The notes under the pieces were generated by a model, which was not told the DNA's origin, did no database searches, and was given only the letters and a program-made list of their open reading frames with translations. From the NCBI GenBank assembly GCA_964387845.1, contig CAYLXA010000013.1, positions 1 through 64,000 of the forward strand: 64,000 bases of DNA. Reading direction: 5' to 3'. The DNA comes from an uncultured bacterium (GTDB lineage: Bacteria; Omnitrophota; Omnitrophia; Omnitrophales; Abzuiibacteriaceae). The translations under genes were made by a program, and so were the position numbers. Below are positions 1-64,000 of this stretch, one piece after another. Position 1 is the stretch's first letter, and each line of letters begins with the position of its first letter.

Positions 1-178
1 ACTTAATACCCGACTATTTTAACTCCAAGTGGTGCACTTGCTTATTGAACTTTTGGTCGTTAATAAACGGTTACTAATACTAATTAGTACTAAATTGTAT
101 ATTTTATACATAATTTACTACCTAATAGCTATAATTCGATGTAAAATTACCTACTTTTAATCTTGCTCAAAGGTTTCT

Positions 179-2479
179 ATGAATTCTTCTCTGAATTACA
201 AACCTTCAATCCAGAAGAGCGTCGCTTTTTTTGTGTTCTTGATATTCACACATACAAGCACAATCGCCGGCCCGGATGCATCATCACTAATTTCCAATTT
301 TAATCAAAACTCTATCTCGCATGCCCGTACCATTCCTATTACGAACGTTTATTCGCGTTCGGAGCTAAGGCAAATTCTTTCAGAGCAAAAAATTCTAGAG
401 GCAGACGGAAAAAATCCACCGACGATTTCGAATCAAGCCAAGCATCCTCCTCATTTTTTTAATAGTGCTGCGGCTAACCAAAATGATTTATTGGATGCGC
501 TCAGGCGGTTCGTGCTGCTTTTAGACAGAGGAGAAAAAAAGCAATTTTTTAATGCAGACTATCTTGCCCTGCATCGTCTTGGAAGAATTCAATCAGAGGC
601 GTCTATTTATCCCGGCGTTAAATTAACATTCATGGCAAAACCGCCGCCGCGTTTTTTAAAGAGAGTTATTGATAAACCGAAATCAAAGAAAGCGGGTTCT
701 TTAATCGTCCAAATTTATCACAAGAAAAATGCGACTACGAATCGCATGCCCGTCGGCATTATCGCCGGTAATTTACAAACGCGGTCCAAAGATCTTTTGC
801 ATATTTTCTTTCTTCAATTAAACAAAGAGTTGCAGGGGATGGGAATTGTGCGGAAAGCGTTTAAACGTATCGGGCATTCTTTGCCCAAAGAAGTTACCAA
901 GATAGAACTCAATATTCTGCATTTTGCGACCCTGACTCAACTGGCACATAGAGCTATTGGTGAGGATCCGGAGTGGGCAAAGGAATTTGATGTGTCTGAT
1001 CTTGTGGTAAAGCAGGACTTCGCGAATTTATACAATGCGCTTGTTGACTTTTTGAAAAGACGGTCAGCAAGACAGGAGCCGATCGCAGGGATTTTCCCAT
1101 CTGATTTTTTAGCAGAAACAGATGAAGGCGCTTTGCTCAGAGAATCCGGTTTTTCAGAGCCGCAATTGGGTTTTCGCGAGTATGAATCGCGTCAAGTGCC
1201 AGGTGAAATACGGGCCGATCTTCATATTATTGCGACCAAAGCAAAAGTGAAAAAGCCGCAAAAATCGGCGATGAAGAAAAAGCCGAATTTTTTCGAAAAT
1301 AGAAATTTTCTGAAAGCTTTTTCTAAATCACCGCTTTTGTTTTTAGACGATCGGCACCGGCGAGTGCTTGAACTTCATTACGGATTAAATGGAAATAAAC
1401 GGCATTCGCTTATAGAAATAGCGCCCTTGATCAATGTCACTACATCAGAACGTGTTCGGCAGCTCGAAGAAGATGCAATGGAAAAAGTAAAATTGTTTTA
1501 TGAAAGCAAATTATGGCATAAAGGTTCGCCAAAGTTTTTAAACACAAGAGGCAAATTGCAGCCAATAATTCTGCAATATATCCTTTCTTTATTACCCCAT
1601 CAATCGGCAAAGAAAGCAAATGATCTGGGCATTGATAACCTTAGAACTCTTTTGTATGCAATAAAACCCAAATCGCTTGTCGGGAGAAAATCGCGGCGCG
1701 ACCGGCGCGAACTGGTTGACGGAATTCTTAGAACCTTTCGGGACCATTTTGATTCAGCCGAAATCCCCGAAACAAAGCCAGATTCTGCCGGCGAAGATAC
1801 AATACGGTCTGAATTACGCAAGAATGCGTTTAATCAAATCCAGTTATCATACACTGACAAAACATTTCAATTCGAAAGCCTGGGCACATCCAACTCAATG
1901 GATGCTTTTATTTTTGACAATGTCGAATTAGCATTGGATCAAGTTGAAGATAATTTGCCGCCAGCGACAACGGACACTCGAAATTCTTTCGGCGGGGCGC
2001 TTGGCATTGATTTGGTTTCAGATCAAATAACAGCAAATCAATCGGATGTGATGCCTATTATCGGTTTGCTGCCGTCCTACGGAAACATTGCTGAAGTGGT
2101 TTTACAAGCGGCAAAGAACATTGACGGCAAATTTCCGTTTGTCGTATTTGTGGAAACACCGCTTCAAAGGCGGACGCTTGAAGCGAGGCTTCCCGACAAT
2201 CGTAACGTTTTGGTCGTGACGGAAGCTAATTTGGATCAACTGATGAATCAAATTCCGGGCCGCGCAGAGCTGCGCGTTGTCGGGAATCACAGTTTCGAAG
2301 ATCGGCGGTATTTTCAGCGGCTTGATATTCTATTGAAAACGCGATATCCGGGCAGAATTGAGCTTAATCCTAAGATGTTTAATCCCAATGAGTTAGATGG
2401 ATTATTGGGCATTGCTGAATTGGCTTCGAATTTAAGATCTAAATTAAGAAAAGCCTGGGCAGTTGCAAGTGCTGCTTAA
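179..2479 (+). CDS. hypothetical 766-aa protein with an N-terminal hydrophobic signal/anchor segment and an internal sigma-70 region-4-like HTH
   Basis: Long ORF with the same codon usage as its neighbours. N-terminal hydrophobic stretch VAFFVFLIFTHTSTIAG. Residues ~388-438 (LDDRHRRVLELHYGLNGNKRHSLIEIAPLINVTTSERVRQLEEDAMEKV) match the sigma-70 region 4.2 consensus. No region 2 recognisable. Confidence 0.6.
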   Translation: MNSSLNYKPSIQKSVAFFVFLIFTHTSTIAGPDASSLISNFNQNSISHARTIPITNVYSRSELRQILSEQKILEADGKNPPTISNQAKHPPHFFNSAAANQNDLLDALRRFVLLLDRGEKKQFFNADYLALHRLGRIQSEASIYPGVKLTFMAKPPPRFLKRVIDKPKSKKAGSLIVQIYHKKNATTNRMPVGIIAGNLQTRSKDLLHIFFLQLNKELQGMGIVRKAFKRIGHSLPKEVTKIELNILHFATLTQLAHRAIGEDPEWAKEFDVSDLVVKQDFANLYNALVDFLKRRSARQEPIAGIFPSDFLAETDEGALLRESGFSEPQLGFREYESRQVPGEIRADLHIIATKAKVKKPQKSAMKKKPNFFENRNFLKAFSKSPLLFLDDRHRRVLELHYGLNGNKRHSLIEIAPLINVTTSERVRQLEEDAMEKVKLFYESKLWHKGSPKFLNTRGKLQPIILQYILSLLPHQSAKKANDLGIDNLRTLLYAIKPKSLVGRKSRRDRRELVDGILRTFRDHFDSAEIPETKPDSAGEDTIRSELRKNAFNQIQLSYTDKTFQFESLGTSNSMDAFIFDNVELALDQVEDNLPPATTDTRNSFGGALGIDLVSDQITANQSDVMPIIGLLPSYGNIAEVVLQAAKNIDGKFPFVVFVETPLQRRTLEARLPDNRNVLVVTEANLDQLMNQIPGRAELRVVGNHSFEDRRYFQRLDILLKTRYPGRIELNPKMFNPNELDGLLGIAELASNLRSKLRKAWAVASAA

Positions 2480-2487
2480 AAAATGAC

Positions 2488-2515
2488 TTGCAATGCATTT
2501 GGCGTTATGTATACT
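2488..2515 (+). promoter_or_regulatory. sigma70-like promoter TTGCAA-16-TATACT upstream of polA
   Basis: -35 TTGCAA at 2488-2493, -10 TATACT at 2510-2515, 16-bp spacer, about 130 nt upstream of the polA start. Confidence 0.4.
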
Positions 2516-2644
2516 TTACCTAATTGCGATTGATCCACACGATCATCCCCACAATTGATAAATTCCCTGAGAAATAAAAATAAATAAGCAGTTGTACTTA
2601 ATAAATCCTAAGCACTAAATCCGAAATCGTTCAATCCTTAATTC

Positions 2645-5332
2645 GTGAAGAAAACCAAATCAGCCTCCGGCAAGCTGCTCTTAATCGATGGACAAGCGTT
2701 TTGTTATAGGGCTTTTTACGCCGTTCGTGACTTAACCAATTCAAAGGGCGAGCCCACAAACGCGATTTACGGATTTATCACGATGCTTAAAAAACTTGTG
2801 CACAAGGAAAAGCCGGATTATCTGGCGGTTTGTTTTGACCGGAAAGAGCCGACTTTTCGGCATACGAAATACGAAAATTACAAGGCGCACCGCAAGCCGA
2901 TGCCGGAACCTTTGGTTGAACAGATTCCGCACATTAAGGAATATGTGCATGCGTCGCATATCGCGACATTTGAGCTGGCCGGTTACGAAGCGGATGACAT
3001 CATCGGCACTCTCGCGCATAAAGCAAAAAAAGAAGGCTGCGACGTTTTAATTGCCACGAACGACAAAGACGCTTATCAATTGATCGAAGATCAGATTTAC
3101 GTGCTGAATCCCGTCACGGAAGAAGTTTTTGACGAAGGAAAAGTAAAAGAAAAATTCGGCGGCCTTGGGCCCCGGCAGATCATCGATTATTTGGGTCTGA
3201 TGGGGGATGCTTCAGACAATATTCCAGGCGTTCCCGGAATCGGCGAAAAAACGGCGCTCACATTGATTCAAGAGCATGGTTCCGTCGAATTGCTTTACAA
3301 GAATTTAGATGATGTGAAAGGAAAAACACAGAAAGTGCTGAAAGAAAACGAAAACCTGGCTACTTTATCGAAAGATTTGGCAACGATTGATTGCCAAGTG
3401 CCTTTGGATTTTGATCTGAGTAAATTAAAAGTTCGCGCTCCGGATGAAGAAAAGCTTTCCGAGTTTTTTAAGCGCTTCGAATTCCGAAGTTTATTGAAGG
3501 ATTTAAAACCGACGGATGAAACCGGTGATGAAAAGCGTCATTATCATACGGTGGATGATGAAAGTAAGCTTGAAAAGTTAATCGAGAAGCTTGAAAAATC
3601 AAAAGCATTCGCAGTCGATACCGAAACCACTTCTGCGGAGCCGATGCTCGCGCATTTGGTGGGTGTGAGTGTTTCTGTAAAACCCTTCGAAGCATATTAC
3701 ATTCCCGTTTCAAGCAAGCATCACAAAGGCGAAGGCTTGAAATCCGAATCGGTCCTTAAAAAATTAAAACCGGTCCTTGAAAATCCAAAAATCGATAAGT
3801 ACGGCCAAAACATCAAATATGATTTGATTGTTTTCGCGCGGCATGGGGTTGATTTGAAAGGCATCGAATTTGACACCATGATTGCTTCTTATTTAATCAA
3901 TCCGGTGAAGCTTAATCACAACATTGATGACATTGCGTTCGATTATTTGGGCGTACGCAAAATCCAGACTACGGAACTTCTGGGAAGCGGCAAAAATCAA
4001 ATCACGATGGACCTGGTTCCGCTTGAGAAAATTACGCAGTATGCCTGCGAAGACGCGGATGTTGTGATGCGGCTTGTGGAACCTTTAAGAAAACTGCTCG
4101 GTGTGCATAAAATCGAGAAAGTATTTCACGAAATCGAAATGCCGCTCATGACCGTGCTTGCCAAAATGGAAATGAGCGGTGTTGCGCTTGATCTCAAATT
4201 TTTGAAAGGGTTGTCGGACACGGCCGAGAAGGATTTGAGCGGATTAACGAAGAAAATTTATAAAGAAGCCGGCGAAGAATTTAATATCAACTCTACGAAA
4301 CAGCTGGCCGATATTTTGTTTACGAAGTTAAAGCTGCCCGTGATCAAGAAAACCAAAACGGGTTATTCGACGGATACCAGCGTACTTGAAAAACTCGCGC
4401 AAAGTTACGATCTTCCGAAACTGCTCTTAGAATACCGGGAAAAATCGAAATTAAAATCAACCTATTTAGATGCATTTCCTGAGCTGATACATCCCGAAAC
4501 GAAATTAATTCACACATCGTTTAACCAAACCGTGACGTCAACGGGGCGGCTTTCGAGCTCAGATCCGAATTTGCAGAATATTCCGATCCGGACGGAAACC
4601 GGAAGGCAGATCAGGCGCGCATTTGTTCCGCGTTCAAAGAATCACAAGATTTTGTCGGCGGATTATTCACAGGTTGAACTCCGGATCTTGGCGCATTTAT
4701 CGGAAGACCCGAATTTAATTAAGGCGTTTAAAGAAGATCTGGACATTCACAACTTCACGGCGACTTTGCTTTATGGCGTAAAAGAAGCGGATGTGTCGCG
4801 CGAGATGCGCGATGCCGCGAAAACCATTAATTTCAGTATCGTGTACGGTGTGAGCGCTTTTGGCCTTGCGGGAAGCCTCAAAGTCTCGTTTCCCGAAGCA
4901 CAGGCATTTATTGATTCGTACTTTGCCCGATACCCGAAAGTTAAAGAATATTTGGAATCCGAAAAAGCGGAAGCACGCGAAAAAGGGTTTTTGACCACGA
5001 TGTACGGCCGCAGGTCTTATTTTCCTGAAATTCGTTCGTCAAACCAAACGTTGCGTCAATTTGCGGAGCGCGCGGCGATTAATGCGCCGATCCAGGGCAC
5101 GGCGGCTGATTTGATTAAATTGGCGATGATCGAAATTCAAAACGAGCTTGAGAAATCAAAATCTGAAAGTTTGATGATTATCCAGGTGCATGACGAACTT
5201 GTGTTCGATGTTCCGAATTCGGAATTAAAGGACACCGAGAAACTTGTCCGGGAGCGCATGGAAGGCGTTTCGAAAATGCATGTTCCGTTAAAAGTCGACG
5301 TGACAACCGGTGAAAGCTGGTTTAAGGAATAA
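2645..5332 (+). CDS. polA: DNA polymerase I
   Basis: 895 aa with a 5'-3' exonuclease N-terminal domain, a 3'-5' exonuclease domain and a family A polymerase domain (DYSQVELRILAHLS, QVHDELVFD). GTG start. Confidence 0.95.
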   Translation: MKKTKSASGKLLLIDGQAFCYRAFYAVRDLTNSKGEPTNAIYGFITMLKKLVHKEKPDYLAVCFDRKEPTFRHTKYENYKAHRKPMPEPLVEQIPHIKEYVHASHIATFELAGYEADDIIGTLAHKAKKEGCDVLIATNDKDAYQLIEDQIYVLNPVTEEVFDEGKVKEKFGGLGPRQIIDYLGLMGDASDNIPGVPGIGEKTALTLIQEHGSVELLYKNLDDVKGKTQKVLKENENLATLSKDLATIDCQVPLDFDLSKLKVRAPDEEKLSEFFKRFEFRSLLKDLKPTDETGDEKRHYHTVDDESKLEKLIEKLEKSKAFAVDTETTSAEPMLAHLVGVSVSVKPFEAYYIPVSSKHHKGEGLKSESVLKKLKPVLENPKIDKYGQNIKYDLIVFARHGVDLKGIEFDTMIASYLINPVKLNHNIDDIAFDYLGVRKIQTTELLGSGKNQITMDLVPLEKITQYACEDADVVMRLVEPLRKLLGVHKIEKVFHEIEMPLMTVLAKMEMSGVALDLKFLKGLSDTAEKDLSGLTKKIYKEAGEEFNINSTKQLADILFTKLKLPVIKKTKTGYSTDTSVLEKLAQSYDLPKLLLEYREKSKLKSTYLDAFPELIHPETKLIHTSFNQTVTSTGRLSSSDPNLQNIPIRTETGRQIRRAFVPRSKNHKILSADYSQVELRILAHLSEDPNLIKAFKEDLDIHNFTATLLYGVKEADVSREMRDAAKTINFSIVYGVSAFGLAGSLKVSFPEAQAFIDSYFARYPKVKEYLESEKAEAREKGFLTTMYGRRSYFPEIRSSNQTLRQFAERAAINAPIQGTAADLIKLAMIEIQNELEKSKSESLMIIQVHDELVFDVPNSELKDTEKLVRERMEGVSKMHVPLKVDVTTGESWFKE

Positions 5333-5922
5333 TGGCGAAGCGTATTTTGCTGGGCTTGACCGGGACTTTCGGAAGCGGAAAAAGTACGGTTGCGAAGATT
5401 TTAAATTCGAAAGGCGCAAAAGTAATCGATTGTGACCGGTTGGCGCACGAAGTTTTTGACAGGCGGAAAGCGCCCAAGATTTATAGAAAACTTCAAAGGC
5501 TCTTTGATTTAGAAAAACTCGACCGGCGCGAAGTTGCAAAAGTGGTTTTTAAAAACCGTTCGAAGCGTAAGAAGCTTGAATCAATCGTTCATCCGTATGT
5601 GAAAAAACGGATTTTTGATTCATTAAAGCGCATGATGCGCGGCTTGGTCGTCATTGAAGTGCCGCTATTATTTGAAAGCGGATTTAACAAGTGGATGGAT
5701 TTTACGGCCACGGTTTCGGCATCAGAAAAAGTGATGCTGAAAAGGTTTAAAAAGCGCGGTATTCCGGCATCGGCTGTGAAGCCAAGATGGAAATCGCAGC
5801 TGCCGCTTAAAGAAAAAGAAAAGCGTTCTGATTTTATTATTGTTAATTCAGGAAACATCAAGCAGTTAAGAAAACAAGCAGTTTCGCTTTATCAGAAGTT
5901 GCAATTAAAACTGGAATCATAA
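5332..5922 (+). CDS. coaE: dephospho-CoA kinase
   Basis: P-loop LGLTGTFGSGKST at the N-terminus and a CoaE-like length (196 aa). The start overlaps the polA stop (TAATG). Confidence 0.85.
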   Translation: MAKRILLGLTGTFGSGKSTVAKILNSKGAKVIDCDRLAHEVFDRRKAPKIYRKLQRLFDLEKLDRREVAKVVFKNRSKRKKLESIVHPYVKKRIFDSLKRMMRGLVVIEVPLLFESGFNKWMDFTATVSASEKVMLKRFKKRGIPASAVKPRWKSQLPLKEKEKRSDFIIVNSGNIKQLRKQAVSLYQKLQLKLES

Positions 5923-5946
5923 TGATTCAAAAGGAGAATTAAGAAA

Positions 5947-7389
<1,443 letters not shown>

Positions 7390-7408
7390 AATTAAAAAGG
7401 AAACTATC

Positions 7409-7693
7409 ATGAAGAAAGATATTCATCCCAAATACGGAGCCGCCGTTATTCGCTGTGCGTGCGGTAACGTTATCGAAACCAAAAGCACGAAACCCGAAAT
7501 TCGCGTGGATATTTGTTCGGCATGCCATCCGTTTTTCACCGGCCAGCAAAAGTTGGTCGATACGGCAGGCAGAATCGATAAGTTCCAGAAGAAATATGCT
7601 GGCAAAGTAGTTTCCAAAGGCACTTCAAAGCCTGTGAAGGTCAAGAAGTCCAAGGAAGAACGCAAGGCCGCTAAAGCCGAAACGAAAAAGTAA
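7409..7693 (+). CDS. rpmE: 50S ribosomal protein L31 (Zn-ribbon type) with a K-rich C-terminal tail
   Basis: MKKDIHPKY ... CACGNV ... [13 protein letters not shown] motif. Confidence 0.9.
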
Positions 7694-7710
7694 ATACGCC
7701 AGACAAACGC

Positions 7711-7744
7711 CGAAATCCGGAACCGAAATGGTTTCGGATTTCGT
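7711..7744 (+). terminator. hairpin downstream of rpmE (no strong U-tract)
   Basis: cgaaatccggaacc / ggtttcggatttcg inverted repeat, about 14 bp with one mismatch. Confidence 0.35.
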
Positions 7745-7769
7745 GCTTTGTGGCACTTAATGAATCACC

Positions 7770-8852
7770 ATGCTTCCGATTGACCGTCTCGAAAAAATAA
7801 AATCCCGCGTGAGCGAGATCCATGCGCTCTTAAGCGATCCGAATGTCTCAAAAGACCGCAATCAAATCCAGTCTTTGGGCAAAGAACTTTCCAAAATTGA
7901 GCCGACCGTCAAACTTTTTGAAAATTATCAGCTGCTCGCGAAGGATCTTTCGGAAGCCGAGCATCAAATCAAATCCGCAAAAGACGAAGAAACGGTCAAA
8001 TTCTACGATGAAGAAAAAAAGTCTCTTTTAGAAAAACAGAAAACGCTTGAAGCCGAAATCGAATCAAAGCTGCTCGGCAGCGACGCCGATAGCGCGGTGA
8101 AAAGCATCATCGTGGAAATCAGGGCCGGAACGGGCGGAGAGGAGGCATCGCTTTTCGCAAAAGACCTCTTCCGGATGTATTCGCGTTATTGCCAAGAGCA
8201 TGGCCTCGCCGTTGAAGTCATGAACACAACCATCAGCGGAAAAGGCGGTTTTAAAGAAATTATTTTTGGTGTTTCAGGCGGCGGCGCTTATTCAGCGCTG
8301 AAATACGAAAGCGGCATTCACCGCGTTCAGCGAGTCCCCGAAACGGAAGCAAGCGGACGCGTGCATACCTCCGCATCCACCGTTGCAGTTCTTCCGGAAG
8401 TTGATGAAGTGGAGATCGAAATTAAACCCGAAGACTTGCGGATTGAAGTGTGCCGTGCAGGCGGCCCCGGCGGACAAGGCGTCAATACGACAGACTCTGC
8501 AGTTCAGATTTGGCACTTGCCGACAGGCCTCATGGTTCGCTGCCAGGATGAACGGTCACAGCTTAAAAACAAAGCAAAAGGCATGCGCGTGCTTCGTGCC
8601 CGGCTTCATCAATTAAAGCAGGACGAACAAAACAAACAAATTTCGGAGGCACGCAAAAGCCAGGTTGGTTCAGGCGACCGGTCGGGGAAAATCCGTACTT
8701 ATAACTTTCCGGACGGCCGTGTGACGGACCATAGAATCGGTTTGACTTTGCACAACTTGCATGATATTTTGGACGGCCATTTGGACGATTTAGTCATATC
8801 GATGCAGCAGGCCGAGAGGGAAGAAAAGCTGAAAAGCGGCGGCGAGGCATGA
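7770..8852 (+). CDS. prfA: peptide chain release factor 1
   Basis: GGQ motif (GGQGVNTTDSAVQIWHLPTG) and an RF1-type PxT tripeptide (RVPETE). Confidence 0.92.
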   Translation: MLPIDRLEKIKSRVSEIHALLSDPNVSKDRNQIQSLGKELSKIEPTVKLFENYQLLAKDLSEAEHQIKSAKDEETVKFYDEEKKSLLEKQKTLEAEIESKLLGSDADSAVKSIIVEIRAGTGGEEASLFAKDLFRMYSRYCQEHGLAVEVMNTTISGKGGFKEIIFGVSGGGAYSALKYESGIHRVQRVPETEASGRVHTSASTVAVLPEVDEVEIEIKPEDLRIEVCRAGGPGGQGVNTTDSAVQIWHLPTGLMVRCQDERSQLKNKAKGMRVLRARLHQLKQDEQNKQISEARKSQVGSGDRSGKIRTYNFPDGRVTDHRIGLTLHNLHDILDGHLDDLVISMQQAEREEKLKSGGEA

Positions 8853-9700
8853 ATTCGAGCGTTCTTGAAGTTCTCCATAAGGGTACGGATTACCTAAAAT
8901 CACGCCATCTTATTAATGAAGAGGCAATCGCTTCTTCACAGCATTTGTTGGCACATATTTTACGTAAACCTAAATCAGATCTATACTTAGAGTCAAATCA
9001 GAGTGTTTCTGACCAGAAAGTTAAGCAGTTCTTTGATTTATTAAAACGAAGAGCCAAGCGCTATCCGGTGCAATATTTAACCAAAGAGACAGGGTTTCGC
9101 TTTTTGGGCTTAGAAGTGCGACCCGGTACTTTGATTCCGCGCCCTGAAACCGAAATTTTAGTAGATATTGTTCTCAAGCGTTTGGCGATTGATGACCCAA
9201 CGATCTTGGATATCGGAACGGGAAGCGGCAATATTGCGATCAGCCTAGCCAGAGAAGTGTCGGGCTCGAAAGTAATCGCCACTGATTTGTCTGCAAATTC
9301 CATTAAGCTTGCTAAGAAAAATGCCGCAAGAAACGGGGTTTTGAAACGTATTAATTTTGTCCGAACAAATTTATGGAAAGGTATCCGGAAGAAGTTTGAT
9401 GCGGTTGTTTCCAATCCGCCATATTTATCGGATCGTGATTTTAAAAATCTGCAGCCGGAAGTCCGTTACGAACCCAAGCTTGCATTGAGCGGCGGGCCGG
9501 ACGGTTTAAAAATGTATCGAGCGATCATTCGTTCGGCGAAAAATATTTTAAAGCCCGAAGCTTTGATCGCATTTGAAGTCGGAATTGATCAAGCTGAAAT
9601 TGTTGCAAAGTTGCTTGAATCGAATCAATTTCATAAAATTGAAATTGCAAAAGACCTTGCCGGAATTGATCGAATTGTTTCGGCGTATTCAAAATCATAA
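8849..9700 (+). CDS. prmC: release factor glutamine N5-methyltransferase
   Basis: NPPY motif (VVSNPPYLSD) and a SAM-binding DIGTGSG motif. ATGA overlap with the prfA stop. Confidence 0.85.
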   Translation: MNSSVLEVLHKGTDYLKSRHLINEEAIASSQHLLAHILRKPKSDLYLESNQSVSDQKVKQFFDLLKRRAKRYPVQYLTKETGFRFLGLEVRPGTLIPRPETEILVDIVLKRLAIDDPTILDIGTGSGNIAISLAREVSGSKVIATDLSANSIKLAKKNAARNGVLKRINFVRTNLWKGIRKKFDAVVSNPPYLSDRDFKNLQPEVRYEPKLALSGGPDGLKMYRAIIRSAKNILKPEALIAFEVGIDQAEIVAKLLESNQFHKIEIAKDLAGIDRIVSAYSKS

Positions 9701-10965
9701 TGGATAAAATTGTTATTCGCGGCGGTGACAAATTAAAGGGCACCGTTAAGATTTCAGGAGCCAAAAATTCGGCACTGCCGATTATGGCTGCTGCTCTTTT
9801 GACAGACGAACCATCGATTTTGTTGGACGTGCCTAATCTGCGGGACGTTTCGACGATGATCAAGCTGCTCAAATTTTTGGGCACTCGTATTACTTATGAA
9901 GACGGCCGGCTCGAAATTAAGCCGATTCGTAAATTAAATCCGATGGCGCCCTACAATTTGGTAAGCACGATGCGCGCTTCGGTTTGCGTATTAGGGCCTC
10001 TTTTGACACGGCTCGGTTATGCGCAGGTTTCGATCCCTGGCGGATGCGTGATTGGCGCTCGGCCCATTGATCTTCATTTAAAGGGGCTTGAAGCGTTAGG
10101 CGCCAAAATTCGGATTGAACACGGTTATGTGCACGCGACCACGAAAAATGGATTGCGGGGCGCCGAAGTTTACTTGGGCGGTGCTTACGGCTCTTCGGTT
10201 CTTGCGACCGGAAACGTGATGATGGCCGCAACGCTAGCAAAAGGTTTGACGCTGATTGAAAACGCGGCTTGCGAGCCGGAAGTTGTCGATTTGGCAAACT
10301 TTTTGATCAAAATGGGCGCCAAAATCGAAGGCCACGGGTCGCATTTAATTAAGATTCAAGGCGTCAAAAAATTGCATGGTGTAACACATACCGTTATTCC
10401 GGACCGGATTGAAGCCGGAACATTTATGGTTGCAGCGGCAATGACGGGCGGTGATTTGACGATTCAAAATTGTTATTACGAGCACAACACGGCTTTAATT
10501 GATAAATTGAGACAAGCCGGCGTTAAAGTCGAACGTTTGAAAAATGCACTTCGCGTGAGCCGCCGGAGCGCTTTGAAGCCGATTGATGTGACGACTCATC
10601 CTTATCCGGGTTTTCCGACGGATCTGCAGGCTCAGATGATGGCCTTGATGGTCACAACGCCCGGGATCAGCGTTATCACGGAAAAAATTTATCCGGACCG
10701 GTTTATGCACGTGAGCGAACTTAATCGCATGGGTTCACGCGTATTTTTGGAAGGTTCCAGCGCGATTGTAAACGGCGTCAAGAGATTGAGCGGTGCACCT
10801 GTGATGGCTTCGGATTTAAGAGCTAGTGCGGCGTTGGTGTTGGCAGGGCTTGTCGCGGACGGCGAAACGCATGTGCATCGCGTTTACCATTTAGACCGCG
10901 GCTATGAGCGAATTGAAGAGAAATTATCTAAATTAGGCGCCATTATTCGAAGAGAGAAAGAATAA
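9700..10965 (+). CDS. murA: UDP-N-acetylglucosamine 1-carboxyvinyltransferase
   Basis: MDKIVIRGGDKLKGTVKISGAKNSALPIMAAALL N-terminus and a typical length (421 aa). Confidence 0.93.
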   Translation: MDKIVIRGGDKLKGTVKISGAKNSALPIMAAALLTDEPSILLDVPNLRDVSTMIKLLKFLGTRITYEDGRLEIKPIRKLNPMAPYNLVSTMRASVCVLGPLLTRLGYAQVSIPGGCVIGARPIDLHLKGLEALGAKIRIEHGYVHATTKNGLRGAEVYLGGAYGSSVLATGNVMMAATLAKGLTLIENAACEPEVVDLANFLIKMGAKIEGHGSHLIKIQGVKKLHGVTHTVIPDRIEAGTFMVAAAMTGGDLTIQNCYYEHNTALIDKLRQAGVKVERLKNALRVSRRSALKPIDVTTHPYPGFPTDLQAQMMALMVTTPGISVITEKIYPDRFMHVSELNRMGSRVFLEGSSAIVNGVKRLSGAPVMASDLRASAALVLAGLVADGETHVHRVYHLDRGYERIEEKLSKLGAIIRREKE

Positions 10966-10967
10966 AG

Positions 10968-11044
10968 GTTTAAATTCAAATATTAAATTTCAAATATCAA
11001 AACGTTGTTGTTTTAGATTTTGAAATTTGAATTTTAGATTTAAG
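10968..11044. repeat. AT-rich palindromic element (CAAATATCAAA family), copy 1
   Basis: Imperfect inverted arms taaattcaaatattaaatttcaaatatcaaaac / gttttagattttgaaatttgaattttagattta. About 85% identical to the arm at 15239. Confidence 0.6.
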
Positions 11045-11061
11045 TACAAGGAGGTTTAAAA

Positions 11062-11313
11062 GTGGCAGTTAGAATCAGACTTAAAAGATTAGGAACAAAA
11101 AACAAACCATTTTGGCGTATTGTGGTGACCGACGGAAAAATGCCGCGTGACGGCAGGTTTATCGAAGAGATCGGCTATTACGATCCAAAAATGAATCCAA
11201 TCAAGCTTCACATTGATCAAGATCGTGCAAAGCATTGGATTTCGGTCGGTGCACAGCCTAGCGATATCGTTAAGCAGCTGATCAAGCGCAACGAAACGCA
11301 AGCTGCGAAGTAA
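11062..11313 (+). CDS. rpsP: 30S ribosomal protein S16
   Basis: MAVRIRLKRLGTKNKPFWRIVV. GTG start with an AAGGAGG RBS. Confidence 0.92.
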   Translation: MAVRIRLKRLGTKNKPFWRIVVTDGKMPRDGRFIEEIGYYDPKMNPIKLHIDQDRAKHWISVGAQPSDIVKQLIKRNETQAAK

Positions 11314-11332
11314 TTTTGCTCACGCAAAAAAT

Positions 11333-12013
11333 TTGGAGTTTGGTTTGAAGATCGATATTGTAACGCTCTTTCCTAAAACATTTGAAGGGCCGCTTCAGGA
11401 GTCGATGATCCGGCTGGCTCAGAAAAAAAAGCTTGTGGATTTCGAAGTCCGTAATTTACGCAACTGGACTCACGATGCCCACAAAACGTGCGACGACAAG
11501 CCGTTTGGCGGCGGTCCCGGCATGGTGATGAAAGTTGAGCCGATTGATGAATGCCTGAAGGAAATCCGTAAAAAAGGGCGCGTGATCATGCTCTCGCCGC
11601 GCGGTGAACCGTTTACGCAAAAAACGGCAAAACGGCTGTCCAAGCAGAAGCATTTGATTTTCTTATGCGGTCACTATGAAGGTGTGGACGAGCGAGTTCA
11701 TCAGCATTTAGCAGATGAAGAAATCTCAATCGGCGATTTCGTAACAACCGGCGGCGAATTTCCGGCGCTGTGCATAATCGATGCCGTTGTGCGGCTGCTA
11801 CCGGGCGTTCTGGGGAATGAAAATTCACTCGATTCGGAATCGTTTGAAAAAAATCTTTTGGAGTATCCGCAATATACGCGGCCTTCTGAGTATAAAGGCT
11901 GGAAAGTTCCGGAAGTTTTAAGATCTGGGAAGCATTCGGAAATAAAAAAATGGCGCGAAGCAGAAGCGCTGAAGATGACCAAGCGTCATCGGCCGGATTT
12001 GTTAAAAAGTTGA
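11333..12013 (+). CDS. trmD: tRNA (guanine37-N1)-methyltransferase
   Basis: IDIVTLFP N-terminus and a SPOUT-family length. TTG start at 11333, or at 11345 preceded by GGAG. Confidence 0.88.
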   Translation: MEFGLKIDIVTLFPKTFEGPLQESMIRLAQKKKLVDFEVRNLRNWTHDAHKTCDDKPFGGGPGMVMKVEPIDECLKEIRKKGRVIMLSPRGEPFTQKTAKRLSKQKHLIFLCGHYEGVDERVHQHLADEEISIGDFVTTGGEFPALCIIDAVVRLLPGVLGNENSLDSESFEKNLLEYPQYTRPSEYKGWKVPEVLRSGKHSEIKKWREAEALKMTKRHRPDLLKS

Positions 12014-12042
12014 AGTACATTGTTTAATTGGAGGAATGAAAC

Positions 12043-12369
12043 ATGAGTAAAATAGGGTTAATTGAAAAAAGTCATTTAAAGCAGGATCTCCCGAAATTCA
12101 GAGTCGGGGACCAGGTTCAGGTTCACGCCAAGGTGCAGGAAGGCGACAAGACCCGCACACAGCTTTTCGAAGGCGTTGTCATCAAGAAGCGAGGAACGGG
12201 GATCGGCTCTTCTTTTACCGTTCTTCGTGATGTGCGCGGCGAGATTGTGGAGAAAGTATTTCCTGTTCATTCACCGCATGTCGAGAAGGTGGTCGTGAAA
12301 AAGAAGGGCAAAGTAACGAAAGCGAAACTTTATTACCTTCGCCATAAAAAGGCCGGTTCCGTTTCCTAA
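12043..12369 (+). CDS. rplS: 50S ribosomal protein L19
   Basis: 108 aa with a conserved L19 sequence and a GGAGG RBS. Confidence 0.92.
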   Translation: MSKIGLIEKSHLKQDLPKFRVGDQVQVHAKVQEGDKTRTQLFEGVVIKKRGTGIGSSFTVLRDVRGEIVEKVFPVHSPHVEKVVVKKKGKVTKAKLYYLRHKKAGSVS

Positions 12370-12381
12370 GCTATTAGCCCT

Positions 12382-13014
12382 GTGAATATATCAAACCCGG
12401 ATTCAAATGAATCATTTGAAAAGATATTCCGGGAAAAAGGTTTTACGAAAATAGCCGGCATCGATGAAGTGGGCCGCGGTCCGTTGGCCGGGCCCGTGGT
12501 TGCAAGTTGTGTTGTGCTGCCCGTTGGTTTTTCCTCTCCGCGTATCCGGGATTCCAAGCAACTCAGCCCCAAGGCGCGCTTAGCAGCCTATTGGGAAATT
12601 CTGCAAGTTGCACGAGTCGGGATTGGTATTGTTAGCCAGGAAATAATCGATCAAATCAATATTTTAAGAGCTTCCTTGCTCGCGATGAAAAAGGCTGTGT
12701 TGTCGCTTGCGTTGACGCCAGACGTGCTATTAATTGATGGAACTTACAGAATCGAGAAAGTTCCGGTTGAACAGATGCCGATTGTTTCCGGAGATCGAAA
12801 GTCCATTTCAATATCTGCGGCATCGATTGTAGCGAAAGTGACGCGCGATAAGTTAATGGAAGTTTATGATGAAAAGTTTCCTGGTTATGGTTTTGCTAAG
12901 CATAAAGGTTATCCAAGTCCCGAGCATTTAGATTTATTACAGCGTTTTGGCCCCTCCCCAATTCACCGAATGAGCTTTGGCCCCGTTGTTAAAGCAAAAT
13001 ATTCGGCTTCGTAA
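12382..13014 (+). CDS. rnhB: ribonuclease HII
   Basis: IAGIDEVGRGPLAGPVV active-site region. Confidence 0.9.
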   Translation: MNISNPDSNESFEKIFREKGFTKIAGIDEVGRGPLAGPVVASCVVLPVGFSSPRIRDSKQLSPKARLAAYWEILQVARVGIGIVSQEIIDQINILRASLLAMKKAVLSLALTPDVLLIDGTYRIEKVPVEQMPIVSGDRKSISISAASIVAKVTRDKLMEVYDEKFPGYGFAKHKGYPSPEHLDLLQRFGPSPIHRMSFGPVVKAKYSAS

Positions 13015-13067
13015 TTAATACACTAAATACTTTAATTAAGTATTTATGACTAAAAAATCAATATTTT

Positions 13068-13439
13068 ATGAGTAAGCACTTCAACACAAAAATTGGAAAA
13101 TTAGGAGAAGAAATTGGTGTAACCTATTTAAATAAAATGGGTTACAAGATTATTGAAACCAACTATCGATGCCCGATTGGAGAAATTGACGTCATAACAA
13201 AGTATAAAGGTTTCATTGTCTTTGTCGAAATTAAATCGAGACTTCAGAATGCCTTTGGCCTGCCCGAGGAAGCAGTTGATTGGGCAAAGCAGCGGAAGAT
13301 AGTCAAAGTTGCTCAGTGGTTCCTGAAGCAAAAAGGGTTATCGGACGCACGATGCAGGTTTGATGTGCTGGCCGTTTCGATAGTTCAGGGCAAAGAGGCA
13401 GAGTTTCGGCTCATTGAGAATGCTTTTGAAGTCGAATAA
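13068..13439 (+). CDS. yraN: YraN/UPF0102 family endonuclease
   Basis: 123 aa with the conserved motif GE.....YL...GY.I...N.R...GEID.I. Confidence 0.75.
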   Translation: MSKHFNTKIGKLGEEIGVTYLNKMGYKIIETNYRCPIGEIDVITKYKGFIVFVEIKSRLQNAFGLPEEAVDWAKQRKIVKVAQWFLKQKGLSDARCRFDVLAVSIVQGKEAEFRLIENAFEVE

Positions 13440-13473
13440 GCAACAATTCGGAATGTTTTTTGACAAAATTGTT

Positions 13474-13501
13474 TTGATTCGGTCTTGTGGCGCAGTATAA
13501 T
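13474..13501 (+). promoter_or_regulatory. sigma70-like promoter TTGATT-16-TATAAT upstream of the porin gene
   Basis: -35 at 13474-13479, -10 at 13496-13501. The downstream gene has a GGGAGG RBS. Confidence 0.45.
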
Positions 13502-13686
13502 ACTGGCCATCTCGCCAAATTGATCAAAAATTTTTAAGTATCTTTTTACGCTTTTCTTTTTAAAGTCAAGACTTGGCATGAGAGTTGTAAAGATTATGTA
13601 ACTTTTAAGTGGCTTTATTATAAAAAATAAGAACAACAAACACCCGTTAGGTTTTATCAACCATAATTAAGGGAGGCTTAAACGCA

Positions 13687-15084
13687 ATGAAAACAAAACA
13701 TCTAATGAAAGTGATATCAGTATTTGTTTGTGCGCTCTTTTTAGCGTCAAATACAGTATTGGCTGATTCTATTGCAGTCGATAATTCCAAGCTTTTGGAC
13801 AAAATCGCTGCTCTGGAATCTAAAATAGCCCAGCTAGAATCAAAAGTGGCTATGCAGGGACATGTAACTCCAACCAAACAAACTCCGGAAATGGCTCCTA
13901 CCGGGTCCGGTTTATTGAAATCCAACGAGGATATCCATTTCGGCGGCTATGTTTCGACCGGTTATAACATTAACTGGTTGAGCCCGAACCCGGATGGTAA
14001 CTCAGGCGCTGTTCCGGCAGCTGGCGCAGCGAATGTCGCTGGCAACAACACCAATATCCGTGCTTTTGATCGCGACTCGAATACATTCCTCCAGAATGGA
14101 AAGATCACAATTGAAAAAGCAGCGACTGATGCAGGAACGGCCGGGTTTCGCGCCGATCTCATGTATGGCCGCGATGCGCAAATTTTAAACTCCGCAACAA
14201 TCGGTGATGCAACCGATAACTTCTTTGTCGAGCAAGCTTATGTCCAATATGTTGCCCCTATCGGCAATGGTATTGACATTAAGGCAGGCCGTTTTGTAAC
14301 GATTGCCGGCGCAGAAGTGATCGAGAGCAAGGACAACTGGAACACTTCCAGAAGCTTGCTTTTCAACAATGCTATTCCTTTTACTCACAATGGTGTCCTA
14401 GCCTCTTATACCATCAATGATATGGTTGATGTGAAGGCCGGTGTTGTGAATGGATGGGATTCTTCTATTGACAACAACAAAGGAAAGACAATTTTAGCCG
14501 CGGTTTCACTTCATCCGATGGCGGGATTGGACATCACCCAAAATTACATTATCGGTAAAGAGCAAGCCCGTACAGTTATGGGTGCGGGCGGAACTCCTAC
14601 TGCCGGTAATGCAGCCGAGCGTAATCTGCGCCACTTGCTTGATACTGTAGTTGCGTGGACACCGAATCCGGAGAATGATCGTTGGAAAGTGCTTGCCAAC
14701 TTTGACCTTGGTTGGGAAGAAAGAGGAACCAGCGTTGAAGGTGTTTCCGTATGGCATGGCGTTGCACTTGGCACTAAGTACGATGTGAATGATAAGCTCA
14801 CATTGGCTGCTCGTTGGGAATATTTCGCTGATAACGATGGCCATCGTATTGGCGCCCTCAACGGTTTAACCATGACAGAACGCACCAACTTTTATGAAAT
14901 GACTTACACGGCTGATTACAAGCTGGCCGCGAACCTCATTTCACGTCTCGAATGGCGCTATGATTGGGCAAACGATTCTGTCTTTGATTTGAGCAACAAC
15001 TTAGGCAACGGTGTAAACGCTACCAACGTTGGCGCAAGAAATTCCCAACATACGGTTGGCGCTGAGCTGATCTACGTTTTCTAA
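13687..15084 (+). CDS. putative outer-membrane porin (signal peptide, short coiled coil, beta-barrel; C-terminal Phe)
   Basis: Signal peptide, heptad segment LLDKIAALESKIAQLESKV, alternating hydrophobic beta-strand pattern, C-terminal ELIYVF. Confidence 0.5.
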   Translation: MKTKHLMKVISVFVCALFLASNTVLADSIAVDNSKLLDKIAALESKIAQLESKVAMQGHVTPTKQTPEMAPTGSGLLKSNEDIHFGGYVSTGYNINWLSPNPDGNSGAVPAAGAANVAGNNTNIRAFDRDSNTFLQNGKITIEKAATDAGTAGFRADLMYGRDAQILNSATIGDATDNFFVEQAYVQYVAPIGNGIDIKAGRFVTIAGAEVIESKDNWNTSRSLLFNNAIPFTHNGVLASYTINDMVDVKAGVVNGWDSSIDNNKGKTILAAVSLHPMAGLDITQNYIIGKEQARTVMGAGGTPTAGNAAERNLRHLLDTVVAWTPNPENDRWKVLANFDLGWEERGTSVEGVSVWHGVALGTKYDVNDKLTLAARWEYFADNDGHRIGALNGLTMTERTNFYEMTYTADYKLAANLISRLEWRYDWANDSVFDLSNNLGNGVNATNVGARNSQHTVGAELIYVF

Positions 15085-15160
15085 GTACTGAATTAAGTTT
15101 GTGCAGTACCGATTTTCTAATTAGAAAATCAGAAGTAAAAGCAACATGTTGTAAGTTTTA

Positions 15161-15220
15161 AGAAAGAACCTGTTCTCGGAAAAACGGACCTCCCCCGGGT
15201 TTTCCAGAACAGGTTCTTTC
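15161..15220. terminator. long hairpin between the convergent porin gene and nuoN1 (bidirectional terminator candidate)
   Basis: Perfect 16-bp inverted repeat agaaagaacctgttct / agaacaggttctttct with an inner GC-rich stem. Sits between a plus-strand and a minus-strand gene end. Confidence 0.55.
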
Positions 15221-15236
15221 TATTCCTGCCTCAGTC

Positions 15237-15357
15237 GATAAATTCAAATATCAAATTTCAAAACTCAAAACAAATTCTAATTTCAAATGTCCCAATAACC
15301 GTTTGGAATTTTGTATTTGATATTATTTTGGATTTTAATATTTGATATTTGAATTTA
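15237..15357. repeat. AT-rich palindromic element (CAAATATCAAA family), copy 2
   Basis: Arms ataaattcaaatatcaaatttcaaaactcaaaac and its near-reverse-complement ~50 bp away. Abuts the nuoN1 stop. Confidence 0.6.
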
Positions 15358-15358
15358 T

Positions 15359-16786
15359 TTAAACGATCTGTGAGATCAAATCAAGAAGCGGCTGCTGGAA
15401 TACGCCAAGTAGTACAATTGCGGTCAGAATGCTAATTAAGCAAAACCGGATACCGGTTGGGACATGGATCAAATCCGGCGTCTCGGGCCGCTCGACGTAG
15501 ATTTGACGGATGACGGAGAGATAATAAAAAAGGGATATGACAACACCCAAAACGCCAACCAAGGCAAGCCACATCATGTTTTCTTGAATCACTGCCTGAA
15601 GCAGCATAAATTTAGCAAAAAAGCCGGCTAACGGTGGAATTCCGGCAAGTGACAACAGGGCAATAAACATAGATGCCGCTAAAAGAGGTGAGCGCGCTGC
15701 CAAACCACGCAACCCCGGAATCGATTCATTTTTAAGTGTTTTAGATACCAAAACGAGCGACATAAAAATCGCCAAATTCGCCAGAGCGTAAACCGGCAAG
15801 TAATACAAAACTGCTTGAACGCCCAATTTCGACCCTGCCGCGATTCCCATTAATAGGTAACCTGCATGGCTGATGCTGGAATATCCCAGTAAGCGTTTGA
15901 GACTGCCTTCAAGCTGAAGGAGGGCTCCCAAATTACCGTATAAAAGTGTTGCAGCAGACAGAAGAGCCATTAAAGGCATCCAGATCGGATTTAAATTGTC
16001 GGTGACGGCAAATAAAAATCGGAGCAATGCAGCAAATCCAATTCCTTTCGAAATCGTTGACAAGAACGCTACCGAAGGTGTCGGCGCTCCTTCATAAACA
16101 TCCGGCGCCCAGAGCTGAAACGGAAACGCGGCAATCTTAAACCCGATTCCTGCGATAACCAGGAAAAACCCAAGGAACAAAAAAGAACTTAAATGTGATG
16201 TGGTCTGTAAGTAAATCCGCAGGCTGTCGAATGAAAAACTCTCAGTAATTCCATAAATAAAACTGATTCCATAAATCATCAAAGCCGACGAAAAAAGGCC
16301 CATCAGAAGATACTTAGTTCCGGCTTCAACAGATCTGGTGTCGGTTCTGAGGAATGAGGTTAAAACATATAAGGAAAGCGTCGCCAGTTCGATGGTGATG
16401 AAAAGAGTGAGAAATCCGTTTGCGGAAGAAACGAATAAAGCGCCCAATAATGCTACCAGCAGAATTAAATAAAATTCACCGGCTCGGCTTTTAAAATAAA
16501 TATCGTATTCACGGCTCATGACCACGATGAGAAATGCACATAATATGAAAAATCCTTTCATGAAAATCGAAAAGCTGTCGATTAAAAAAGCGCCGCCAAG
16601 AATTGCCGTTGCTGTTGTTGGAATTTGGGTGGTGGTGATGAATAAAATTGCCAGGCCGAGCAATGTAAGTCTTGAAAGGGCGCCGCCGCCGGTTCTTCGT
16701 CCGCCGAAGCTCTCGATTAAAGTTAAGGCAGTTAATAGAATCAAAGTTCCAATTTCAACGGATAGCGGATGAAAAACAAAGGACAT
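15359..16786 (-). CDS. nuoN: NADH-quinone oxidoreductase subunit N (orphan cluster, copy 1)
   Basis: About 14 TM helices and a NuoN-type WAPDVYEGAPTP motif. Confidence 0.85.
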   Translation of the reverse strand: MSFVFHPLSVEIGTLILLTALTLIESFGGRRTGGGALSRLTLLGLAILFITTTQIPTTATAILGGAFLIDSFSIFMKGFFILCAFLIVVMSREYDIYFKSRAGEFYLILLVALLGALFVSSANGFLTLFITIELATLSLYVLTSFLRTDTRSVEAGTKYLLMGLFSSALMIYGISFIYGITESFSFDSLRIYLQTTSHLSSFLFLGFFLVIAGIGFKIAAFPFQLWAPDVYEGAPTPSVAFLSTISKGIGFAALLRFLFAVTDNLNPIWMPLMALLSAATLLYGNLGALLQLEGSLKRLLGYSSISHAGYLLMGIAAGSKLGVQAVLYYLPVYALANLAIFMSLVLVSKTLKNESIPGLRGLAARSPLLAASMFIALLSLAGIPPLAGFFAKFMLLQAVIQENMMWLALVGVLGVVISLFYYLSVIRQIYVERPETPDLIHVPTGIRFCLISILTAIVLLGVFQQPLLDLISQIV

Positions 16787-18309
16787 TAAAATTCCCCCTG
16801 ATGTGTTAGATCAACGCTTTTTTTAGCTTGGCTGATAATCGATTCAACTGTTGGCCGGATTGAATCCAGCAGAATCATCGGTTGTGTTCCGAAAAGAAGC
16901 AGCCAAATAAGCAAGAAACCGAACGGAAGCCGCGCCCAAAGCGTTTTTGCATCTTTCAAATTCGACCATTTTGGGTCCAATTTTCCGAAAAAGACATTCT
17001 TAACAAGGCGGAGCATGTAAACTGCCGTAATCACAATTCCAAAAATGGCGCCGATTGTTTGCCACCGGTAAGTTTCGAAACTGCCGAAAAAAATCAGAAT
17101 TTCTGAAGCAAAGTTGGCGAAACCGGGAAGTCCGCTCGATGCCAAAGCAGCCATGACAAAACATGTCGCAACAAACGGCATGATTTTGGCCAGTCCGCCA
17201 AGGTTTTCGATCTGTCGTGTATGGGTTTGATCATAAATGAAACCGATTAAAGCGAAACAAAGCGCTGCCATAACGCCGTGTGCAAACATAAAGAAGACCG
17301 TTCCGGTTAACGCTGTTTCGGTCATAGCGCTAAGGCCCAAAAGGGCGTAGCCCATGTGACTGACGCTCGCAAACCCAACCACAAACTTCAAATCCTTTTG
17401 GGCCATGGCCGCCCAGGCGCCATACAAAATATTGATCACGGCCAAAATTGAAATATAGGGAAGCCAAATCCGGGCACCTTCCGGCATGAGGCCCAGCAGA
17501 ATCCGGATGAGGGCGTAAATACCGATTTTTTTCAGAACGCCCGCATGGAGCATGCTGATGGGAGAAGGTGCTGCCGCATAACCGATCGGCGACCAGCTAT
17601 GGAACGGCCAGAGAGATGCGATAACACCAAATCCGAAAATAAAAAATGGCGCGCAGTACTTCTGGAATAAGACGGGAAGCGGTTGGATCGCAAGATAGTT
17701 CTGAATTTCGATCAAATCAAATGTGTAAAGCCCGGTCATTTGATAAAGTGCAAGCAGCCCAATCAAAGACATGACTGCGCCTGCCGTGATGTAAAGCGTG
17801 AGCTTCATTGCACCGTATTCTTTATTCGTGCTTCCCCAGATGGCGATTAAGGGGTACATCGGAATGACTGCCATTTCGTAAAAAAGGTATAAAAAGAAAA
17901 GATCGACGGCGGTAAATACACCAAAAAGACTTGCAATTAAAACCATCAGGAAAACAAAATACTCCTTCACTCTGGTTTCGATCGAAAAAGAAACCATGAC
18001 GGCTGCGAATGAGCAAATGGCGTTCAAAAGAATCATCACGCATCCGATTCCATCAATTCCGGCGTGATAAGAAATGCCGAAAGAGGGCAGCCATTCGGCT
18101 TTGAATAAAAATTGATATCCGGCGGTTTTGGCATCGTAAATCGAAAAGAGGTAAGCCGAAACCGCAAGCGTTGAAAGCGTAATCAGTGTTGCGATCCAGC
18201 GAATCAGCCGCTTGTTTTCCTTAGGCGTGAATCCGATCAAAAATGCGCCCAAAAGAGGCAGCCATGTTAAAGATGGGACAAGTAATTTGGTTGAGTTTAT
18301 GATTTCCAT
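16786..18309 (-). CDS. nuoM: NADH-quinone oxidoreductase subunit M-like (divergent, copy 1)
   Basis: Antiporter-like membrane subunit in the NuoM position. The usual WLPDAH..AP.P motif reads WSPIGYAAAPSP. Confidence 0.7.
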   Translation of the reverse strand: MEIINSTKLLVPSLTWLPLLGAFLIGFTPKENKRLIRWIATLITLSTLAVSAYLFSIYDAKTAGYQFLFKAEWLPSFGISYHAGIDGIGCVMILLNAICSFAAVMVSFSIETRVKEYFVFLMVLIASLFGVFTAVDLFFLYLFYEMAVIPMYPLIAIWGSTNKEYGAMKLTLYITAGAVMSLIGLLALYQMTGLYTFDLIEIQNYLAIQPLPVLFQKYCAPFFIFGFGVIASLWPFHSWSPIGYAAAPSPISMLHAGVLKKIGIYALIRILLGLMPEGARIWLPYISILAVINILYGAWAAMAQKDLKFVVGFASVSHMGYALLGLSAMTETALTGTVFFMFAHGVMAALCFALIGFIYDQTHTRQIENLGGLAKIMPFVATCFVMAALASSGLPGFANFASEILIFFGSFETYRWQTIGAIFGIVITAVYMLRLVKNVFFGKLDPKWSNLKDAKTLWARLPFGFLLIWLLLFGTQPMILLDSIRPTVESIISQAKKSVDLTHQGEF

Positions 18310-18312
18310 AAG

Positions 18313-20151
18313 CTATTGAATTAAAAACAAGTAAATGATAATGACAACACCACCCAAAAAGACAGTCAGGTAGTTTTGAATTTTTCCGGTCTGCAATTTT
18401 CGGGCCCAGCCGCCGAGCCTTGTAAAATTACGTGCAGTGCCGTTCACAAATCCTTCCACAATGGTTTCTTGCTCAAACCGGTTTAAAAAATGAGAGAAAG
18501 GCTTTTGGACGGATTCCAAAATCCAGTCATAAATTGAGTCGATATAGTACTTTTGTGTCAACAACCCGTAAGTATTTTTAAGTTTCTTCTTTATTTTTTG
18601 TGCGGTCCCTGGTTTTCTTAAATATACGTAAGTTGCTGAAAATAAACCACTTACAGAAATTAAAAAGGCCAATACAGGGATAACTTTATTGTGATGAACA
18701 TGAATATCATTCGGATGATGCAAGACCGATTCAATGCCAAAAAAGCCGGCTGTAATCGACAATACCGCAAGCAAAATCATCGGAAGCAGCATCCATTGTG
18801 CGGGTTCGTGGATTTTCTTCCGGCTGTGTGGCTTTCCAAAAAAAGTCATCACAACAGCGCGCGCGATGTAAAACGACGTCAAAAACGCGGTGAACAAGCT
18901 TACCCAAAAAAGGAGAGTGTTTCGTTCGAAAGCAAGCATCAGAATCTCGTCTTTGCTGAAAAATCCGCTCATCGGATAAATGCCGGCAAGTGCAAGCGAA
19001 CCGATCACGAACAGCCACGTCGTAACCGGCATTGATTTTGAAAGCCCGCCCATATTTTTCATGTCTTGCTCATGTGTAGCGTGCAGTACGCTGCCGGCCG
19101 CTAAAAAAAGGAGCGCTTTGAAAAAAGCATGCGTCGTTAAATGATACATGCCGACTCCGACACTGCCGAGCCCGATCGCTATGACCATGTAACCCAGCTG
19201 GCTTAAAGTAGAATAAGCCAGGACGCGCTTTAAATCCGTTTGGACGAGCGCAATCGTTGCCGAAAAAATCGCGGTGAATCCGCCGACATAAGCGATGACA
19301 GAAAGCGCATCTTGCGACAGAGAGAAAAGAAAAAATGTCCGAGCAAGCAAATAAACGCCTGCGGCCACCATTGTTGCTGCGTGAATCAAAGCACTGACGG
19401 GTGTCGGGCCTTCCATCGCATCCGGCAGCCACACGTGAAGCGGAAATTGTGCGGACTTTCCAAGAACGCCGCAAAAAATAGAAACAGCTGCTAAGAAAAT
19501 GAGAGATTCGTTTCCAAGGACTGCTTGCCCAAGGATATGTTCGAGCTTCAGAAAATTAAGCGTCCGCTCTCCGCTACGTCCCGACAAAATCCAAACCAAC
19601 AAAATACCGATCAAAAATCCGAAATCACCGACACGGTTTGTTAGGAATGCTTTTTTGCCGGCATCAGCAGCCGAATCCTTTTCGTACCAAAACCCGATTA
19701 AAAGATAAGAGCTGAGGCCGACCAGCTCCCAAAAGATAAATAGCTGAAGCAAGTTGTTACTGAGCACAATGCCAAGCATTGAAAAGGCAAAAAGAGAAAG
19801 GTAGGCAAAATAACGCGCAAATCCTGGGTCATCTTCCATGTATTCGATTGAATAATAGAAAACAGCGCTTCCGACGCCAGTCACGATCAAAAGCATAATG
19901 AGTGATACAGCATTAATCAAAATACCGAATTCAAGCACAAGGCCCGGAAGTCTGATCCAGGGAACCGATATTTCCAGGAATCCATGGCCGCCTTGCGAGA
20001 AAAATTCATAGGCGAAACTGCAAGAAATCAAAAAGGAGGCAAAAATGCCGGCAAAAGCTAAGGCGGCACTTAATTTCGGCCGGTTGAGCGTGAAAAACGT
20101 AATCAAAACCGCAGAAGCAAGCGGTAAAAATAATATAAGCCAGGGGTTCAT
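18313..20151 (-). CDS. nuoL: NADH-quinone oxidoreductase subunit L (copy 1)
   Basis: HVWLPDAMEGPTPVSALIHAATMVAAGVY signature and a C-terminal extension with a long helix, as in NuoL. Confidence 0.9.
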   Translation of the reverse strand: MNPWLILFLPLASAVLITFFTLNRPKLSAALAFAGIFASFLISCSFAYEFFSQGGHGFLEISVPWIRLPGLVLEFGILINAVSLIMLLIVTGVGSAVFYYSIEYMEDDPGFARYFAYLSLFAFSMLGIVLSNNLLQLFIFWELVGLSSYLLIGFWYEKDSAADAGKKAFLTNRVGDFGFLIGILLVWILSGRSGERTLNFLKLEHILGQAVLGNESLIFLAAVSIFCGVLGKSAQFPLHVWLPDAMEGPTPVSALIHAATMVAAGVYLLARTFFLFSLSQDALSVIAYVGGFTAIFSATIALVQTDLKRVLAYSTLSQLGYMVIAIGLGSVGVGMYHLTTHAFFKALLFLAAGSVLHATHEQDMKNMGGLSKSMPVTTWLFVIGSLALAGIYPMSGFFSKDEILMLAFERNTLLFWVSLFTAFLTSFYIARAVVMTFFGKPHSRKKIHEPAQWMLLPMILLAVLSITAGFFGIESVLHHPNDIHVHHNKVIPVLAFLISVSGLFSATYVYLRKPGTAQKIKKKLKNTYGLLTQKYYIDSIYDWILESVQKPFSHFLNRFEQETIVEGFVNGTARNFTRLGGWARKLQTGKIQNYLTVFLGGVVIIIYLFLIQ

Positions 20152-20155
20152 GCAG

Positions 20156-20455
20156 TTACCATTTTAATGTTGTGAGCGTTCCGGTATCGATTTTACCTTT
20201 TTGACGGAACAAAAGTACGGCGATCGCAAGCCCGATTGCAACTTCACTTGCTGCAATCGCAATAATAAAAAGAGCAGCGACCTGGCCGCCCAAGTGATTG
20301 CCGAAGCTCGAGAATGCAATGAACGATAAATTGACGGCATTCAGCATGATTTCAGCGGAAAGCAGCATCATAATTAAATTCGTGCGGCGAATCATGCCTA
20401 ACGCGCCGATCGTGAACAAAACACCGCTCAAGATTAAATAATGATGGAGCGTCAT
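20156..20455 (-). CDS. nuoK: NADH-quinone oxidoreductase subunit K (copy 1, both conserved Glu present)
   Basis: 99 aa, 3 TM helices, LSAEIMLNAV and AASEVAIGLAI. Confidence 0.85.
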   Translation of the reverse strand: MTLHHYLILSGVLFTIGALGMIRRTNLIMMLLSAEIMLNAVNLSFIAFSSFGNHLGGQVAALFIIAIAASEVAIGLAIAVLLFRQKGKIDTGTLTTLKW

Positions 20456-20949
20456 ACCTCTTTCCTCGTGAGTGAAATAACGCCAAGGATACCGACCAAA
20501 AGAACTAGCGACACGAGTTCAAATTGCAAAAGGTATTGGGAAAACAGAGTGCGCCCGACGCTTTCGATAGTTCCCAAAACAGATACGGATTTTAATTCGG
20601 TATTTGCCGAAGCATGGACAACGATCCAGATTTCAAGAAAAAAAGCGGTAATGACCGCATAAATCGTCAACCGCTTGAAGGATGAAGCCGTTTTTTGTCC
20701 CTCTTCGGATGTATTAACACCCATCAGCATCAGCATGAATAGGAAAAGAACCAAAATGGCACCCGCGTAAATTAAAATTTGAATAATGGCTACAAAATAA
20801 GCTTCAAGCAGCACAAAAAGACCGGAAAGGGAAAACATCGTAATGACAAGTGCGAGAACGCCTTGGGTCGGGCGTTTTGTGAAGACAACATAAAGAGCGC
20901 TTAAAATGGCGGCGGCCGAGAATAGATAAAACCAAAAAATTTGGGTCAT
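20452..20949 (-). CDS. nuoJ: NADH-quinone oxidoreductase subunit J (copy 1)
   Basis: 165-aa membrane protein in the position and of the length of NuoJ, upstream of nuoK. Confidence 0.75.
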   Translation of the reverse strand: MTQIFWFYLFSAAAILSALYVVFTKRPTQGVLALVITMFSLSGLFVLLEAYFVAIIQILIYAGAILVLFLFMLMLMGVNTSEEGQKTASSFKRLTIYAVITAFFLEIWIVVHASANTELKSVSVLGTIESVGRTLFSQYLLQFELVSLVLLVGILGVISLTRKEV

Positions 20950-20985
20950 GGTGGATGCGCGTAAGTTGCTGATTTGAAAGGCTTT

Positions 20986-21013
20986 AGTATAGCAAACTGT
21001 CTTTAAAAATCAA
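20986..21013 (-). promoter_or_regulatory. sigma70-like promoter TTGATT-16-TATACT (minus strand) for nuoJKLMN copy 1
   Basis: On the minus strand: -35 TTGATT (plus 21008-21013), -10 TATACT (plus 20986-20991), about 30 nt upstream of the nuoJ1 ATG. Confidence 0.45.
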
Positions 21014-21042
21014 ACATTCAGATGCTTTTTGGAAAGCAGAGA

Positions 21043-21309
21043 CTAAGAGGAAGAGGAGGAGGAAACGAGAAAGGTGGCCTTATTTTTGTAGACTTCAAAA
21101 AAGCCATTGCCAACCTGATAGGCCAGTTCTTTTTGATTGGGTTCCCGGATTTTTAGTTTTCCGGGAACCGTTGTGGAAATGAGTCCTGCGTGATTGGCAA
21201 GAACGCCAAACGAACCCTTTTCGCCGGGCACAACAATGGATTCAACGGTGCCGGAATAAGCCCGGCCATCCTGCGTGATCAAATCCAATGTAAATGTAGG
21301 TACAGTCAT
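21043..21309 (-). CDS. atpC: F1 ATP synthase epsilon subunit, short form (beta-sandwich only) with a poly-Ser C-terminus
   Basis: 88 aa matching the epsilon N-terminal domain. No C-terminal helical hairpin. Ends SSSSSS. Confidence 0.8.
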   Translation of the reverse strand: MTVPTFTLDLITQDGRAYSGTVESIVVPGEKGSFGVLANHAGLISTTVPGKLKIREPNQKELAYQVGNGFFEVYKNKATFLVSSSSSS

Positions 21310-21320
21310 GATTTACAATT

Positions 21321-21393
21321 AGTTGTAAGTTTTAAGTTATAAGTGCTAAGTAAATCGAACTACTTACCACTTACAACTTATCACTTAACACTT
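21321..21393. repeat. GTAAGT-heptad hairpin R1 (atpD-atpC intergenic)
   Basis: Left arm of nnTAAGT heptads (21321-21352), right arm of inverted heptads (21361-21393). Confidence 0.7.
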
Positions 21394-21395
21394 GG

Positions 21396-22876
<1,481 letters not shown>

Positions 22877-22879
22877 CGG

Positions 22880-23749
22880 TTATTTAGCTTGCTGCGCTTT
22901 TGACCCGGATACAATTTCAATAAGTTCTTTTGTAATAGAAGCTTGCCTTGCTTTGTTGCGCTGCAAGGTAAGCGAATCGATCATTTCTTTGGCATTGTCG
23001 GTTGCTTGGCGCATGGCCATCATGCGCGAAAGCTGTTCGGACACCAACGCTTCTTTCAACGATTGTTCGACTTTTAATTCCAAAAAATGCGGAATCATGA
23101 CTTCCAAAATTCTTTCCGCTGCAGGCTCCAAGATGTAATCTTTGTCCGAATTTTTTTCGGATTTTTCAGACGGAATTTCCTGCAAAGGAAGCAGCTGTTC
23201 GACTTTTGGCTTATAAGACGACATCGAAATAAATTCCGTGTAAATCAGATATACTTGATCTACTTTTTTATTCAAAAATTCATTTTTCGCGGCATCTAAA
23301 ATTGCAGCCGCCGCTTTTTTGATTTCGGTCGGCCTCGGAATTCCGATTTCGCCCACAACATTGCGATTTTTACGCTTAAAATAACCAAGCCCCTGGCGGC
23401 CAATTGAGAAACAGGATACATTTTCTTTTCGGGAACCAAGAAAAGCCTCGGTTGTTTGAAGCAAATTGAAATTATAAGAGCCGCACAGCCCTGAATCCGA
23501 TGTCAGCAAAAAAACCAAGATATTCTCAGGTTCGCGCACATCAAAGAGCGGGTGATTAAACGACTTCACCTGCGTGCTGACTTTGCCCAAAATACGCCGC
23601 AGCTCACCGGCGTAAAGGCGCGTTTGCCCGAGGAGATCCTGATATTTCTTGAGCTTCGAAGCTGCCACCATTTCCATGGCTTTGGTGAGCTTTTTGGTGT
23701 TGTTGACACTTCGAATGCGCTGCTTAATCTGCCTTAAAGATTCAGCCAT
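22880..23749 (-). CDS. atpG: F1 ATP synthase gamma subunit
   Basis: 289 aa with conserved gamma N- and C-terminal helices (MAESLRQIKQRIRSV... and ...AQQAK). Confidence 0.9.
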   Translation of the reverse strand: MAESLRQIKQRIRSVNNTKKLTKAMEMVAASKLKKYQDLLGQTRLYAGELRRILGKVSTQVKSFNHPLFDVREPENILVFLLTSDSGLCGSYNFNLLQTTEAFLGSRKENVSCFSIGRQGLGYFKRKNRNVVGEIGIPRPTEIKKAAAAILDAAKNEFLNKKVDQVYLIYTEFISMSSYKPKVEQLLPLQEIPSEKSEKNSDKDYILEPAAERILEVMIPHFLELKVEQSLKEALVSEQLSRMMAMRQATDNAKEMIDSLTLQRNKARQASITKELIEIVSGSKAQQAK

Positions 23750-25255
23750 TTATTTTGCAAAATTCTGTTTGTGAGAAGTGATGGCTTGCGTGAGCTTTGA
23801 CTTCAACTCATCGTTCAGCACTTTCTCGGAATTAATTTTCATCGGAATGTCGGGATATTTTTGCTCGATAAATTCAACCAAACTGTTTACGAACGGCCCG
23901 ACCTTATCGATCGCTAGGTCATCCAAATGGCCTTCGGTGCCGGCAAAAATTGAAATAACCTGCCTGCTCAAAGGTTCCGGCGACAAAATATCCTGCTTTA
24001 AAATTTCAACCATCCGTTCGCCGTGCACGAGCTGCTGTTTGGTGGCTTTATCCAGGTCGGTCGAAAGCTGCGAAAATGCCGCAAGTTCGCGGTATTGCGC
24101 AAGACTCAAACGCAACATGCCGGCCACTTGTTTCATGGCTTTGGTTTGCGCGTTTCCGCCGACGCGTGAAACGGAAAGACCAACGTTAATCGCAGGACGA
24201 ATGCCGGAAAAAAAGAGGTCCGATTCCAGGTAAATCTGGCCGTCTGTAATCGAAATCACGTTTGTCGGAATATACGCCGAAACGTCACCAGCCTGTGTTT
24301 CGATAATTGGAAGCGCTGTGAGCGATCCGCCGCCCAACGATTGATGAACTTTTGATGCGCGCTCCAAAAGACGGGAGTGAAGATAAAAAACGTCTCCGGG
24401 ATACGCCTCGCGTCCGGGCGGGCGCTGCAGCAAGAGTGACAATTGGCGATATGCTTGCGCGTGTTTCGACAAATCGTCATAAATGCAAAGTGCGTGCTGC
24501 CCGCTGTACAAAAACTCTTCCGCCATAGCACAACCGCCGTAAGGCGCTAAATATTGCAACGGAGCAGGGTCTTCGGAAGCTGCGACAACGACTGTGGTGT
24601 ATTCCATCGCGCCGTATTTTTCGAGCGTGTTCACAATGCTCACAACACTCGACATTTTTTGGCCGATCGCGACATAAAAACAGAAAACGTTTTTACCTTT
24701 TTGATTAATGATGGTGTCGATCGCGATTGCAGTTTTTCCTGTCTGACGGTCACCGATGATGAGTTCGCGCTGGCCGCGTCCGATCGGAATCATGCCGTCG
24801 ATGGCCTTGATGCCCGTTTCGAGAGGTTCTTTCACAGGTTGGCGCTGAATAACGTTCGGCGGCATGAGTTCAATCGGCCGGAACTTATCCGTTACGATCG
24901 GCCCTTTGCCATCCAGGGGTTCTCCGAGAGGATTGACGACACGTCCCAAGAGGGCTTTGCCGGCCGGAACCTGTGCGATTTTGCCGGTCCGCTTAACCTG
25001 GCTGCCTTCTTTAATATTCTTGTCGGAACCCATAATCACGATACCGACGTTGTTCATTTCAAGGTTGAGAGCAAGGCCTTTCGTGCCGTCAGAAAACTCA
25101 ACAAGCTCAGAGGCCATGACGTCGTCAAGCCCGTAAGCGCGCGCAATGCCGTCGCCGACTTGAAGAACGTAACCCACCGAATCCATTTTGAGTTTGGATT
25201 CGAATTTCTCGATTTCTTTTTTAATTGCAAATGTGACTTCTTCTGGTTTTAACAT
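23750..25255 (-). CDS. atpA: F1 ATP synthase alpha subunit
   Basis: [19 protein letters not shown]-loop, 501 aa. Confidence 0.97.
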
Positions 25256-25270
25256 GACTTCTTTCCCGGG

Positions 25271-25816
25271 TTATGAATTTGATCCGATCATTTGTTGCTT
25301 TAATGAATCCAATTTAGCTCTGACAGAACCGTCAAACAACCGGTGACGGATTTGGACGTTGATGCCTCCCAAAATCGAAGGGTCTACCTTGATCTTCGAA
25401 ATTATTTTCTCGCCTATTTTCTTTTCTAAAATTTTTTCAAGCTGGCTTTTTAAATTTTCGCTTAAAGGTCTGGCAGTCGTAATTAAAACTTCTTCGAAAT
25501 GATTGCTCGCGTTTAAAAGCTCGTGATAACACTCTAAGATTTGATTTAAAATTTCAAACCGGCCCTTTTCCAAAAGGAGCGAGATGAATTCAATCGTGAG
25601 CGCGCTTAGTTTGCCGTGATTTGTTTTAGCAAGAAGCGATTTTTTTTCTTCAAACGAAATAATTGGATTTTTGAAGAATTGCGCAAATTGCTTATTGTTC
25701 TCGATGGCTCCCAGGAAGGCTTTCAGCTCTCCCTCAATCTTCAGCTCGGATTTGGATTGAGCTGCCAATTCAAACAACGCTTTGGCGTATCGGGAGGCAA
25801 GTGCGCGGTCTTTCAT
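25271..25816 (-). CDS. atpH: F1 ATP synthase delta subunit
   Basis: 181 aa in the OSCP/delta position between atpF and atpA. Confidence 0.8.
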   Translation of the reverse strand: MKDRALASRYAKALFELAAQSKSELKIEGELKAFLGAIENNKQFAQFFKNPIISFEEKKSLLAKTNHGKLSALTIEFISLLLEKGRFEILNQILECYHELLNASNHFEEVLITTARPLSENLKSQLEKILEKKIGEKIISKIKVDPSILGGINVQIRHRLFDGSVRAKLDSLKQQMIGSNS

Positions 25817-26331
25817 GACTCTACCAGCGGCCCTTTGGTTTCATCGAGTTCCTTGATGAAATCGATAATAAGCTGCTCATCCTTTTTGTCGGTGAGCTTG
25901 TCTTTAACGATCCGTTCAGTCGCGGAAAATGCAAGTCCCGCGATTTCCCGGCGCAAAGAAACATGCGCCTTGGCGGTTTCAAGCCGGATATCTTCCTTGG
26001 ATTTTTCAAGGATTTCCTTGGCTTGATTGCGCGCTTCATCCTGAAGCTGGCGCGATAGTTTTTTGCCTTCCTGGATTACTTGCTCCATTTTGGCGCGCGC
26101 TTCTTCTTCGATGTGGCGCAATTTGTCGTCGTAATCCGACTTCAATTTGGCCAGCTCTGCCTTGGTGGCATCAATTTCGCGAAATCCACCCTCAATTTTC
26201 TGTCTTCTGCCTTCGAGCATTGCCAAAACCGGTTTCCAGACTTTGGCTTTGAGAAACAGAAAAATGATGATGAATGCAAGAAGCTGAACAAAAACTTCTC
26301 TTAATTGAATATTCGCTGCGAAAAATTCCAT
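25813..26331 (-). CDS. atpF: Fo ATP synthase subunit b
   Basis: Single N-terminal TM helix followed by a long charged helix, 172 aa. Confidence 0.8.
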   Translation of the reverse strand: MEFFAANIQLREVFVQLLAFIIIFLFLKAKVWKPVLAMLEGRRQKIEGGFREIDATKAELAKLKSDYDDKLRHIEEEARAKMEQVIQEGKKLSRQLQDEARNQAKEILEKSKEDIRLETAKAHVSLRREIAGLAFSATERIVKDKLTDKKDEQLIIDFIKELDETKGPLVES

Positions 26332-26349
26332 GTCAAAGTTTCCGGCAGC

Positions 26350-26580
26350 TTAGATTTTTCCCATCAATGAAAAGCCAAACACGAGCGCATAAAGCGTCAA
26401 AGCTTCGATGAGTGCGCAGCCGGCCATCATGTTAACGAGAATCTTCGTAGAAGCTTCAGGCTGGCGTGCGGTCGCATCCATGGCGGCGGCAACGGCTTTT
26501 CCGAGCGCGAAAGCGGAAGCGAGCGCGGTAACGGCAAGCCCGAGGGGAAGTGCAAATGATAATGCAACTTGAGGTGTCAT
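26350..26580 (-). CDS. atpE: Fo ATP synthase subunit c
   Basis: 76-aa two-helix hairpin with the carboxylate Glu in CALIEALTLYAL. Confidence 0.85.
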   Translation of the reverse strand: MTPQVALSFALPLGLAVTALASAFALGKAVAAAMDATARQPEASTKILVNMMAGCALIEALTLYALVFGFSLMGKI

Positions 26581-26604
26581 GATTTTTATTCTCCTTTATT
26601 TTGG

Positions 26605-27465
26605 TTAATGAGCGTGCGCCGCTTCGGCAGCATGCCCGTGGTGATGATCTTCATGAGGTAAAACAAGTGAAATATACACCGTTGAAAGCAGCATAAACAC
26701 AAACGCCTGCACCATGCTGAACGCAATCGCAAGCACGTTGGCGAATATTTGCAGCAGGAACGGTATTCCCTTAAATAAAACGTTTAACTCCGCAAATTTA
26801 AAAAGCAGTTTGTCTTCGCTGGAAACGTTTGCAAATAAACGAAGCGACAAACTCAGGGGCACGGCAACAAACTCGACTGAAAGATTAATAACGAGCATGA
26901 GCGGAATTAAAATGTAGCCAAACAAATTAGAAGGATTTCCGGCCACATGCTTCAAATAATGCACCGGGCCTTGTGCGCGGATTCCGGTCCATTGAACGTA
27001 AGCGGTTGTGAATATTGCAAGCGCCGCGGTAGTTCCCCAAACCGCCGTTGAAGATTTCATCAGAGGCACTAAACCGCTCCAGTTCATGAGAAGAATGTAA
27101 ATAAAAACGGTCCCTAAAAAAGGCACATGCTCGCGGCCCCGGTCTCCGAGAATTCCGGTGACGAAGGTTTCGATGCCTTCAACGAATAATTCCACAAAAT
27201 TTTGGATGCCTTTCGGGATGAAGCTTGCTTTTCGGACTGCCGCAACGCCGACGAAAATAATCAATGCCGCCGCTGTCATCGAGAAAATAACGTTTTCCCA
27301 GCGGTGCAGGAAATGAACGATTTCAGAATCCGGGAAAGTGTTGTTGAGTACGGTAATTAGATTGGCAAGCTCATGATGCGCTTCACCGTGATGGGCGCCG
27401 GCCGCTGCGTGATGAACGGCTTCGGCTGCATGTTCGGCGTGACTTGCGACTTCGTGTTCCGTCAT
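26605..27465 (-). CDS. atpB: Fo ATP synthase subunit a with His-rich N- and C-terminal tails
   Basis: Conserved LSLRLFANV (essential Arg) and 5 TM helices. N-terminal HAEHAAEAVHHAAAGAHHGEAHHE and C-terminal HEDHHHGHAAEAAHAH. Confidence 0.85.
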   Translation of the reverse strand: MTEHEVASHAEHAAEAVHHAAAGAHHGEAHHELANLITVLNNTFPDSEIVHFLHRWENVIFSMTAAALIIFVGVAAVRKASFIPKGIQNFVELFVEGIETFVTGILGDRGREHVPFLGTVFIYILLMNWSGLVPLMKSSTAVWGTTAALAIFTTAYVQWTGIRAQGPVHYLKHVAGNPSNLFGYILIPLMLVINLSVEFVAVPLSLSLRLFANVSSEDKLLFKFAELNVLFKGIPFLLQIFANVLAIAFSMVQAFVFMLLSTVYISLVLPHEDHHHGHAAEAAHAH

Positions 27466-27905
27466 TTCGAATTCAGATTTTGCTTCAGTTGATGAATTAA
27501 TTTATATGATTGAAAACCGGATCCAACGAGGCCTAAAACCATCAAAATCGGTGTTGTTGGCTTAGGCAGTCCCATATATTTGACAAGCCAAAATTCGCCA
27601 AGCAAATATCCGGCCAAAGGACCGCTTAAAAGAATCATGGGGAGCGTTATCGCTAACCCCAACATCCACAATAACTTATAAGTATCTTTACTGTTAGTCA
27701 AAGGAGCCTTCAAGAAGGTTTTCAGACCGTCATGAAAGAAGGGTATTATAGTGAAAAAATCAGATAAAAGGAAGTAAAAAAGGAAAAAAGCGCTGATTTT
27801 TAAAACGTTTCCGGAGCGCCCGGCATTAAATGAAATTGGGCGTACAAAATAGTCATCGCAACGATGATTGTGATAGTTGATACGACAACACCCGGTTTTA
27901 TCCAA
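27462..27905 (-). CDS. AtpI/AtpZ-like small membrane protein preceding atpB (start uncertain)
   Basis: 3-4 TM helices directly upstream of atpB. The full ORF overlaps the upstream transporter gene by 106 nt, so the true start is probably internal. Confidence 0.45.
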   Translation of the reverse strand: MDKTGCCRINYHNHRCDDYFVRPISFNAGRSGNVLKISAFFLFYFLLSDFFTIIPFFHDGLKTFLKAPLTNSKDTYKLLWMLGLAITLPMILLSGPLAGYLLGEFWLVKYMGLPKPTTPILMVLGLVGSGFQSYKLIHQLKQNLNSK

Positions 27906-29206
27906 TCCATAAATTTAATACTTTGCCCGGTTTCTTTTTCAAGCATACCCATGGCCACAATGTTTGCCGTACTGCCGACCACCGTGAGGTTTCCGTACAT
28001 GGTGCCGCCGAACAGCATGGCCCACCAAAACGGAAAGATGTAAACGCCGATTTTTTCGATATCCGCCAGGATCGGGATAAATGTGGCAACCGCCAATACG
28101 TTATCCATAAATCCGGTCAATAAACAAATTGCAGCCGTAAAAATGTTAAGCAAAAACGTATGGCCGCCGCCGGCGACGCTGATCATGCCTTGCGCGATTT
28201 GTTCGGTAACGCCTACGTATTTTAAAGTTCCGACGGATGAGAAAAGCGCCAAAAAGAAGGTGAGTGTCCACCAATCTACGCGGCGCATAAAGAATTCACG
28301 CGCTTCTCCTGCTTTTAAGAAAATAGAAACGGCGCCAAAAAAGAGAGCGGTCCCAAGCAGCATCGAATTTTTTTCAAGATGGAGCAATTCCTCAATCGTG
28401 TGATGCAGCACAAGGCAGATGACGGTGCTCAAAAACAGGATCCAGCACTTCTGAATCCCTGCATTTGTGTAATGCACATGCTTTAATTCGTTCATTTCGC
28501 CGCGCTGTTTCTTCATGGCATCCTGGAGCTTTTGGATGTCCTTCTTAAAAATGAAGAGGGATAGTCCGATGGTGATCGTTAAAGTCACGACGGAAATAGG
28601 CGCTGCCCAGCGGAGAAAATCGGCAAACGTAAGGCCGGATCTCATCGCAATCATGACGCCGATCGGGTTGCCGACCGGAGTTGCGCTGGAGCCGATATTG
28701 GTTGCAAACACAATCATCAAAAGAAAGGGAATTGGGTTCACTTTATAGCGCTTGGTGATGTGAAACATGGTGGACATCATGAAAAGGATGGAAGTGACCT
28801 CATCCACCAGCGCGGCTGACGAAGCGCCTAAGACCATTAAAACCGCCATCATTAGGAATGCTTTTTCGCCGATCCGGTCCACGACTTTCGCAACAACGTA
28901 CTCAAAAAAGTGGTTTTCTTCCAAATAACCGATGATTGTCATCATGCCAACTAAAAACAGAATGATGTCTAATCCGGCAAATTCGATGATGTGCGGAGTA
29001 TCGAGGAGATTGGTGGCCAAAAGGATTGCAATTCCGGAAAATGCGAACGCAAGCCTGAACTTCCAGTAGAAAAGTGTACCGAGCAGGATTAATAAGAAAA
29101 TCAGCGTGGCGATGATTTGCTTTTGGGAAAAAGCAAAATGAGAGAGCGCCAAAGCGGTTCCGATTAAAATTCCGAGTATGATTAAAGGTGTTTTAAGCTT
29201 TTCCAT
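27800..29206 (-). CDS. ion transporter superfamily permease (ArsB/NhaD/citrate-transporter-like)
   Basis: 468 aa, about 12 TM helices, two-repeat architecture typical of the IT superfamily. Confidence 0.65.
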   Translation of the reverse strand: MEKLKTPLIILGILIGTALALSHFAFSQKQIIATLIFLLILLGTLFYWKFRLAFAFSGIAILLATNLLDTPHIIEFAGLDIILFLVGMMTIIGYLEENHFFEYVVAKVVDRIGEKAFLMMAVLMVLGASSAALVDEVTSILFMMSTMFHITKRYKVNPIPFLLMIVFATNIGSSATPVGNPIGVMIAMRSGLTFADFLRWAAPISVVTLTITIGLSLFIFKKDIQKLQDAMKKQRGEMNELKHVHYTNAGIQKCWILFLSTVICLVLHHTIEELLHLEKNSMLLGTALFFGAVSIFLKAGEAREFFMRRVDWWTLTFFLALFSSVGTLKYVGVTEQIAQGMISVAGGGHTFLLNIFTAAICLLTGFMDNVLAVATFIPILADIEKIGVYIFPFWWAMLFGGTMYGNLTVVGSTANIVAMGMLEKETGQSIKFMDWIKPGVVVSTITIIVAMTILYAQFHLMPGAPETF

Positions 29207-29300
29207 TTTTTATGCCCAAATTCAGAAAGTTAGATTATTACGCGAAAGCAATAAAACGTATCATACGAAAAACTTCTGGGAATGTGAAGAGCTAATTCTC

Positions 29301-31103
29301 TCAGGCCTGCGCGGATTTCGGGCGCAAGCAAATCAATTCGCTGCCGGCCGGCAGATTGTTATGCGGAATGAGCAACTGAATTCCGTCCGCAGACCATGCA
29401 AAAACAGGACAGTCCGGATTCAGCTTCGTCATTAAATCCTGTGTGATTTTCTGAGAGGATTCTACTTTTTTAACGTAAAGTTCATACTCCCCGCTTTGAA
29501 GCAGCCGATCCAAACTGAATTGAGTCGGCGCCCCTACCAAAAAGGGTTTTCCCCAAGATGAATCATAATTTTCAGAGGTAACGGCCTGCCAGGAGTCGGT
29601 TTTATCCCAAAGCCTGAAGACGGAATTTCGGTCTAAATATTTTGTAAACGTTTGGCAGCAGAGAACATTGACTTCATGGTTGGTCGTAACCGCAATCATT
29701 TTACCGATGCCTTTTAAGTCAAGAGACTCAAGAAAATCAATATCAAAGCCGCTGCCCTGATAGATTTCAAGATTTTCGGATCGGGCGCGCTCACAATTAA
29801 TGAAGCTGACGTCGATCATCTTGACGTTTACTTTTCGATTTTTGATTTCCCGCGCTAAAAGCAAGCCGGCAGCGGTAGCGCCGACAATCACAATTCCGTT
29901 TCGTTTGCCTTCTTTCAGGCCGAGAATATGCGCAATTAAAATAGAAATAATCGCATAAAAAATAATAGTTCCGGAAATCACAACAAAAGTCAGCGGAAGG
30001 AAATAACCTGTGCCGCTCAGCTCCCTGTGCTCAAATTCGATGGCAAAAAGGGAAGCCAGCGACGCGGAAACAATTCCGCGGGGCGCCATAAAGGACAGGA
30101 ACGTTTTTTCGCGCCAGTTTAAAGATTTGTCGGTGGCTGTGCTGATTAAAACAGAGGCCGGGCGAATTAAAAAGATTACAATCGCCGTCAACCAAAGCCC
30201 TTCCTGAAAAATATGCTTGGCTTCCCGGACGGGAACGTTGCTGGCAAGCAGCACGAAGAGAATGGATAAAGCAAACAAAACAACCTGATCTTTGAAATGG
30301 TCAATCTGGTCTTTTAGCGGAACTTTGGCTTGTCCAAAATAAATACCCGCAACCGTTACCGTCACGAGCCCGGATTCTGTCAGCATGAATTCCGAAAATC
30401 CATACGAGAGCAAAACCATCGAAAGCACAAACAAGCCGCCCAACTCTTCACCCTCGGCCCTCAGAAGCCACCGGTTTGTGAGGCCGTTGACCATGACAAA
30501 CCCTGTGATCCAGCCAAGAATCATGCCGAGCGTCAGACGGCCTCCGAGCGCAGCCAGAGAATGCCATATGGTCCCATGCTGCAGGACAAAGAACTCAAAG
30601 AGCACGACCGCGACGATGACACCAAGCGGGTCTATTAATATCGCTTCCCATTTTAGAATGTTGTGGATTTTCTCCTGTAATCTCAACCTCCGCAGGATGG
30701 GAATCACAACCGTGGGTCCTGTGACGACCATAATCGCGCCGAAAAGGACGGATTTATCCCACGACAAATGAGCGATGTAATGAGCGCCGGCGGCTGCGCC
30801 GACGAGTGTCACGAGCGCGCCAACAGTCAGCAGGTTCCGCAGAGTTTTCGAAATTTCTCGGAATTGCGAAATCTTCAGGGAAGAACCGCCTTCAAAAAGA
30901 ATCAAACCGACCAAGAGCGCAACATAGTCCGGAAAATTAGACTTAAAAACTTGTGGCTGGACCAAATTGGCAAATTCGGGCCCGAGGAGGATACCGAACA
31001 TGAGAAAGAAAAGAATGCTCGGGATCCGCATTTTGGAAGCCAAAATGAGCGACAAAATACCGCCGGCAACCGTGAAAATCAGGGTGGTTAAAGGCTGGAT
31101 CAT
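29301..31103 (-). CDS. monovalent cation:proton antiporter (CPA family) with a C-terminal RCK/TrkA-N domain
   Basis: Na+/H+ exchanger-type membrane domain plus a Rossmann GxGxxG motif (IVIVGATAAGLLLAREIKNRKVNVKMID). Confidence 0.8.
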   Translation of the reverse strand: MIQPLTTLIFTVAGGILSLILASKMRIPSILFFLMFGILLGPEFANLVQPQVFKSNFPDYVALLVGLILFEGGSSLKISQFREISKTLRNLLTVGALVTLVGAAAGAHYIAHLSWDKSVLFGAIMVVTGPTVVIPILRRLRLQEKIHNILKWEAILIDPLGVIVAVVLFEFFVLQHGTIWHSLAALGGRLTLGMILGWITGFVMVNGLTNRWLLRAEGEELGGLFVLSMVLLSYGFSEFMLTESGLVTVTVAGIYFGQAKVPLKDQIDHFKDQVVLFALSILFVLLASNVPVREAKHIFQEGLWLTAIVIFLIRPASVLISTATDKSLNWREKTFLSFMAPRGIVSASLASLFAIEFEHRELSGTGYFLPLTFVVISGTIIFYAIISILIAHILGLKEGKRNGIVIVGATAAGLLLAREIKNRKVNVKMIDVSFINCERARSENLEIYQGSGFDIDFLESLDLKGIGKMIAVTTNHEVNVLCCQTFTKYLDRNSVFRLWDKTDSWQAVTSENYDSSWGKPFLVGAPTQFSLDRLLQSGEYELYVKKVESSQKITQDLMTKLNPDCPVFAWSADGIQLLIPHNNLPAGSELICLRPKSAQA

Positions 31104-31109
31104 ATGGCC

Positions 31110-32330
31110 TTAAAGATGAATCAGGTCGCCTTCGTGAAAGAGGGAAAGGAATAGGAGTAAGTAATCACGGACGTGGCGAGTCAGAAGAAAATTCTGGCGG
31201 ACATGTTCACGGCCGTTTTCGCCTAATTTCTTGGCGTAATCCGGGTTCTGCAAAAGCTGCTTGATTGCATAAGCCGCACCTTCGATACTGTGGCACAGAA
31301 GTCCGGAATATTTGTGTGTGATTTGAAGCGTAATGCCGCCTACTGCCGATGCAACCATCGGGCAGCCCTTCCATAAAGCTTCCGAAATAGTCAGCCCGAA
31401 ACCTTCTTTCAAAGACTTTTGAAGCACCACGGCAGATGCGCGTTGAAGCGCATTAATTTCAAAATCGCTGCCCGAAGGAATTGCAAGAACGTGAATGTCA
31501 GGATTGTCCGCCGCCTTCTCACGGACTTTGGCGAGGACTTCCATGCCTTCCGGGTCGTCGGTGGCTTCGCCGCCCGCGAGAATCAATTGGCAATCCACAT
31601 TCCGTCGGACCATTTCGAATGCTTCGATGACGCCAACCGGGTCTTTGAGATAATCAAACCTGGAAATTTGTGTCACCATCGGTTTTTCAGGATCCAAATT
31701 GAACCGGCTCAAAACACCGTCAATCTCGTGCTGAGTAAGATCTCTATTTTTCTCACTCAGCGGATCAATGGATGGCGCGATTAAGAATTGATGAATCGGT
31801 AATTCCTGGCTGAAAGACGGCGCCGAAAATACGGAAGCATCGTATTGATTCACAAAAGGCCTTAAAAAATTCCAAACTTGCGGATCCGGATTTGAAACAT
31901 CAATATGACAGCGCCAAACCCACTTTCCTTTACGGTCCTTTTTTTGATTAATGAGCGTGATCGGCTGCGGGTCATGAATAAACAAAACATCGCTGTCCAT
32001 CGGCATGTTTTTGTTATTCATTTCGCCGGTTTCAAGAAATACGTCAAAGTCTTCTTTTGTAAAATCTTGCTCTTTTCCGTGAAGCGCGTTGTGGAATTTT
32101 TTGGTGACCTTGTAAAATTTCTCTCCGCCTTTAATCACGTCCCACTTTGCATTAATGCCCAATTCATGAAGCAGGGGAATCATACGGTTTAAAATTTCGG
32201 CAACGCCGCCGCCCACAGCCGTCGAGTTGACATTCTGCACCGTCATGCCCTTTGCTTTTTCGGCAATGACGCGAAGCTCTTCTAATGTTTCAGATCCTAC
32301 AATTGGTTCGTAGTCTTTCAAATTCGGCAT
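31110..32330 (-). CDS. GT4-family glycosyltransferase (possibly a TreT-like or compatible-solute synthase)
   Basis: C-terminal GT-B motif EGFGLTISEALWKGCPMVASAVGGI. Lies upstream of otsB/otsA. Confidence 0.65.
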   Translation of the reverse strand: MPNLKDYEPIVGSETLEELRVIAEKAKGMTVQNVNSTAVGGGVAEILNRMIPLLHELGINAKWDVIKGGEKFYKVTKKFHNALHGKEQDFTKEDFDVFLETGEMNNKNMPMDSDVLFIHDPQPITLINQKKDRKGKWVWRCHIDVSNPDPQVWNFLRPFVNQYDASVFSAPSFSQELPIHQFLIAPSIDPLSEKNRDLTQHEIDGVLSRFNLDPEKPMVTQISRFDYLKDPVGVIEAFEMVRRNVDCQLILAGGEATDDPEGMEVLAKVREKAADNPDIHVLAIPSGSDFEINALQRASAVVLQKSLKEGFGLTISEALWKGCPMVASAVGGITLQITHKYSGLLCHSIEGAAYAIKQLLQNPDYAKKLGENGREHVRQNFLLTRHVRDYLLLFLSLFHEGDLIHL

Positions 32331-32332
32331 CG

Positions 32333-33031
32333 TTATTTGTCCTTTGAATGAGCGGCTGATTTTTGCATGCTTTTCTCTATCAAATGAATAATTTTATCTC
32401 TTAAACGCTCAACCGTGTAAGTGTAAGGATCAAGTTTCGCGATTTTTTTGGCGAGCTCTTTTTCTCCGAGCGAAGTATCAAGCCAATACGAGAAATCGTT
32501 GACTCCTTTTTCCAAGCGAAGACGCGCTTCAAACATATGGAAATAAATAGAATGCACGGTCACTTTTCTTAGAAGCACCGTGAATTCTTCAAGTGAATTG
32601 GCGGTATAAGGCGTTTGAAGAATAAAGCTGACGGATTTAATAAAGTGAAAATCGCGGCCTTCCGGAACATCGTTTAATCGCCTCTTTGATTTTGACAGAT
32701 AAGTTTCGATGGTGGCGATGATTTTTTCCCGCAGCTCTCGAATGGTGTGGTATTCGATGGTGTTAATGCTGGCCAATTTTTCACCCAGCTCTTTGTCGTT
32801 TAAAACCTCGCTGACCCAATAAGCAAAATCATTCGGCGGTTCCGGGTTTAAAAACTGATGCTGTTTCAGAAAATGATGTGTGTGATGGTAAATCACCGAT
32901 CCAGGGACGGCCTTGATGTGTTCGAGGAGTTGAACGAGATTTTTTGCTTTCAAACCCGTCAATTCCGGCAGGTGAACACGCGTATAAAAAGAAAACGGCG
33001 CAAGTGCTTTATGCATTTCTGATTCTGACAT
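32333..33031 (-). CDS. hypothetical protein with an internal tandem duplication
   Basis: Two ~90-aa halves share NDF(A/S)YW...LG(E)KEL(G/A)KK(L/I)A...YT(I/V)(R/E)(E/R)LR(E/D)KII..IE. Confidence 0.55.
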   Translation of the reverse strand: MSESEMHKALAPFSFYTRVHLPELTGLKAKNLVQLLEHIKAVPGSVIYHHTHHFLKQHQFLNPEPPNDFAYWVSEVLNDKELGEKLASINTIEYHTIRELREKIIATIETYLSKSKRRLNDVPEGRDFHFIKSVSFILQTPYTANSLEEFTVLLRKVTVHSIYFHMFEARLRLEKGVNDFSYWLDTSLGEKELAKKIAKLDPYTYTVERLRDKIIHLIEKSMQKSAAHSKDK

Positions 33032-33854
33032 AGCTTTTTGTCCGGTTGTTTTTAAATTTTCTTAGGTCACGGATTAGTTTTAAAAAATCAGATACTTCAA
33101 CTGGTGTCGTCAAAAAATATTCAGCATGCGTTGATTCGTCTAACCGGTTTGTAACACGAATTCCCAACCCCATTTTGTTTTTTCCCAACACACTGAGCGC
33201 GTCTTCGTCGGTCCTGTCATCGCCAATATAAATCGGAAACGTTTTCATGCTTGTATGGGCCATCAATCTGGCGATAATCCATAATACCGCAGCACCTTTA
33301 TTCCATGCAAGCTCTGGCCGGATTTCCCAGACTTTTTTGCCTTCGGTCAGGACAACATGTTTTTCATTGACATAAGGCCGTACAACTTCCATGAAAATCT
33401 GTTTTGCTTTATCAATCTTGTCATGTGCGAGCAGCCGGTAATGAACGGCGATGCTGAACTTTTTATTTTCTACGATAACGCCCCGCATCTTTATTTTGTT
33501 TTTTAATTTCGCCGCAATTTCTAAAAAGAGCTTCTCTTTGATCACGGCATCCGGGTGGGTGTAAGTGATCCGCGGACCTTGGATTTCAAGGCCGTGATTC
33601 CCGACATAAATAATGTCTGGAACATTTACCAGTTTTTTAACATCATCAACGTGCCGGCCGCTGACGATCGAAACCCGGACGTTCTCGAGTTCGGTCAAAT
33701 CTTCGAGTACTTGTCGATTCGGCTTCAATAACTTTGCTTGCCAGGGCTTGTCTTTGATGGCGGTTAAAGTTCCGTCGTAGTCCAAGAAAAGCATCAAGTA
33801 ACAATTTTGGATTTGACCCGAAATTTCATTCCAATGTTTGAACAAATGCTTCAT
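33009..33854 (-). CDS. otsB: trehalose-6-phosphate phosphatase (HAD family)
   Basis: MLFLDYDGTLT motif I, a later GDDRTDEDA motif, 281 aa. Confidence 0.8.
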   Translation of the reverse strand: MKHLFKHWNEISGQIQNCYLMLFLDYDGTLTAIKDKPWQAKLLKPNRQVLEDLTELENVRVSIVSGRHVDDVKKLVNVPDIIYVGNHGLEIQGPRITYTHPDAVIKEKLFLEIAAKLKNKIKMRGVIVENKKFSIAVHYRLLAHDKIDKAKQIFMEVVRPYVNEKHVVLTEGKKVWEIRPELAWNKGAAVLWIIARLMAHTSMKTFPIYIGDDRTDEDALSVLGKNKMGLGIRVTNRLDESTHAEYFLTTPVEVSDFLKLIRDLRKFKNNRTKSYVRIRNA

Positions 33855-35336
33855 TTATACCTCCTGGAATTCAAATTTCAGGAGCTGTGATAAAATTTTC
33901 CCGGTCCAACGGTAAATATTGTTCTGGGCGACGATTTCGCGCATTTTACGCATGCGTTTCTCTTTTTCCTCCTGCGGCATCGCGAACGCTTGCTCAATCG
34001 CATCTGCAAATTGCTCCGAATCGTAAGGATTGATCAAAATCGCATCCGACAACTCTCTGGATGCGCCTGTGAATTTTGACAGGATCAGAGCACCGCCCAA
34101 ATCCTCGCGCGCCGCAACAAATTCCTTTGAAACCAAATTCATTCCGTCGTGAAGCGAGCTCACAACACAAACATCCGCCATCCGGTAAAGGGCTAGAATG
34201 TCGTCATAACTCACATAAGTACGCTTTAATACGATAGGTGCCCACGAATCAGTAGAATGTTTCCAGTTAATTTCCTCTACAAGCCCGTTAATTTCATCAT
34301 TCAGATGTTTATAGCGAGGAATGTGAATTCTTGAGATTTGGCCTATTTGAAGGAAAATAAATTTTTCTTTGTATTGAGGATATTTTTCAAGAAACCGGTC
34401 TATCGCGCGCAGTCTTTCGGGAATGCCCTTAGTGTAATCAATCCGGTCTACGCCGACGATTAATTTCAAATCACCGATTGAATACTCATCACGCAAGTTC
34501 TGAATCCGTGACCGGGTTTTGTCCGACGATGCTTGTTCCGAAATGGCTTCGAAATCAACCGAAATCGGAAATGCGCGTATCAGTGCTTCATGATTTTGAA
34601 ACGAAACCGAGTCACGTTCACGGTCAATCCGGCTTTCAACCTCGCGGTCAACCGTTGCGAAAAAATTATCCATGTGGTAACGAATCTGAAATCCGACAAG
34701 GTCGCACGATAAGAATCCTTCCAAAATTTCCTGTTTTTGCGGGCAAATCCTAAATACTTCCGGATTCGGCCACGGAATATGCCAGAAAATCGATGTGATG
34801 ATATTCAAACGCCCGGAATCACGTAGATATTTGGCAACGAGTGCGAGCTGAAAATCCTGGATCCAGACAAAAGCTTTTTCATTTCCGACTTCTGCTAAAA
34901 CCGCATCCGCGAACATTTTGTTTACCTTCTGATAGGATTTCCAGTCGGCGTCGTTAAATAACGGCCTCGTATAAGCCACATGGCACAATGGCCAAAGCCC
35001 CTCATTGGAAAAACCGTAATAGTATTTGTCACGGTCTTCTTTGCTGAGAAACATGCGTTTTAACTGGTAAGAAGGATTGTGCGGCGGGAGCATGACTTTT
35101 GAATTTGCATCGACCGCTTTTTTGTCGTGCTCACTTGAGGAGGCAGCAATCCAAGTTCCTTGGACGGCTTCCATGACGGGGCTAAGGGCGGTTACGAGGC
35201 CGCCCGGTTCGCGCTGACAGATTAATTTACCGCTTTGCAGAACATGCTTGAACGGCTGCCGATTGGAGACTACGATGAGTTTATAGTCGGACAAACGTTC
35301 TTGTATGGTTTTTTGAAGCGTTTCTTTGGTCCACAT
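33855..35336 (-). CDS. otsA: alpha,alpha-trehalose-phosphate synthase (GT20)
   Basis: LIVVSNRQP N-terminus and GT20-conserved regions (GGLVTAL, WIQDFQLALV). Confidence 0.88.
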   Translation of the reverse strand: MWTKETLQKTIQERLSDYKLIVVSNRQPFKHVLQSGKLICQREPGGLVTALSPVMEAVQGTWIAASSSEHDKKAVDANSKVMLPPHNPSYQLKRMFLSKEDRDKYYYGFSNEGLWPLCHVAYTRPLFNDADWKSYQKVNKMFADAVLAEVGNEKAFVWIQDFQLALVAKYLRDSGRLNIITSIFWHIPWPNPEVFRICPQKQEILEGFLSCDLVGFQIRYHMDNFFATVDREVESRIDRERDSVSFQNHEALIRAFPISVDFEAISEQASSDKTRSRIQNLRDEYSIGDLKLIVGVDRIDYTKGIPERLRAIDRFLEKYPQYKEKFIFLQIGQISRIHIPRYKHLNDEINGLVEEINWKHSTDSWAPIVLKRTYVSYDDILALYRMADVCVVSSLHDGMNLVSKEFVAAREDLGGALILSKFTGASRELSDAILINPYDSEQFADAIEQAFAMPQEEKEKRMRKMREIVAQNNIYRWTGKILSQLLKFEFQEV

Positions 35337-35342
35337 GATTTT

Positions 35343-35388
35343 GCCTTAAAATAGAAACCGCCACCTGAATTTTTCATTCAGATGGCGG
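35343..35388 (-). terminator. intrinsic terminator after nuoN2, only 22 nt upstream of the otsA start
   Basis: Stem ccgccacctgaat / attcagatggcgg (13 bp, one mismatch), loop ttttc, followed on the minus strand by TTTCTATTTT. Confidence 0.6.
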
Positions 35389-35540
35389 CCCGGCCATCAC
35401 TTCAAATTTAACCTCCGGAATATTTCCGGACCCTTTGGCGTAGAAAAGATTTTAAACCGTTTTTAAAATAAGGGCAAGGTTTTTATCCGAGTTTAGGAGA
35501 AATTTTCTACGAATTTTATTTTCGACGGGTGAAAAATATT

Positions 35541-36977
35541 TTAGATTGCGAAGAAATTGACGAGTGCGACCTGGACGAAGGAAATCACGCTGGAAGGAAA
35601 AAGGCCGATTGCGACGGTTCCAAAAAGCGCCACAACAACGCAGGCAATCGCCAAATTGGAAGCCGTAACCGGTGAATGTTTGTCGCTGTGCGTGAGGTAC
35701 ATCGCGCGGACAATTTTGAAATAATAAACCGCTGCGATGGCGCTGTTGATGGCGGCTGCAACTGCGAGCATGATGAAACTATGCTGAATCGCACTCGCAA
35801 ACACAAACCATTTTCCGATAAATCCCGCAAGCGGTGGAATTCCGGCCAAAGACAACATAAAAATCAGCATGCAGGCCGCTAAAAATGGATTTCGTTTAGA
35901 AAGGCCGTTTAACGCCTCAATGCGGCTTGAGCCCTCGCTCTCCTCAATGGCGGCAAGCGTCAAAAAAGCGCCCATATTGGTAAAGATGTAGGTGATGATA
36001 TAAATGAAAACTGCTTCAACGCCGGTTCCTGAGGCCGTGGCAAGTCCCATTAATATGTAGCCGGCTTGCGCAACGCTGGAATAGGCCAAAAGGCGTTTGG
36101 CACTGGCCTGAGAGACAGCCGTGATGTTGCCGATCGTCATAGTCAAAATGGAAAGCACAACCAAAATCGAGCTCCATTCGGCGTGGAAATTTTGAAAAGC
36201 GCTGAATAAAACACGGCAGATCACCAAAAAGCCAATGCCTTTCGGTGCGACGGTCAAAAACGCCGCAATCGGTGTCGGCGCACCTTCATAAACATCCGGC
36301 GCCCAGGCATGAAACGGCACGGATGAAATCTTGAATCCGAATCCGACCAACAGGAACACAAGCGCTACCTTTGCCGTGGCGATGATGGAAGGGCTTGCGG
36401 CTTTAAAAACGGCGTTCATTTGCGTGAGCTCTAACGTTCCCGTGAGGCCAAACAAAATCGACATGCCGAAAAGCATGCAGGCTGATGAAACGCCGCCGAA
36501 GAGAAGGTACTTGAGTGATGCTTCGCTCGAGCGTTTATCGAATTTACGGAAACCGGTCAATATATAGGAAGACAGCGAAACCGATTCGATCGCGAGGAAA
36601 ATCATCAGCAAATTGGTGGTAGAACCCATCAAAACGAGCAGGAATAGCAGAAAAGTGACCAAGAAATAGAATTCTCCCTTTTGCTTTTCCGGAATCAGTT
36701 TGGATTGAATCACGGAAGCGATGGCAAGGCTTGTCGCAATCGCAAGGCCGATCTGGAGAAAATAGCTGAACACATCGTAATAAAAGAGCCCCGAAAAAAG
36801 CGACATGGCTTTTTGCGGATAAGGCAAAAGCCAGAGGGAAACCGTAATGCCGATGAGCGCAATGAGGCCGTTCACTTTTTGTTCGAGGCCAAAAAGATCG
36901 AGCACCAAAACAAGCAGTGCAGCGCCAATTAAGACGGCGTGCGGAATAAAATACGGTAAGCTCGCGAGTGCGTCCAT
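35541..36977 (-). CDS. nuoN: NADH-quinone oxidoreductase subunit N (copy 2)
   Basis: HAWAPDVYEGAPTPIAAF motif, 478 aa. Confidence 0.88.
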   Translation of the reverse strand: MDALASLPYFIPHAVLIGAALLVLVLDLFGLEQKVNGLIALIGITVSLWLLPYPQKAMSLFSGLFYYDVFSYFLQIGLAIATSLAIASVIQSKLIPEKQKGEFYFLVTFLLFLLVLMGSTTNLLMIFLAIESVSLSSYILTGFRKFDKRSSEASLKYLLFGGVSSACMLFGMSILFGLTGTLELTQMNAVFKAASPSIIATAKVALVFLLVGFGFKISSVPFHAWAPDVYEGAPTPIAAFLTVAPKGIGFLVICRVLFSAFQNFHAEWSSILVVLSILTMTIGNITAVSQASAKRLLAYSSVAQAGYILMGLATASGTGVEAVFIYIITYIFTNMGAFLTLAAIEESEGSSRIEALNGLSKRNPFLAACMLIFMLSLAGIPPLAGFIGKWFVFASAIQHSFIMLAVAAAINSAIAAVYYFKIVRAMYLTHSDKHSPVTASNLAIACVVVALFGTVAIGLFPSSVISFVQVALVNFFAI

Positions 36978-36978
36978 A

Positions 36979-38448
36979 TTACATTAAACTTCCGATTTGG
37001 GCCAAAAGCGCGTTCATGCTCGGCGTCATCACATCAAGAATCAGTTTTGGATAAACGCCCAGGACTAAAATAATCACCATGAGCGGAATAATCGTAAAAA
37101 GCTCGCGCGCGTTGATATCCGTCAGTTTTTCCCACTTCTGGTTAAACGGCCCGAGCAATACTTTTTGAATCATGTAAAGCAGGTAGCAGGCAGCCAAGAG
37201 GATTCCGATGCAGGAAATTCCGGTGATCCAGGGATAAATTTTGAATGCGCCGAGCAATACCATAAATTCACTGACGAAACCGCTCAGGCCCGGCAAACCC
37301 ATCGAAGCGAACGTTACAAAAATCAAAACGCCCGAATAAACACTCATTTTCACACCCAAGCCGCCGAAGGCGTTCATGTCGCGTGTATGAGCGCGGTCAT
37401 ATAAAACACCAACCAGCAAGAAGAGCGCGCCGGTGATGGTTCCGTGGTTGAACATTTGAAGCATGGCGCCGTTTAAGCCGTTTTGCGTAAAAACCGCGAG
37501 GCCCAACAGCACAAAACCCATGTGGCTGACGCTGGAATAAGCGACCATTTTTTTGAAATCGGTTTGCGCAAACGCTACGAATCCGCCGTAAACGATTCCG
37601 ATTGCAGCCAAAATGCCCATCGCAAGCGAAAACCAATGTGCCCCAAGCGGCAAAATCGGATAGCTGATCCTGAAAAATCCGTAGGTCCCCATTTTAAGAA
37701 GCACGGCCGCCAGAATCACGCTGATCGGTGTCGGCGCTTCAACGTGCGCATCCGGAAGCCACGTGTGGAACGGGAAAACCGGGACTTTGATCGCAAACCC
37801 GAGGAAAAACGCGAGAAAAATGATTTTTTGGAATTCCAAGCTAAAGGAATTGTTGCGGAGCGCGATCATGTCAAACGTATGCGGCGTGCTCGAGAAAAAG
37901 AGCGCCAAAATACCCAGCAGCATGAACAAACTTCCGGCCAATGTGTAAATAAAAAACTTAATTGCCGCATATTCTTTGCGCGGTCCGCCCCAGATGCCGA
38001 TCAGGAAATACATCGGAACCAGCACCACTTCCCAAAAAACGTAAAAAAGGAAAAGATCGAGAGACAAAAATGTGCCGAACATACCGGTTTCAAGCAACAA
38101 ATAAAGCGCGAAGTATTCTTTTACGCGGTCTTTGATGCCGTAACTTGCGACACAAGCCAGAAGGGAAATCAAGCCGGTGAGGAAAATCATCGTTACGCTG
38201 ATGCCGTCGATTCCGAGTGAATAAAAAACGTTCAACGGCTCGATCCAGCTGATTTTTTCCGCAAATTGAATGCCGGTGTTGGCGGAGTCAAAGTTAAGCG
38301 TGACGTAAGTCGTGAGCAGAAACACGACTGCGCTAACCGACGTTGCGATGGTCCGGATTAATTTTGTGTTTTCCTTCGGCGCGAGCATCGTCAAAATCAT
38401 GCCGACGACCGGCAAAAATATAATGGAAGACAGAATTGGAAAATTCAT
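36979..38448 (-). CDS. nuoM: NADH-quinone oxidoreductase subunit M (copy 2)
   Basis: HTWLPDAHVEAPTPISVILAAVLLKMGTYG motif. Confidence 0.9.
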   Translation of the reverse strand: MNFPILSSIIFLPVVGMILTMLAPKENTKLIRTIATSVSAVVFLLTTYVTLNFDSANTGIQFAEKISWIEPLNVFYSLGIDGISVTMIFLTGLISLLACVASYGIKDRVKEYFALYLLLETGMFGTFLSLDLFLFYVFWEVVLVPMYFLIGIWGGPRKEYAAIKFFIYTLAGSLFMLLGILALFFSSTPHTFDMIALRNNSFSLEFQKIIFLAFFLGFAIKVPVFPFHTWLPDAHVEAPTPISVILAAVLLKMGTYGFFRISYPILPLGAHWFSLAMGILAAIGIVYGGFVAFAQTDFKKMVAYSSVSHMGFVLLGLAVFTQNGLNGAMLQMFNHGTITGALFLLVGVLYDRAHTRDMNAFGGLGVKMSVYSGVLIFVTFASMGLPGLSGFVSEFMVLLGAFKIYPWITGISCIGILLAACYLLYMIQKVLLGPFNQKWEKLTDINARELFTIIPLMVIILVLGVYPKLILDVMTPSMNALLAQIGSLM

Positions 38449-38462
38449 CGAGTAAATCTCCT

Positions 38463-40373
38463 TTATTTAAAAACTCCGTAAAGAATCCACAAAATTCCGA
38501 CAAAAACGAAAAATAGATAATGATGGATAAATCCGGTTTGGAAAAGCCGCAGCACGGAACTCAAAGTTTGCGTGATCCATCCCGTAAAGTTCACCAAGCC
38601 GTCAACGATATGCTGATCGATCCAAAATTTTACCCGAGCACTCCATTTGCCGAAGCGGCCCGTATCATTCACGATGCGGTCGACAACTTTTTGATCGAAT
38701 TGAAATAAGAAATCCGCCTTCCATTGAAATAAGCGGCCGAATGTGGCGCTATAAATTTCATCGAAATAAAGTTTGTTGAGAGAAACCGTGTAAAGCGGTT
38801 TCAGGCTTTGTGCGATTTTAGCCGGAATGTCGGTTCTCACCAGATAAAACACGTAAGCCATTACAGCACCTAGAGTTGCAACAACTATCGATAGAATCAT
38901 CAGCGTGTAATTTGGATGAATTTCCTCCGGATGGCCGCCGTGCAAAAAGGTTTGAAACCAATGATGCATGAAAGGCGAACCGGGAATACCGGCACCGACC
39001 GCAAACACAGCCAAAATCATCAAAGGAACCGTCATCGACGCAGGGGATTCGTGCGCGTGAATGTGGCCGCGTGTTTTTCCGAAGAAAGTCAAAAATGTGA
39101 GCCGGAACATGTAAAAGGAAGTTAAAAATGCAGTGATAACAAGCAGCGCCAAGATAACGTAATGCCCGGACTCGTAAGCGCTGAGCAGAATTTCATCTTT
39201 GCTCCAAAATCCGGCAAACGGCGGAATGCCTGCGATTGCGATTGTCGCGATTAAAAATGTCCACGCCGTTTTCGGCATATGCTTGAACAGCCCGCCCATT
39301 TCACGAATGTCCTGCGTACCTGTGCCGTGAATCACGGAACCGGCGCCCAAAAAGAGCAGTGCTTTGAAAAACGCGTGCGTCATTAAATGAAAAGAGCCGG
39401 CGCTGAATCCTCCGCAGCCCAAAGCTGCGATCATATAACCAAGCTGAGAAATCGTTGAATAGGCGAGCACTTTTTTAATATCCGTTTGCGTCAGTGCAAT
39501 AAAAGCACCGATGCAAGCGGTTGTGGTTCCGATAACAGCCACAACGTCAGCGGAATTTGGAAACGCTTCATAAAGCGGCGTGAGGCGCGCAACCATGTAA
39601 ACGCCTGCGGCCACCATTGTCGCGGCGTGAATCAAAGCACTGACGGGTGTCGGGCCTTCCATCGCATCCGGAAGCCATACGTGAAGCGGAAACTGCGCCG
39701 ATTTTCCGATGGCACCGCAAAAGAGGAAAATTCCGGCAATTCCGACAATCCAGGCATTGTGATGATGGAAGAAGTCGTGATTGAAATCCGCGAAAAGTAC
39801 GGTCCCGGTGGAATAAAAAAGAAGTGCAATGCCGATGAAAAATCCGACGTCGCCGATCCGGTTTGTGATAAACGCTTTCTTGCTGGCGTCAGAAGCGGAT
39901 TTCTTTTCAAACCAGAATCCGATCAAAAAGTAAGAGCAAAGGCCGACAAGCTCCCAGAAAATATACATTTGGACAAGATTGGTTGCGAGCACAAGGCCGA
40001 GCATCGAAAATAAAAAGAGCGCCAAGTAAGCGAAAAAGCGCGAATACCGCGCATCTTCATGCATGTAGCCTGTCGAGTAAATCACGATGAGTGAGCCGAT
40101 GAATGTGACGACAAAAAGCATCATCGCGGTCAAAGGATCCACCATAAATCCGAATTGAAGCGCTTTAGCGCCGAAGGGAAGCCAGTCAAAATTGATGAGA
40201 ATCGTCTCGCCTTTCAGAACCGGCTGAATGACGATCATCGACAAAATAAAAGAACCGACGCTGGCTGCGATGGTGACGAGCGAGGCTTTGTGCTTCAGCG
40301 TTTTTCCGAAGAAAATATTAATCGTAAACGCCGCGAGCGGAAGTAATGGAATTAAAGCGAGTTGAGTTACCAT
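38463..40373 (-). CDS. nuoL: NADH-quinone oxidoreductase subunit L (copy 2)
   Basis: HVWLPDAMEGPTPVSALIHAATMVAAGVY motif, 636 aa. Confidence 0.92.
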   Translation of the reverse strand: MVTQLALIPLLPLAAFTINIFFGKTLKHKASLVTIAASVGSFILSMIVIQPVLKGETILINFDWLPFGAKALQFGFMVDPLTAMMLFVVTFIGSLIVIYSTGYMHEDARYSRFFAYLALFLFSMLGLVLATNLVQMYIFWELVGLCSYFLIGFWFEKKSASDASKKAFITNRIGDVGFFIGIALLFYSTGTVLFADFNHDFFHHHNAWIVGIAGIFLFCGAIGKSAQFPLHVWLPDAMEGPTPVSALIHAATMVAAGVYMVARLTPLYEAFPNSADVVAVIGTTTACIGAFIALTQTDIKKVLAYSTISQLGYMIAALGCGGFSAGSFHLMTHAFFKALLFLGAGSVIHGTGTQDIREMGGLFKHMPKTAWTFLIATIAIAGIPPFAGFWSKDEILLSAYESGHYVILALLVITAFLTSFYMFRLTFLTFFGKTRGHIHAHESPASMTVPLMILAVFAVGAGIPGSPFMHHWFQTFLHGGHPEEIHPNYTLMILSIVVATLGAVMAYVFYLVRTDIPAKIAQSLKPLYTVSLNKLYFDEIYSATFGRLFQWKADFLFQFDQKVVDRIVNDTGRFGKWSARVKFWIDQHIVDGLVNFTGWITQTLSSVLRLFQTGFIHHYLFFVFVGILWILYGVFK

Positions 40374-40675
40374 TTTAAAAGGTCGATTTCGTCTGTGTAA
40401 ATGGTGTCCTGGTTTCTATAGATAGAAAGTACGATCGCAAGGCCGACGCCGGCTGCTGCGGCCGCCATCACAATGATAAAGACCGCAAAAATCTGCCCCA
40501 CTTCCGGGCTTGTATTGGTGTAGCGCGAGAAGGCGACCAAATTAACATTGACGGAATTAATCATGATTTCGATCGCGATTAAAATTCCGACAATATGGCG
40601 GCGCGTCAAAACGCCGTAAAGCCCGATGCAAAAAAGAATCGAGGTAAACACCAAAATATGCTGAAGCGGTACCAT
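40367..40675 (-). CDS. nuoK: NADH-quinone oxidoreductase subunit K (copy 2; TM3 Glu replaced by Ala)
   Basis: 102 aa with IAIEIMINSV present, but TM3 reads VMAAAAAGVGLAI instead of ...AAAEA.... Confidence 0.85.
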   Translation of the reverse strand: MVPLQHILVFTSILFCIGLYGVLTRRHIVGILIAIEIMINSVNVNLVAFSRYTNTSPEVGQIFAVFIIVMAAAAAGVGLAIVLSIYRNQDTIYTDEIDLLKW

Positions 40676-41178
40676 TATTGGTCTCCCCGTGCAATCACAA
40701 TTGCGCCGATCAAAGCCACGACCAAAACAATCGAAATAATTTCAAACGGAAGCACATAATTTCCCATAAACGCTTTTCCGATTGCGACGGCGTCCACGGT
40801 GGTCAAGTTGTCTTTCACCGGCCACGCCGTGTGAGTCATTACTCGGACTAGAAACCCGATTAAAATCGCAATACCGATCGCGACCGGAATTTTTTGCCGG
40901 TTCGATGTCGGAATGGAGGTGTCGCCCATTTTTGAAGTCATCATAACGGCGAAAATAACGAGCGTGACGATGGCGCCCACATACAGCAAAATTTGAATGG
41001 CGCCCAGAAATTCGGCGTGCATGACAAAATAGGTTCCAGCAACACCCAAAAGTGCAAATACGAGCCCGAGCGCGGCGTGGAAAATATTCCGTACGGTCAC
41101 CGCAAGAAGCGCTGACAGTAACGTGATGCCAAAAATGGCATAGATTCCGTATTTGGTAATCGCTGCTAGTACGTCCAT
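40675..41178 (-). CDS. nuoJ: NADH-quinone oxidoreductase subunit J (copy 2)
   Basis: 167-aa membrane protein in the NuoJ position. Confidence 0.78.
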   Translation of the reverse strand: MDVLAAITKYGIYAIFGITLLSALLAVTVRNIFHAALGLVFALLGVAGTYFVMHAEFLGAIQILLYVGAIVTLVIFAVMMTSKMGDTSIPTSNRQKIPVAIGIAILIGFLVRVMTHTAWPVKDNLTTVDAVAIGKAFMGNYVLPFEIISIVLVVALIGAIVIARGDQ

Positions 41179-41189
41179 AAATTCCTTAT

Positions 41190-42329
41190 TTATTCTGCGT
41201 ATCGATAAACCCGCTTCTTGGGAAGCATCGGTTTATTGATTGCCAGTAAAATAAAAACACTGAAAGCCAAAACAACACCTGTCGTGACAAAGTTCATCGG
41301 GAATGCCGAGCTTTTCCAGAGACAAGCGACAAAAATATTGACTAATGATAACGGAAGCAAAAATTTCCACGCAAAACCCATCAGCTGATCGACGCGCAGG
41401 CGCGGAAATGTGCCGCGGAACCACATCATCGTGAAAATAAGTGCGTATGTTTTAATCAAAAACCAAACCCAGCTGGGGAGAAGAGGGCCTTGCCAGCCGC
41501 CCAGATAAACGGTTGCGACCAGGGCTGAAACCGTAAACACATTCATAAATTCGGCCATATAAAAGAGCGCGAACTTCATGCCGCTGTATTCCGTGTGAAA
41601 CCCGGCGATGATTTCGGATTCGGCTTCCGGAAGGTCAAACGGCGTGCGGTTGACTTCGGCAACGGCACAGAGAAAGAAAATAAAAAATCCGACAATTCCC
41701 CAAGGCGAAAATACGAACCAATTCATTCCGGTTTGAGCTTCCACGATTTTTACTGTCGAAAAGGAGCCGACCATTAAAAGAACGGGAACCACGGAAAGAA
41801 TAAACGGAATTTCATACGAAATCATTTGTGCGACGGAACGCATTCCGCCTAAAAGTGAAAACTTATTCCGGGAACCCCACGCAGCCGTGAAAATAAAAAC
41901 GGTTGTGGTGCCTGAAATCGCGAGGAAAAACAAAACGCCGATATTAAGATCGGCCGCGATCATGTTGCGGCCGAAGGGAAGCACGGCAAACACCAAAAGC
42001 GCCGGAATCACAATCGCGATCGGCGCCAGCGTGTGCGCAAATTTGTCGGCACCGGTCGGCACGACGTCTTCTTTTGTCATCATTTTAACGCCGTCCGCCA
42101 AAGGCTGCAGAAGACCGAACGTTCCGACACGGTTTGGGCCGTAACGATTTTGAACACGAGCTAAAATTTTGCGTTCAAACCATGTGAGGTACATCATCGT
42201 AAGTGGCCCGAAAATAGCGACGCCCACAATCGGAATTAAAATCGCGACAATGACCACAAGCCAATCAGGCAGAATGGGCGTTACGATACTCACAATCCCT
42301 GCTTTTAAATTGACGAATAATTGATCCAT
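41190..42329 (-). CDS. nuoH: NADH-quinone oxidoreductase subunit H
   Basis: NuoH-conserved regions (YLTWFERKILARVQNRYGPNRVG). The start is taken at the internal ATG two nt after the nuoI stop; the K/R-rich upstream extension in the ORF track is probably untranslated. Confidence 0.9.
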   Translation of the reverse strand: MDQLFVNLKAGIVSIVTPILPDWLVVIVAILIPIVGVAIFGPLTMMYLTWFERKILARVQNRYGPNRVGTFGLLQPLADGVKMMTKEDVVPTGADKFAHTLAPIAIVIPALLVFAVLPFGRNMIAADLNIGVLFFLAISGTTTVFIFTAAWGSRNKFSLLGGMRSVAQMISYEIPFILSVVPVLLMVGSFSTVKIVEAQTGMNWFVFSPWGIVGFFIFFLCAVAEVNRTPFDLPEAESEIIAGFHTEYSGMKFALFYMAEFMNVFTVSALVATVYLGGWQGPLLPSWVWFLIKTYALIFTMMWFRGTFPRLRVDQLMGFAWKFLLPLSLVNIFVACLWKSSAFPMNFVTTGVVLAFSVFILLAINKPMLPKKRVYRYAE

Positions 42330-42330
42330 G

Positions 42331-42927
42331 TTATGAATTTGCCGGCGGAGTTGGTGGTGTTTGTGGAGCAGCTGCAGCCGCTTTCGCTTGGGCCAATTTC
42401 GCCGCAGCTTCCTGTGCCTTTTTGGCCTCTTCTTTTTTACGGCGGTCTTCAGCGATGCGCGTTGCATCGGTCGGCCGTATCTTCATAAAATATTCCGCCG
42501 GTTTCAGGAGCCTGTCTTTCGTGTAATTCAAATCATTGAAACGGCCGTATTCTCCGAGCTCAAACGTGTGGTCCATGTAAATCGCGTCAAACGGGCAAAC
42601 TTCTTCGCAAATACCGCAGTTCATGCAGATGGAGTAATCGATATTGAATACTTTCGGGCGCTTCAGCGGTTTGTTTTGCTCATCGGCGTCTTTGACGATG
42701 TGAATGCATTTGGGCGGGCATTCTTTCGCGCAAATATCGCACGCCACACAGCGAAGATTATCCGGCGTTGCATCATAAATTAAAAAAGGAAAATTGCGAA
42801 AACGCTCTTTTTCCGGCAAACGCTCTTCCGGAAACTGAACTGTCGTCAAATGATCTTTTGAAAAATAGCTGGCCACAAAGTTTTTAAGCGTGACCGCCAT
42901 TCCTTTTAATACACCTAACCCAAACAT
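42331..42927 (-). CDS. nuoI: NADH-quinone oxidoreductase subunit I (2x[4Fe-4S]) with an A/K/E/P-rich C-terminal tail
   Basis: CVACDICAKECP and CMNCGICEEVCP ferredoxin motifs, plus a ~40-aa low-complexity tail. Confidence 0.9.
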   Translation of the reverse strand: MFGLGVLKGMAVTLKNFVASYFSKDHLTTVQFPEERLPEKERFRNFPFLIYDATPDNLRCVACDICAKECPPKCIHIVKDADEQNKPLKRPKVFNIDYSICMNCGICEEVCPFDAIYMDHTFELGEYGRFNDLNYTKDRLLKPAEYFMKIRPTDATRIAEDRRKKEEAKKAQEAAAKLAQAKAAAAAPQTPPTPPANS

Positions 42928-42936
42928 CTAAACTCC

Positions 42937-43016
42937 TAGTTGTAAGTTGTAAGTGGTAAGAGATAAGTAAAAAGCTTTTAACTTAACACTTATCACTTAC
43001 CACTTATGCCTTATCT
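42937..43016. repeat. GTAAGT-heptad hairpin R3 at the nuoD/nuoI junction
   Basis: Left arm tagttgtaagttgtaagtggtaagagataagta, right arm aacttaacacttatcacttaccacttatgccttatct. Confidence 0.7.
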
Positions 43017-44174
43017 ATCAACTTCCCCTAAAACGATATCAACACTTCCAAGAATAATGACAGCATCCGCCACTTTGTGGCCGAGGCACATATCTTCTAA
43101 AATCGTCAAATTAACAAAGCTGGGCGCACGGACGTGATAACGATATGGTTTGTTCGTGCCGTCGGAAACCAGATAAAATCCAAGCTCGCCCTTAGGCGCT
43201 TCGATGCGGCTGTAAACATCGCCTTTCGGCGGCTTGAAGTTACGCGGCGTTTTTCCGATTGTGGCACCTTGCTTTGAAATATGCTCACCGGCCGGAATTT
43301 CTTTTACGGCCTGCTCCAGAATCTTGATACTTTCACGCATTTCCAAAATACGGACATAATAACGGTCATACACATCGCCATGGTCGCCTAGCGGCACGCG
43401 GAACTTGAAACGATTATAAATTCCGTAACCATCAACTTTGCGAATGTCGTAATCAACACCGGCCGCGCGAAGCATGGGGCCTGTGACACCTGCATTAATT
43501 GCCAAATCTTTGGGTAAAACACCGACGCCTTGCGTGCGGGACATTAAAATTTCGTTTTCGGAAAGCAATTTTTCGAATTCATCGAGAAACTTCGGATATT
43601 TTTGGATAACTTCTTTCACGCGAGGCAAAAAATCCTCCGTCACATCCAGTTTTTGTCCGCCGAAGCGGAAATAATTACACATCATGCGTGAGCCGGCAAC
43701 GCTTTCGAATAAATCGAGAATTTTTTCGCGCTCGCGGAATGCATAAAGCACGGGCGTAAAGAATGCGCCCAAGTCATTCAGCAAAAATCCGACGAGGAGC
43801 GTGTGATTCACAAGCCGCGTGAGTTCCGCCATGATGATTCGAATATACTGTGCGCGCTCTGAAACCTCGATTTTGGCGAGTTTTTCAACCGCCATTGCGT
43901 AAGAAAAATTGTTGGTCATCGAGCAGAGATAATCCAAGCGGTCCGTAAAGGGCATCGAGGCCAAGTAAGTCATATTTTCGGCGAGTTTTTCGTGATTGCG
44001 GTGCAGATAGCCCATGAAAGGCTTCAGCTGAACAATGTTTTCGCCGTCGAGTTTAATATCCATCCGGAACACGCCGTGCGTGGAAGGGTGCTGCGGCCCG
44101 AGGCTGACTTCGAGCGTTTGCGTGTCGAGCGTTTTATCGAGTAAATTATGTTCCATATTTATTTTCGTCGTCAT
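43011..44174 (-). CDS. nuoD: NADH-quinone oxidoreductase subunit D (49 kDa)
   Basis: 387 aa with the NiFe-hydrogenase-large-subunit-like fold signature and the conserved C-terminus [12 protein letters not shown]. Confidence 0.93.
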
Positions 44175-44232
44175 TCTGAGGCGCAGCCGAAGAATCTAGA
44201 TCCTTCGCTTCGCTCAGGATGACGATTAATTC

Positions 44233-44700
44233 TTATCCTGTCGCCTTCTGGATGACTTCGCTTTGATCATCCGACACATAGTCTTTGCGCATCGGATAAA
44301 ACTGAAAACCTTCCCACATCAAAATTCTGCGTAAGTCCGGATGTCCTTCGAATTGAATCCCGAACAAATCGTACGCTTCGCGCTCTTGAAACTCGGCACT
44401 CCGCCAAACAGGTGTCACGGACGGAATTTTCCCCGTTTCGCGGTCGGTACGGACTTTGATGGCGAGCGGGCCATGTTTTTTTGTCATGGAATACAAATGA
44501 TAAACCGCTTCAAGATGCGTGGTGTAGTCAACGCCCGAAACGCTTGAAAGGAAATTAAGCTCATAATCGGGATTTCCCTTAAGAAACATGGCCACTTCAA
44601 GCCATTTTTCTTTGGGAACTATCAAACTATCCGCTTCAATCGTAATTTGCGAAGACGTACGTGATTCGATGTCTTTTTTAATTTCTTCTAGGGATTTCAC
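44233..44700 (-). CDS. nuoC: NADH-quinone oxidoreductase subunit C (30 kDa)
   Basis: NuoC conserved core (LKVRTD...[11 protein letters not shown]). The start is placed at the GTG overlapping the nuoB TGA stop (GTGA). Confidence 0.85.
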
Positions 44701-45344
44701 GAATACACCGTAATGTCTTTGCGGGAATTGGCCTGCGGATTCCAAATTTCAGGATTGTACTTCGGGATTAAACCGTTCGGCCCGTATTCCGGAACCGGAA
44801 ATTCACGTTTCAGGCCTTTTTGATACCACTCGGTTTTTTCAATTTCTTGCGAATCGATTTTCTCTTGAAGCTTCATTAAACCATGCAAGAGCGCTTCCGG
44901 GCGCGGCGGGCAACCGGGCAGGTGAACATCGACCGGAATGTAACGATCAATTCCTTTTAACACATTGTATCCGTCGATAAACGGGCCGCCCGAAATGGAA
45001 CAAGCGCCCATCGTGATGCAATATTTCGGCTCCGGCATTTGATTGTAGAGACGAACCACATTCGGCGCCATTTTTTTGGTGACTGTGCCGGCGATGATGA
45101 TGAGGTCAGCTTGACGCGGCGAAGCGCGGAAAAGTCCCGCGCCGAATCGATCGATGTCGTAGCGTGCGCAGGCCGTGGCGATCATTTCAATCGCGCAGCA
45201 AGCAAGTCCGAACTGGAGCGGCCAAATAGAAGAGCGGCGGCCCCAATTGTAAAGCGCTTCAAGGGGCGTAATGTAAACGCCCTTTTTTGATAGTTCGTTT
45301 TTTAAACCGTCTTCAACTTGATTAACATTCGGTGTGAAAGCCAT
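44697..45344 (-). CDS. nuoB: NADH-quinone oxidoreductase subunit B (20 kDa) with a ~55-aa C-terminal extension
   Basis: GLACCAIEM and the cysteines ligating cluster N2. The start is taken at the ATG overlapping the nuoA TAA stop. Confidence 0.88.
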
Positions 45345-45718
45345 TATTTCCATTCCAGCGCGTGTTTGCGCCATGCGTAGGCAAGCCCGAGAGCAAGAAT
45401 TGCGATGAAAATTAACATTTCAATAAAAGCAAAAAGCCCGAGCTGGTTGTAAGCAACCGCCCAAGGGTAGATAAAGACGGTTTCGACATCGAAAATCACG
45501 AAAATCAGCGCGAAGATGTAATACTGGACCTTAAATTGAATCCATGCGTCACCCTTGGCTTCAAGGCCGCATTCGTAAGAGGCATTTTTTATCTGATTGG
45601 GTTTCTTGGGTGCGACGATTTTGGCTAGTATTATAGGAAGCGCTGGGAAAACAATGGCGACCAGAAGAAACACACCCAGAAACCAATAATTGTATAAATA
45701 CGAATCGATATTGTTCAT
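45344..45718 (-). CDS. nuoA: NADH-quinone oxidoreductase subunit A
   Basis: 3-TM protein with a conserved ECG motif (YECGLEA). The ATG at 45718 is preferred over the TTG at 45739 because a promoter -10 lies at 45752-45757. Confidence 0.8.
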
Positions 45719-45751
45719 CTGAAATAGGGAATTGGACAACGATATCCGTTG

Positions 45752-45779
45752 ATTATAGTTAATCTGTAAGAAGTGTCAA
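45752..45779 (-). promoter_or_regulatory. consensus sigma70 promoter TTGACA-16-TATAAT (minus strand) for the nuoA-N operon
   Basis: On the minus strand: TTGACA (plus 45774-45779) and TATAAT (plus 45752-45757) with a 16-bp spacer, immediately upstream of nuoA. Confidence 0.6.
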
Positions 45780-45890
45780 CACTGTGCTACTTATATAACG
45801 TTGGGAACATTTTCAAAGAAAGCGCAGGGTAGTCATGACTTCAACTAATTTAACGATTGAAAAATAAAAGGGAAGTCATGGCAACAACAC

Positions 45891-48800
45891 TTAAACCGAG
45901 AGAGAAATTGTGGTTGGTGCTTTCTCGACTAAAATTTCAAAAAGGATTTCGAAAAATGTTTTCACCGGATTTCCGGAAGGTTTTGGGCCGCCGCGCAAAC
46001 GGATCATTTCGCCGTTGAATTTGTCCAATTGCTGTAATGACGCAACGCCGATTTGCAGAGGGGCGACACGGGTTGAGCTTTGGATTAAAGACTTGGCAGT
46101 TGAAATCGGTTCATTCTGAACTACCGCAGATTCATCAAGCGTTTCCAAACCTCCGGTTATTGTAGCAATTGCACCGGAAACATTTGCTTTTGTATTGGAG
46201 GCAGCCTGTCGCGGAACATTGCCGCTGCCGGATGCTGCCGCAGGCTGTGTTCCAGGGCTTGGGTTATTATAGGGCACAATCACGCCGACAATTCCCGGCG
46301 TATAATATCCGCCTGTGTTTTGAGGATTTGCCGTCTCTTGCGGTGAACCGTTTTCCGGCCCGCCTTCGTCCGGATTGGAATCCGGAGGATTCTGGGTTTC
46401 ACCGTTGGTAGCGGGGCTTTCCGGGATAACTGCAAATGTTGCTTCTATCGTATGATCAGAAGTGACGTTATTAAATGTATAACTCGAAACCGCGCCGACG
46501 GAGGTTGAATTCACAAGTACATCTTGGATTTCGTAGCGCGAATCGGGCGTAATTGTAAAAGTCGCATTGTCACCTTCGTTGACCACAACATCTCCAACCG
46601 GTGAAATTTGGCCGCCTTCCGAAGCGCTTGCGGTAATTGTGAAGGCTAGTGGATTACATGGAGCGCCTTCCGGGCAAATACACATATCGTTTGCTTCATC
46701 GCATTCTTCACCGGTGTCACAGGCAGAAGTTCCGGATTGGCATCCTGCTGTTGCATTACAAGTCTCGCTTCCGTTGCAGAATAATCCATCCGAACAAATC
46801 GAATCATCCGGCGTATTGGCGCAGCCGTTTACGGAATCGCAGGAATCATTTGTGCAGGAGACGCCATCATCACACACAAGCGGTGCGCTCGCCTGACAAC
46901 CTAAGCCGGGGTCACAGGTCTCCGTACCGTTACACACATTGGCGTCATCGCACACAAGCGGTGTTCCGGCCTGACAGGTATTATTTACACAAGCTTCAGC
47001 GCCGTTACATAAATTTCCGTCGCCACACTCCGAATCACTGATACAAGCAAAACACTGATCATTCGGTTCATCACAATGGTCCGGATCCGAGCAAGGCTCG
47101 GTTCCGTTTTGGCAAATTCCGGCAATACAAATTTCGGCTCCTGTGCAGAATAACCCGTCAGAACAGCTCATACCATCCACAACCGGGGTTGATTCGCAGC
47201 CCGTTGCAGGATCACAAGCTTCCGCGGTGCATGGATTGCCGTCATCACAGACAAGCGGCGCGCCTGTTTGACAACCCAGCGTTGAGTCGCAACTTTCAGG
47301 GCCGTTACAGACATTTCCGTCATCACATGTTAGCGGTATCCCGGATTGGCAACCCAAGGCAGAATCGCAGGTTTCTGTTCCGTTGCAGATGTTGCCATCA
47401 TCGCAAACGAGAGAAGTTCCGGCTGTACAGATGCCTGCCTGGCAAGTTTCCGTTCCATTACAAGCGTTGCTGTCATCACAGTCGGAGTCATTAAGGCATC
47501 CTGTGCATTGATCGTTTGTTTCGTCGCAGATCAGGTTTGGTCCTGAGCAAGGTGCCGGATTTGATTGGCAACCCAGAGCGGCGTTGCAGATTTCAGCTCC
47601 CGTGCAAAATAATCCGTCCGAGCAAACCGAATTGTCTGTTGTATGCACACATCCGCTCAAAGAATCGCAGGAATCATTCGTACAAGCAATTCCATCATCA
47701 CAATTAAGAGGAACACCCGATAAACAACCCAAAGTTGGATCGCAAGATTCAATACCGTTACACGCATCGGCGTCTCCGCAGTTTAATGGCGCACCCAACT
47801 GACAGCCAAGGACAGAATCACAGGTTTCTGTTCCGTTGCAGAGGTTGCCGTCATCGCAAGCAAGCGGAGTTCCTGGCTGGCATGAACCCGAGACGCAGGT
47901 TTCTGTGCCATTACAGGTATTGTTGTCTGAGCAATTTGCATCGGTTAAACATGCTTGCACTACGATAGTGATTGCCGGTGAAAATCCGCTGCCGAAACCG
48001 CCATCCTGAGGCGGCTGGGACCAAGCCTGTACACGGGCGTAGTAAGTTCCGGTTTGTGAAATTACAAACGGTTCAAAAATTCCCGATGGCCAGCGTTCAT
48101 CGATATTCTGTACAAAATTTGGATCCGGCGACAATTGTACTTGATAGATCGCAGCGCCCGGAACCGCGTCCCATTCCAAATTGAATGCTCCTAAATTCGG
48201 CGAAGGCGGATTTGCGCTCACGCCGGGCGGCGCCGAGAAATTCACGGAAATCATAATATCGTCGGAACCTGTGAGCATCGAGTCATCTGCGGTCAACCGT
48301 AATTGATAAGAACCCGGATGCGAAAATGTAACGGACGTGCTGGTATTGTTCGGCGGATTGAATGTGGCGATACCGCCGGAGCTGGTTACTTGCGACCAGC
48401 TGACCGTCACCGCACCGGGCGGATTCGGCAGACCATCATCCGTCACGCCGCCGTTAATGATTGCCGAAGTGCCGAAAGCGACGGTTTGATCATTTCCAAG
48501 GTCAACGGTTGGATTTTCATTCTGTAAAGTCGATTGGTACTCATACGGACCGATGTCGGTTTGCGCATCGCGCGGGCGGTCTCTGACGTCGGTATGCAAA
48601 TTCGGCATCGGAAATCCCGCGTCAATGGCGGCTGATTCGCTGTGCAAATCGTAATCGTTGACCGAAGGAGCTTCTGAAAAATTAACCATCAACACATCCG
48701 TTGCGGTTTGCAGGCTCGAATATGTGTCGACGCCGTTGAGAAATGACCGCCAGTTGTTGAAATTGGTTATGGGATCTGGTGACGACCACTCGATCCCGCC

Positions 48801-51800
48801 GGCTGCGAAATACTGACAGTCGATATAGATATTGTTGTTGTGCTGAATCGCCGCAAAATCTGTGTAGTTGAAGTAAGCTGCGCAATAAGCCGGCGCCGCT
48901 TCTTTTTTGTAAACGATGTTGTTTAAGAACTGAATGTTGGGGGCGCTTGACGGACTTGCCTCTGCGCCGATGAGGACCACGTAACTATCGTATCCGTTGC
49001 CGATCAGTAAATTGTTATAGAATCGGCCGTTTTCTTGGACGTTGTCCAAAGACAAAGCTTTTCCGATCGATGCGTCTACCACGTTATTAAAGAATTCAAT
49101 GTTGGAACCTATGCCGCCGACCGTGCCGTTGATGTAATTGTTGTAATAGCGGCTGTTACGGTTGAGTTGAAGTGCGCCCGAAAGGCCGGCGTTGATCGTT
49201 ATGTTGTTCGAAAATAAATTGCCAGCAGCATGTCCATAAATCACATGGCCGTATCGGTCATAGGTGTATTGCCAAGGATCTGATATTTCTGAAAGGCATA
49301 TCTCAACAGGATAGCTGGAGTCGTCGGCAATGACGAGAGGCCCGATATTTTCAAATCGGTTGTTCTGATAAGTAAAATAGTTATCAATTGTCGGGTGGGG
49401 CGTTAGATCCGCGATACCCATGCTATTAAGGCTTCTGAGAGTACTGTCATAAACTTCGATATATTGACCGGGATTTCCGCCGGGCAGCGGGTTCATTTTA
49501 ATACCTTCCTCGCCATGCTGAATGGTTAAGCCGATGAAACGGATGTAGGATGCTGACGTGTAAAACCGGTTTTGTCCGGGAAAGTAAAACGAATGTTCTG
49601 ACGGGTTGGTCCCGGACGGGAGGCGAATGTATAAGCGCCCACTTGTGCAATCGATAAAATAAGCGTTGAATGAAGTATTGGAATTCGGGATTGTTAATAC
49701 ATCAAGCATATCTTGATGACGGAGCATGCGGCTGAAGGGCCGTTCAAGATCCATGATTATGCCTCTCGGATAATTTCCTTCACCGCCGTTTGCGTTAGGA
49801 TCGTATGTTCCAAGCGATGTATCAGTCCACCAGATTGAATAATTGCCCGCGTTTTCTGAAAATGTCCAGTTTGAAGGAATGCTTGCTCCCGAATCAATGA
49901 CCGGTGTTTCGCCGGGATAGTTTCGAATGGTTACCCACTGATTCGGCGCTCCGCCGCGATCCATAAGGTTGTAGGATCCAAACGGCTGTGTTCCACCGCG
50001 GATGTAAACCGTATCTCCAGGATTGAGCTGATCAAACGTTGCGCTTACATTGCAAATCGGCTGGGCAAGAGATCCGGGGCCGCTGTTGCTGCACGCCGGA
50101 TTATTTGCATCAACTACGTAGTAATTTCCCGCGCAATCGTTTGAACAATCAAAATGGCTTTCACGCCGGAGATCACAGTAACCGTCACCGCAAGTCCCGG
50201 CGCAATCCTGCGAGCAGGTTTGAACCGTCTCTGGCGCTTCACAAATACCGTCGCCGCAAAGTGCGGTAGTGGTAACCGAAAAAGACGCTTCAATGGTGTG
50301 GGTTGTTTGTACGTTGTTAAACGTATAACTGGAAATAGCGCCTTGCGAAACGCTGTCGACGAGCACATCCGTAATTTCGTAACCGATATTGGGCGTGATT
50401 GTAAATATTTGATCGCTGCCTTCGGCAACATTGACCGTGCCGTTCGGTACAATGTAGCCGCCGTTATTTGCTGTTGCATTAATTGAATGTGAAGGGCCTT
50501 CTACTTGGCAGATTGAGCTGCAGCCGTCGCCGCTTGCCGTATTGCCGTCGTCGCAAGTTTCATTGCCGACGACTAAACCGTCACCGCAAATTGGATTACA
50601 TTCTGGGTTGCTGCCGGGATTTACAGTGTCAACGGAACAGGTCCAACCGGCCTCGTAATAAATCGTGTCTTGCATAATGGCCGAAATGTTTCCAACACTA
50701 TCAATCAATCTGGCAAACACTGTCCGTTCACCGCTCGGCCCGCTGGCAAGTTTCCAGCGCATGACGTTTTCATACGGAGTCGGGTCACTCCAAATTGTTC
50801 CGTTATTAGAAAATATTACGGATGTGATCGAGGATCCGCCTGAGTCAGAAACCGTTAAGTAGATATGCGAGTCTAACGAATAAGTAACCGCCGCGTCATT
50901 CTCAATCAGTATTGTTCCGCTCGGCGGTTCAAGATCAACGACAAACTGAACCACATTGGAATATTCGGTTGGGTTCCGCCCAAGTTGAAACGGCGGCACG
51001 GGCGGTGATTCCCATCCGCGCACGCGGGCGTGATAAGTATTTGAGGTGCTCAACGAAACAGGAACAAACGTATCGTTTGACCAAAGAGTCGTAACATTGG
51101 AAGCAAAATTAGGGTCGGTTGAAATTTTGATTTCGTAAGCATTTGAGCCCAGCGACGGAGTCCAAGCGAGATTAAAATCGCCGTCATTGGGCGTTGCGGG
51201 TTGCGCCAGAACAGGCTGGACGGCGGCTTGTGACGCAAAAGCCCCAATGTGGCAGCCTGTGCTTCCGGTTGGCGTGACGGAAACATTAAAACCGTTTTCG
51301 ATGACATTAAGGCACATGCCCGAGTGGCTTGCAGGACTGCCCGGTTGAAGATTGAAATCAGCGTTTGCGAGATCCACAAATTGCGGATCTGCTTGAATAT
51401 TTGAATCTGCCAGATTGAAGTTATTAAAATCAGCTACTGAGTAAAGCCCGCTCACCACGATTTGCCCGTTTCCGCCGCCATCTTTTAAAGCTCTAATAAC
51501 CGAAGTTTCGTGGGCCGGATTAGACGAGTAAATCAAATTATTTCGAATGTCATCGCCGTATCCGCCAAAATTCGTATCAACATATTCCAGCGGATCGTAA
51601 TGAAGCATTAGTAGCTCAGCATTGAAAGTATTGCCGAAAGAGACTGGTGAAACATAATCATGGTTGGCATCCATCAAAATATTGTTCCAGATGCGGACAT
51701 TATATATAGCATTCAGGGCGTCCGGAGGATTCCAGTTGAAATTGGCAGTATAAATTCCACGCGGCCCCGGACTGTGAATGGTATTGTTAAAGATGTATAC

Positions 51801-54800
51801 GTCCTGAATTAAATTTTGGTCAGCAACATTTGCAACGAGCGTGATTCCGGTAGAATCGTTAAATCCGTCATAAATAACGTTATTGTAAATGTAAAGTCGT
51901 TCTGTTTTTCCGGGCCCGATTTGAATTGCGCCGCCGCGGTGATTTGATTCTGAAGGGAATTGGTTGGTTCCAAAAAACGTGTTATTTCGAATAATCGTAT
52001 TTTGTGAAATGCCGGGATTTCCGTCAATTGAACCGATGCCGAATGAAGTGTGAAACCGATTTCGGAATGTATTATTCTCTATTAAAACATTTTCAGAATT
52101 CCGGAAACCGACAGTTCCATGTCCGCAATCACCGAACCAGCTGTTTTTAATAGTCGTATTTCTTGCATCATCGCCAACAATTCCGTCAACGCCGCCGCCG
52201 TTCATCAGAAGCAAGCTCGGGCTTGCCGTGCAATTTAAATTTAAATTGTCAATCTCTACTCCATCGGTATCGAGAACTTTAATTCCGTTTGCCCAAGGTT
52301 CCGCGTAACTTTGCTCCGGCGGCCAGCGGTGGCCAATGCCGATATCATCATTTCCGGTGAATGAAGTGACTGATATATTTTTGAGCTTGACGCCATTTGA
52401 CCGTTGAATGCCAAGCACGTAGGGTGCATACAATCTTCCGCCTGCGGTATCGATATGCCCAATGAAATTTAATGAATCAAAAGTAATGTCGTTTGCCAAA
52501 TAAGTTGTCAGCATATATATGCCGATATTGCTGCCTTGAGCCGTCATACTGCTGCCGTGTAAATTCACGGTTTCATTCGGATAGCCGCGAATCGTAATCG
52601 GGTTTGCCTCAGTTCCCGAACTTCGGATGACAATAAAATTGTTTGCATCAATGTAGGGGAGGAAGTAATCGCCGCCCCGAATGTAAACCGTATCGCCGAT
52701 ATTTAATTTTTCATAAGGAGACGTTTCACGAAGCGCTCTCGGCGTGCACCACGGCGTATTGGGATCGAGTGCTTGAGTTCTTGAGTAACTGTCCGAACAG
52801 TCACAATTATTTTGATCAATGAAAAGCATATTAGTTCCGTTCGCAAGCTCTTGCGGGTCGGAACTGCCGACCGTGCATCCGCCTTCGGATTGGCTTGTAT
52901 ATTCAAATGCGCCGGGCGCGCAACTTCCGCTTTCAGGACGCGGATTTCCGTCAAAATCCACCGCAACTTCCGGAAGACAAGGGACCGAGCCGATCGCAGG
53001 GCTGTCCTGCTGTAAATGAAAATCGCCGATACCAGCGTTTACGAAAAGCGGGTTGCCGTCTACGTTGTCTTCGGCGAATGACAGTGCATTAAATTCGTCG
53101 ATGGTGTAGTGATAACGCTGCGTGTTCCGATTGTTGGTGCTTTGGACCGGGTCTTCGGCAGGATTGAGTTCTTTGACCCAGTTATTTTCAAACACATTTC
53201 CATAGCCATTTTGGCCTTCAAAATCCCAGCCGCCCAGCCGGATTTCGCCGTGAATTTGTTCTCCTTCGCCCGTATAAGTTTGAATTCCGTAGAAAATATT
53301 ATTTTTGATTTGATTATTATTGGCCCAATTATTTTGGCCGAAAACGCCGTTATTGCCGACGCTCATGTTGGCGTAGCCTGTGTTGTAAACCGTGTTGTGA
53401 AAGATTTTATTGTTGTTGGCTTCAAAGAATCCGGTGCCGGGCCCGTTTTGATCCTGAGAATTGGCAATCGAAATTCCGTTTCCATTTAATGCGCCGTTGT
53501 AAATCACATTGTTATAAATCAGGTTGTCACTGGCCCCCAAAATCTGAATGCTGTTTGCGCGAAGCGTGGTCTCCGAAGGAATTGAATTGTAAGTATGAAA
53601 CGTGTTATTCCGGATGATGTTATCGTGAGAACCGACACCAACGGCGATATTGGTATGGAGCGTATTTGAAAAATCATTATTTTGCACCAAAACGTCATGC
53701 GTATTAAAACGAAGCACAAGTAGAATGTGGCCGCAGTCACGGAATGTATTGTTTTCGATTAAGCCGCCCGAGACATAATCCATCATGATGCCATCGCCGG
53801 AATAGCGGTTGTCCGGGTTAATTTGATCGTTAACTTGCATGCATCGGAAAAAACTATTCTTCACTGTGATGTTGCTTGCATTATCAAATTCGATGCCGTT
53901 GCCATAAGGTGCATTAGGAGCGCGATCGTCGTAGCCGATGTCATCGGTGCCTTTGAAGTCAACAACCGAAATGCTGTCAAATACAATATCGCTGCTTCCG
54001 CTGACAACCTCAATGACTCGCGGGCCATACAATTTTCCGTTTGGGTTACCAACATCCACGTTGCCGACAAAATGAAGATTTTCAAATGTGATGAAATGAA
54101 CGTCATTCAGAACAAATGTGCGTTCGAACGCTGTGTGCGCACCGCGGATGACTGCCGTTTCGCCGGGATATGAAGTGAATGTAATTCGGTTGCTATCGCT
54201 TGTGCCCGATGAATTGATTCTGACTGTGGTATCGACGATCGGATATTCACCGCCGCGAATATAAACGGTGTCGCCTGCGTTTAATTTGTGATTGGGCCGG
54301 TTTTCATGAAAGCCAAGAGGCGAACACCAGGGTGTATAAGGATCGCGTGCCGCATACCGGTCTCCAGCGTCGCTGCAGTTGCAATTATTTTTATCCACAA
54401 AGAGAACATTGGCGCCGTTGGCAAGCCCTTGCGGGTCAGAGCTTCCGGCTATGCAGCCTCCGAGCTCTGATGGGTGATTGTTGGGATCGTTGGGATTAAA
54501 TCCGCCTGCAAATTCTTCACCGTCTGAGTAGCCGTCACCGTCTGTGTCCGGATTATTAGGATCCGTGCCGTTTTGAAATTCCTGCAGATTGATAAATTGA
54601 TCATTGTCCGGGTCATCCGTGCCGTTTTGATTGAGATTGCCGAAGTGCAGCATTTCCCAAACGTCCGGCAAACCGTCTTGATCTGTATCTGAAGTGTCGT
54701 TGTAAACATACTCGAATGGACCGATGTCGCAGGCAGCGCCTTGCGGCCGGATATGGTTGTCAAAATCAAAATCTACTTCAGGAACACAGATTCCGGCATC

Positions 54801-56777
54801 CACTGCCGAGCTTTGCTCGGTTGGGTGAAAATCGTGATTCTGCGGATCGACAAATAAAGGCACGGTTCCGAGATTATCTACGATTGTTCCAGTCCCAAAA
54901 AGGTTATCCAGATTTTGAAGTGTGTAATCAAAGTGTATATACGGAGGATTGGAAGTTCCAAAATTTCGCGTAGACATCACAAATCCGCCCGGGTTGTCAG
55001 TCACCAGCAAATTATTTTTGATTTCATTTCCGTAACCCTGATTGGGTTCGAAGCCATAAATATCAAAGAAAATAGGACGGTTGAGATAATACGCATATGT
55101 CTGAGAGTAAGGTCCGTCGGCAGCTCCGCCGGTTTTAAGCTGGATGATATTGTTTTGCACTTTGTTGTCATGCACATAATTGGTATTTGGCAACAGGACG
55201 TCATTTATATCCGGACGATTATTAAACTCAATCGCTTTTACCATAGAGTTGTGCGTGGTTGCTGTCGGGTCGTCCATATAAATTAAATTATGATAAACCT
55301 GGTTCCGGTCGGAATTCGAATCGCCGTTTCCGATAAAAGTAATGCCGTGCAAGGAACGCCGCCTCGGCTCGTCAGCGTCGTAGTAAATGATGTTGTTGTG
55401 GATTTGGCTGTCGGAAGCCGAGAGCATTTCAATGGCATGGCCGCCTTGGTTTCCCGTGGTCGGGTACACATTCCAGTTGTAAATCAAATTATTTTTAATA
55501 GTCATTTGACTGCCGCCGAATGCAAAGCAGGTATGAAGTTCGTTATTACAGGAATTATTTTCAACCGTTATGTTGTCAGACCATCTAACCGTTAAGCTGA
55601 TATGTCCGCAATTTCCAAAAGTACTATTTTTTACGCTGCCACCGGATACGCGATTAAATTGAATCCCGTCGCCCGAGAAGCGAAAATCTTCGGTCGGGCG
55701 CTCAGAGTATTCAGAGCAGCTGACAGATGCATTCTCGATTTTAATATTAGAAACGTCATCAAATTGTATTGCACTCCCCCAAGTTTCATAGTCTTCCCCG
55801 GTTTTCCGCCACCTAAAGCCGTAACCGATGTCATTGAGGCTTTGAAAATTAAGAACGCTTGTATCTAAAATTTGAATATCTTGGGCTGGATTTCCAACAG
55901 TCCCGCTAATTCTCAACGGATTCGGCATGTAAAGTCTGCCTTCCGGCGTATCTTCATAGGCAATAAAATTAAGCCCCTTTAACGTAATGTAGCTGGCGTT
56001 ATTCAAGATCAGAATCCACGAATAATTATAAGAGCCGCCGCGTATGGTAACCGGCTCATAACCACTCGGTTCAGTTTGAGAGGGATATGCTTGGATCGTG
56101 ATCCGCTGCGCAGGCCCGGCGCCGGACGTATTAACGCTCGCATTATGTTCCGTATAGTCGCCGCGGCGAATGAAGACTGTATCGCCCGGATTCAATTTAT
56201 GGTTTGGCCTGTATTCGGTTAACCCGCGCAAACTACACCACGGTGTTGCGGGATTTAAGGCTTCCGGGCGTTCACGGTTATCGCGGCAATTACAATTGCT
56301 CTGATCGACAAACAGAACATTCAGCCCATTTGCCAAATTCAAAGGATCTGTATTGTTGTCACACTGACGAAGTGGAATACTGCTTGCGTTGGTCGGGCTA
56401 CTGCCTAATCTGATCTCGTCGTCATCATTGACGCCATCTCCGTCTGTGTCATATCCGATGTTTCCGTTGCCCACAGTTGGATTGGTATTAAAAGCAACTT
56501 CCCGAAAGTTGGGCACTCCGTCTCTATCCGGATCGTCGTATTGATCATAACTTGTGATATCGCCAAAGTATTGAATTTCCCAATCATCTGAAAGGCCATC
56601 AAAATCAGTGTCAATTTCACCGGCGGCAATTTGGGGAAGGGGAATGCCCATGAAGACGAGCGTGAAAATAATGATCAAAGAAACAAAATCAGAAAGAAAT
56701 TTGGAAACAACTTTCTTGAACTGCCGGGATTTTATTTTTTTTTTGTGTGATTTATCTGATTCGGAGCTTCGTCCCAT
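45891..56777 (-). CDS. giant (3628 aa) secreted/surface protein of repeated modules
   Basis: Uninterrupted 10.9-kb ORF with an N-terminal K-rich/hydrophobic signal. Four modules each begin ...LANG.N.LF.D..NC.C...PWC... GDTVYIRGG, followed by NN.I..N beta-helix-like turns. Modules: calcium-binding (thrombospondin type-3-like) DxDxDG repeats, four ~550-aa right-handed beta-helix (pectate-lyase-fold-like) domains, fibronectin-III-like stretches, two InlB B-repeat-like segments (YTFNNV..HTIEA.F), and about a dozen tandem ~38-aa Cys-rich repeats (CDDGN.CNGTETC). Confidence 0.85.
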   Translation of the reverse strand: MGRSSESDKSHKKKIKSRQFKKVVSKFLSDFVSLIIIFTLVFMGIPLPQIAAGEIDTDFDGLSDDWEIQYFGDITSYDQYDDPDRDGVPNFREVAFNTNPTVGNGNIGYDTDGDGVNDDDEIRLGSSPTNASSIPLRQCDNNTDPLNLANGLNVLFVDQSNCNCRDNRERPEALNPATPWCSLRGLTEYRPNHKLNPGDTVFIRRGDYTEHNASVNTSGAGPAQRITIQAYPSQTEPSGYEPVTIRGGSYNYSWILILNNASYITLKGLNFIAYEDTPEGRLYMPNPLRISGTVGNPAQDIQILDTSVLNFQSLNDIGYGFRWRKTGEDYETWGSAIQFDDVSNIKIENASVSCSEYSERPTEDFRFSGDGIQFNRVSGGSVKNSTFGNCGHISLTVRWSDNITVENNSCNNELHTCFAFGGSQMTIKNNLIYNWNVYPTTGNQGGHAIEMLSASDSQIHNNIIYYDADEPRRRSLHGITFIGNGDSNSDRNQVYHNLIYMDDPTATTHNSMVKAIEFNNRPDINDVLLPNTNYVHDNKVQNNIIQLKTGGAADGPYSQTYAYYLNRPIFFDIYGFEPNQGYGNEIKNNLLVTDNPGGFVMSTRNFGTSNPPYIHFDYTLQNLDNLFGTGTIVDNLGTVPLFVDPQNHDFHPTEQSSAVDAGICVPEVDFDFDNHIRPQGAACDIGPFEYVYNDTSDTDQDGLPDVWEMLHFGNLNQNGTDDPDNDQFINLQEFQNGTDPNNPDTDGDGYSDGEEFAGGFNPNDPNNHPSELGGCIAGSSDPQGLANGANVLFVDKNNCNCSDAGDRYAARDPYTPWCSPLGFHENRPNHKLNAGDTVYIRGGEYPIVDTTVRINSSGTSDSNRITFTSYPGETAVIRGAHTAFERTFVLNDVHFITFENLHFVGNVDVGNPNGKLYGPRVIEVVSGSSDIVFDSISVVDFKGTDDIGYDDRAPNAPYGNGIEFDNASNITVKNSFFRCMQVNDQINPDNRYSGDGIMMDYVSGGLIENNTFRDCGHILLVLRFNTHDVLVQNNDFSNTLHTNIAVGVGSHDNIIRNNTFHTYNSIPSETTLRANSIQILGASDNLIYNNVIYNGALNGNGISIANSQDQNGPGTGFFEANNNKIFHNTVYNTGYANMSVGNNGVFGQNNWANNNQIKNNIFYGIQTYTGEGEQIHGEIRLGGWDFEGQNGYGNVFENNWVKELNPAEDPVQSTNNRNTQRYHYTIDEFNALSFAEDNVDGNPLFVNAGIGDFHLQQDSPAIGSVPCLPEVAVDFDGNPRPESGSCAPGAFEYTSQSEGGCTVGSSDPQELANGTNMLFIDQNNCDCSDSYSRTQALDPNTPWCTPRALRETSPYEKLNIGDTVYIRGGDYFLPYIDANNFIVIRSSGTEANPITIRGYPNETVNLHGSSMTAQGSNIGIYMLTTYLANDITFDSLNFIGHIDTAGGRLYAPYVLGIQRSNGVKLKNISVTSFTGNDDIGIGHRWPPEQSYAEPWANGIKVLDTDGVEIDNLNLNCTASPSLLLMNGGGVDGIVGDDARNTTIKNSWFGDCGHGTVGFRNSENVLIENNTFRNRFHTSFGIGSIDGNPGISQNTIIRNNTFFGTNQFPSESNHRGGAIQIGPGKTERLYIYNNVIYDGFNDSTGITLVANVADQNLIQDVYIFNNTIHSPGPRGIYTANFNWNPPDALNAIYNVRIWNNILMDANHDYVSPVSFGNTFNAELLMLHYDPLEYVDTNFGGYGDDIRNNLIYSSNPAHETSVIRALKDGGGNGQIVVSGLYSVADFNNFNLADSNIQADPQFVDLANADFNLQPGSPASHSGMCLNVIENGFNVSVTPTGSTGCHIGAFASQAAVQPVLAQPATPNDGDFNLAWTPSLGSNAYEIKISTDPNFASNVTTLWSNDTFVPVSLSTSNTYHARVRGWESPPVPPFQLGRNPTEYSNVVQFVVDLEPPSGTILIENDAAVTYSLDSHIYLTVSDSGGSSITSVIFSNNGTIWSDPTPYENVMRWKLASGPSGERTVFARLIDSVGNISAIMQDTIYYEAGWTCSVDTVNPGSNPECNPICGDGLVVGNETCDDGNTASGDGCSSICQVEGPSHSINATANNGGYIVPNGTVNVAEGSDQIFTITPNIGYEITDVLVDSVSQGAISSYTFNNVQTTHTIEASFSVTTTALCGDGICEAPETVQTCSQDCAGTCGDGYCDLRRESHFDCSNDCAGNYYVVDANNPACSNSGPGSLAQPICNVSATFDQLNPGDTVYIRGGTQPFGSYNLMDRGGAPNQWVTIRNYPGETPVIDSGASIPSNWTFSENAGNYSIWWTDTSLGTYDPNANGGEGNYPRGIIMDLERPFSRMLRHQDMLDVLTIPNSNTSFNAYFIDCTSGRLYIRLPSGTNPSEHSFYFPGQNRFYTSASYIRFIGLTIQHGEEGIKMNPLPGGNPGQYIEVYDSTLRSLNSMGIADLTPHPTIDNYFTYQNNRFENIGPLVIADDSSYPVEICLSEISDPWQYTYDRYGHVIYGHAAGNLFSNNITINAGLSGALQLNRNSRYYNNYINGTVGGIGSNIEFFNNVVDASIGKALSLDNVQENGRFYNNLLIGNGYDSYVVLIGAEASPSSAPNIQFLNNIVYKKEAAPAYCAAYFNYTDFAAIQHNNNIYIDCQYFAAGGIEWSSPDPITNFNNWRSFLNGVDTYSSLQTATDVLMVNFSEAPSVNDYDLHSESAAIDAGFPMPNLHTDVRDRPRDAQTDIGPYEYQSTLQNENPTVDLGNDQTVAFGTSAIINGGVTDDGLPNPPGAVTVSWSQVTSSGGIATFNPPNNTSTSVTFSHPGSYQLRLTADDSMLTGSDDIMISVNFSAPPGVSANPPSPNLGAFNLEWDAVPGAAIYQVQLSPDPNFVQNIDERWPSGIFEPFVISQTGTYYARVQAWSQPPQDGGFGSGFSPAITIVVQACLTDANCSDNNTCNGTETCVSGSCQPGTPLACDDGNLCNGTETCDSVLGCQLGAPLNCGDADACNGIESCDPTLGCLSGVPLNCDDGIACTNDSCDSLSGCVHTTDNSVCSDGLFCTGAEICNAALGCQSNPAPCSGPNLICDETNDQCTGCLNDSDCDDSNACNGTETCQAGICTAGTSLVCDDGNICNGTETCDSALGCQSGIPLTCDDGNVCNGPESCDSTLGCQTGAPLVCDDGNPCTAEACDPATGCESTPVVDGMSCSDGLFCTGAEICIAGICQNGTEPCSDPDHCDEPNDQCFACISDSECGDGNLCNGAEACVNNTCQAGTPLVCDDANVCNGTETCDPGLGCQASAPLVCDDGVSCTNDSCDSVNGCANTPDDSICSDGLFCNGSETCNATAGCQSGTSACDTGEECDEANDMCICPEGAPCNPLAFTITASASEGGQISPVGDVVVNEGDNATFTITPDSRYEIQDVLVNSTSVGAVSSYTFNNVTSDHTIEATFAVIPESPATNGETQNPPDSNPDEGGPENGSPQETANPQNTGGYYTPGIVGVIVPYNNPSPGTQPAAASGSGNVPRQAASNTKANVSGAIATITGGLETLDESAVVQNEPISTAKSLIQSSTRVAPLQIGVASLQQLDKFNGEMIRLRGGPKPSGNPVKTFFEILFEILVEKAPTTISLSV

Positions 56778-57005
56778 TTTAGCTGTTCTGCTTTCTTCTT
56801 AACTGATAAAAGTTTATCATCTTATTAAAGCATTTACAAAAGATTACAAAACTATTTTAAAAATAATTAGTATATCCGGATATTAAGGAAATATAAGCGG
56901 TTTTGAATTTTGAATTAGCCGTCGTGGGCGCTAAAAATTAGACGACAGGGTACTATTCCATAGGCTTGAAAATGCCAAATTCTATGCTAAATTTTGCCTT
57001 CTAAA

Positions 57006-57032
57006 TTGACACAAAACGCGTGCTGTGATAAT
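57006..57032 (+). promoter_or_regulatory. promoter TTGACA-15-(TGt)GATAAT upstream of the peroxiredoxin gene
   Basis: -35 at 57006-57011, extended -10 tgtGATAAT at 57024-57032. Confidence 0.4.
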
Positions 57033-57096
57033 TTCAATGGCTCCAAAGCAATTTTAACTGGATATTAATAGCAGTTTGAGTCATCAGGAGGTTGTT

Positions 57097-57621
57097 ATGT
57101 CAGTACAAGTAGGTTCACCCGCGCCCGATTTTAAAATGCAGGCCGTTGTGGATGGCGGAAAGTTCCAAGATGTAAAGTTGAGCGATTACAAAGGAAAATG
57201 GGTGGTGCTGTATTTTTATCCGCTCGATTTTACCTTTGTTTGCCCGACGGAAATCACGGCTTTTCGTGAAAAATTGGAAGAGTTTAAAAAGTTAAATACT
57301 GTCATTGTTGGAGCCAGTATTGACAGCGTTTATTCGCACAAAGCTTGGATCGAGCAGCAGCTCAAGGATTTACACTATCCTTTGGCAAGCGATCTTTCAA
57401 AGGATGTTTCACGTCGCTATGGAATTCTCTTGGAAGAAAAGGGAATTACACTTCGCGGAACTTTCATCATCGATCCGAACGGTATTTTGAAATGGCAGCT
57501 TGTCAACGATCTCGGAATCGGACGCAATGTGGATGAGGTTTTGAGAGTGCTCCAAGCGCTTCAGACCGGCGAGCTTTGCCAGGCCAACTGGAAGCCGGGC
57601 CAAAAGACCTTAGGCAAATAA
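57097..57621 (+). CDS. 2-Cys peroxiredoxin (AhpC/Prx1 family)
   Basis: FTFVCPTEI peroxidatic-Cys motif and a resolving Cys near the C-terminus. The internal ATG with an AGGAGG RBS is preferred over the ORF-track start. Confidence 0.88.
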   Translation: MSVQVGSPAPDFKMQAVVDGGKFQDVKLSDYKGKWVVLYFYPLDFTFVCPTEITAFREKLEEFKKLNTVIVGASIDSVYSHKAWIEQQLKDLHYPLASDLSKDVSRRYGILLEEKGITLRGTFIIDPNGILKWQLVNDLGIGRNVDEVLRVLQALQTGELCQANWKPGQKTLGK

Positions 57622-57646
57622 ACTAGTTCAGATTTTAAAAAAATAG

Positions 57647-57680
57647 CCCACGCAAAGAAAAAGCGTGGGTTATTTTTTTG
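57647..57680 (+). terminator. rho-independent terminator after the peroxiredoxin gene
   Basis: cccacgc / gcgtggg stem followed by TTATTTTTTT. Confidence 0.7.
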
Positions 57681-57766
57681 TGTCCTTTTGCTACATTTTT
57701 AGGTGTAGTTTAAGGAAAAACCAGATCAAAATTCGCCGTAAAAATCTTTTATTCACTTGCCAATTT

Positions 57767-57794
57767 AGGCGCGGTCGGTATAATAACCGCCCTT
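57767..57794 (+). promoter_or_regulatory. promoter TTGCCA-16-TATAAT upstream of the NUDIX gene
   Basis: -35 at 57767-57772, -10 at 57789-57794. Lies very close to the RBS/ATG at 57806, so the transcription start is uncertain. Confidence 0.35.
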
Positions 57795-57805
57795 TTGAGG
57801 AAACC

Positions 57806-58249
57806 ATGATTAAAGTAGCCAGAACAAGAAAACCAAAGAAACAGCACGTCGAAGCGGTTGCGGCGTTAATCCGCAACGAAAAGGACGGTTCTTTCTTTAT
57901 TACCCAGCGGCACTTGGATGATTTTTTAGGGGGGCTTTGGGAATTTCCGGGCGGAAAGCGCCGCCGCGGTGAAAGCTTTGAGCAAGCACTTCGCCGGGAA
58001 GTCAAAGAAGAAACTGACTTGATCATTGAAGTGGGCGCCCGTCACCGCGCGTCGTCATTCGAATATCCTGACCGTGTTGTAAATCTTTATTTCTATTGGG
58101 CTCGTGTTTTAAAGGGAAAGCCCAGAGCGATTGGCTGCCGCGATTTTAAGTGGGTCCAGCCTGCCGAACTTCTCAATTATACGTTCCCGCCGGCAGATGC
58201 CGAGTTGATTTTGGAACTTTCCAAGCCGACTGAGCTATTCTGCAACTAA
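57806..58249 (+). CDS. NUDIX hydrolase (MutT-like)
   Basis: Nudix box GG.WEFPGGKRRRGESFEQALRREVKEETDL. Internal start with a GAGGAAACC RBS is preferred. Confidence 0.8.
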   Translation: MIKVARTRKPKKQHVEAVAALIRNEKDGSFFITQRHLDDFLGGLWEFPGGKRRRGESFEQALRREVKEETDLIIEVGARHRASSFEYPDRVVNLYFYWARVLKGKPRAIGCRDFKWVQPAELLNYTFPPADAELILELSKPTELFCN

Positions 58250-58258
58250 GCTAGTACT

Positions 58259-58342
58259 GTCATTGCGAGATACGTTATTTGGTATCGAAGCAATCTCGGT
58301 ACTTAGATTGCTTCGGCACTGCACAACGCGCCTCGCAATGAC
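58259..58342. repeat. 85-bp palindromic element with ATTGCGAG terminal inverted repeats, copy A (5' of the membrane-protein gene)
   Basis: tGTCATTGCGAG ... CTCGCAATGAC terminal inverted repeats and an internal 12-bp hairpin cgaagcaatctc / gagattgcttcg. Confidence 0.65.
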
Positions 58343-58412
58343 GACTTGACCTTCCTTAGCAATTTGACGATAATCAATTCATCGATTTTTTGATAACCAG
58401 GAGGAGGAAAAT

Positions 58413-59042
58413 ATGGCGTTGTCCGATCTTTATAGCAATTTTCATTTGTTTTTCAGATGGCTTCACGTATTTGTCGGTATTATTTGGATCGGCCATCTGT
58501 ATTTTTTCAATTTTGTGAACGTCCCGCTTCAAGCCTCACTAGATGATGCCGGCAAGAAAGTCGTCAACCCAAAACTGATGCCGCGCGCACTTTGGTGGTT
58601 CCGCTGGGGCGCCATGCTCACGTTTATTTCCGGGTTGATTCTTTATACGATGATTTACATGTATACGCCGGGAGCCGGATTTGGCCCTTCATCCGCGTTT
58701 CGTGATCTTTTCGGTAATATTACGGGTAGATCAATTTGGATTTTAATCGGAATGTTATTTGGCACGATTATGTGGTTCAACGTGTGGTTTATTATTTGGC
58801 CTGCTCAGAAAGCTCTTTTATCCGGAAAAGTTCCGGCCGATCAAGCCGCCGGCGTTCGCCGCAGAGCCTATTTGGCGTCACGTACAAATACCTATCTGTC
58901 GGGCCCCATGCTTTATGGTATGTTGGCTCCGGGGCATTACGGCGCGTTTAGCTGGGTGACGTTTTTGGTGTTTGGTTTGGTGGCGGTGGCCTTGATTTTC
59001 CACGCCATTCAGAAATCCCCCAAAGTCGGTACGTCAGTTTGA
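58413..59042 (+). CDS. conserved polytopic membrane protein of unknown function (weak resemblance to the COG3748 / PuuD N-terminal membrane domain)
   Basis: 209 aa with 4-5 TM helices and the motif RWLHVFVGIIWIGHLYFFNF. AGGAGG RBS. Confidence 0.55.
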   Translation: MALSDLYSNFHLFFRWLHVFVGIIWIGHLYFFNFVNVPLQASLDDAGKKVVNPKLMPRALWWFRWGAMLTFISGLILYTMIYMYTPGAGFGPSSAFRDLFGNITGRSIWILIGMLFGTIMWFNVWFIIWPAQKALLSGKVPADQAAGVRRRAYLASRTNTYLSGPMLYGMLAPGHYGAFSWVTFLVFGLVAVALIFHAIQKSPKVGTSV

Positions 59043-59048
59043 TCTAAT

Positions 59049-59133
59049 CGTTATTGCGAGGCGCCTTAATCAGCGTCGCGGCAATCCCTGTTCTGAGATT
59101 GCTTCGGCGTTAATCAACGCGCCTCGCAATGAC
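59049..59133. repeat. 85-bp palindromic element with ATTGCGAG terminal inverted repeats, copy B (3' of the membrane-protein gene)
   Basis: ATTGCGAGGCGC ... GCGCCTCGCAATGAC. The 3' half is nearly identical to copy A (gattgcttcggc...caacgcgcctcgcaatgac). Confidence 0.65.
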
Positions 59134-59154
59134 AGTTCAATTTATACTTTAAAA

Positions 59155-59412
59155 TTATTCTAATTCCTGCAAAAACGAATTCCGGCTTTTCAAATCGACA
59201 AACACAACCTGGTCTGGATAATTTAACCCCGCTTCACTGACAAATACTGTGGTGCCGTTGATCTGAAACGCCATTACCTCGCAACCCTCGATGGGAAGTT
59301 TGTTCCCGCCCCCTATGATTTTATCGACAATTTCCTGGCTTACGGCTTTGGCTTTTTGGCCGCGCGCGTCGAGGTAATTCACCAGGATTGTCTTTAGGTC
59401 TTGGATTGTCAT
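59155..59412 (-). CDS. hypothetical 85-aa protein (candidate target of the adjacent LacI-family regulator)
   Basis: ORF with a GGAGAAAAGAGG RBS. A LacI-type palindrome lies 29 bp upstream of its ATG. Confidence 0.5.
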   Translation of the reverse strand: MTIQDLKTILVNYLDARGQKAKAVSQEIVDKIIGGGNKLPIEGCEVMAFQINGTTVFVSEAGLNYPDQVVFVDLKSRNSFLQELE

Positions 59413-59440
59413 TGTTATTTCCTCTTTTCTCCGGTTTTAT

Positions 59441-59454
59441 TGTAACCGGTTACA
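59441..59454. promoter_or_regulatory. LacI-family operator palindrome TGTAACCGGTTACA (site 1, upstream of the 85-aa ORF)
   Basis: Perfect 14-bp palindrome fitting the LacI/CcpA-type TG.AA.CG.TT.CA pattern. Overlaps a TACAAT -10-like hexamer on the minus strand. Confidence 0.6.
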
Positions 59455-59472
59455 TAAAAATTAAAAAAAATA

Positions 59473-60489
59473 TCAATCCGATTTTCTTATAACCAATTCC
59501 GGATCAAATTTGGTTTGAACAGGAGCTTTTACCTTATTTGTCACTAAGTTAATTAGAGTTTCGCATGCAGTGCGTCCCATGGTTTCGAGTGGTTGGCGCA
59601 CGGAAGTAAGCGGCGGCGTGAACGTTTCGTTTTTAGGCGAGTCATCAAAGCCGGCGATGGCTACATCATCCGGGATGCGAAGCCTCGCTTCTTTGATAGC
59701 ACGGACAGCTCCCCGTGCCAAATCATCATTGGCGCAGAAAATCGCGCGCGGCAGTTTCTTATTTTTAATCCAATTTGCAGTTACGACAAAACCATCTTGT
59801 TCGTCAAACCGGGCCGCTTGCGGTAAAAATTCATCACGAAGCTTAAATTTTAGATTTCTTGAAGCGGATTTAAATGCTTTGAATCGGGCTCTTGCGTCCA
59901 GGGAAATATACTCCGGCCCTCTGAGCATCCCGATGGTTCGGTAACCCCGCCTGATGAATCGTGAACAGATGGCTTCGACTCCGCTTTGATTACTGCAGTA
60001 AACGATACTGGATTTAACGCTAGGCTCATAGTCATTAATGAGCACGACGGGAAGTTTTGAATGAGTTTCGATTTCCCGGATTAATTTTGGGAAGAGGCGC
60101 CAGGTCAAAAAAATGATGCCATCAACAGCGTGTTTCTGCAGAAGGTCTTTGAGGTTGCATTGTTCAATTTCAGCATCGCGGATCATGATCCATTTCAAAT
60201 CATATGTGCAAGCGTACATTCCTGTGATGATTCCCGAAATAAGGCCTTCATAGTAATTGCTTTTCACAAGATCGGTTGAAAATGGCGTCACCATGCCGAC
60301 CGTGTTGGTGGTTTGCTTGCTCAGCGCGCGCGCAGATTGACTGGGAATGTAATTGAGTTTACGAATTACTTTTTCAATTTGTTTTTGCGTTTCGGAGTGC
60401 ACAAGGTGCTTTTTGTCGGGATCCATGTAGCGGGATATGCTTGCTACCGAAACTCCCGCTTGCTTTGCCACATCTCTGATTGTTGCCAT
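59473..60489 (-). CDS. LacI-family transcriptional regulator
   Basis: N-terminal HTH MATIRDVAKQAGVSVASISRY and a periplasmic-binding-protein-like effector domain. Internal start with an AAAGGAG RBS is preferred. Confidence 0.85.
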   Translation of the reverse strand: MATIRDVAKQAGVSVASISRYMDPDKKHLVHSETQKQIEKVIRKLNYIPSQSARALSKQTTNTVGMVTPFSTDLVKSNYYEGLISGIITGMYACTYDLKWIMIRDAEIEQCNLKDLLQKHAVDGIIFLTWRLFPKLIREIETHSKLPVVLINDYEPSVKSSIVYCSNQSGVEAICSRFIRRGYRTIGMLRGPEYISLDARARFKAFKSASRNLKFKLRDEFLPQAARFDEQDGFVVTANWIKNKKLPRAIFCANDDLARGAVRAIKEARLRIPDDVAIAGFDDSPKNETFTPPLTSVRQPLETMGRTACETLINLVTNKVKAPVQTKFDPELVIRKSD

Positions 60490-60502
60490 AAAGCTCCTTT
60501 TT

Positions 60503-60516
60503 TGTAACCGGTTACA
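60503..60516. promoter_or_regulatory. LacI-family operator palindrome TGTAACCGGTTACA (site 2, upstream of the regulator gene itself)
   Basis: Identical 14-bp palindrome 14-27 nt upstream of the lacI-family ATG, implying autoregulation. Confidence 0.6.
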
Positions 60517-60692
60517 TTGGAAAGGTAGCACAGCTTTGCCCTTTGTCAAGGTGCCGATTTATGAGTGCGCCGCGTTTTTGAAAAACAGGTTGGCCGGTCG
60601 ATATATTCGGCCGGATTGTCGGATATGCGGGAGATGTATTTTTTAAGTTTATCGAGATAAGCCTATAACTGACTATATTAGTCGGAATTTGG

Positions 60693-60721
60693 TTTGACAG
60701 TTCCGCCGAAGTGGACTATGA
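60693..60721 (+). promoter_or_regulatory. sigma70-like promoter TTGACA-17-TATGAT upstream of the sulfite/nitrite reductase gene
   Basis: -35 at 60693-60698, -10 at 60716-60721. Downstream AAGGTGAAAA RBS and ATG at 60776. Confidence 0.5.
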
Positions 60722-60775
60722 TAGGCGTCACTTTCAGCAAGATTCCAAGCCGAGAGTCCCCAAATAAGGTGAAAA

Positions 60776-62503
60776 ATGCTCGATAAATTGGTATTGCCTT
60801 CAGAAATTAAGAAGTTTGAGGAGATGGTGATTAAGCTCGAAAAGGGCGAAATCTCATCCGATGAATTCAAAAAATTCCGCCTCAATAATGGTGTCTACGG
60901 AATCCGCAATTCTGACGACACCCACATGATCCGCATTAAAATCCCGTTCGGCGCTTTGAGTTCCGAACAGCTGGAAGCCATTGCAGATGCGACCGAGAAA
61001 TACGCGCCGCTGAAGATGGGGCACGTCACGACCCGTCAATGTATTCAGGTTCACAAGATCAAGCGCGAAGATGTTGCTAAATATTTGGATATCATCGGAA
61101 AAGCCGGTGTCACGAGCCGTGAAGCGTGCGGCAACACAGTTCGAAATGTGACCGCATGTCCCTACGCAGGTGTTTCAAAATCCGAAGCTTTTGACGTGAG
61201 GCCCTACGCTGAAGTCATAGTCGAATATTTTCTGCGCAATCCGCTCAATCAAAATTTACCGCGGAAATTCAAAATCGCACTCGAAGGATGCCCGGAAGAT
61301 CACGCACGCACGCCGATTCATGATTTGGGGCTTGTGGCTGCGATTCGCAAGGTGAACGGAAAAGAAGAGCGCGGCTTTAAAATTTATGCGGGCGGCGGCT
61401 TGGGAAGCCACCCGGTCAGCGCCGTGCTGCTCGAACCTTTCACGCCGATGGAACTCGTTTTGCCGACGTGCGATGCGACGGTCCGCATTTTTGAGCGCCA
61501 CGGAGACCGCAAGAACCGTTCACGTGCTCGGATTAAGTTTTTGCTTGAAGATTGGGGCGAAGAAAAATTCCGCAAAGCGATTTTAGATGAGCGGGCTGCT
61601 GTTCTTTTCACACGATCGGGCCTAGCGTATCCTAAATTTGATATTCAGGACGAAAAACCGCCGGTTGTAAAAGAAAAGGCTGAAAAAGTGACATCGCCTG
61701 CGTTCGAAAAGTGGCGAAAGACCAACGCGGTTGAACAAAAACAAAAAGGTTTTTACTCGGTCGCAATCCGCTGCCCGCTGGGTGATGTGACGGTTTCCCA
61801 GATGCGCGATATCGCAAAAATCGCGCGCAAATTCTGCGGAGGCAGAATTGTAACTACTATCACACAAAATTTCATATTCGCGTGGGTGCACGAAAATTAT
61901 CTGGGGTCTGTTTATAAAGAGCTCGAAAAAATTAATCTCGCATTTGATGGCGCCGAGCGCTTCATTGATGTGACGCGCTGCCCGGGAGCTGACACTTGTA
62001 ATCTCGCGATTACAAAATCGCGCGGGCTTGCGCAGGCAGTCGATCAGCTTTTCAATAACGGATTGAGCCCGCTTTCAGATCTCGAGGGAATCGACATTAA
62101 AATTTCAGGCTGCCCGAATTCTTGCGGCCAGCACCATATTGCTTCGATGGGTTTTTACGGAACTGCCCGGAATGTAAACGGAAAACTCGTGCCGCACTAT
62201 GAATTAATGATCGGCGGCGGAACGGTAGAGGGAAAAGCCACGTTTGGCGTTGCCACGATCCGGATCCCTGCGCGCAAGACGCCGGATGCCGTCAAACACT
62301 TGGCCGGCATTTATCAAAAGGAAAAAAAGTCGGACGAGACATTTAATCAATTCGCTGCCCGCATCGGAAACGAGCGGATCAAGAAAGAGCTCGAACCGTT
62401 TACGCATTTGGAAGCGTATGATACCGATCCCGAAAACTATCAGGATTGGACCGACGAAGCACCGTTTAAACTTCAGGTCGGCAAGGGCGAATGTGCAGCT
62501 TAA
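60776..62503 (+). CDS. ferredoxin-dependent sulfite/nitrite reductase hemoprotein (siroheme-[4Fe-4S])
   Basis: Two NIR/SIR repeats and cluster-binding Cys motifs C-x5-C (CPGADTC) and C-x3-C (CPNSC). Confidence 0.85.
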   Translation: MLDKLVLPSEIKKFEEMVIKLEKGEISSDEFKKFRLNNGVYGIRNSDDTHMIRIKIPFGALSSEQLEAIADATEKYAPLKMGHVTTRQCIQVHKIKREDVAKYLDIIGKAGVTSREACGNTVRNVTACPYAGVSKSEAFDVRPYAEVIVEYFLRNPLNQNLPRKFKIALEGCPEDHARTPIHDLGLVAAIRKVNGKEERGFKIYAGGGLGSHPVSAVLLEPFTPMELVLPTCDATVRIFERHGDRKNRSRARIKFLLEDWGEEKFRKAILDERAAVLFTRSGLAYPKFDIQDEKPPVVKEKAEKVTSPAFEKWRKTNAVEQKQKGFYSVAIRCPLGDVTVSQMRDIAKIARKFCGGRIVTTITQNFIFAWVHENYLGSVYKELEKINLAFDGAERFIDVTRCPGADTCNLAITKSRGLAQAVDQLFNNGLSPLSDLEGIDIKISGCPNSCGQHHIASMGFYGTARNVNGKLVPHYELMIGGGTVEGKATFGVATIRIPARKTPDAVKHLAGIYQKEKKSDETFNQFAARIGNERIKKELEPFTHLEAYDTDPENYQDWTDEAPFKLQVGKGECAA

Positions 62504-62505
62504 TT

Positions 62506-62539
62506 TAGTGATAAGTTGTAAGTGGTAAGTGCTAAGTTA
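62506..62539. repeat. GTAAGT-heptad repeat arm R4
   Basis: tagtgataagttgtaagtggtaagtgctaagtta. A single arm between convergent gene ends. Confidence 0.6.
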
Positions 62540-63068
62540 ACTGCCAAGCAAGTTCCAAAAAATCTTTCTTCGTAGAATCCCAGCCGAATAATTTCGCACC
62601 GCGGGCTTTACCCCTGACTCGAACGGAGTCAGGGACTGCGTCGGCCGCGAAGCGATCGGCTTCGCTGTCCGCGCTGTCTTTTGTAACGTCGACTACTAAA
62701 TAATTCACATCAGGCATCAGAGGGCTGCCATCAAACGTCGCTTGTTTTTTATCTTCGTCCGAAAAATAAGAACCGACATCAACGTGAGAATGATAAATAA
62801 TCCGGATGACCTCGTCTTTTGTACGGGCGACTTTTTCGATATTCAAAAGGTCTTTGGGATCTAAAAAGTAGGCAGTTTTGCTTGTTCGCGGAAACTTTTG
62901 AGGGTCGCTTGCGTGCATTTCATCCTGCAAATTCCGGCAGGGAAACGAGTTTTCAAGACTTGCGGGAATCCCTTTTTTGCCGGTAATGATACCGCAACAT
63001 TCGGAAGGATAGGCTGAAATAGCATGGCGATAAACCGCGTCTATGATTCGTTTTTTGATTGTAACCAT
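62532..63068 (-). CDS. JAB/MPN (JAMM) metalloprotease, Mec+-like
   Basis: JAMM motif E...HSHVDVGSYFSDED (H-S-H-x7-S-x2-D). Confidence 0.75.
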   Translation of the reverse strand: MVTIKKRIIDAVYRHAISAYPSECCGIITGKKGIPASLENSFPCRNLQDEMHASDPQKFPRTSKTAYFLDPKDLLNIEKVARTKDEVIRIIYHSHVDVGSYFSDEDKKQATFDGSPLMPDVNYLVVDVTKDSADSEADRFAADAVPDSVRVRGKARGAKLFGWDSTKKDFLELAWQLT

Positions 63069-63100
63069 AGTTGTAAGTGGTAAGCGCTAAGTGTTAAGTA
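63068..63100. repeat. GTAAGT-heptad repeat arm R5
   Basis: tagttgtaagtggtaagcgctaagtgttaagta. Contains the JAB start codon and the last 4 codons of the four-helix-bundle gene. Confidence 0.6.
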
Positions 63101-63455
63101 AAAGGGATTTTTGAAAACCGCAAAGCATTCTTCCGACCTCATCACAATTTTCTGAAATTAGTTCAAACTTTTCATGACTAATATAAGCCAAATCAAAGCC
63201 TAATAACAGATGATATTTAGTTTCTTCTAGAGAGCTATCAGCTAAGTTTAGAAAATGCAGAAATTCTTTCCTGCTTTTTCTCTTTTGTCCTTCTACGATG
63301 TTTGTAGAAATGGAAGCGGCAGCTCTGCGTAATTGACTAGATAATCCGAATTTTTCGTCTGACGGGAAGCTTTTAGTAATTTTATAAACTTCCAAAACCA
63401 ATCGATGAGCTTTTTGCCAGACTTTTAAATCACGAAATGTACTAATTTTATTCAT
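63087..63455 (-). CDS. four-helix-bundle protein of the 23S rRNA intervening-sequence protein / Avd-like family
   Basis: 122 aa with the family-typical DLKVWQKAH...EKFGL.SQLRRAA.SI..NI.EG pattern. Confidence 0.7.
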   Translation of the reverse strand: MNKISTFRDLKVWQKAHRLVLEVYKITKSFPSDEKFGLSSQLRRAAASISTNIVEGQKRKSRKEFLHFLNLADSSLEETKYHLLLGFDLAYISHEKFELISENCDEVGRMLCGFQKSLLLNT

Positions 63456-63500
63456 AAACCCTCCTTGAATTAATATGATTATTTAATTCGTGGAGGGAAA

Positions 63501-63537
63501 AACTTATCACTTACAACTTACCACTTAAAACTTAGTA
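63501..63537. repeat. GTAAGT-heptad repeat arm R6 (inverted relative to R5)
   Basis: aacttatcacttacaacttaccacttaaaacttagta is the reverse-complement type of R4/R5. Confidence 0.6.
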
Positions 63538-64000
63538 CCTTGCCATGCTCGGATCAACGCGCTCAGCCCACACATCGATTCCGCCGGTCAGGTTTTTCAA
63601 CTTCTTAAACCCGCGCGATTGAAGGATTTGCAGCGCTTTCATGCTGCGCCCTCCGTGATGGCATTGCAGCACAATCTCTTTTGAGGGATCAAGCTCTCCG
63701 GTTCGATTTTGAATTTCACCCAGCGGAATGAGTTTTGAACCTTCAATGTGGCAAATGTCGTATTCAAACGGCTCGCGAACATCAATCAAAACCACTTCTT
63801 TCCTGTCGAGTCTCTTTTTGAGTTCTTCAACCGTGATTTCAATCGAATCGCCTTTTCCTTTTGCTGCATCTTCACCGACAGATTCCTGGCCGATCCGCAG
63901 GCCGCAAAATTGTTCGTAATCGATTAATTTTTTAATCGTCGGATTTTTTCCGCAGATGGGGCACTCCGGATCTTTTCTTAGTTTCAATTCGTGAAAGCGC
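63532..64000 (-). CDS. MoeZ/MoeB-type E1-like adenylyltransferase fused to a rhodanese domain (C-terminal part; the gene runs off the window)
   Basis: CPICGK (C-terminal Zn CxxC of the ThiF/MoeB fold) followed by a rhodanese domain with active-site CHHGGR. The N-terminus lies beyond 64000. Confidence 0.75.
   Translation of the reverse strand, partial: RFHELKLRKDPECPICGKNPTIKKLIDYEQFCGLRIGQESVGEDAAKGKGDSIEITVEELKKRLDRKEVVLIDVREPFEYDICHIEGSKLIPLGEIQNRTGELDPSKEIVLQCHHGGRSMKALQILQSRGFKKLKNLTGGIDVWAERVDPSMARY

What the first reader, a model, noticed from the sequence alone, without database searches (positions are those of the whole stretch)
63068..63537. Avd-like four-helix-bundle gene packaged between inverted GTAAGT-heptad arms, a possible mobile mini-cassette
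The 122-aa four-helix-bundle gene (23S-rRNA-IVS protein family, which also includes the Avd accessory proteins of diversity-generating retroelements) is flanked by arm R5 (63068-63100) and inverted arm R6 (63501-63537). Elsewhere (R1-R3) the same arms face each other across a 10-20-bp loop; here the loop is effectively replaced by a gene. The arms are packed tightly against their neighbours. R5 contains the JAB start codon and encodes the last four residues of the four-helix-bundle protein. R6 overlaps the moeZ stop. R4 overlaps the JAB stop. This looks like insertion of a small cargo gene into a pre-existing hairpin element. The family's members are known to ride inside rRNA intervening sequences. 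No reverse transcriptase or TR/VR repeat is present in the window.
Basis: partly seen in the sequence, partly recalled or inferred. Interest (0 to 1): 0.6.

Follow-up and report, generated by a model that had tools for sequence, protein, structure and literature searches.

The report
Four-helix-bundle gene between heptad-repeat arms
A small gene of unknown function sits between two mirror-image runs of five 7-base repeats, and the same packaging surrounds its relatives across many bacterial phyla, which ties this large protein family to the unexplained 7-base repeats that litter bacterial genomes.

Summary
A 122-aa PF05635/TIGR02436 four-helix-bundle (4HB) gene (63087-63455, minus strand) fills the moeZ-JAB spacer. 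It is bracketed by two convergent arms (63068-63100 and 63499-63541). Each arm has five 7-nt units: xAGTnn followed by four TAAGTnn.

The same arms form gene-less hairpins at the atpG/atpD, atpD/atpC and nuoD junctions. Five related moeZ-JAB loci lack the gene. The gene-less hairpins are also missing from close relatives, so both look like lineage-specific gains.

The main result goes beyond the window. Of 81 homologues from about 20 phyla, 72% are flanked by inverted arrays of roughly 7-nt repeats, against 5% of neighbouring genes (p=2e-26). The repeat sequence differs by lineage and by paralogue, the polarity is constant, and five units per arm is the commonest count.

Published data fit this. 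The Coxiella 23S rRNA intervening sequence has GACAGAT heptamers in its RNase III stem. Xanthomonas XCC0516 (PDB 2GSC) abuts a GGGAATC array.

It is not a diversity-generating retroelement. I read it as an intervening-sequence-type cassette lying outside rRNA. The likely, untested, mechanism is that the 4HB protein acts on the heptad arrays, much as RAYT transposases relate to REP repeats. I found no paper linking this family to heptamer repeats.

The parts
63499..63541 (-). Upstream arm R6, read in the gene's sense. It has five TAAGTnn units plus a degenerate sixth. The TAA of the outermost unit is the moeZ stop codon (63532-63534).
   Evidence: alignment A1.
63456..63498 (-). Leader of the 4HB gene. 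It holds a Shine-Dalgarno sequence (GGAGGG) that is predicted to pair with CCCUCC in a small inner hairpin (arms 63459-63473 and 63483-63497).
   Evidence: inverted repeat I18, 87% complementary; minimum-free-energy structure.
63087..63455 (-). Four-helix-bundle protein gene, 122 aa, PF05635/TIGR02436. Predicted pI 9.1; 33% GC against 47% for the flanks.
63068..63100 (+). Downstream arm R5, with five units (ATAGTtg TAAGTgg TAAGCgc TAAGTgt TAAGTa). It contains the 4HB stop codon and last four codons, and abuts the JAB start codon (63066-63068).
62505..62538 (+). Lone arm R4, five units, between the convergent stop codons of the sulfite reductase gene and JAB. It is as complementary to R6 as R5 is, so it offers an alternative stem that would enclose 4HB and JAB together.
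   Evidence: (inverted repeat I1, direct repeat D1).
62532..63068 (-). JAB/MPN gene (CysO-type deubiquitinase-like), the downstream neighbour in the same operon.
63532..64000 (-). 3' end of moeZ (ThiF plus rhodanese domains), the upstream neighbour. In L001 the full operon reads cysM(PALP)-moeZ-4HB-JAB.
21319..21394 (.). Gene-less hairpin R1 of the same five-unit TAAGT family, in the atpD/atpC spacer.
   Evidence: (dG -31.3, z -5.4).
22803..22876 (.). Gene-less hairpin R2, in the atpG/atpD spacer. The relative L219 has the uninterrupted flank 'CGGACTCGAATG', which serves as an empty site.
   Evidence: (dG -31.0, z -7.1).
42936..43015 (.). Gene-less hairpin R3, between nuoD and a 4Fe-4S subunit gene.
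   Evidence: (dG -30.8, z -5.5).

Best explanation
**What it is.** The 470-bp segment is one copy of a widespread cassette type. A PF05635/TIGR02436 four-helix-bundle gene is bracketed by two convergent arrays of about five 7-nt units. This is the same build as the ORF-bearing intervening sequences (IVS) of 23S rRNA, but here it sits in a protein-coding operon.

**Shown.**
- The cassette exactly fills the moeZ-JAB spacer and is absent from five related loci.
- The arms belong to the same repeat family as gene-less hairpins elsewhere in this genome.
- Those hairpins are themselves lineage-specific insertions at intercistronic hot spots.
- The gene-arm association is general across phyla.

**Predicted.**
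- The cassette is co-transcribed with cysM-moeZ-JAB.
- In the RNA the two arms pair into an imperfect stem of about 33 bp that encloses the ORF.

**Inferred.**
- By analogy with the Coxiella IVS, this stem is an RNase III substrate. The 4HB message would then be cut out and the moeZ and JAB messages separated.
- TAA in a 7-nt period puts stop codons in all three frames for translation reading into the cassette from either side.
- The basic protein, whose solved homologues each have five chains in the PDB entry and which is reported as a pentamer for Xanthomonas, recognises the five-unit arrays as RNA or single-stranded DNA.
- On that view, gene plus arms is the protein-encoding member of the repeat family and the gene-less hairpins are its targets or derivatives. 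This parallels RAYT genes flanked by the REP repeats they act on.
For: **In the window.**
- Gene identity.
- Arms: 27 matches against 0.06 expected.
- All 9 window arms (R1-R6), and 14 of the 15 aligned arms including relatives, have one xAGTnn unit plus four TAAGTnn units, with invariant cores and variable 2-nt spacers.
- The minimum-free-energy fold of the minus-strand RNA 63055-63550 pairs the two arms around the ORF (dG -134.5, z -6.2).

**Insertion.**
- Relatives L003, L007, L215, L216 and L217 have no 4HB gene between moeZ and JAB.
- The relative's own 4HB cassette, with GTAAGTC arms of five units, lies at another locus.

**Generality.**
- Inverted-repeat score of the flanks: median 34 for 81 4HB genes against 16 for 147 neighbouring genes. 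A score of 26 or more was reached by 72% against 5% (Mann-Whitney p=1.8e-26).
- Period 7 dominates.
- Polarity is constant: 29 of 35 upstream arms contain AG and 4 contain CT.
- Among TAAGT arrays from metagenomes, 24 close pairs are convergent and none divergent.
- The commonest count is five units per arm on both sides.
- Paralogues in one locus carry different heptads (L022, L053, L068).
- The same heptad recurs elsewhere in the same locus in 26% of loci, against 1.3% in cross-locus tests.
- Protein identity tracks heptad similarity (rho -0.17; 0 of 2000 permutations reached it).
- 4HB genes are lower in GC than their flanks in 81 of 82 cases.

**Gene-less hairpins are recent.** L219 (atpD 96% identical) has different palindromic elements at the same ATP synthase junctions. 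L220 and L221 have spacers of 2-16 nt there.

**Literature.**
- Coxiella IVS: GACAGAT heptamers upstream of the S23p ORF, inside a 28-bp terminal stem cut by RNase III (PMC4990558).
- Xanthomonas: repeat #15 (GGGAATC, four units) overlaps the start of XCC0516, which is PDB 2GSC and a homologue of the window protein at E=5e-16.
- Both solved homologues have five chains per entry.
Against: - No experiment or computation here shows that the protein touches the repeats. The link is associative.
- The correlation between protein identity and heptad similarity is weak and could reflect shared descent alone.
- From the repeat side, only 1 of 120 metagenome stretches with TAAGT arrays holds a 4HB gene. 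Most arrays therefore exist without a nearby gene.
- Loops of intermediate length show no 4HB remnants, so there is no direct evidence that gene-less hairpins arise by loss of the gene.
- About a quarter of homologues lack clear arms, and a few have one arm only (PCC 7120 plasmids).
- No target-site duplication or recombinase was seen, so the insertion mechanism is unknown.
- RNase III cleavage and co-transcription are inferred, not observed.
- L007 carries a lone heptad array at the orthologous spacer, which fits arrays arising before the gene arrives.
Confidence: 0.6

Rival explanations
1. Hairpin first, gene second. Heptad hairpins spread or arise on their own, and 4HB genes later land in their loops. 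This could be because loops are safe sites, or because the gene's insertion is targeted to them.
For: - Gene-less arrays and hairpins far outnumber gene-bearing ones: five to one in the window and 119 of 120 metagenome stretches.
- L007 has a lone four-unit TAGTGnn array at the orthologous moeZ-JAB spacer.
- Hairpins insert at intercistronic hot spots without any gene.
Against: - Arms accompany the gene across about 20 phyla, with heptads specific to each paralogue within a single locus.
- The arms also occur in rRNA intervening sequences, where no pre-existing heptad hairpin is expected.
- In this small sample, the only recognisable gene between TAAGT arms was a 4HB gene: L103, one of two loops longer than 300 nt.
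- No mechanism is known for inserting a gene into a hairpin loop.
Confidence: 0.18
2. The arms are protein-independent signals that any selfish small gene needs in order to live inside operons. They would form a stem for RNase III excision and provide three-frame stop codons as insulation. The 4HB protein would then do something unrelated, such as a regulatory, toxin-like or accessory role. Gene-less hairpins would be independent users of the same structural solution.
For: - The predicted arm-arm stem encloses the ORF.
- RNase III cuts the equivalent Coxiella stem, and the authors of that study argue the RNA matters more than the protein.
- 25 of 35 heptads contain a stop triplet.
- Heptad hairpins recur at ATP synthase and groESL junctions in unrelated phyla.
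Against: - A stem alone needs no 7-nt periodicity, no invariant core with variable spacers, no fixed polarity and no preferred count of five units.
- 10 of 35 heptads have no stop triplet, and some arrays have periods of 8 or 9.
Confidence: 0.17
3. Chance juxtaposition. The arms are ordinary terminators or intercistronic hairpins that happen to flank this gene.
For: The same arms occur at other gene junctions in the window.
Against: - Only about 6 of roughly 55 spacers carry heptad arrays.
- There is no T tract, and no terminator is called at the arms.
- 72% of homologues have flanking inverted arrays, against 5% of neighbouring genes.
Confidence: 0.02
4. An orphan or decayed diversity-generating retroelement, in which the gene is an Avd accessory protein left behind.
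For: Weak matches to bAvd (PF22296, 50 bits) and to the Avd NCBIfam model (60.6 bits).
Against: - The Avd equivalog score is below its cut-off of 80.
- The neighbours are moeZ, JAB and sulfite reductase, with no reverse transcriptase within 10 kb either side.
- There is no template/variable repeat pair.
- Only one distant hit was found in viral contigs.
Confidence: 0.03

Closest known systems
ORF-bearing intervening sequences of 23S rRNA (Coxiella burnetii, Leptospira, Xanthomonas, Brucella; the 'S23p' ORF)
   Same: - The protein family is the same (PF05635).
- The ORF lies in the loop of a long stem formed by terminal inverted repeats.
- In Coxiella the 5' arm carries three or four tandem GACAGAT heptamers just upstream of the start codon, and RNase III cuts in that stem (PMC4990558).
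- These elements have also been suspected to be mobile.
   Different: - This element sits in a protein-coding operon spacer, not in helix 9, 25 or 45 of 23S rRNA. No rRNA is present in the window.
- The arms belong to a dispersed family of gene-less hairpins in the same genome.
- The literature read here did not describe heptad arms as a general feature of the family.
REP/REPIN repeats and their RAYT (TnpA-REP) genes. This comparison rests on my own knowledge of Nunvar 2010, Bertels & Rainey 2011 and Ton-Hoang 2012.
   Same: - A low-copy gene is flanked by inverted copies of the very repeat that is dispersed as short intergenic hairpins in the same genome.
- Different paralogues go with different repeat families.
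- The hairpins lie between genes of operons.
   Different: - RAYTs are HUH tyrosine transposases with known DNA-cleaving chemistry. The 4HB protein is a 120-aa helical bundle with no known catalytic site.
- REPs are not built from 7-nt tandem units.
Unexplained intergenic heptamer repeats: Xanthomonas GGGAATC, Nostoc/Anabaena GGGGA(C/T)T and STRR, Beggiatoaceae TAACTGA
   Same: - Tandem 7-nt units in intergenic DNA.
- In Xanthomonas they often occur as convergent pairs (70-75 pairs), mostly four units long, at the atpA/atpG, atpD/atpC and groES/groEL junctions (PMC4692102). The window has its hairpins at atpG/atpD and atpD/atpC.
[quoted passage not shown]
   Different: - None of the three heptamer-repeat papers searched for these terms (PMC4692102, PMC4679880, PMC6344855) mentions the 4HB/S23p family.
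- They proposed G-quadruplexes, phase variation or post-transcriptional control instead.
- The unit sequence here (TAAGTnn) is different.
Avd of diversity-generating retroelements
   Same: - Homologous four-helix-bundle fold.
- The protein is basic.
- The window protein's solved homologues 2GSC and 2RLD each have five chains per entry; that Avd itself is a pentamer and binds nucleic acid while recruiting an enzyme (the reverse transcriptase) is from my own knowledge.
   Different: - There is no reverse transcriptase and no template/variable repeat pair.
- The score is below the Avd model cut-off.
- The heptad arms are not a described feature of these retroelements.
TRAP binding to (G/U)AG repeats. 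This is a mechanistic analogy only and rests on my own knowledge of Antson 1999.
   Same: A ring-shaped homo-oligomer reads a short invariant core that is repeated at fixed spacing with non-conserved spacer bases. Binding competes with an RNA stem.
   Different: The fold is unrelated, TRAP has 11 subunits, and its repeat period is 5-6 nt. Nothing has been tested for the 4HB protein.

Membership tests
PF05635 / TIGR02436 four-helix-bundle (23S rRNA IVS protein) family | Profile score above the curated cut-off over the full domain | tested here: met
   PF05635 scores 141.2 bits against a cut-off of 33.8, covering profile positions 1-105 of 106. TIGR02436 scores 130.2 bits against a cut-off of 24. 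PDB 2GSC matches at E=5e-16.
23S rRNA intervening sequence element | Located inside a 23S rRNA gene (helix 9, 25 or 45) | tested here: not met
   It lies between moeZ and JAB. The Rfam scan of the window finds no rRNA.
23S rRNA intervening sequence element | Terminal inverted repeats form a long stem that encloses the ORF | tested here: met
   The arms are 84% complementary over 31 nt. The minimum-free-energy fold pairs them.
23S rRNA intervening sequence element | Excised from the transcript by RNase III | not testable with these tools
   Shown only for Coxiella and others in the literature.
Diversity-generating retroelement (Avd component) | Score above the cut-off of the Avd equivalog model | tested here: not met
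   NF033474 scores 60.6 bits against a cut-off of 80.
Diversity-generating retroelement (Avd component) | Adjacent reverse transcriptase and a template/variable repeat pair | tested here: not met
   Neighbours with Pfam labels include no reverse transcriptase. No suitable direct repeats are present.
REP/RAYT system | Gene flanked by inverted copies of a repeat that is dispersed in the same genome | tested here: met
   The window arms match hairpins R1-R3. Same-locus recurrence of the heptad is 26% against 1.3% in cross-locus tests.
REP/RAYT system | Gene encodes an HUH Y1 transposase (PF01797) | tested here: not met
   Only PF05635 and PF22296 match.
MITE / insertion sequence | Terminal inverted repeats plus a target-site duplication and a cognate transposase | tested here: not met
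   Inverted arms are present. No duplication is visible at the arm boundaries, and there is no transposase in the cassette.
Integron gene cassette | A single attC site at the 3' end, with an integron integrase and attI nearby | tested here: not met
   There are two symmetric arms, not one attC. The neighbours are housekeeping genes.
Intrinsic terminator | GC-rich stem followed by a T tract | tested here: not met
   No terminator is called at any arm in 62400-63700. The arms are AT-rich and have no T run.

The most novel reading that the evidence does not exclude
The PF05635 four-helix-bundle proteins may be the missing trans-acting partners of the tandem heptamer repeats that are the commonest intergenic repeat in prokaryotes.

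On this reading, each pentameric paralogue reads its own five-unit array, one subunit per 7-nt unit, on RNA or single-stranded DNA. Gene plus arms would be the autonomous element. The many gene-less heptad hairpins at ATP synthase, groESL, nuo and similar junctions would be its targets or non-autonomous offspring. The 23S rRNA intervening sequences would be one special landing site of the same element.
Probability: 0.35. Interest if true: 0.9.

Novelty: new variant of a known kind. Interest (0 to 1): 0.75.

Why it matters
Two old puzzles would meet.

- The 4HB/'S23p' family is large: more than 1,400 clusters matched this one protein at E<=1e-10. Its only known function is the Avd branch of diversity-generating retroelements.
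- Tandem heptamer repeats are described as the most abundant intergenic repeat in prokaryotes, with 'no clear clue' to their function (PMC6344855).

A consistent cross-phylum physical link between the two gives a direct, cheap experiment. One would test binding of a crystallised protein (XCC0516, PDB 2GSC) to GGGAATC arrays, or delete the gene in Nostoc or Xanthomonas.

The link also recasts rRNA intervening sequences as one habitat of a broader element. It further suggests that heptad hairpins shape mRNA processing in operons whose subunits are needed in unequal amounts, such as ATP synthase.

Tried and rejected
- **Reverse search.** An exact scan for TAAGTNNTAAGTNNTAAGT in metagenome contigs returned 120 stretches (687 kb). 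Only L103 has a 4HB gene between arms. Most stretches are lone arrays or short hairpins. The arrays therefore do not usually carry the gene.
- **Decaying cassettes.** tblastn of the family against 61-799-nt loops between convergent arms gave only E=0.1-0.7. This gives no support for hairpins arising by gene loss.
- **Viral contigs.** One distant hit at 33% identity. The cassette is not phage-borne.
- **Rfam.** Nothing matches the arms or the cassette, at gathering threshold or at E<=1.
- **Diversity-generating retroelement.** Rejected.
- **Target-site duplication.** None is visible at the cassette or at R2 when compared with the empty site in L219.
- **Promoter inside the cassette.** None on the gene's strand.
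- **Naming the organism.** Cluster look-up gave no names. The best named homologues of atpD, JAB and 4HB are Omnitrophota genomes assembled from metagenomes.
- **Literature.** Seven full-text searches found no paper linking this family to heptamer repeats beyond the Coxiella note. Subscription-only papers were not searched.
- **Genome collection.** The window's own genome was not in the GTDB representative set, so no genome-wide census could be made.
Full report
**1. The observation**

The region reads, on the minus strand, moeZ (ThiF plus rhodanese domains), then the four-helix-bundle (4HB) gene, then JAB. A sulfite/nitrite reductase gene converges on JAB from the other side.

The 122-aa ORF at 63087-63455 is a full-length PF05635/TIGR02436 member. 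It scores 141 and 130 bits, well above the cut-offs. It scores below the cut-off of the Avd model (60.6 against 80). It is the only family member in the window.

The pattern TAAGTNNTAAGTNNTAAGT, with up to 2 mismatches, occurs 27 times against 0.06 expected. All matches fall in six arms.
- R1-R3 are arm-loop-arm hairpins.
- R4 and R5 are plus-oriented arms.
- R6 is a minus-oriented arm.

R5 and R6 are 84% complementary over 31 nt. R4 and R6 are equally complementary.

The JAB start codon abuts R5 rather than lying inside it.

The same arrangement, with an identical protein, occurs in two independent assemblies.

**2. Anatomy of the arms**

I aligned 15 arms from the window and from relatives. 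Fourteen of them, including all nine window arms, have one degenerate outer unit (xAGTnn) followed by four TAAGTnn units, the innermost ending TAAGTA. The exception, L011, is longer.
- The five core bases are invariant or nearly so.
- The two spacer bases vary.

This is not what simple replication slippage produces. It looks like selection on a core repeated at fixed spacing.

As RNA, the gene-less hairpins fold at about -31 kcal/mol, with z-scores of -5.4 to -7.1.

The whole cassette RNA (minus strand, 63055-63550) folds so that the two arms form a stem of about 33 bp around the ORF. An inner hairpin pairs the Shine-Dalgarno sequence GGAGGG with CCCUCC.

No sigma-70-like promoter lies on the gene's strand, and no terminator is called at the arms. 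Co-transcription with the operon is therefore the simplest reading, though it is inferred.

**3. Is it an insertion?**

Five related loci were recovered through JAB homologues.

| Locus | JAB identity to window | What lies between moeZ and JAB |
|---|---|---|
| L003 | 73% | A 262-aa methyltransferase gene; flanks fully syntenic; no heptads |
| L007 | 59% | A 31-nt spacer |
| L216 | 62% | A 140-nt spacer without heptads |
| L217 | 54% | No spacer |
| L215 | 73% | Gene order rearranged |

- None of the five has a 4HB gene at this site.
- Homology between the window and L003 runs up to the moeZ stop codon and resumes at the JAB start codon. The cassette therefore fills the spacer exactly.
- The genome that contains L003 has its own 4HB cassette at a different locus. 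That cassette has five-unit GTAAGTC arms.
- The window gene is 33% GC against 47% for its flanks.
- The L007 spacer consists of four TAGTGnn units. Heptad arrays can therefore occupy this junction without the gene.

**4. The gene-less hairpins are also recent**

R1 and R2 lie at the atpD/atpC and atpG/atpD junctions. R3 lies after nuoD.
- In L219 (atpD 96% identical, same contig as L003), the two atp junctions hold different GC-rich palindromic elements.
- The flank 'CGGACTCGAATG' is uninterrupted in L219, which makes it an empty site for R2.
- In L220 (88%) and L221 (84%) the spacers at these junctions are 2-16 nt.

**5. The association is general**

A protein-only search of one genome per species returned 80 loci. 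Identity to the window protein ranged from 41% to 67%. The hosts include Omnitrophota, Planctomycetota, Acidobacteriota, Bacteroidota, Cyanobacteriota, candidate phyla radiation groups, Desulfobacterota, Chloroflexota and Proteobacteria.

I scored local alignments between the 150 nt upstream of each gene and the reverse complement of the 150 nt downstream.
- The median score was 34 for 81 4HB genes and 16 for 147 neighbouring genes in the same loci.
- A score of 26 or more was reached by 72% against 5% (Mann-Whitney p=1.8e-26).
- Several of the high-scoring 'controls' turned out to belong to the phenomenon. One was a second, divergent 4HB gene in L022 with different arms. Others were ilvH, atpG and atpA, each flanked by gene-less heptad hairpins.

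Properties of the arms across these loci:
- They are tandem arrays with period 7, and a minority have period 8 or 9.
- The unit sequence differs by lineage. Examples are TAGGGAG, TTAGCTG, TAGCCAT, GAGTTGC, ATCAGGG, TAAGGAT and AGTATAT.
- Polarity is constant. The arm on the 5' side carries the purine-rich, AG-containing strand in 29 of 35 cases. CT appears in 4 of 35.
- Among TAAGT arrays from metagenomes, 24 close pairs are convergent and none divergent.
- The median arm length is 32 nt, and the commonest unit count is five on both sides.
- The downstream arm starts a median of 6 nt after the stop codon. The upstream arm ends a median of 30 nt before the start codon.
- Paralogues in one locus carry different heptads (L022, L053, L068).
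- Additional arrays of the same heptad occur elsewhere in the same 6-kb locus in 9 of 34 cases. In cross-locus tests the rate is 1.3%.
- Protein identity correlates with heptad similarity (rho -0.17; 0 of 2000 permutations reached it). Pairs above 70% identity have nearly identical heptads. Shared descent could explain this correlation.
- 4HB genes are lower in GC than their flanks in 81 of 82 cases, by 7.9 points on average.

**6. Independent support from published data and cultured strains**

[quoted passage not shown] These lie inside a 28-bp terminal inverted-repeat stem that RNase III cleaves. The authors cite the old idea that the ORF might serve mobility (PMC4990558).
- Rehm et al. list 186 GGGAATC arrays in Xanthomonas campestris, including 70 convergent pairs, with no function assigned.
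  - Their supplementary table places repeat #15 across the annotated start of XCC0516.
  - XCC0516 is PDB 2GSC, the closest solved homologue of the window protein.
  - The same table lists pairs at atpA/atpG, atpD/atpC and groES/groEL.
- On plasmids of Nostoc punctiforme PCC 73102 and Anabaena variabilis ATCC 29413, annotated 'four helix bundle protein' genes are preceded by five TCAGGAG or TCAGAAT units running up to the ATG. One or two inverted units follow the stop codon.
- None of the three heptamer-repeat papers (Rehm, MacGregor, Mori) mentions the 4HB family.

**7. What it most likely is and does**

Shown:
- The cassette (arms plus gene) is a conserved unit.
- It is an insertion in this lineage.
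- It shares its repeat family with gene-less hairpins that are themselves insertions.

Predicted:
- The arms pair in the transcript.

Inferred by analogy with the IVS:
- RNase III cuts that stem.
- TAA on a 7-nt period gives stop codons in all three frames to incoming translation. The moeZ stop codon is the first such TAA.

Hypothesis, at about 35-45%:
- The protein recognises the arrays.
- It is basic: pI 9.1 for the window protein and a family median of 9.1.
- Both solved homologues have five chains per PDB entry, and the Xanthomonas homologue is reported to be a pentameric ring.
- Pattern in its favour: invariant cores with variable spacers, fixed polarity, five units as the commonest count, and paralogue-specific heptads.
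- The closest logical parallel is a RAYT gene flanked by its REP repeats. The closest structural parallel is the rRNA intervening sequence.

**8. Limits**

- Nothing here shows binding, cleavage or transposition.
- From the repeat side, the gene is rare: 1 of 120 stretches.
- Intermediate loops hold no gene remnants.
- About a quarter of homologues lack clear arms.
- No recombinase or target-site duplication was found.
- The order of events, hairpin first or cassette first, is unresolved.
- The literature search covered open-access text only.

**9. Verdict**

It is not a diversity-generating retroelement. It is best filed as an IVS-type 4HB cassette outside rRNA, a new variant of a known kind.

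Its main value is the general link it exposes between the PF05635 family and intergenic heptamer repeats. I could not find that link reported, and it is directly testable.

Noticed in passing
window 10968-11045 and 15240-15356: There is a second heptad hairpin family with a different unit (TCAAATn / AAATnTC), also arranged as convergent arms. One copy follows the EPSP synthase gene. The other lies between convergent porin-like and antiporter genes. Folds: dG -18.6 (z -3.8) and -33.2 (z -5.4). A second 4HB paralogue with these arms may exist elsewhere in the genome.
   Followed up: partly
window 62607-62672 (inside JAB): JAB carries a 22-aa in-frame insertion (ADSEADRFAADAVPDSVRVRGK) that is absent from its 156-aa orthologues. 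The DNA there is 68% GC against 42% for the rest of the gene, and it contains a perfect hairpin (ccctgactcgaacggagtcaggg). No other copy occurs in the window.
   Followed up: partly
window 58259-58342 and 59050-59133; L215 about 640-730: An 84-nt palindromic repeat (GTCATTGCGAG...CTCGCAATGAC) flanks the 209-aa Urate_ox_N-like gene on both sides. A related copy lies upstream of JAB in relative L215. This is a second, unrelated family of small dispersed elements.
   Followed up: no
L219 2876-3000 and 4399-4509; L220; L221: The atpG/atpD and atpD/atpC junctions are hot spots. The window has heptad hairpins there. A relative with 96% identical atpD has different GC-rich palindromic elements. More distant Omnitrophota have spacers of 2-16 nt. 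Xanthomonas has GGGAATC pairs at atpA/atpG, atpD/atpC and groES/groEL. L058 and L076 have heptad hairpins around atpG and atpA.
   Followed up: partly
L007 3984-4014: The 31-nt moeZ-JAB spacer of this relative consists of four TAGTGnn units forming a lone arm, at the position where the window has the cassette.
   Followed up: no
L022 200-565: A second, divergent 4HB-like gene lies 2.4 kb from the first in the same Omnitrophota contig. It is flanked by GTAGAGA arms, whereas the first gene has TAAGTTG/TAAGCTA arms. L053 and L068 likewise carry paralogues with different heptads.
   Followed up: partly
L088 1293-1589: A 98-aa GIY-YIG-type gene in Adhaeribacter is flanked by an inverted repeat of about 20 nt that is not built from heptads (tcattctgaaagaatcttctg). 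This is another small gene packaged in a hairpin.
   Followed up: no
window 35380-35433 (minus strand): The nhaA-I RNA motif (Rfam RF03057) matches at 44.1 bits against a gathering score of 37.
   Followed up: no
window 16061-16150 / 36255-36344 and 19340-19476 / 39586-39722: Two paralogous sets of NADH-dehydrogenase/Mrp-type antiporter genes lie about 20 kb apart, with stretches of 78-88% DNA identity.
   Followed up: no
window 45891-56777 (minus strand): A single 3628-aa ORF. The relative L003 has a 3181-aa beta-helix/DUF4215 protein at the corresponding place.
   Followed up: no
L224 and L225 (Nostoc sp. PCC 7120 plasmids gamma and alpha): Identical 4HB genes (WP_010994075.1) on two plasmids lie next to insertion-sequence transposases. 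They keep only the downstream heptad array (CTTCTGC, about five units). The upstream arm appears to have been lost or displaced.
   Followed up: no
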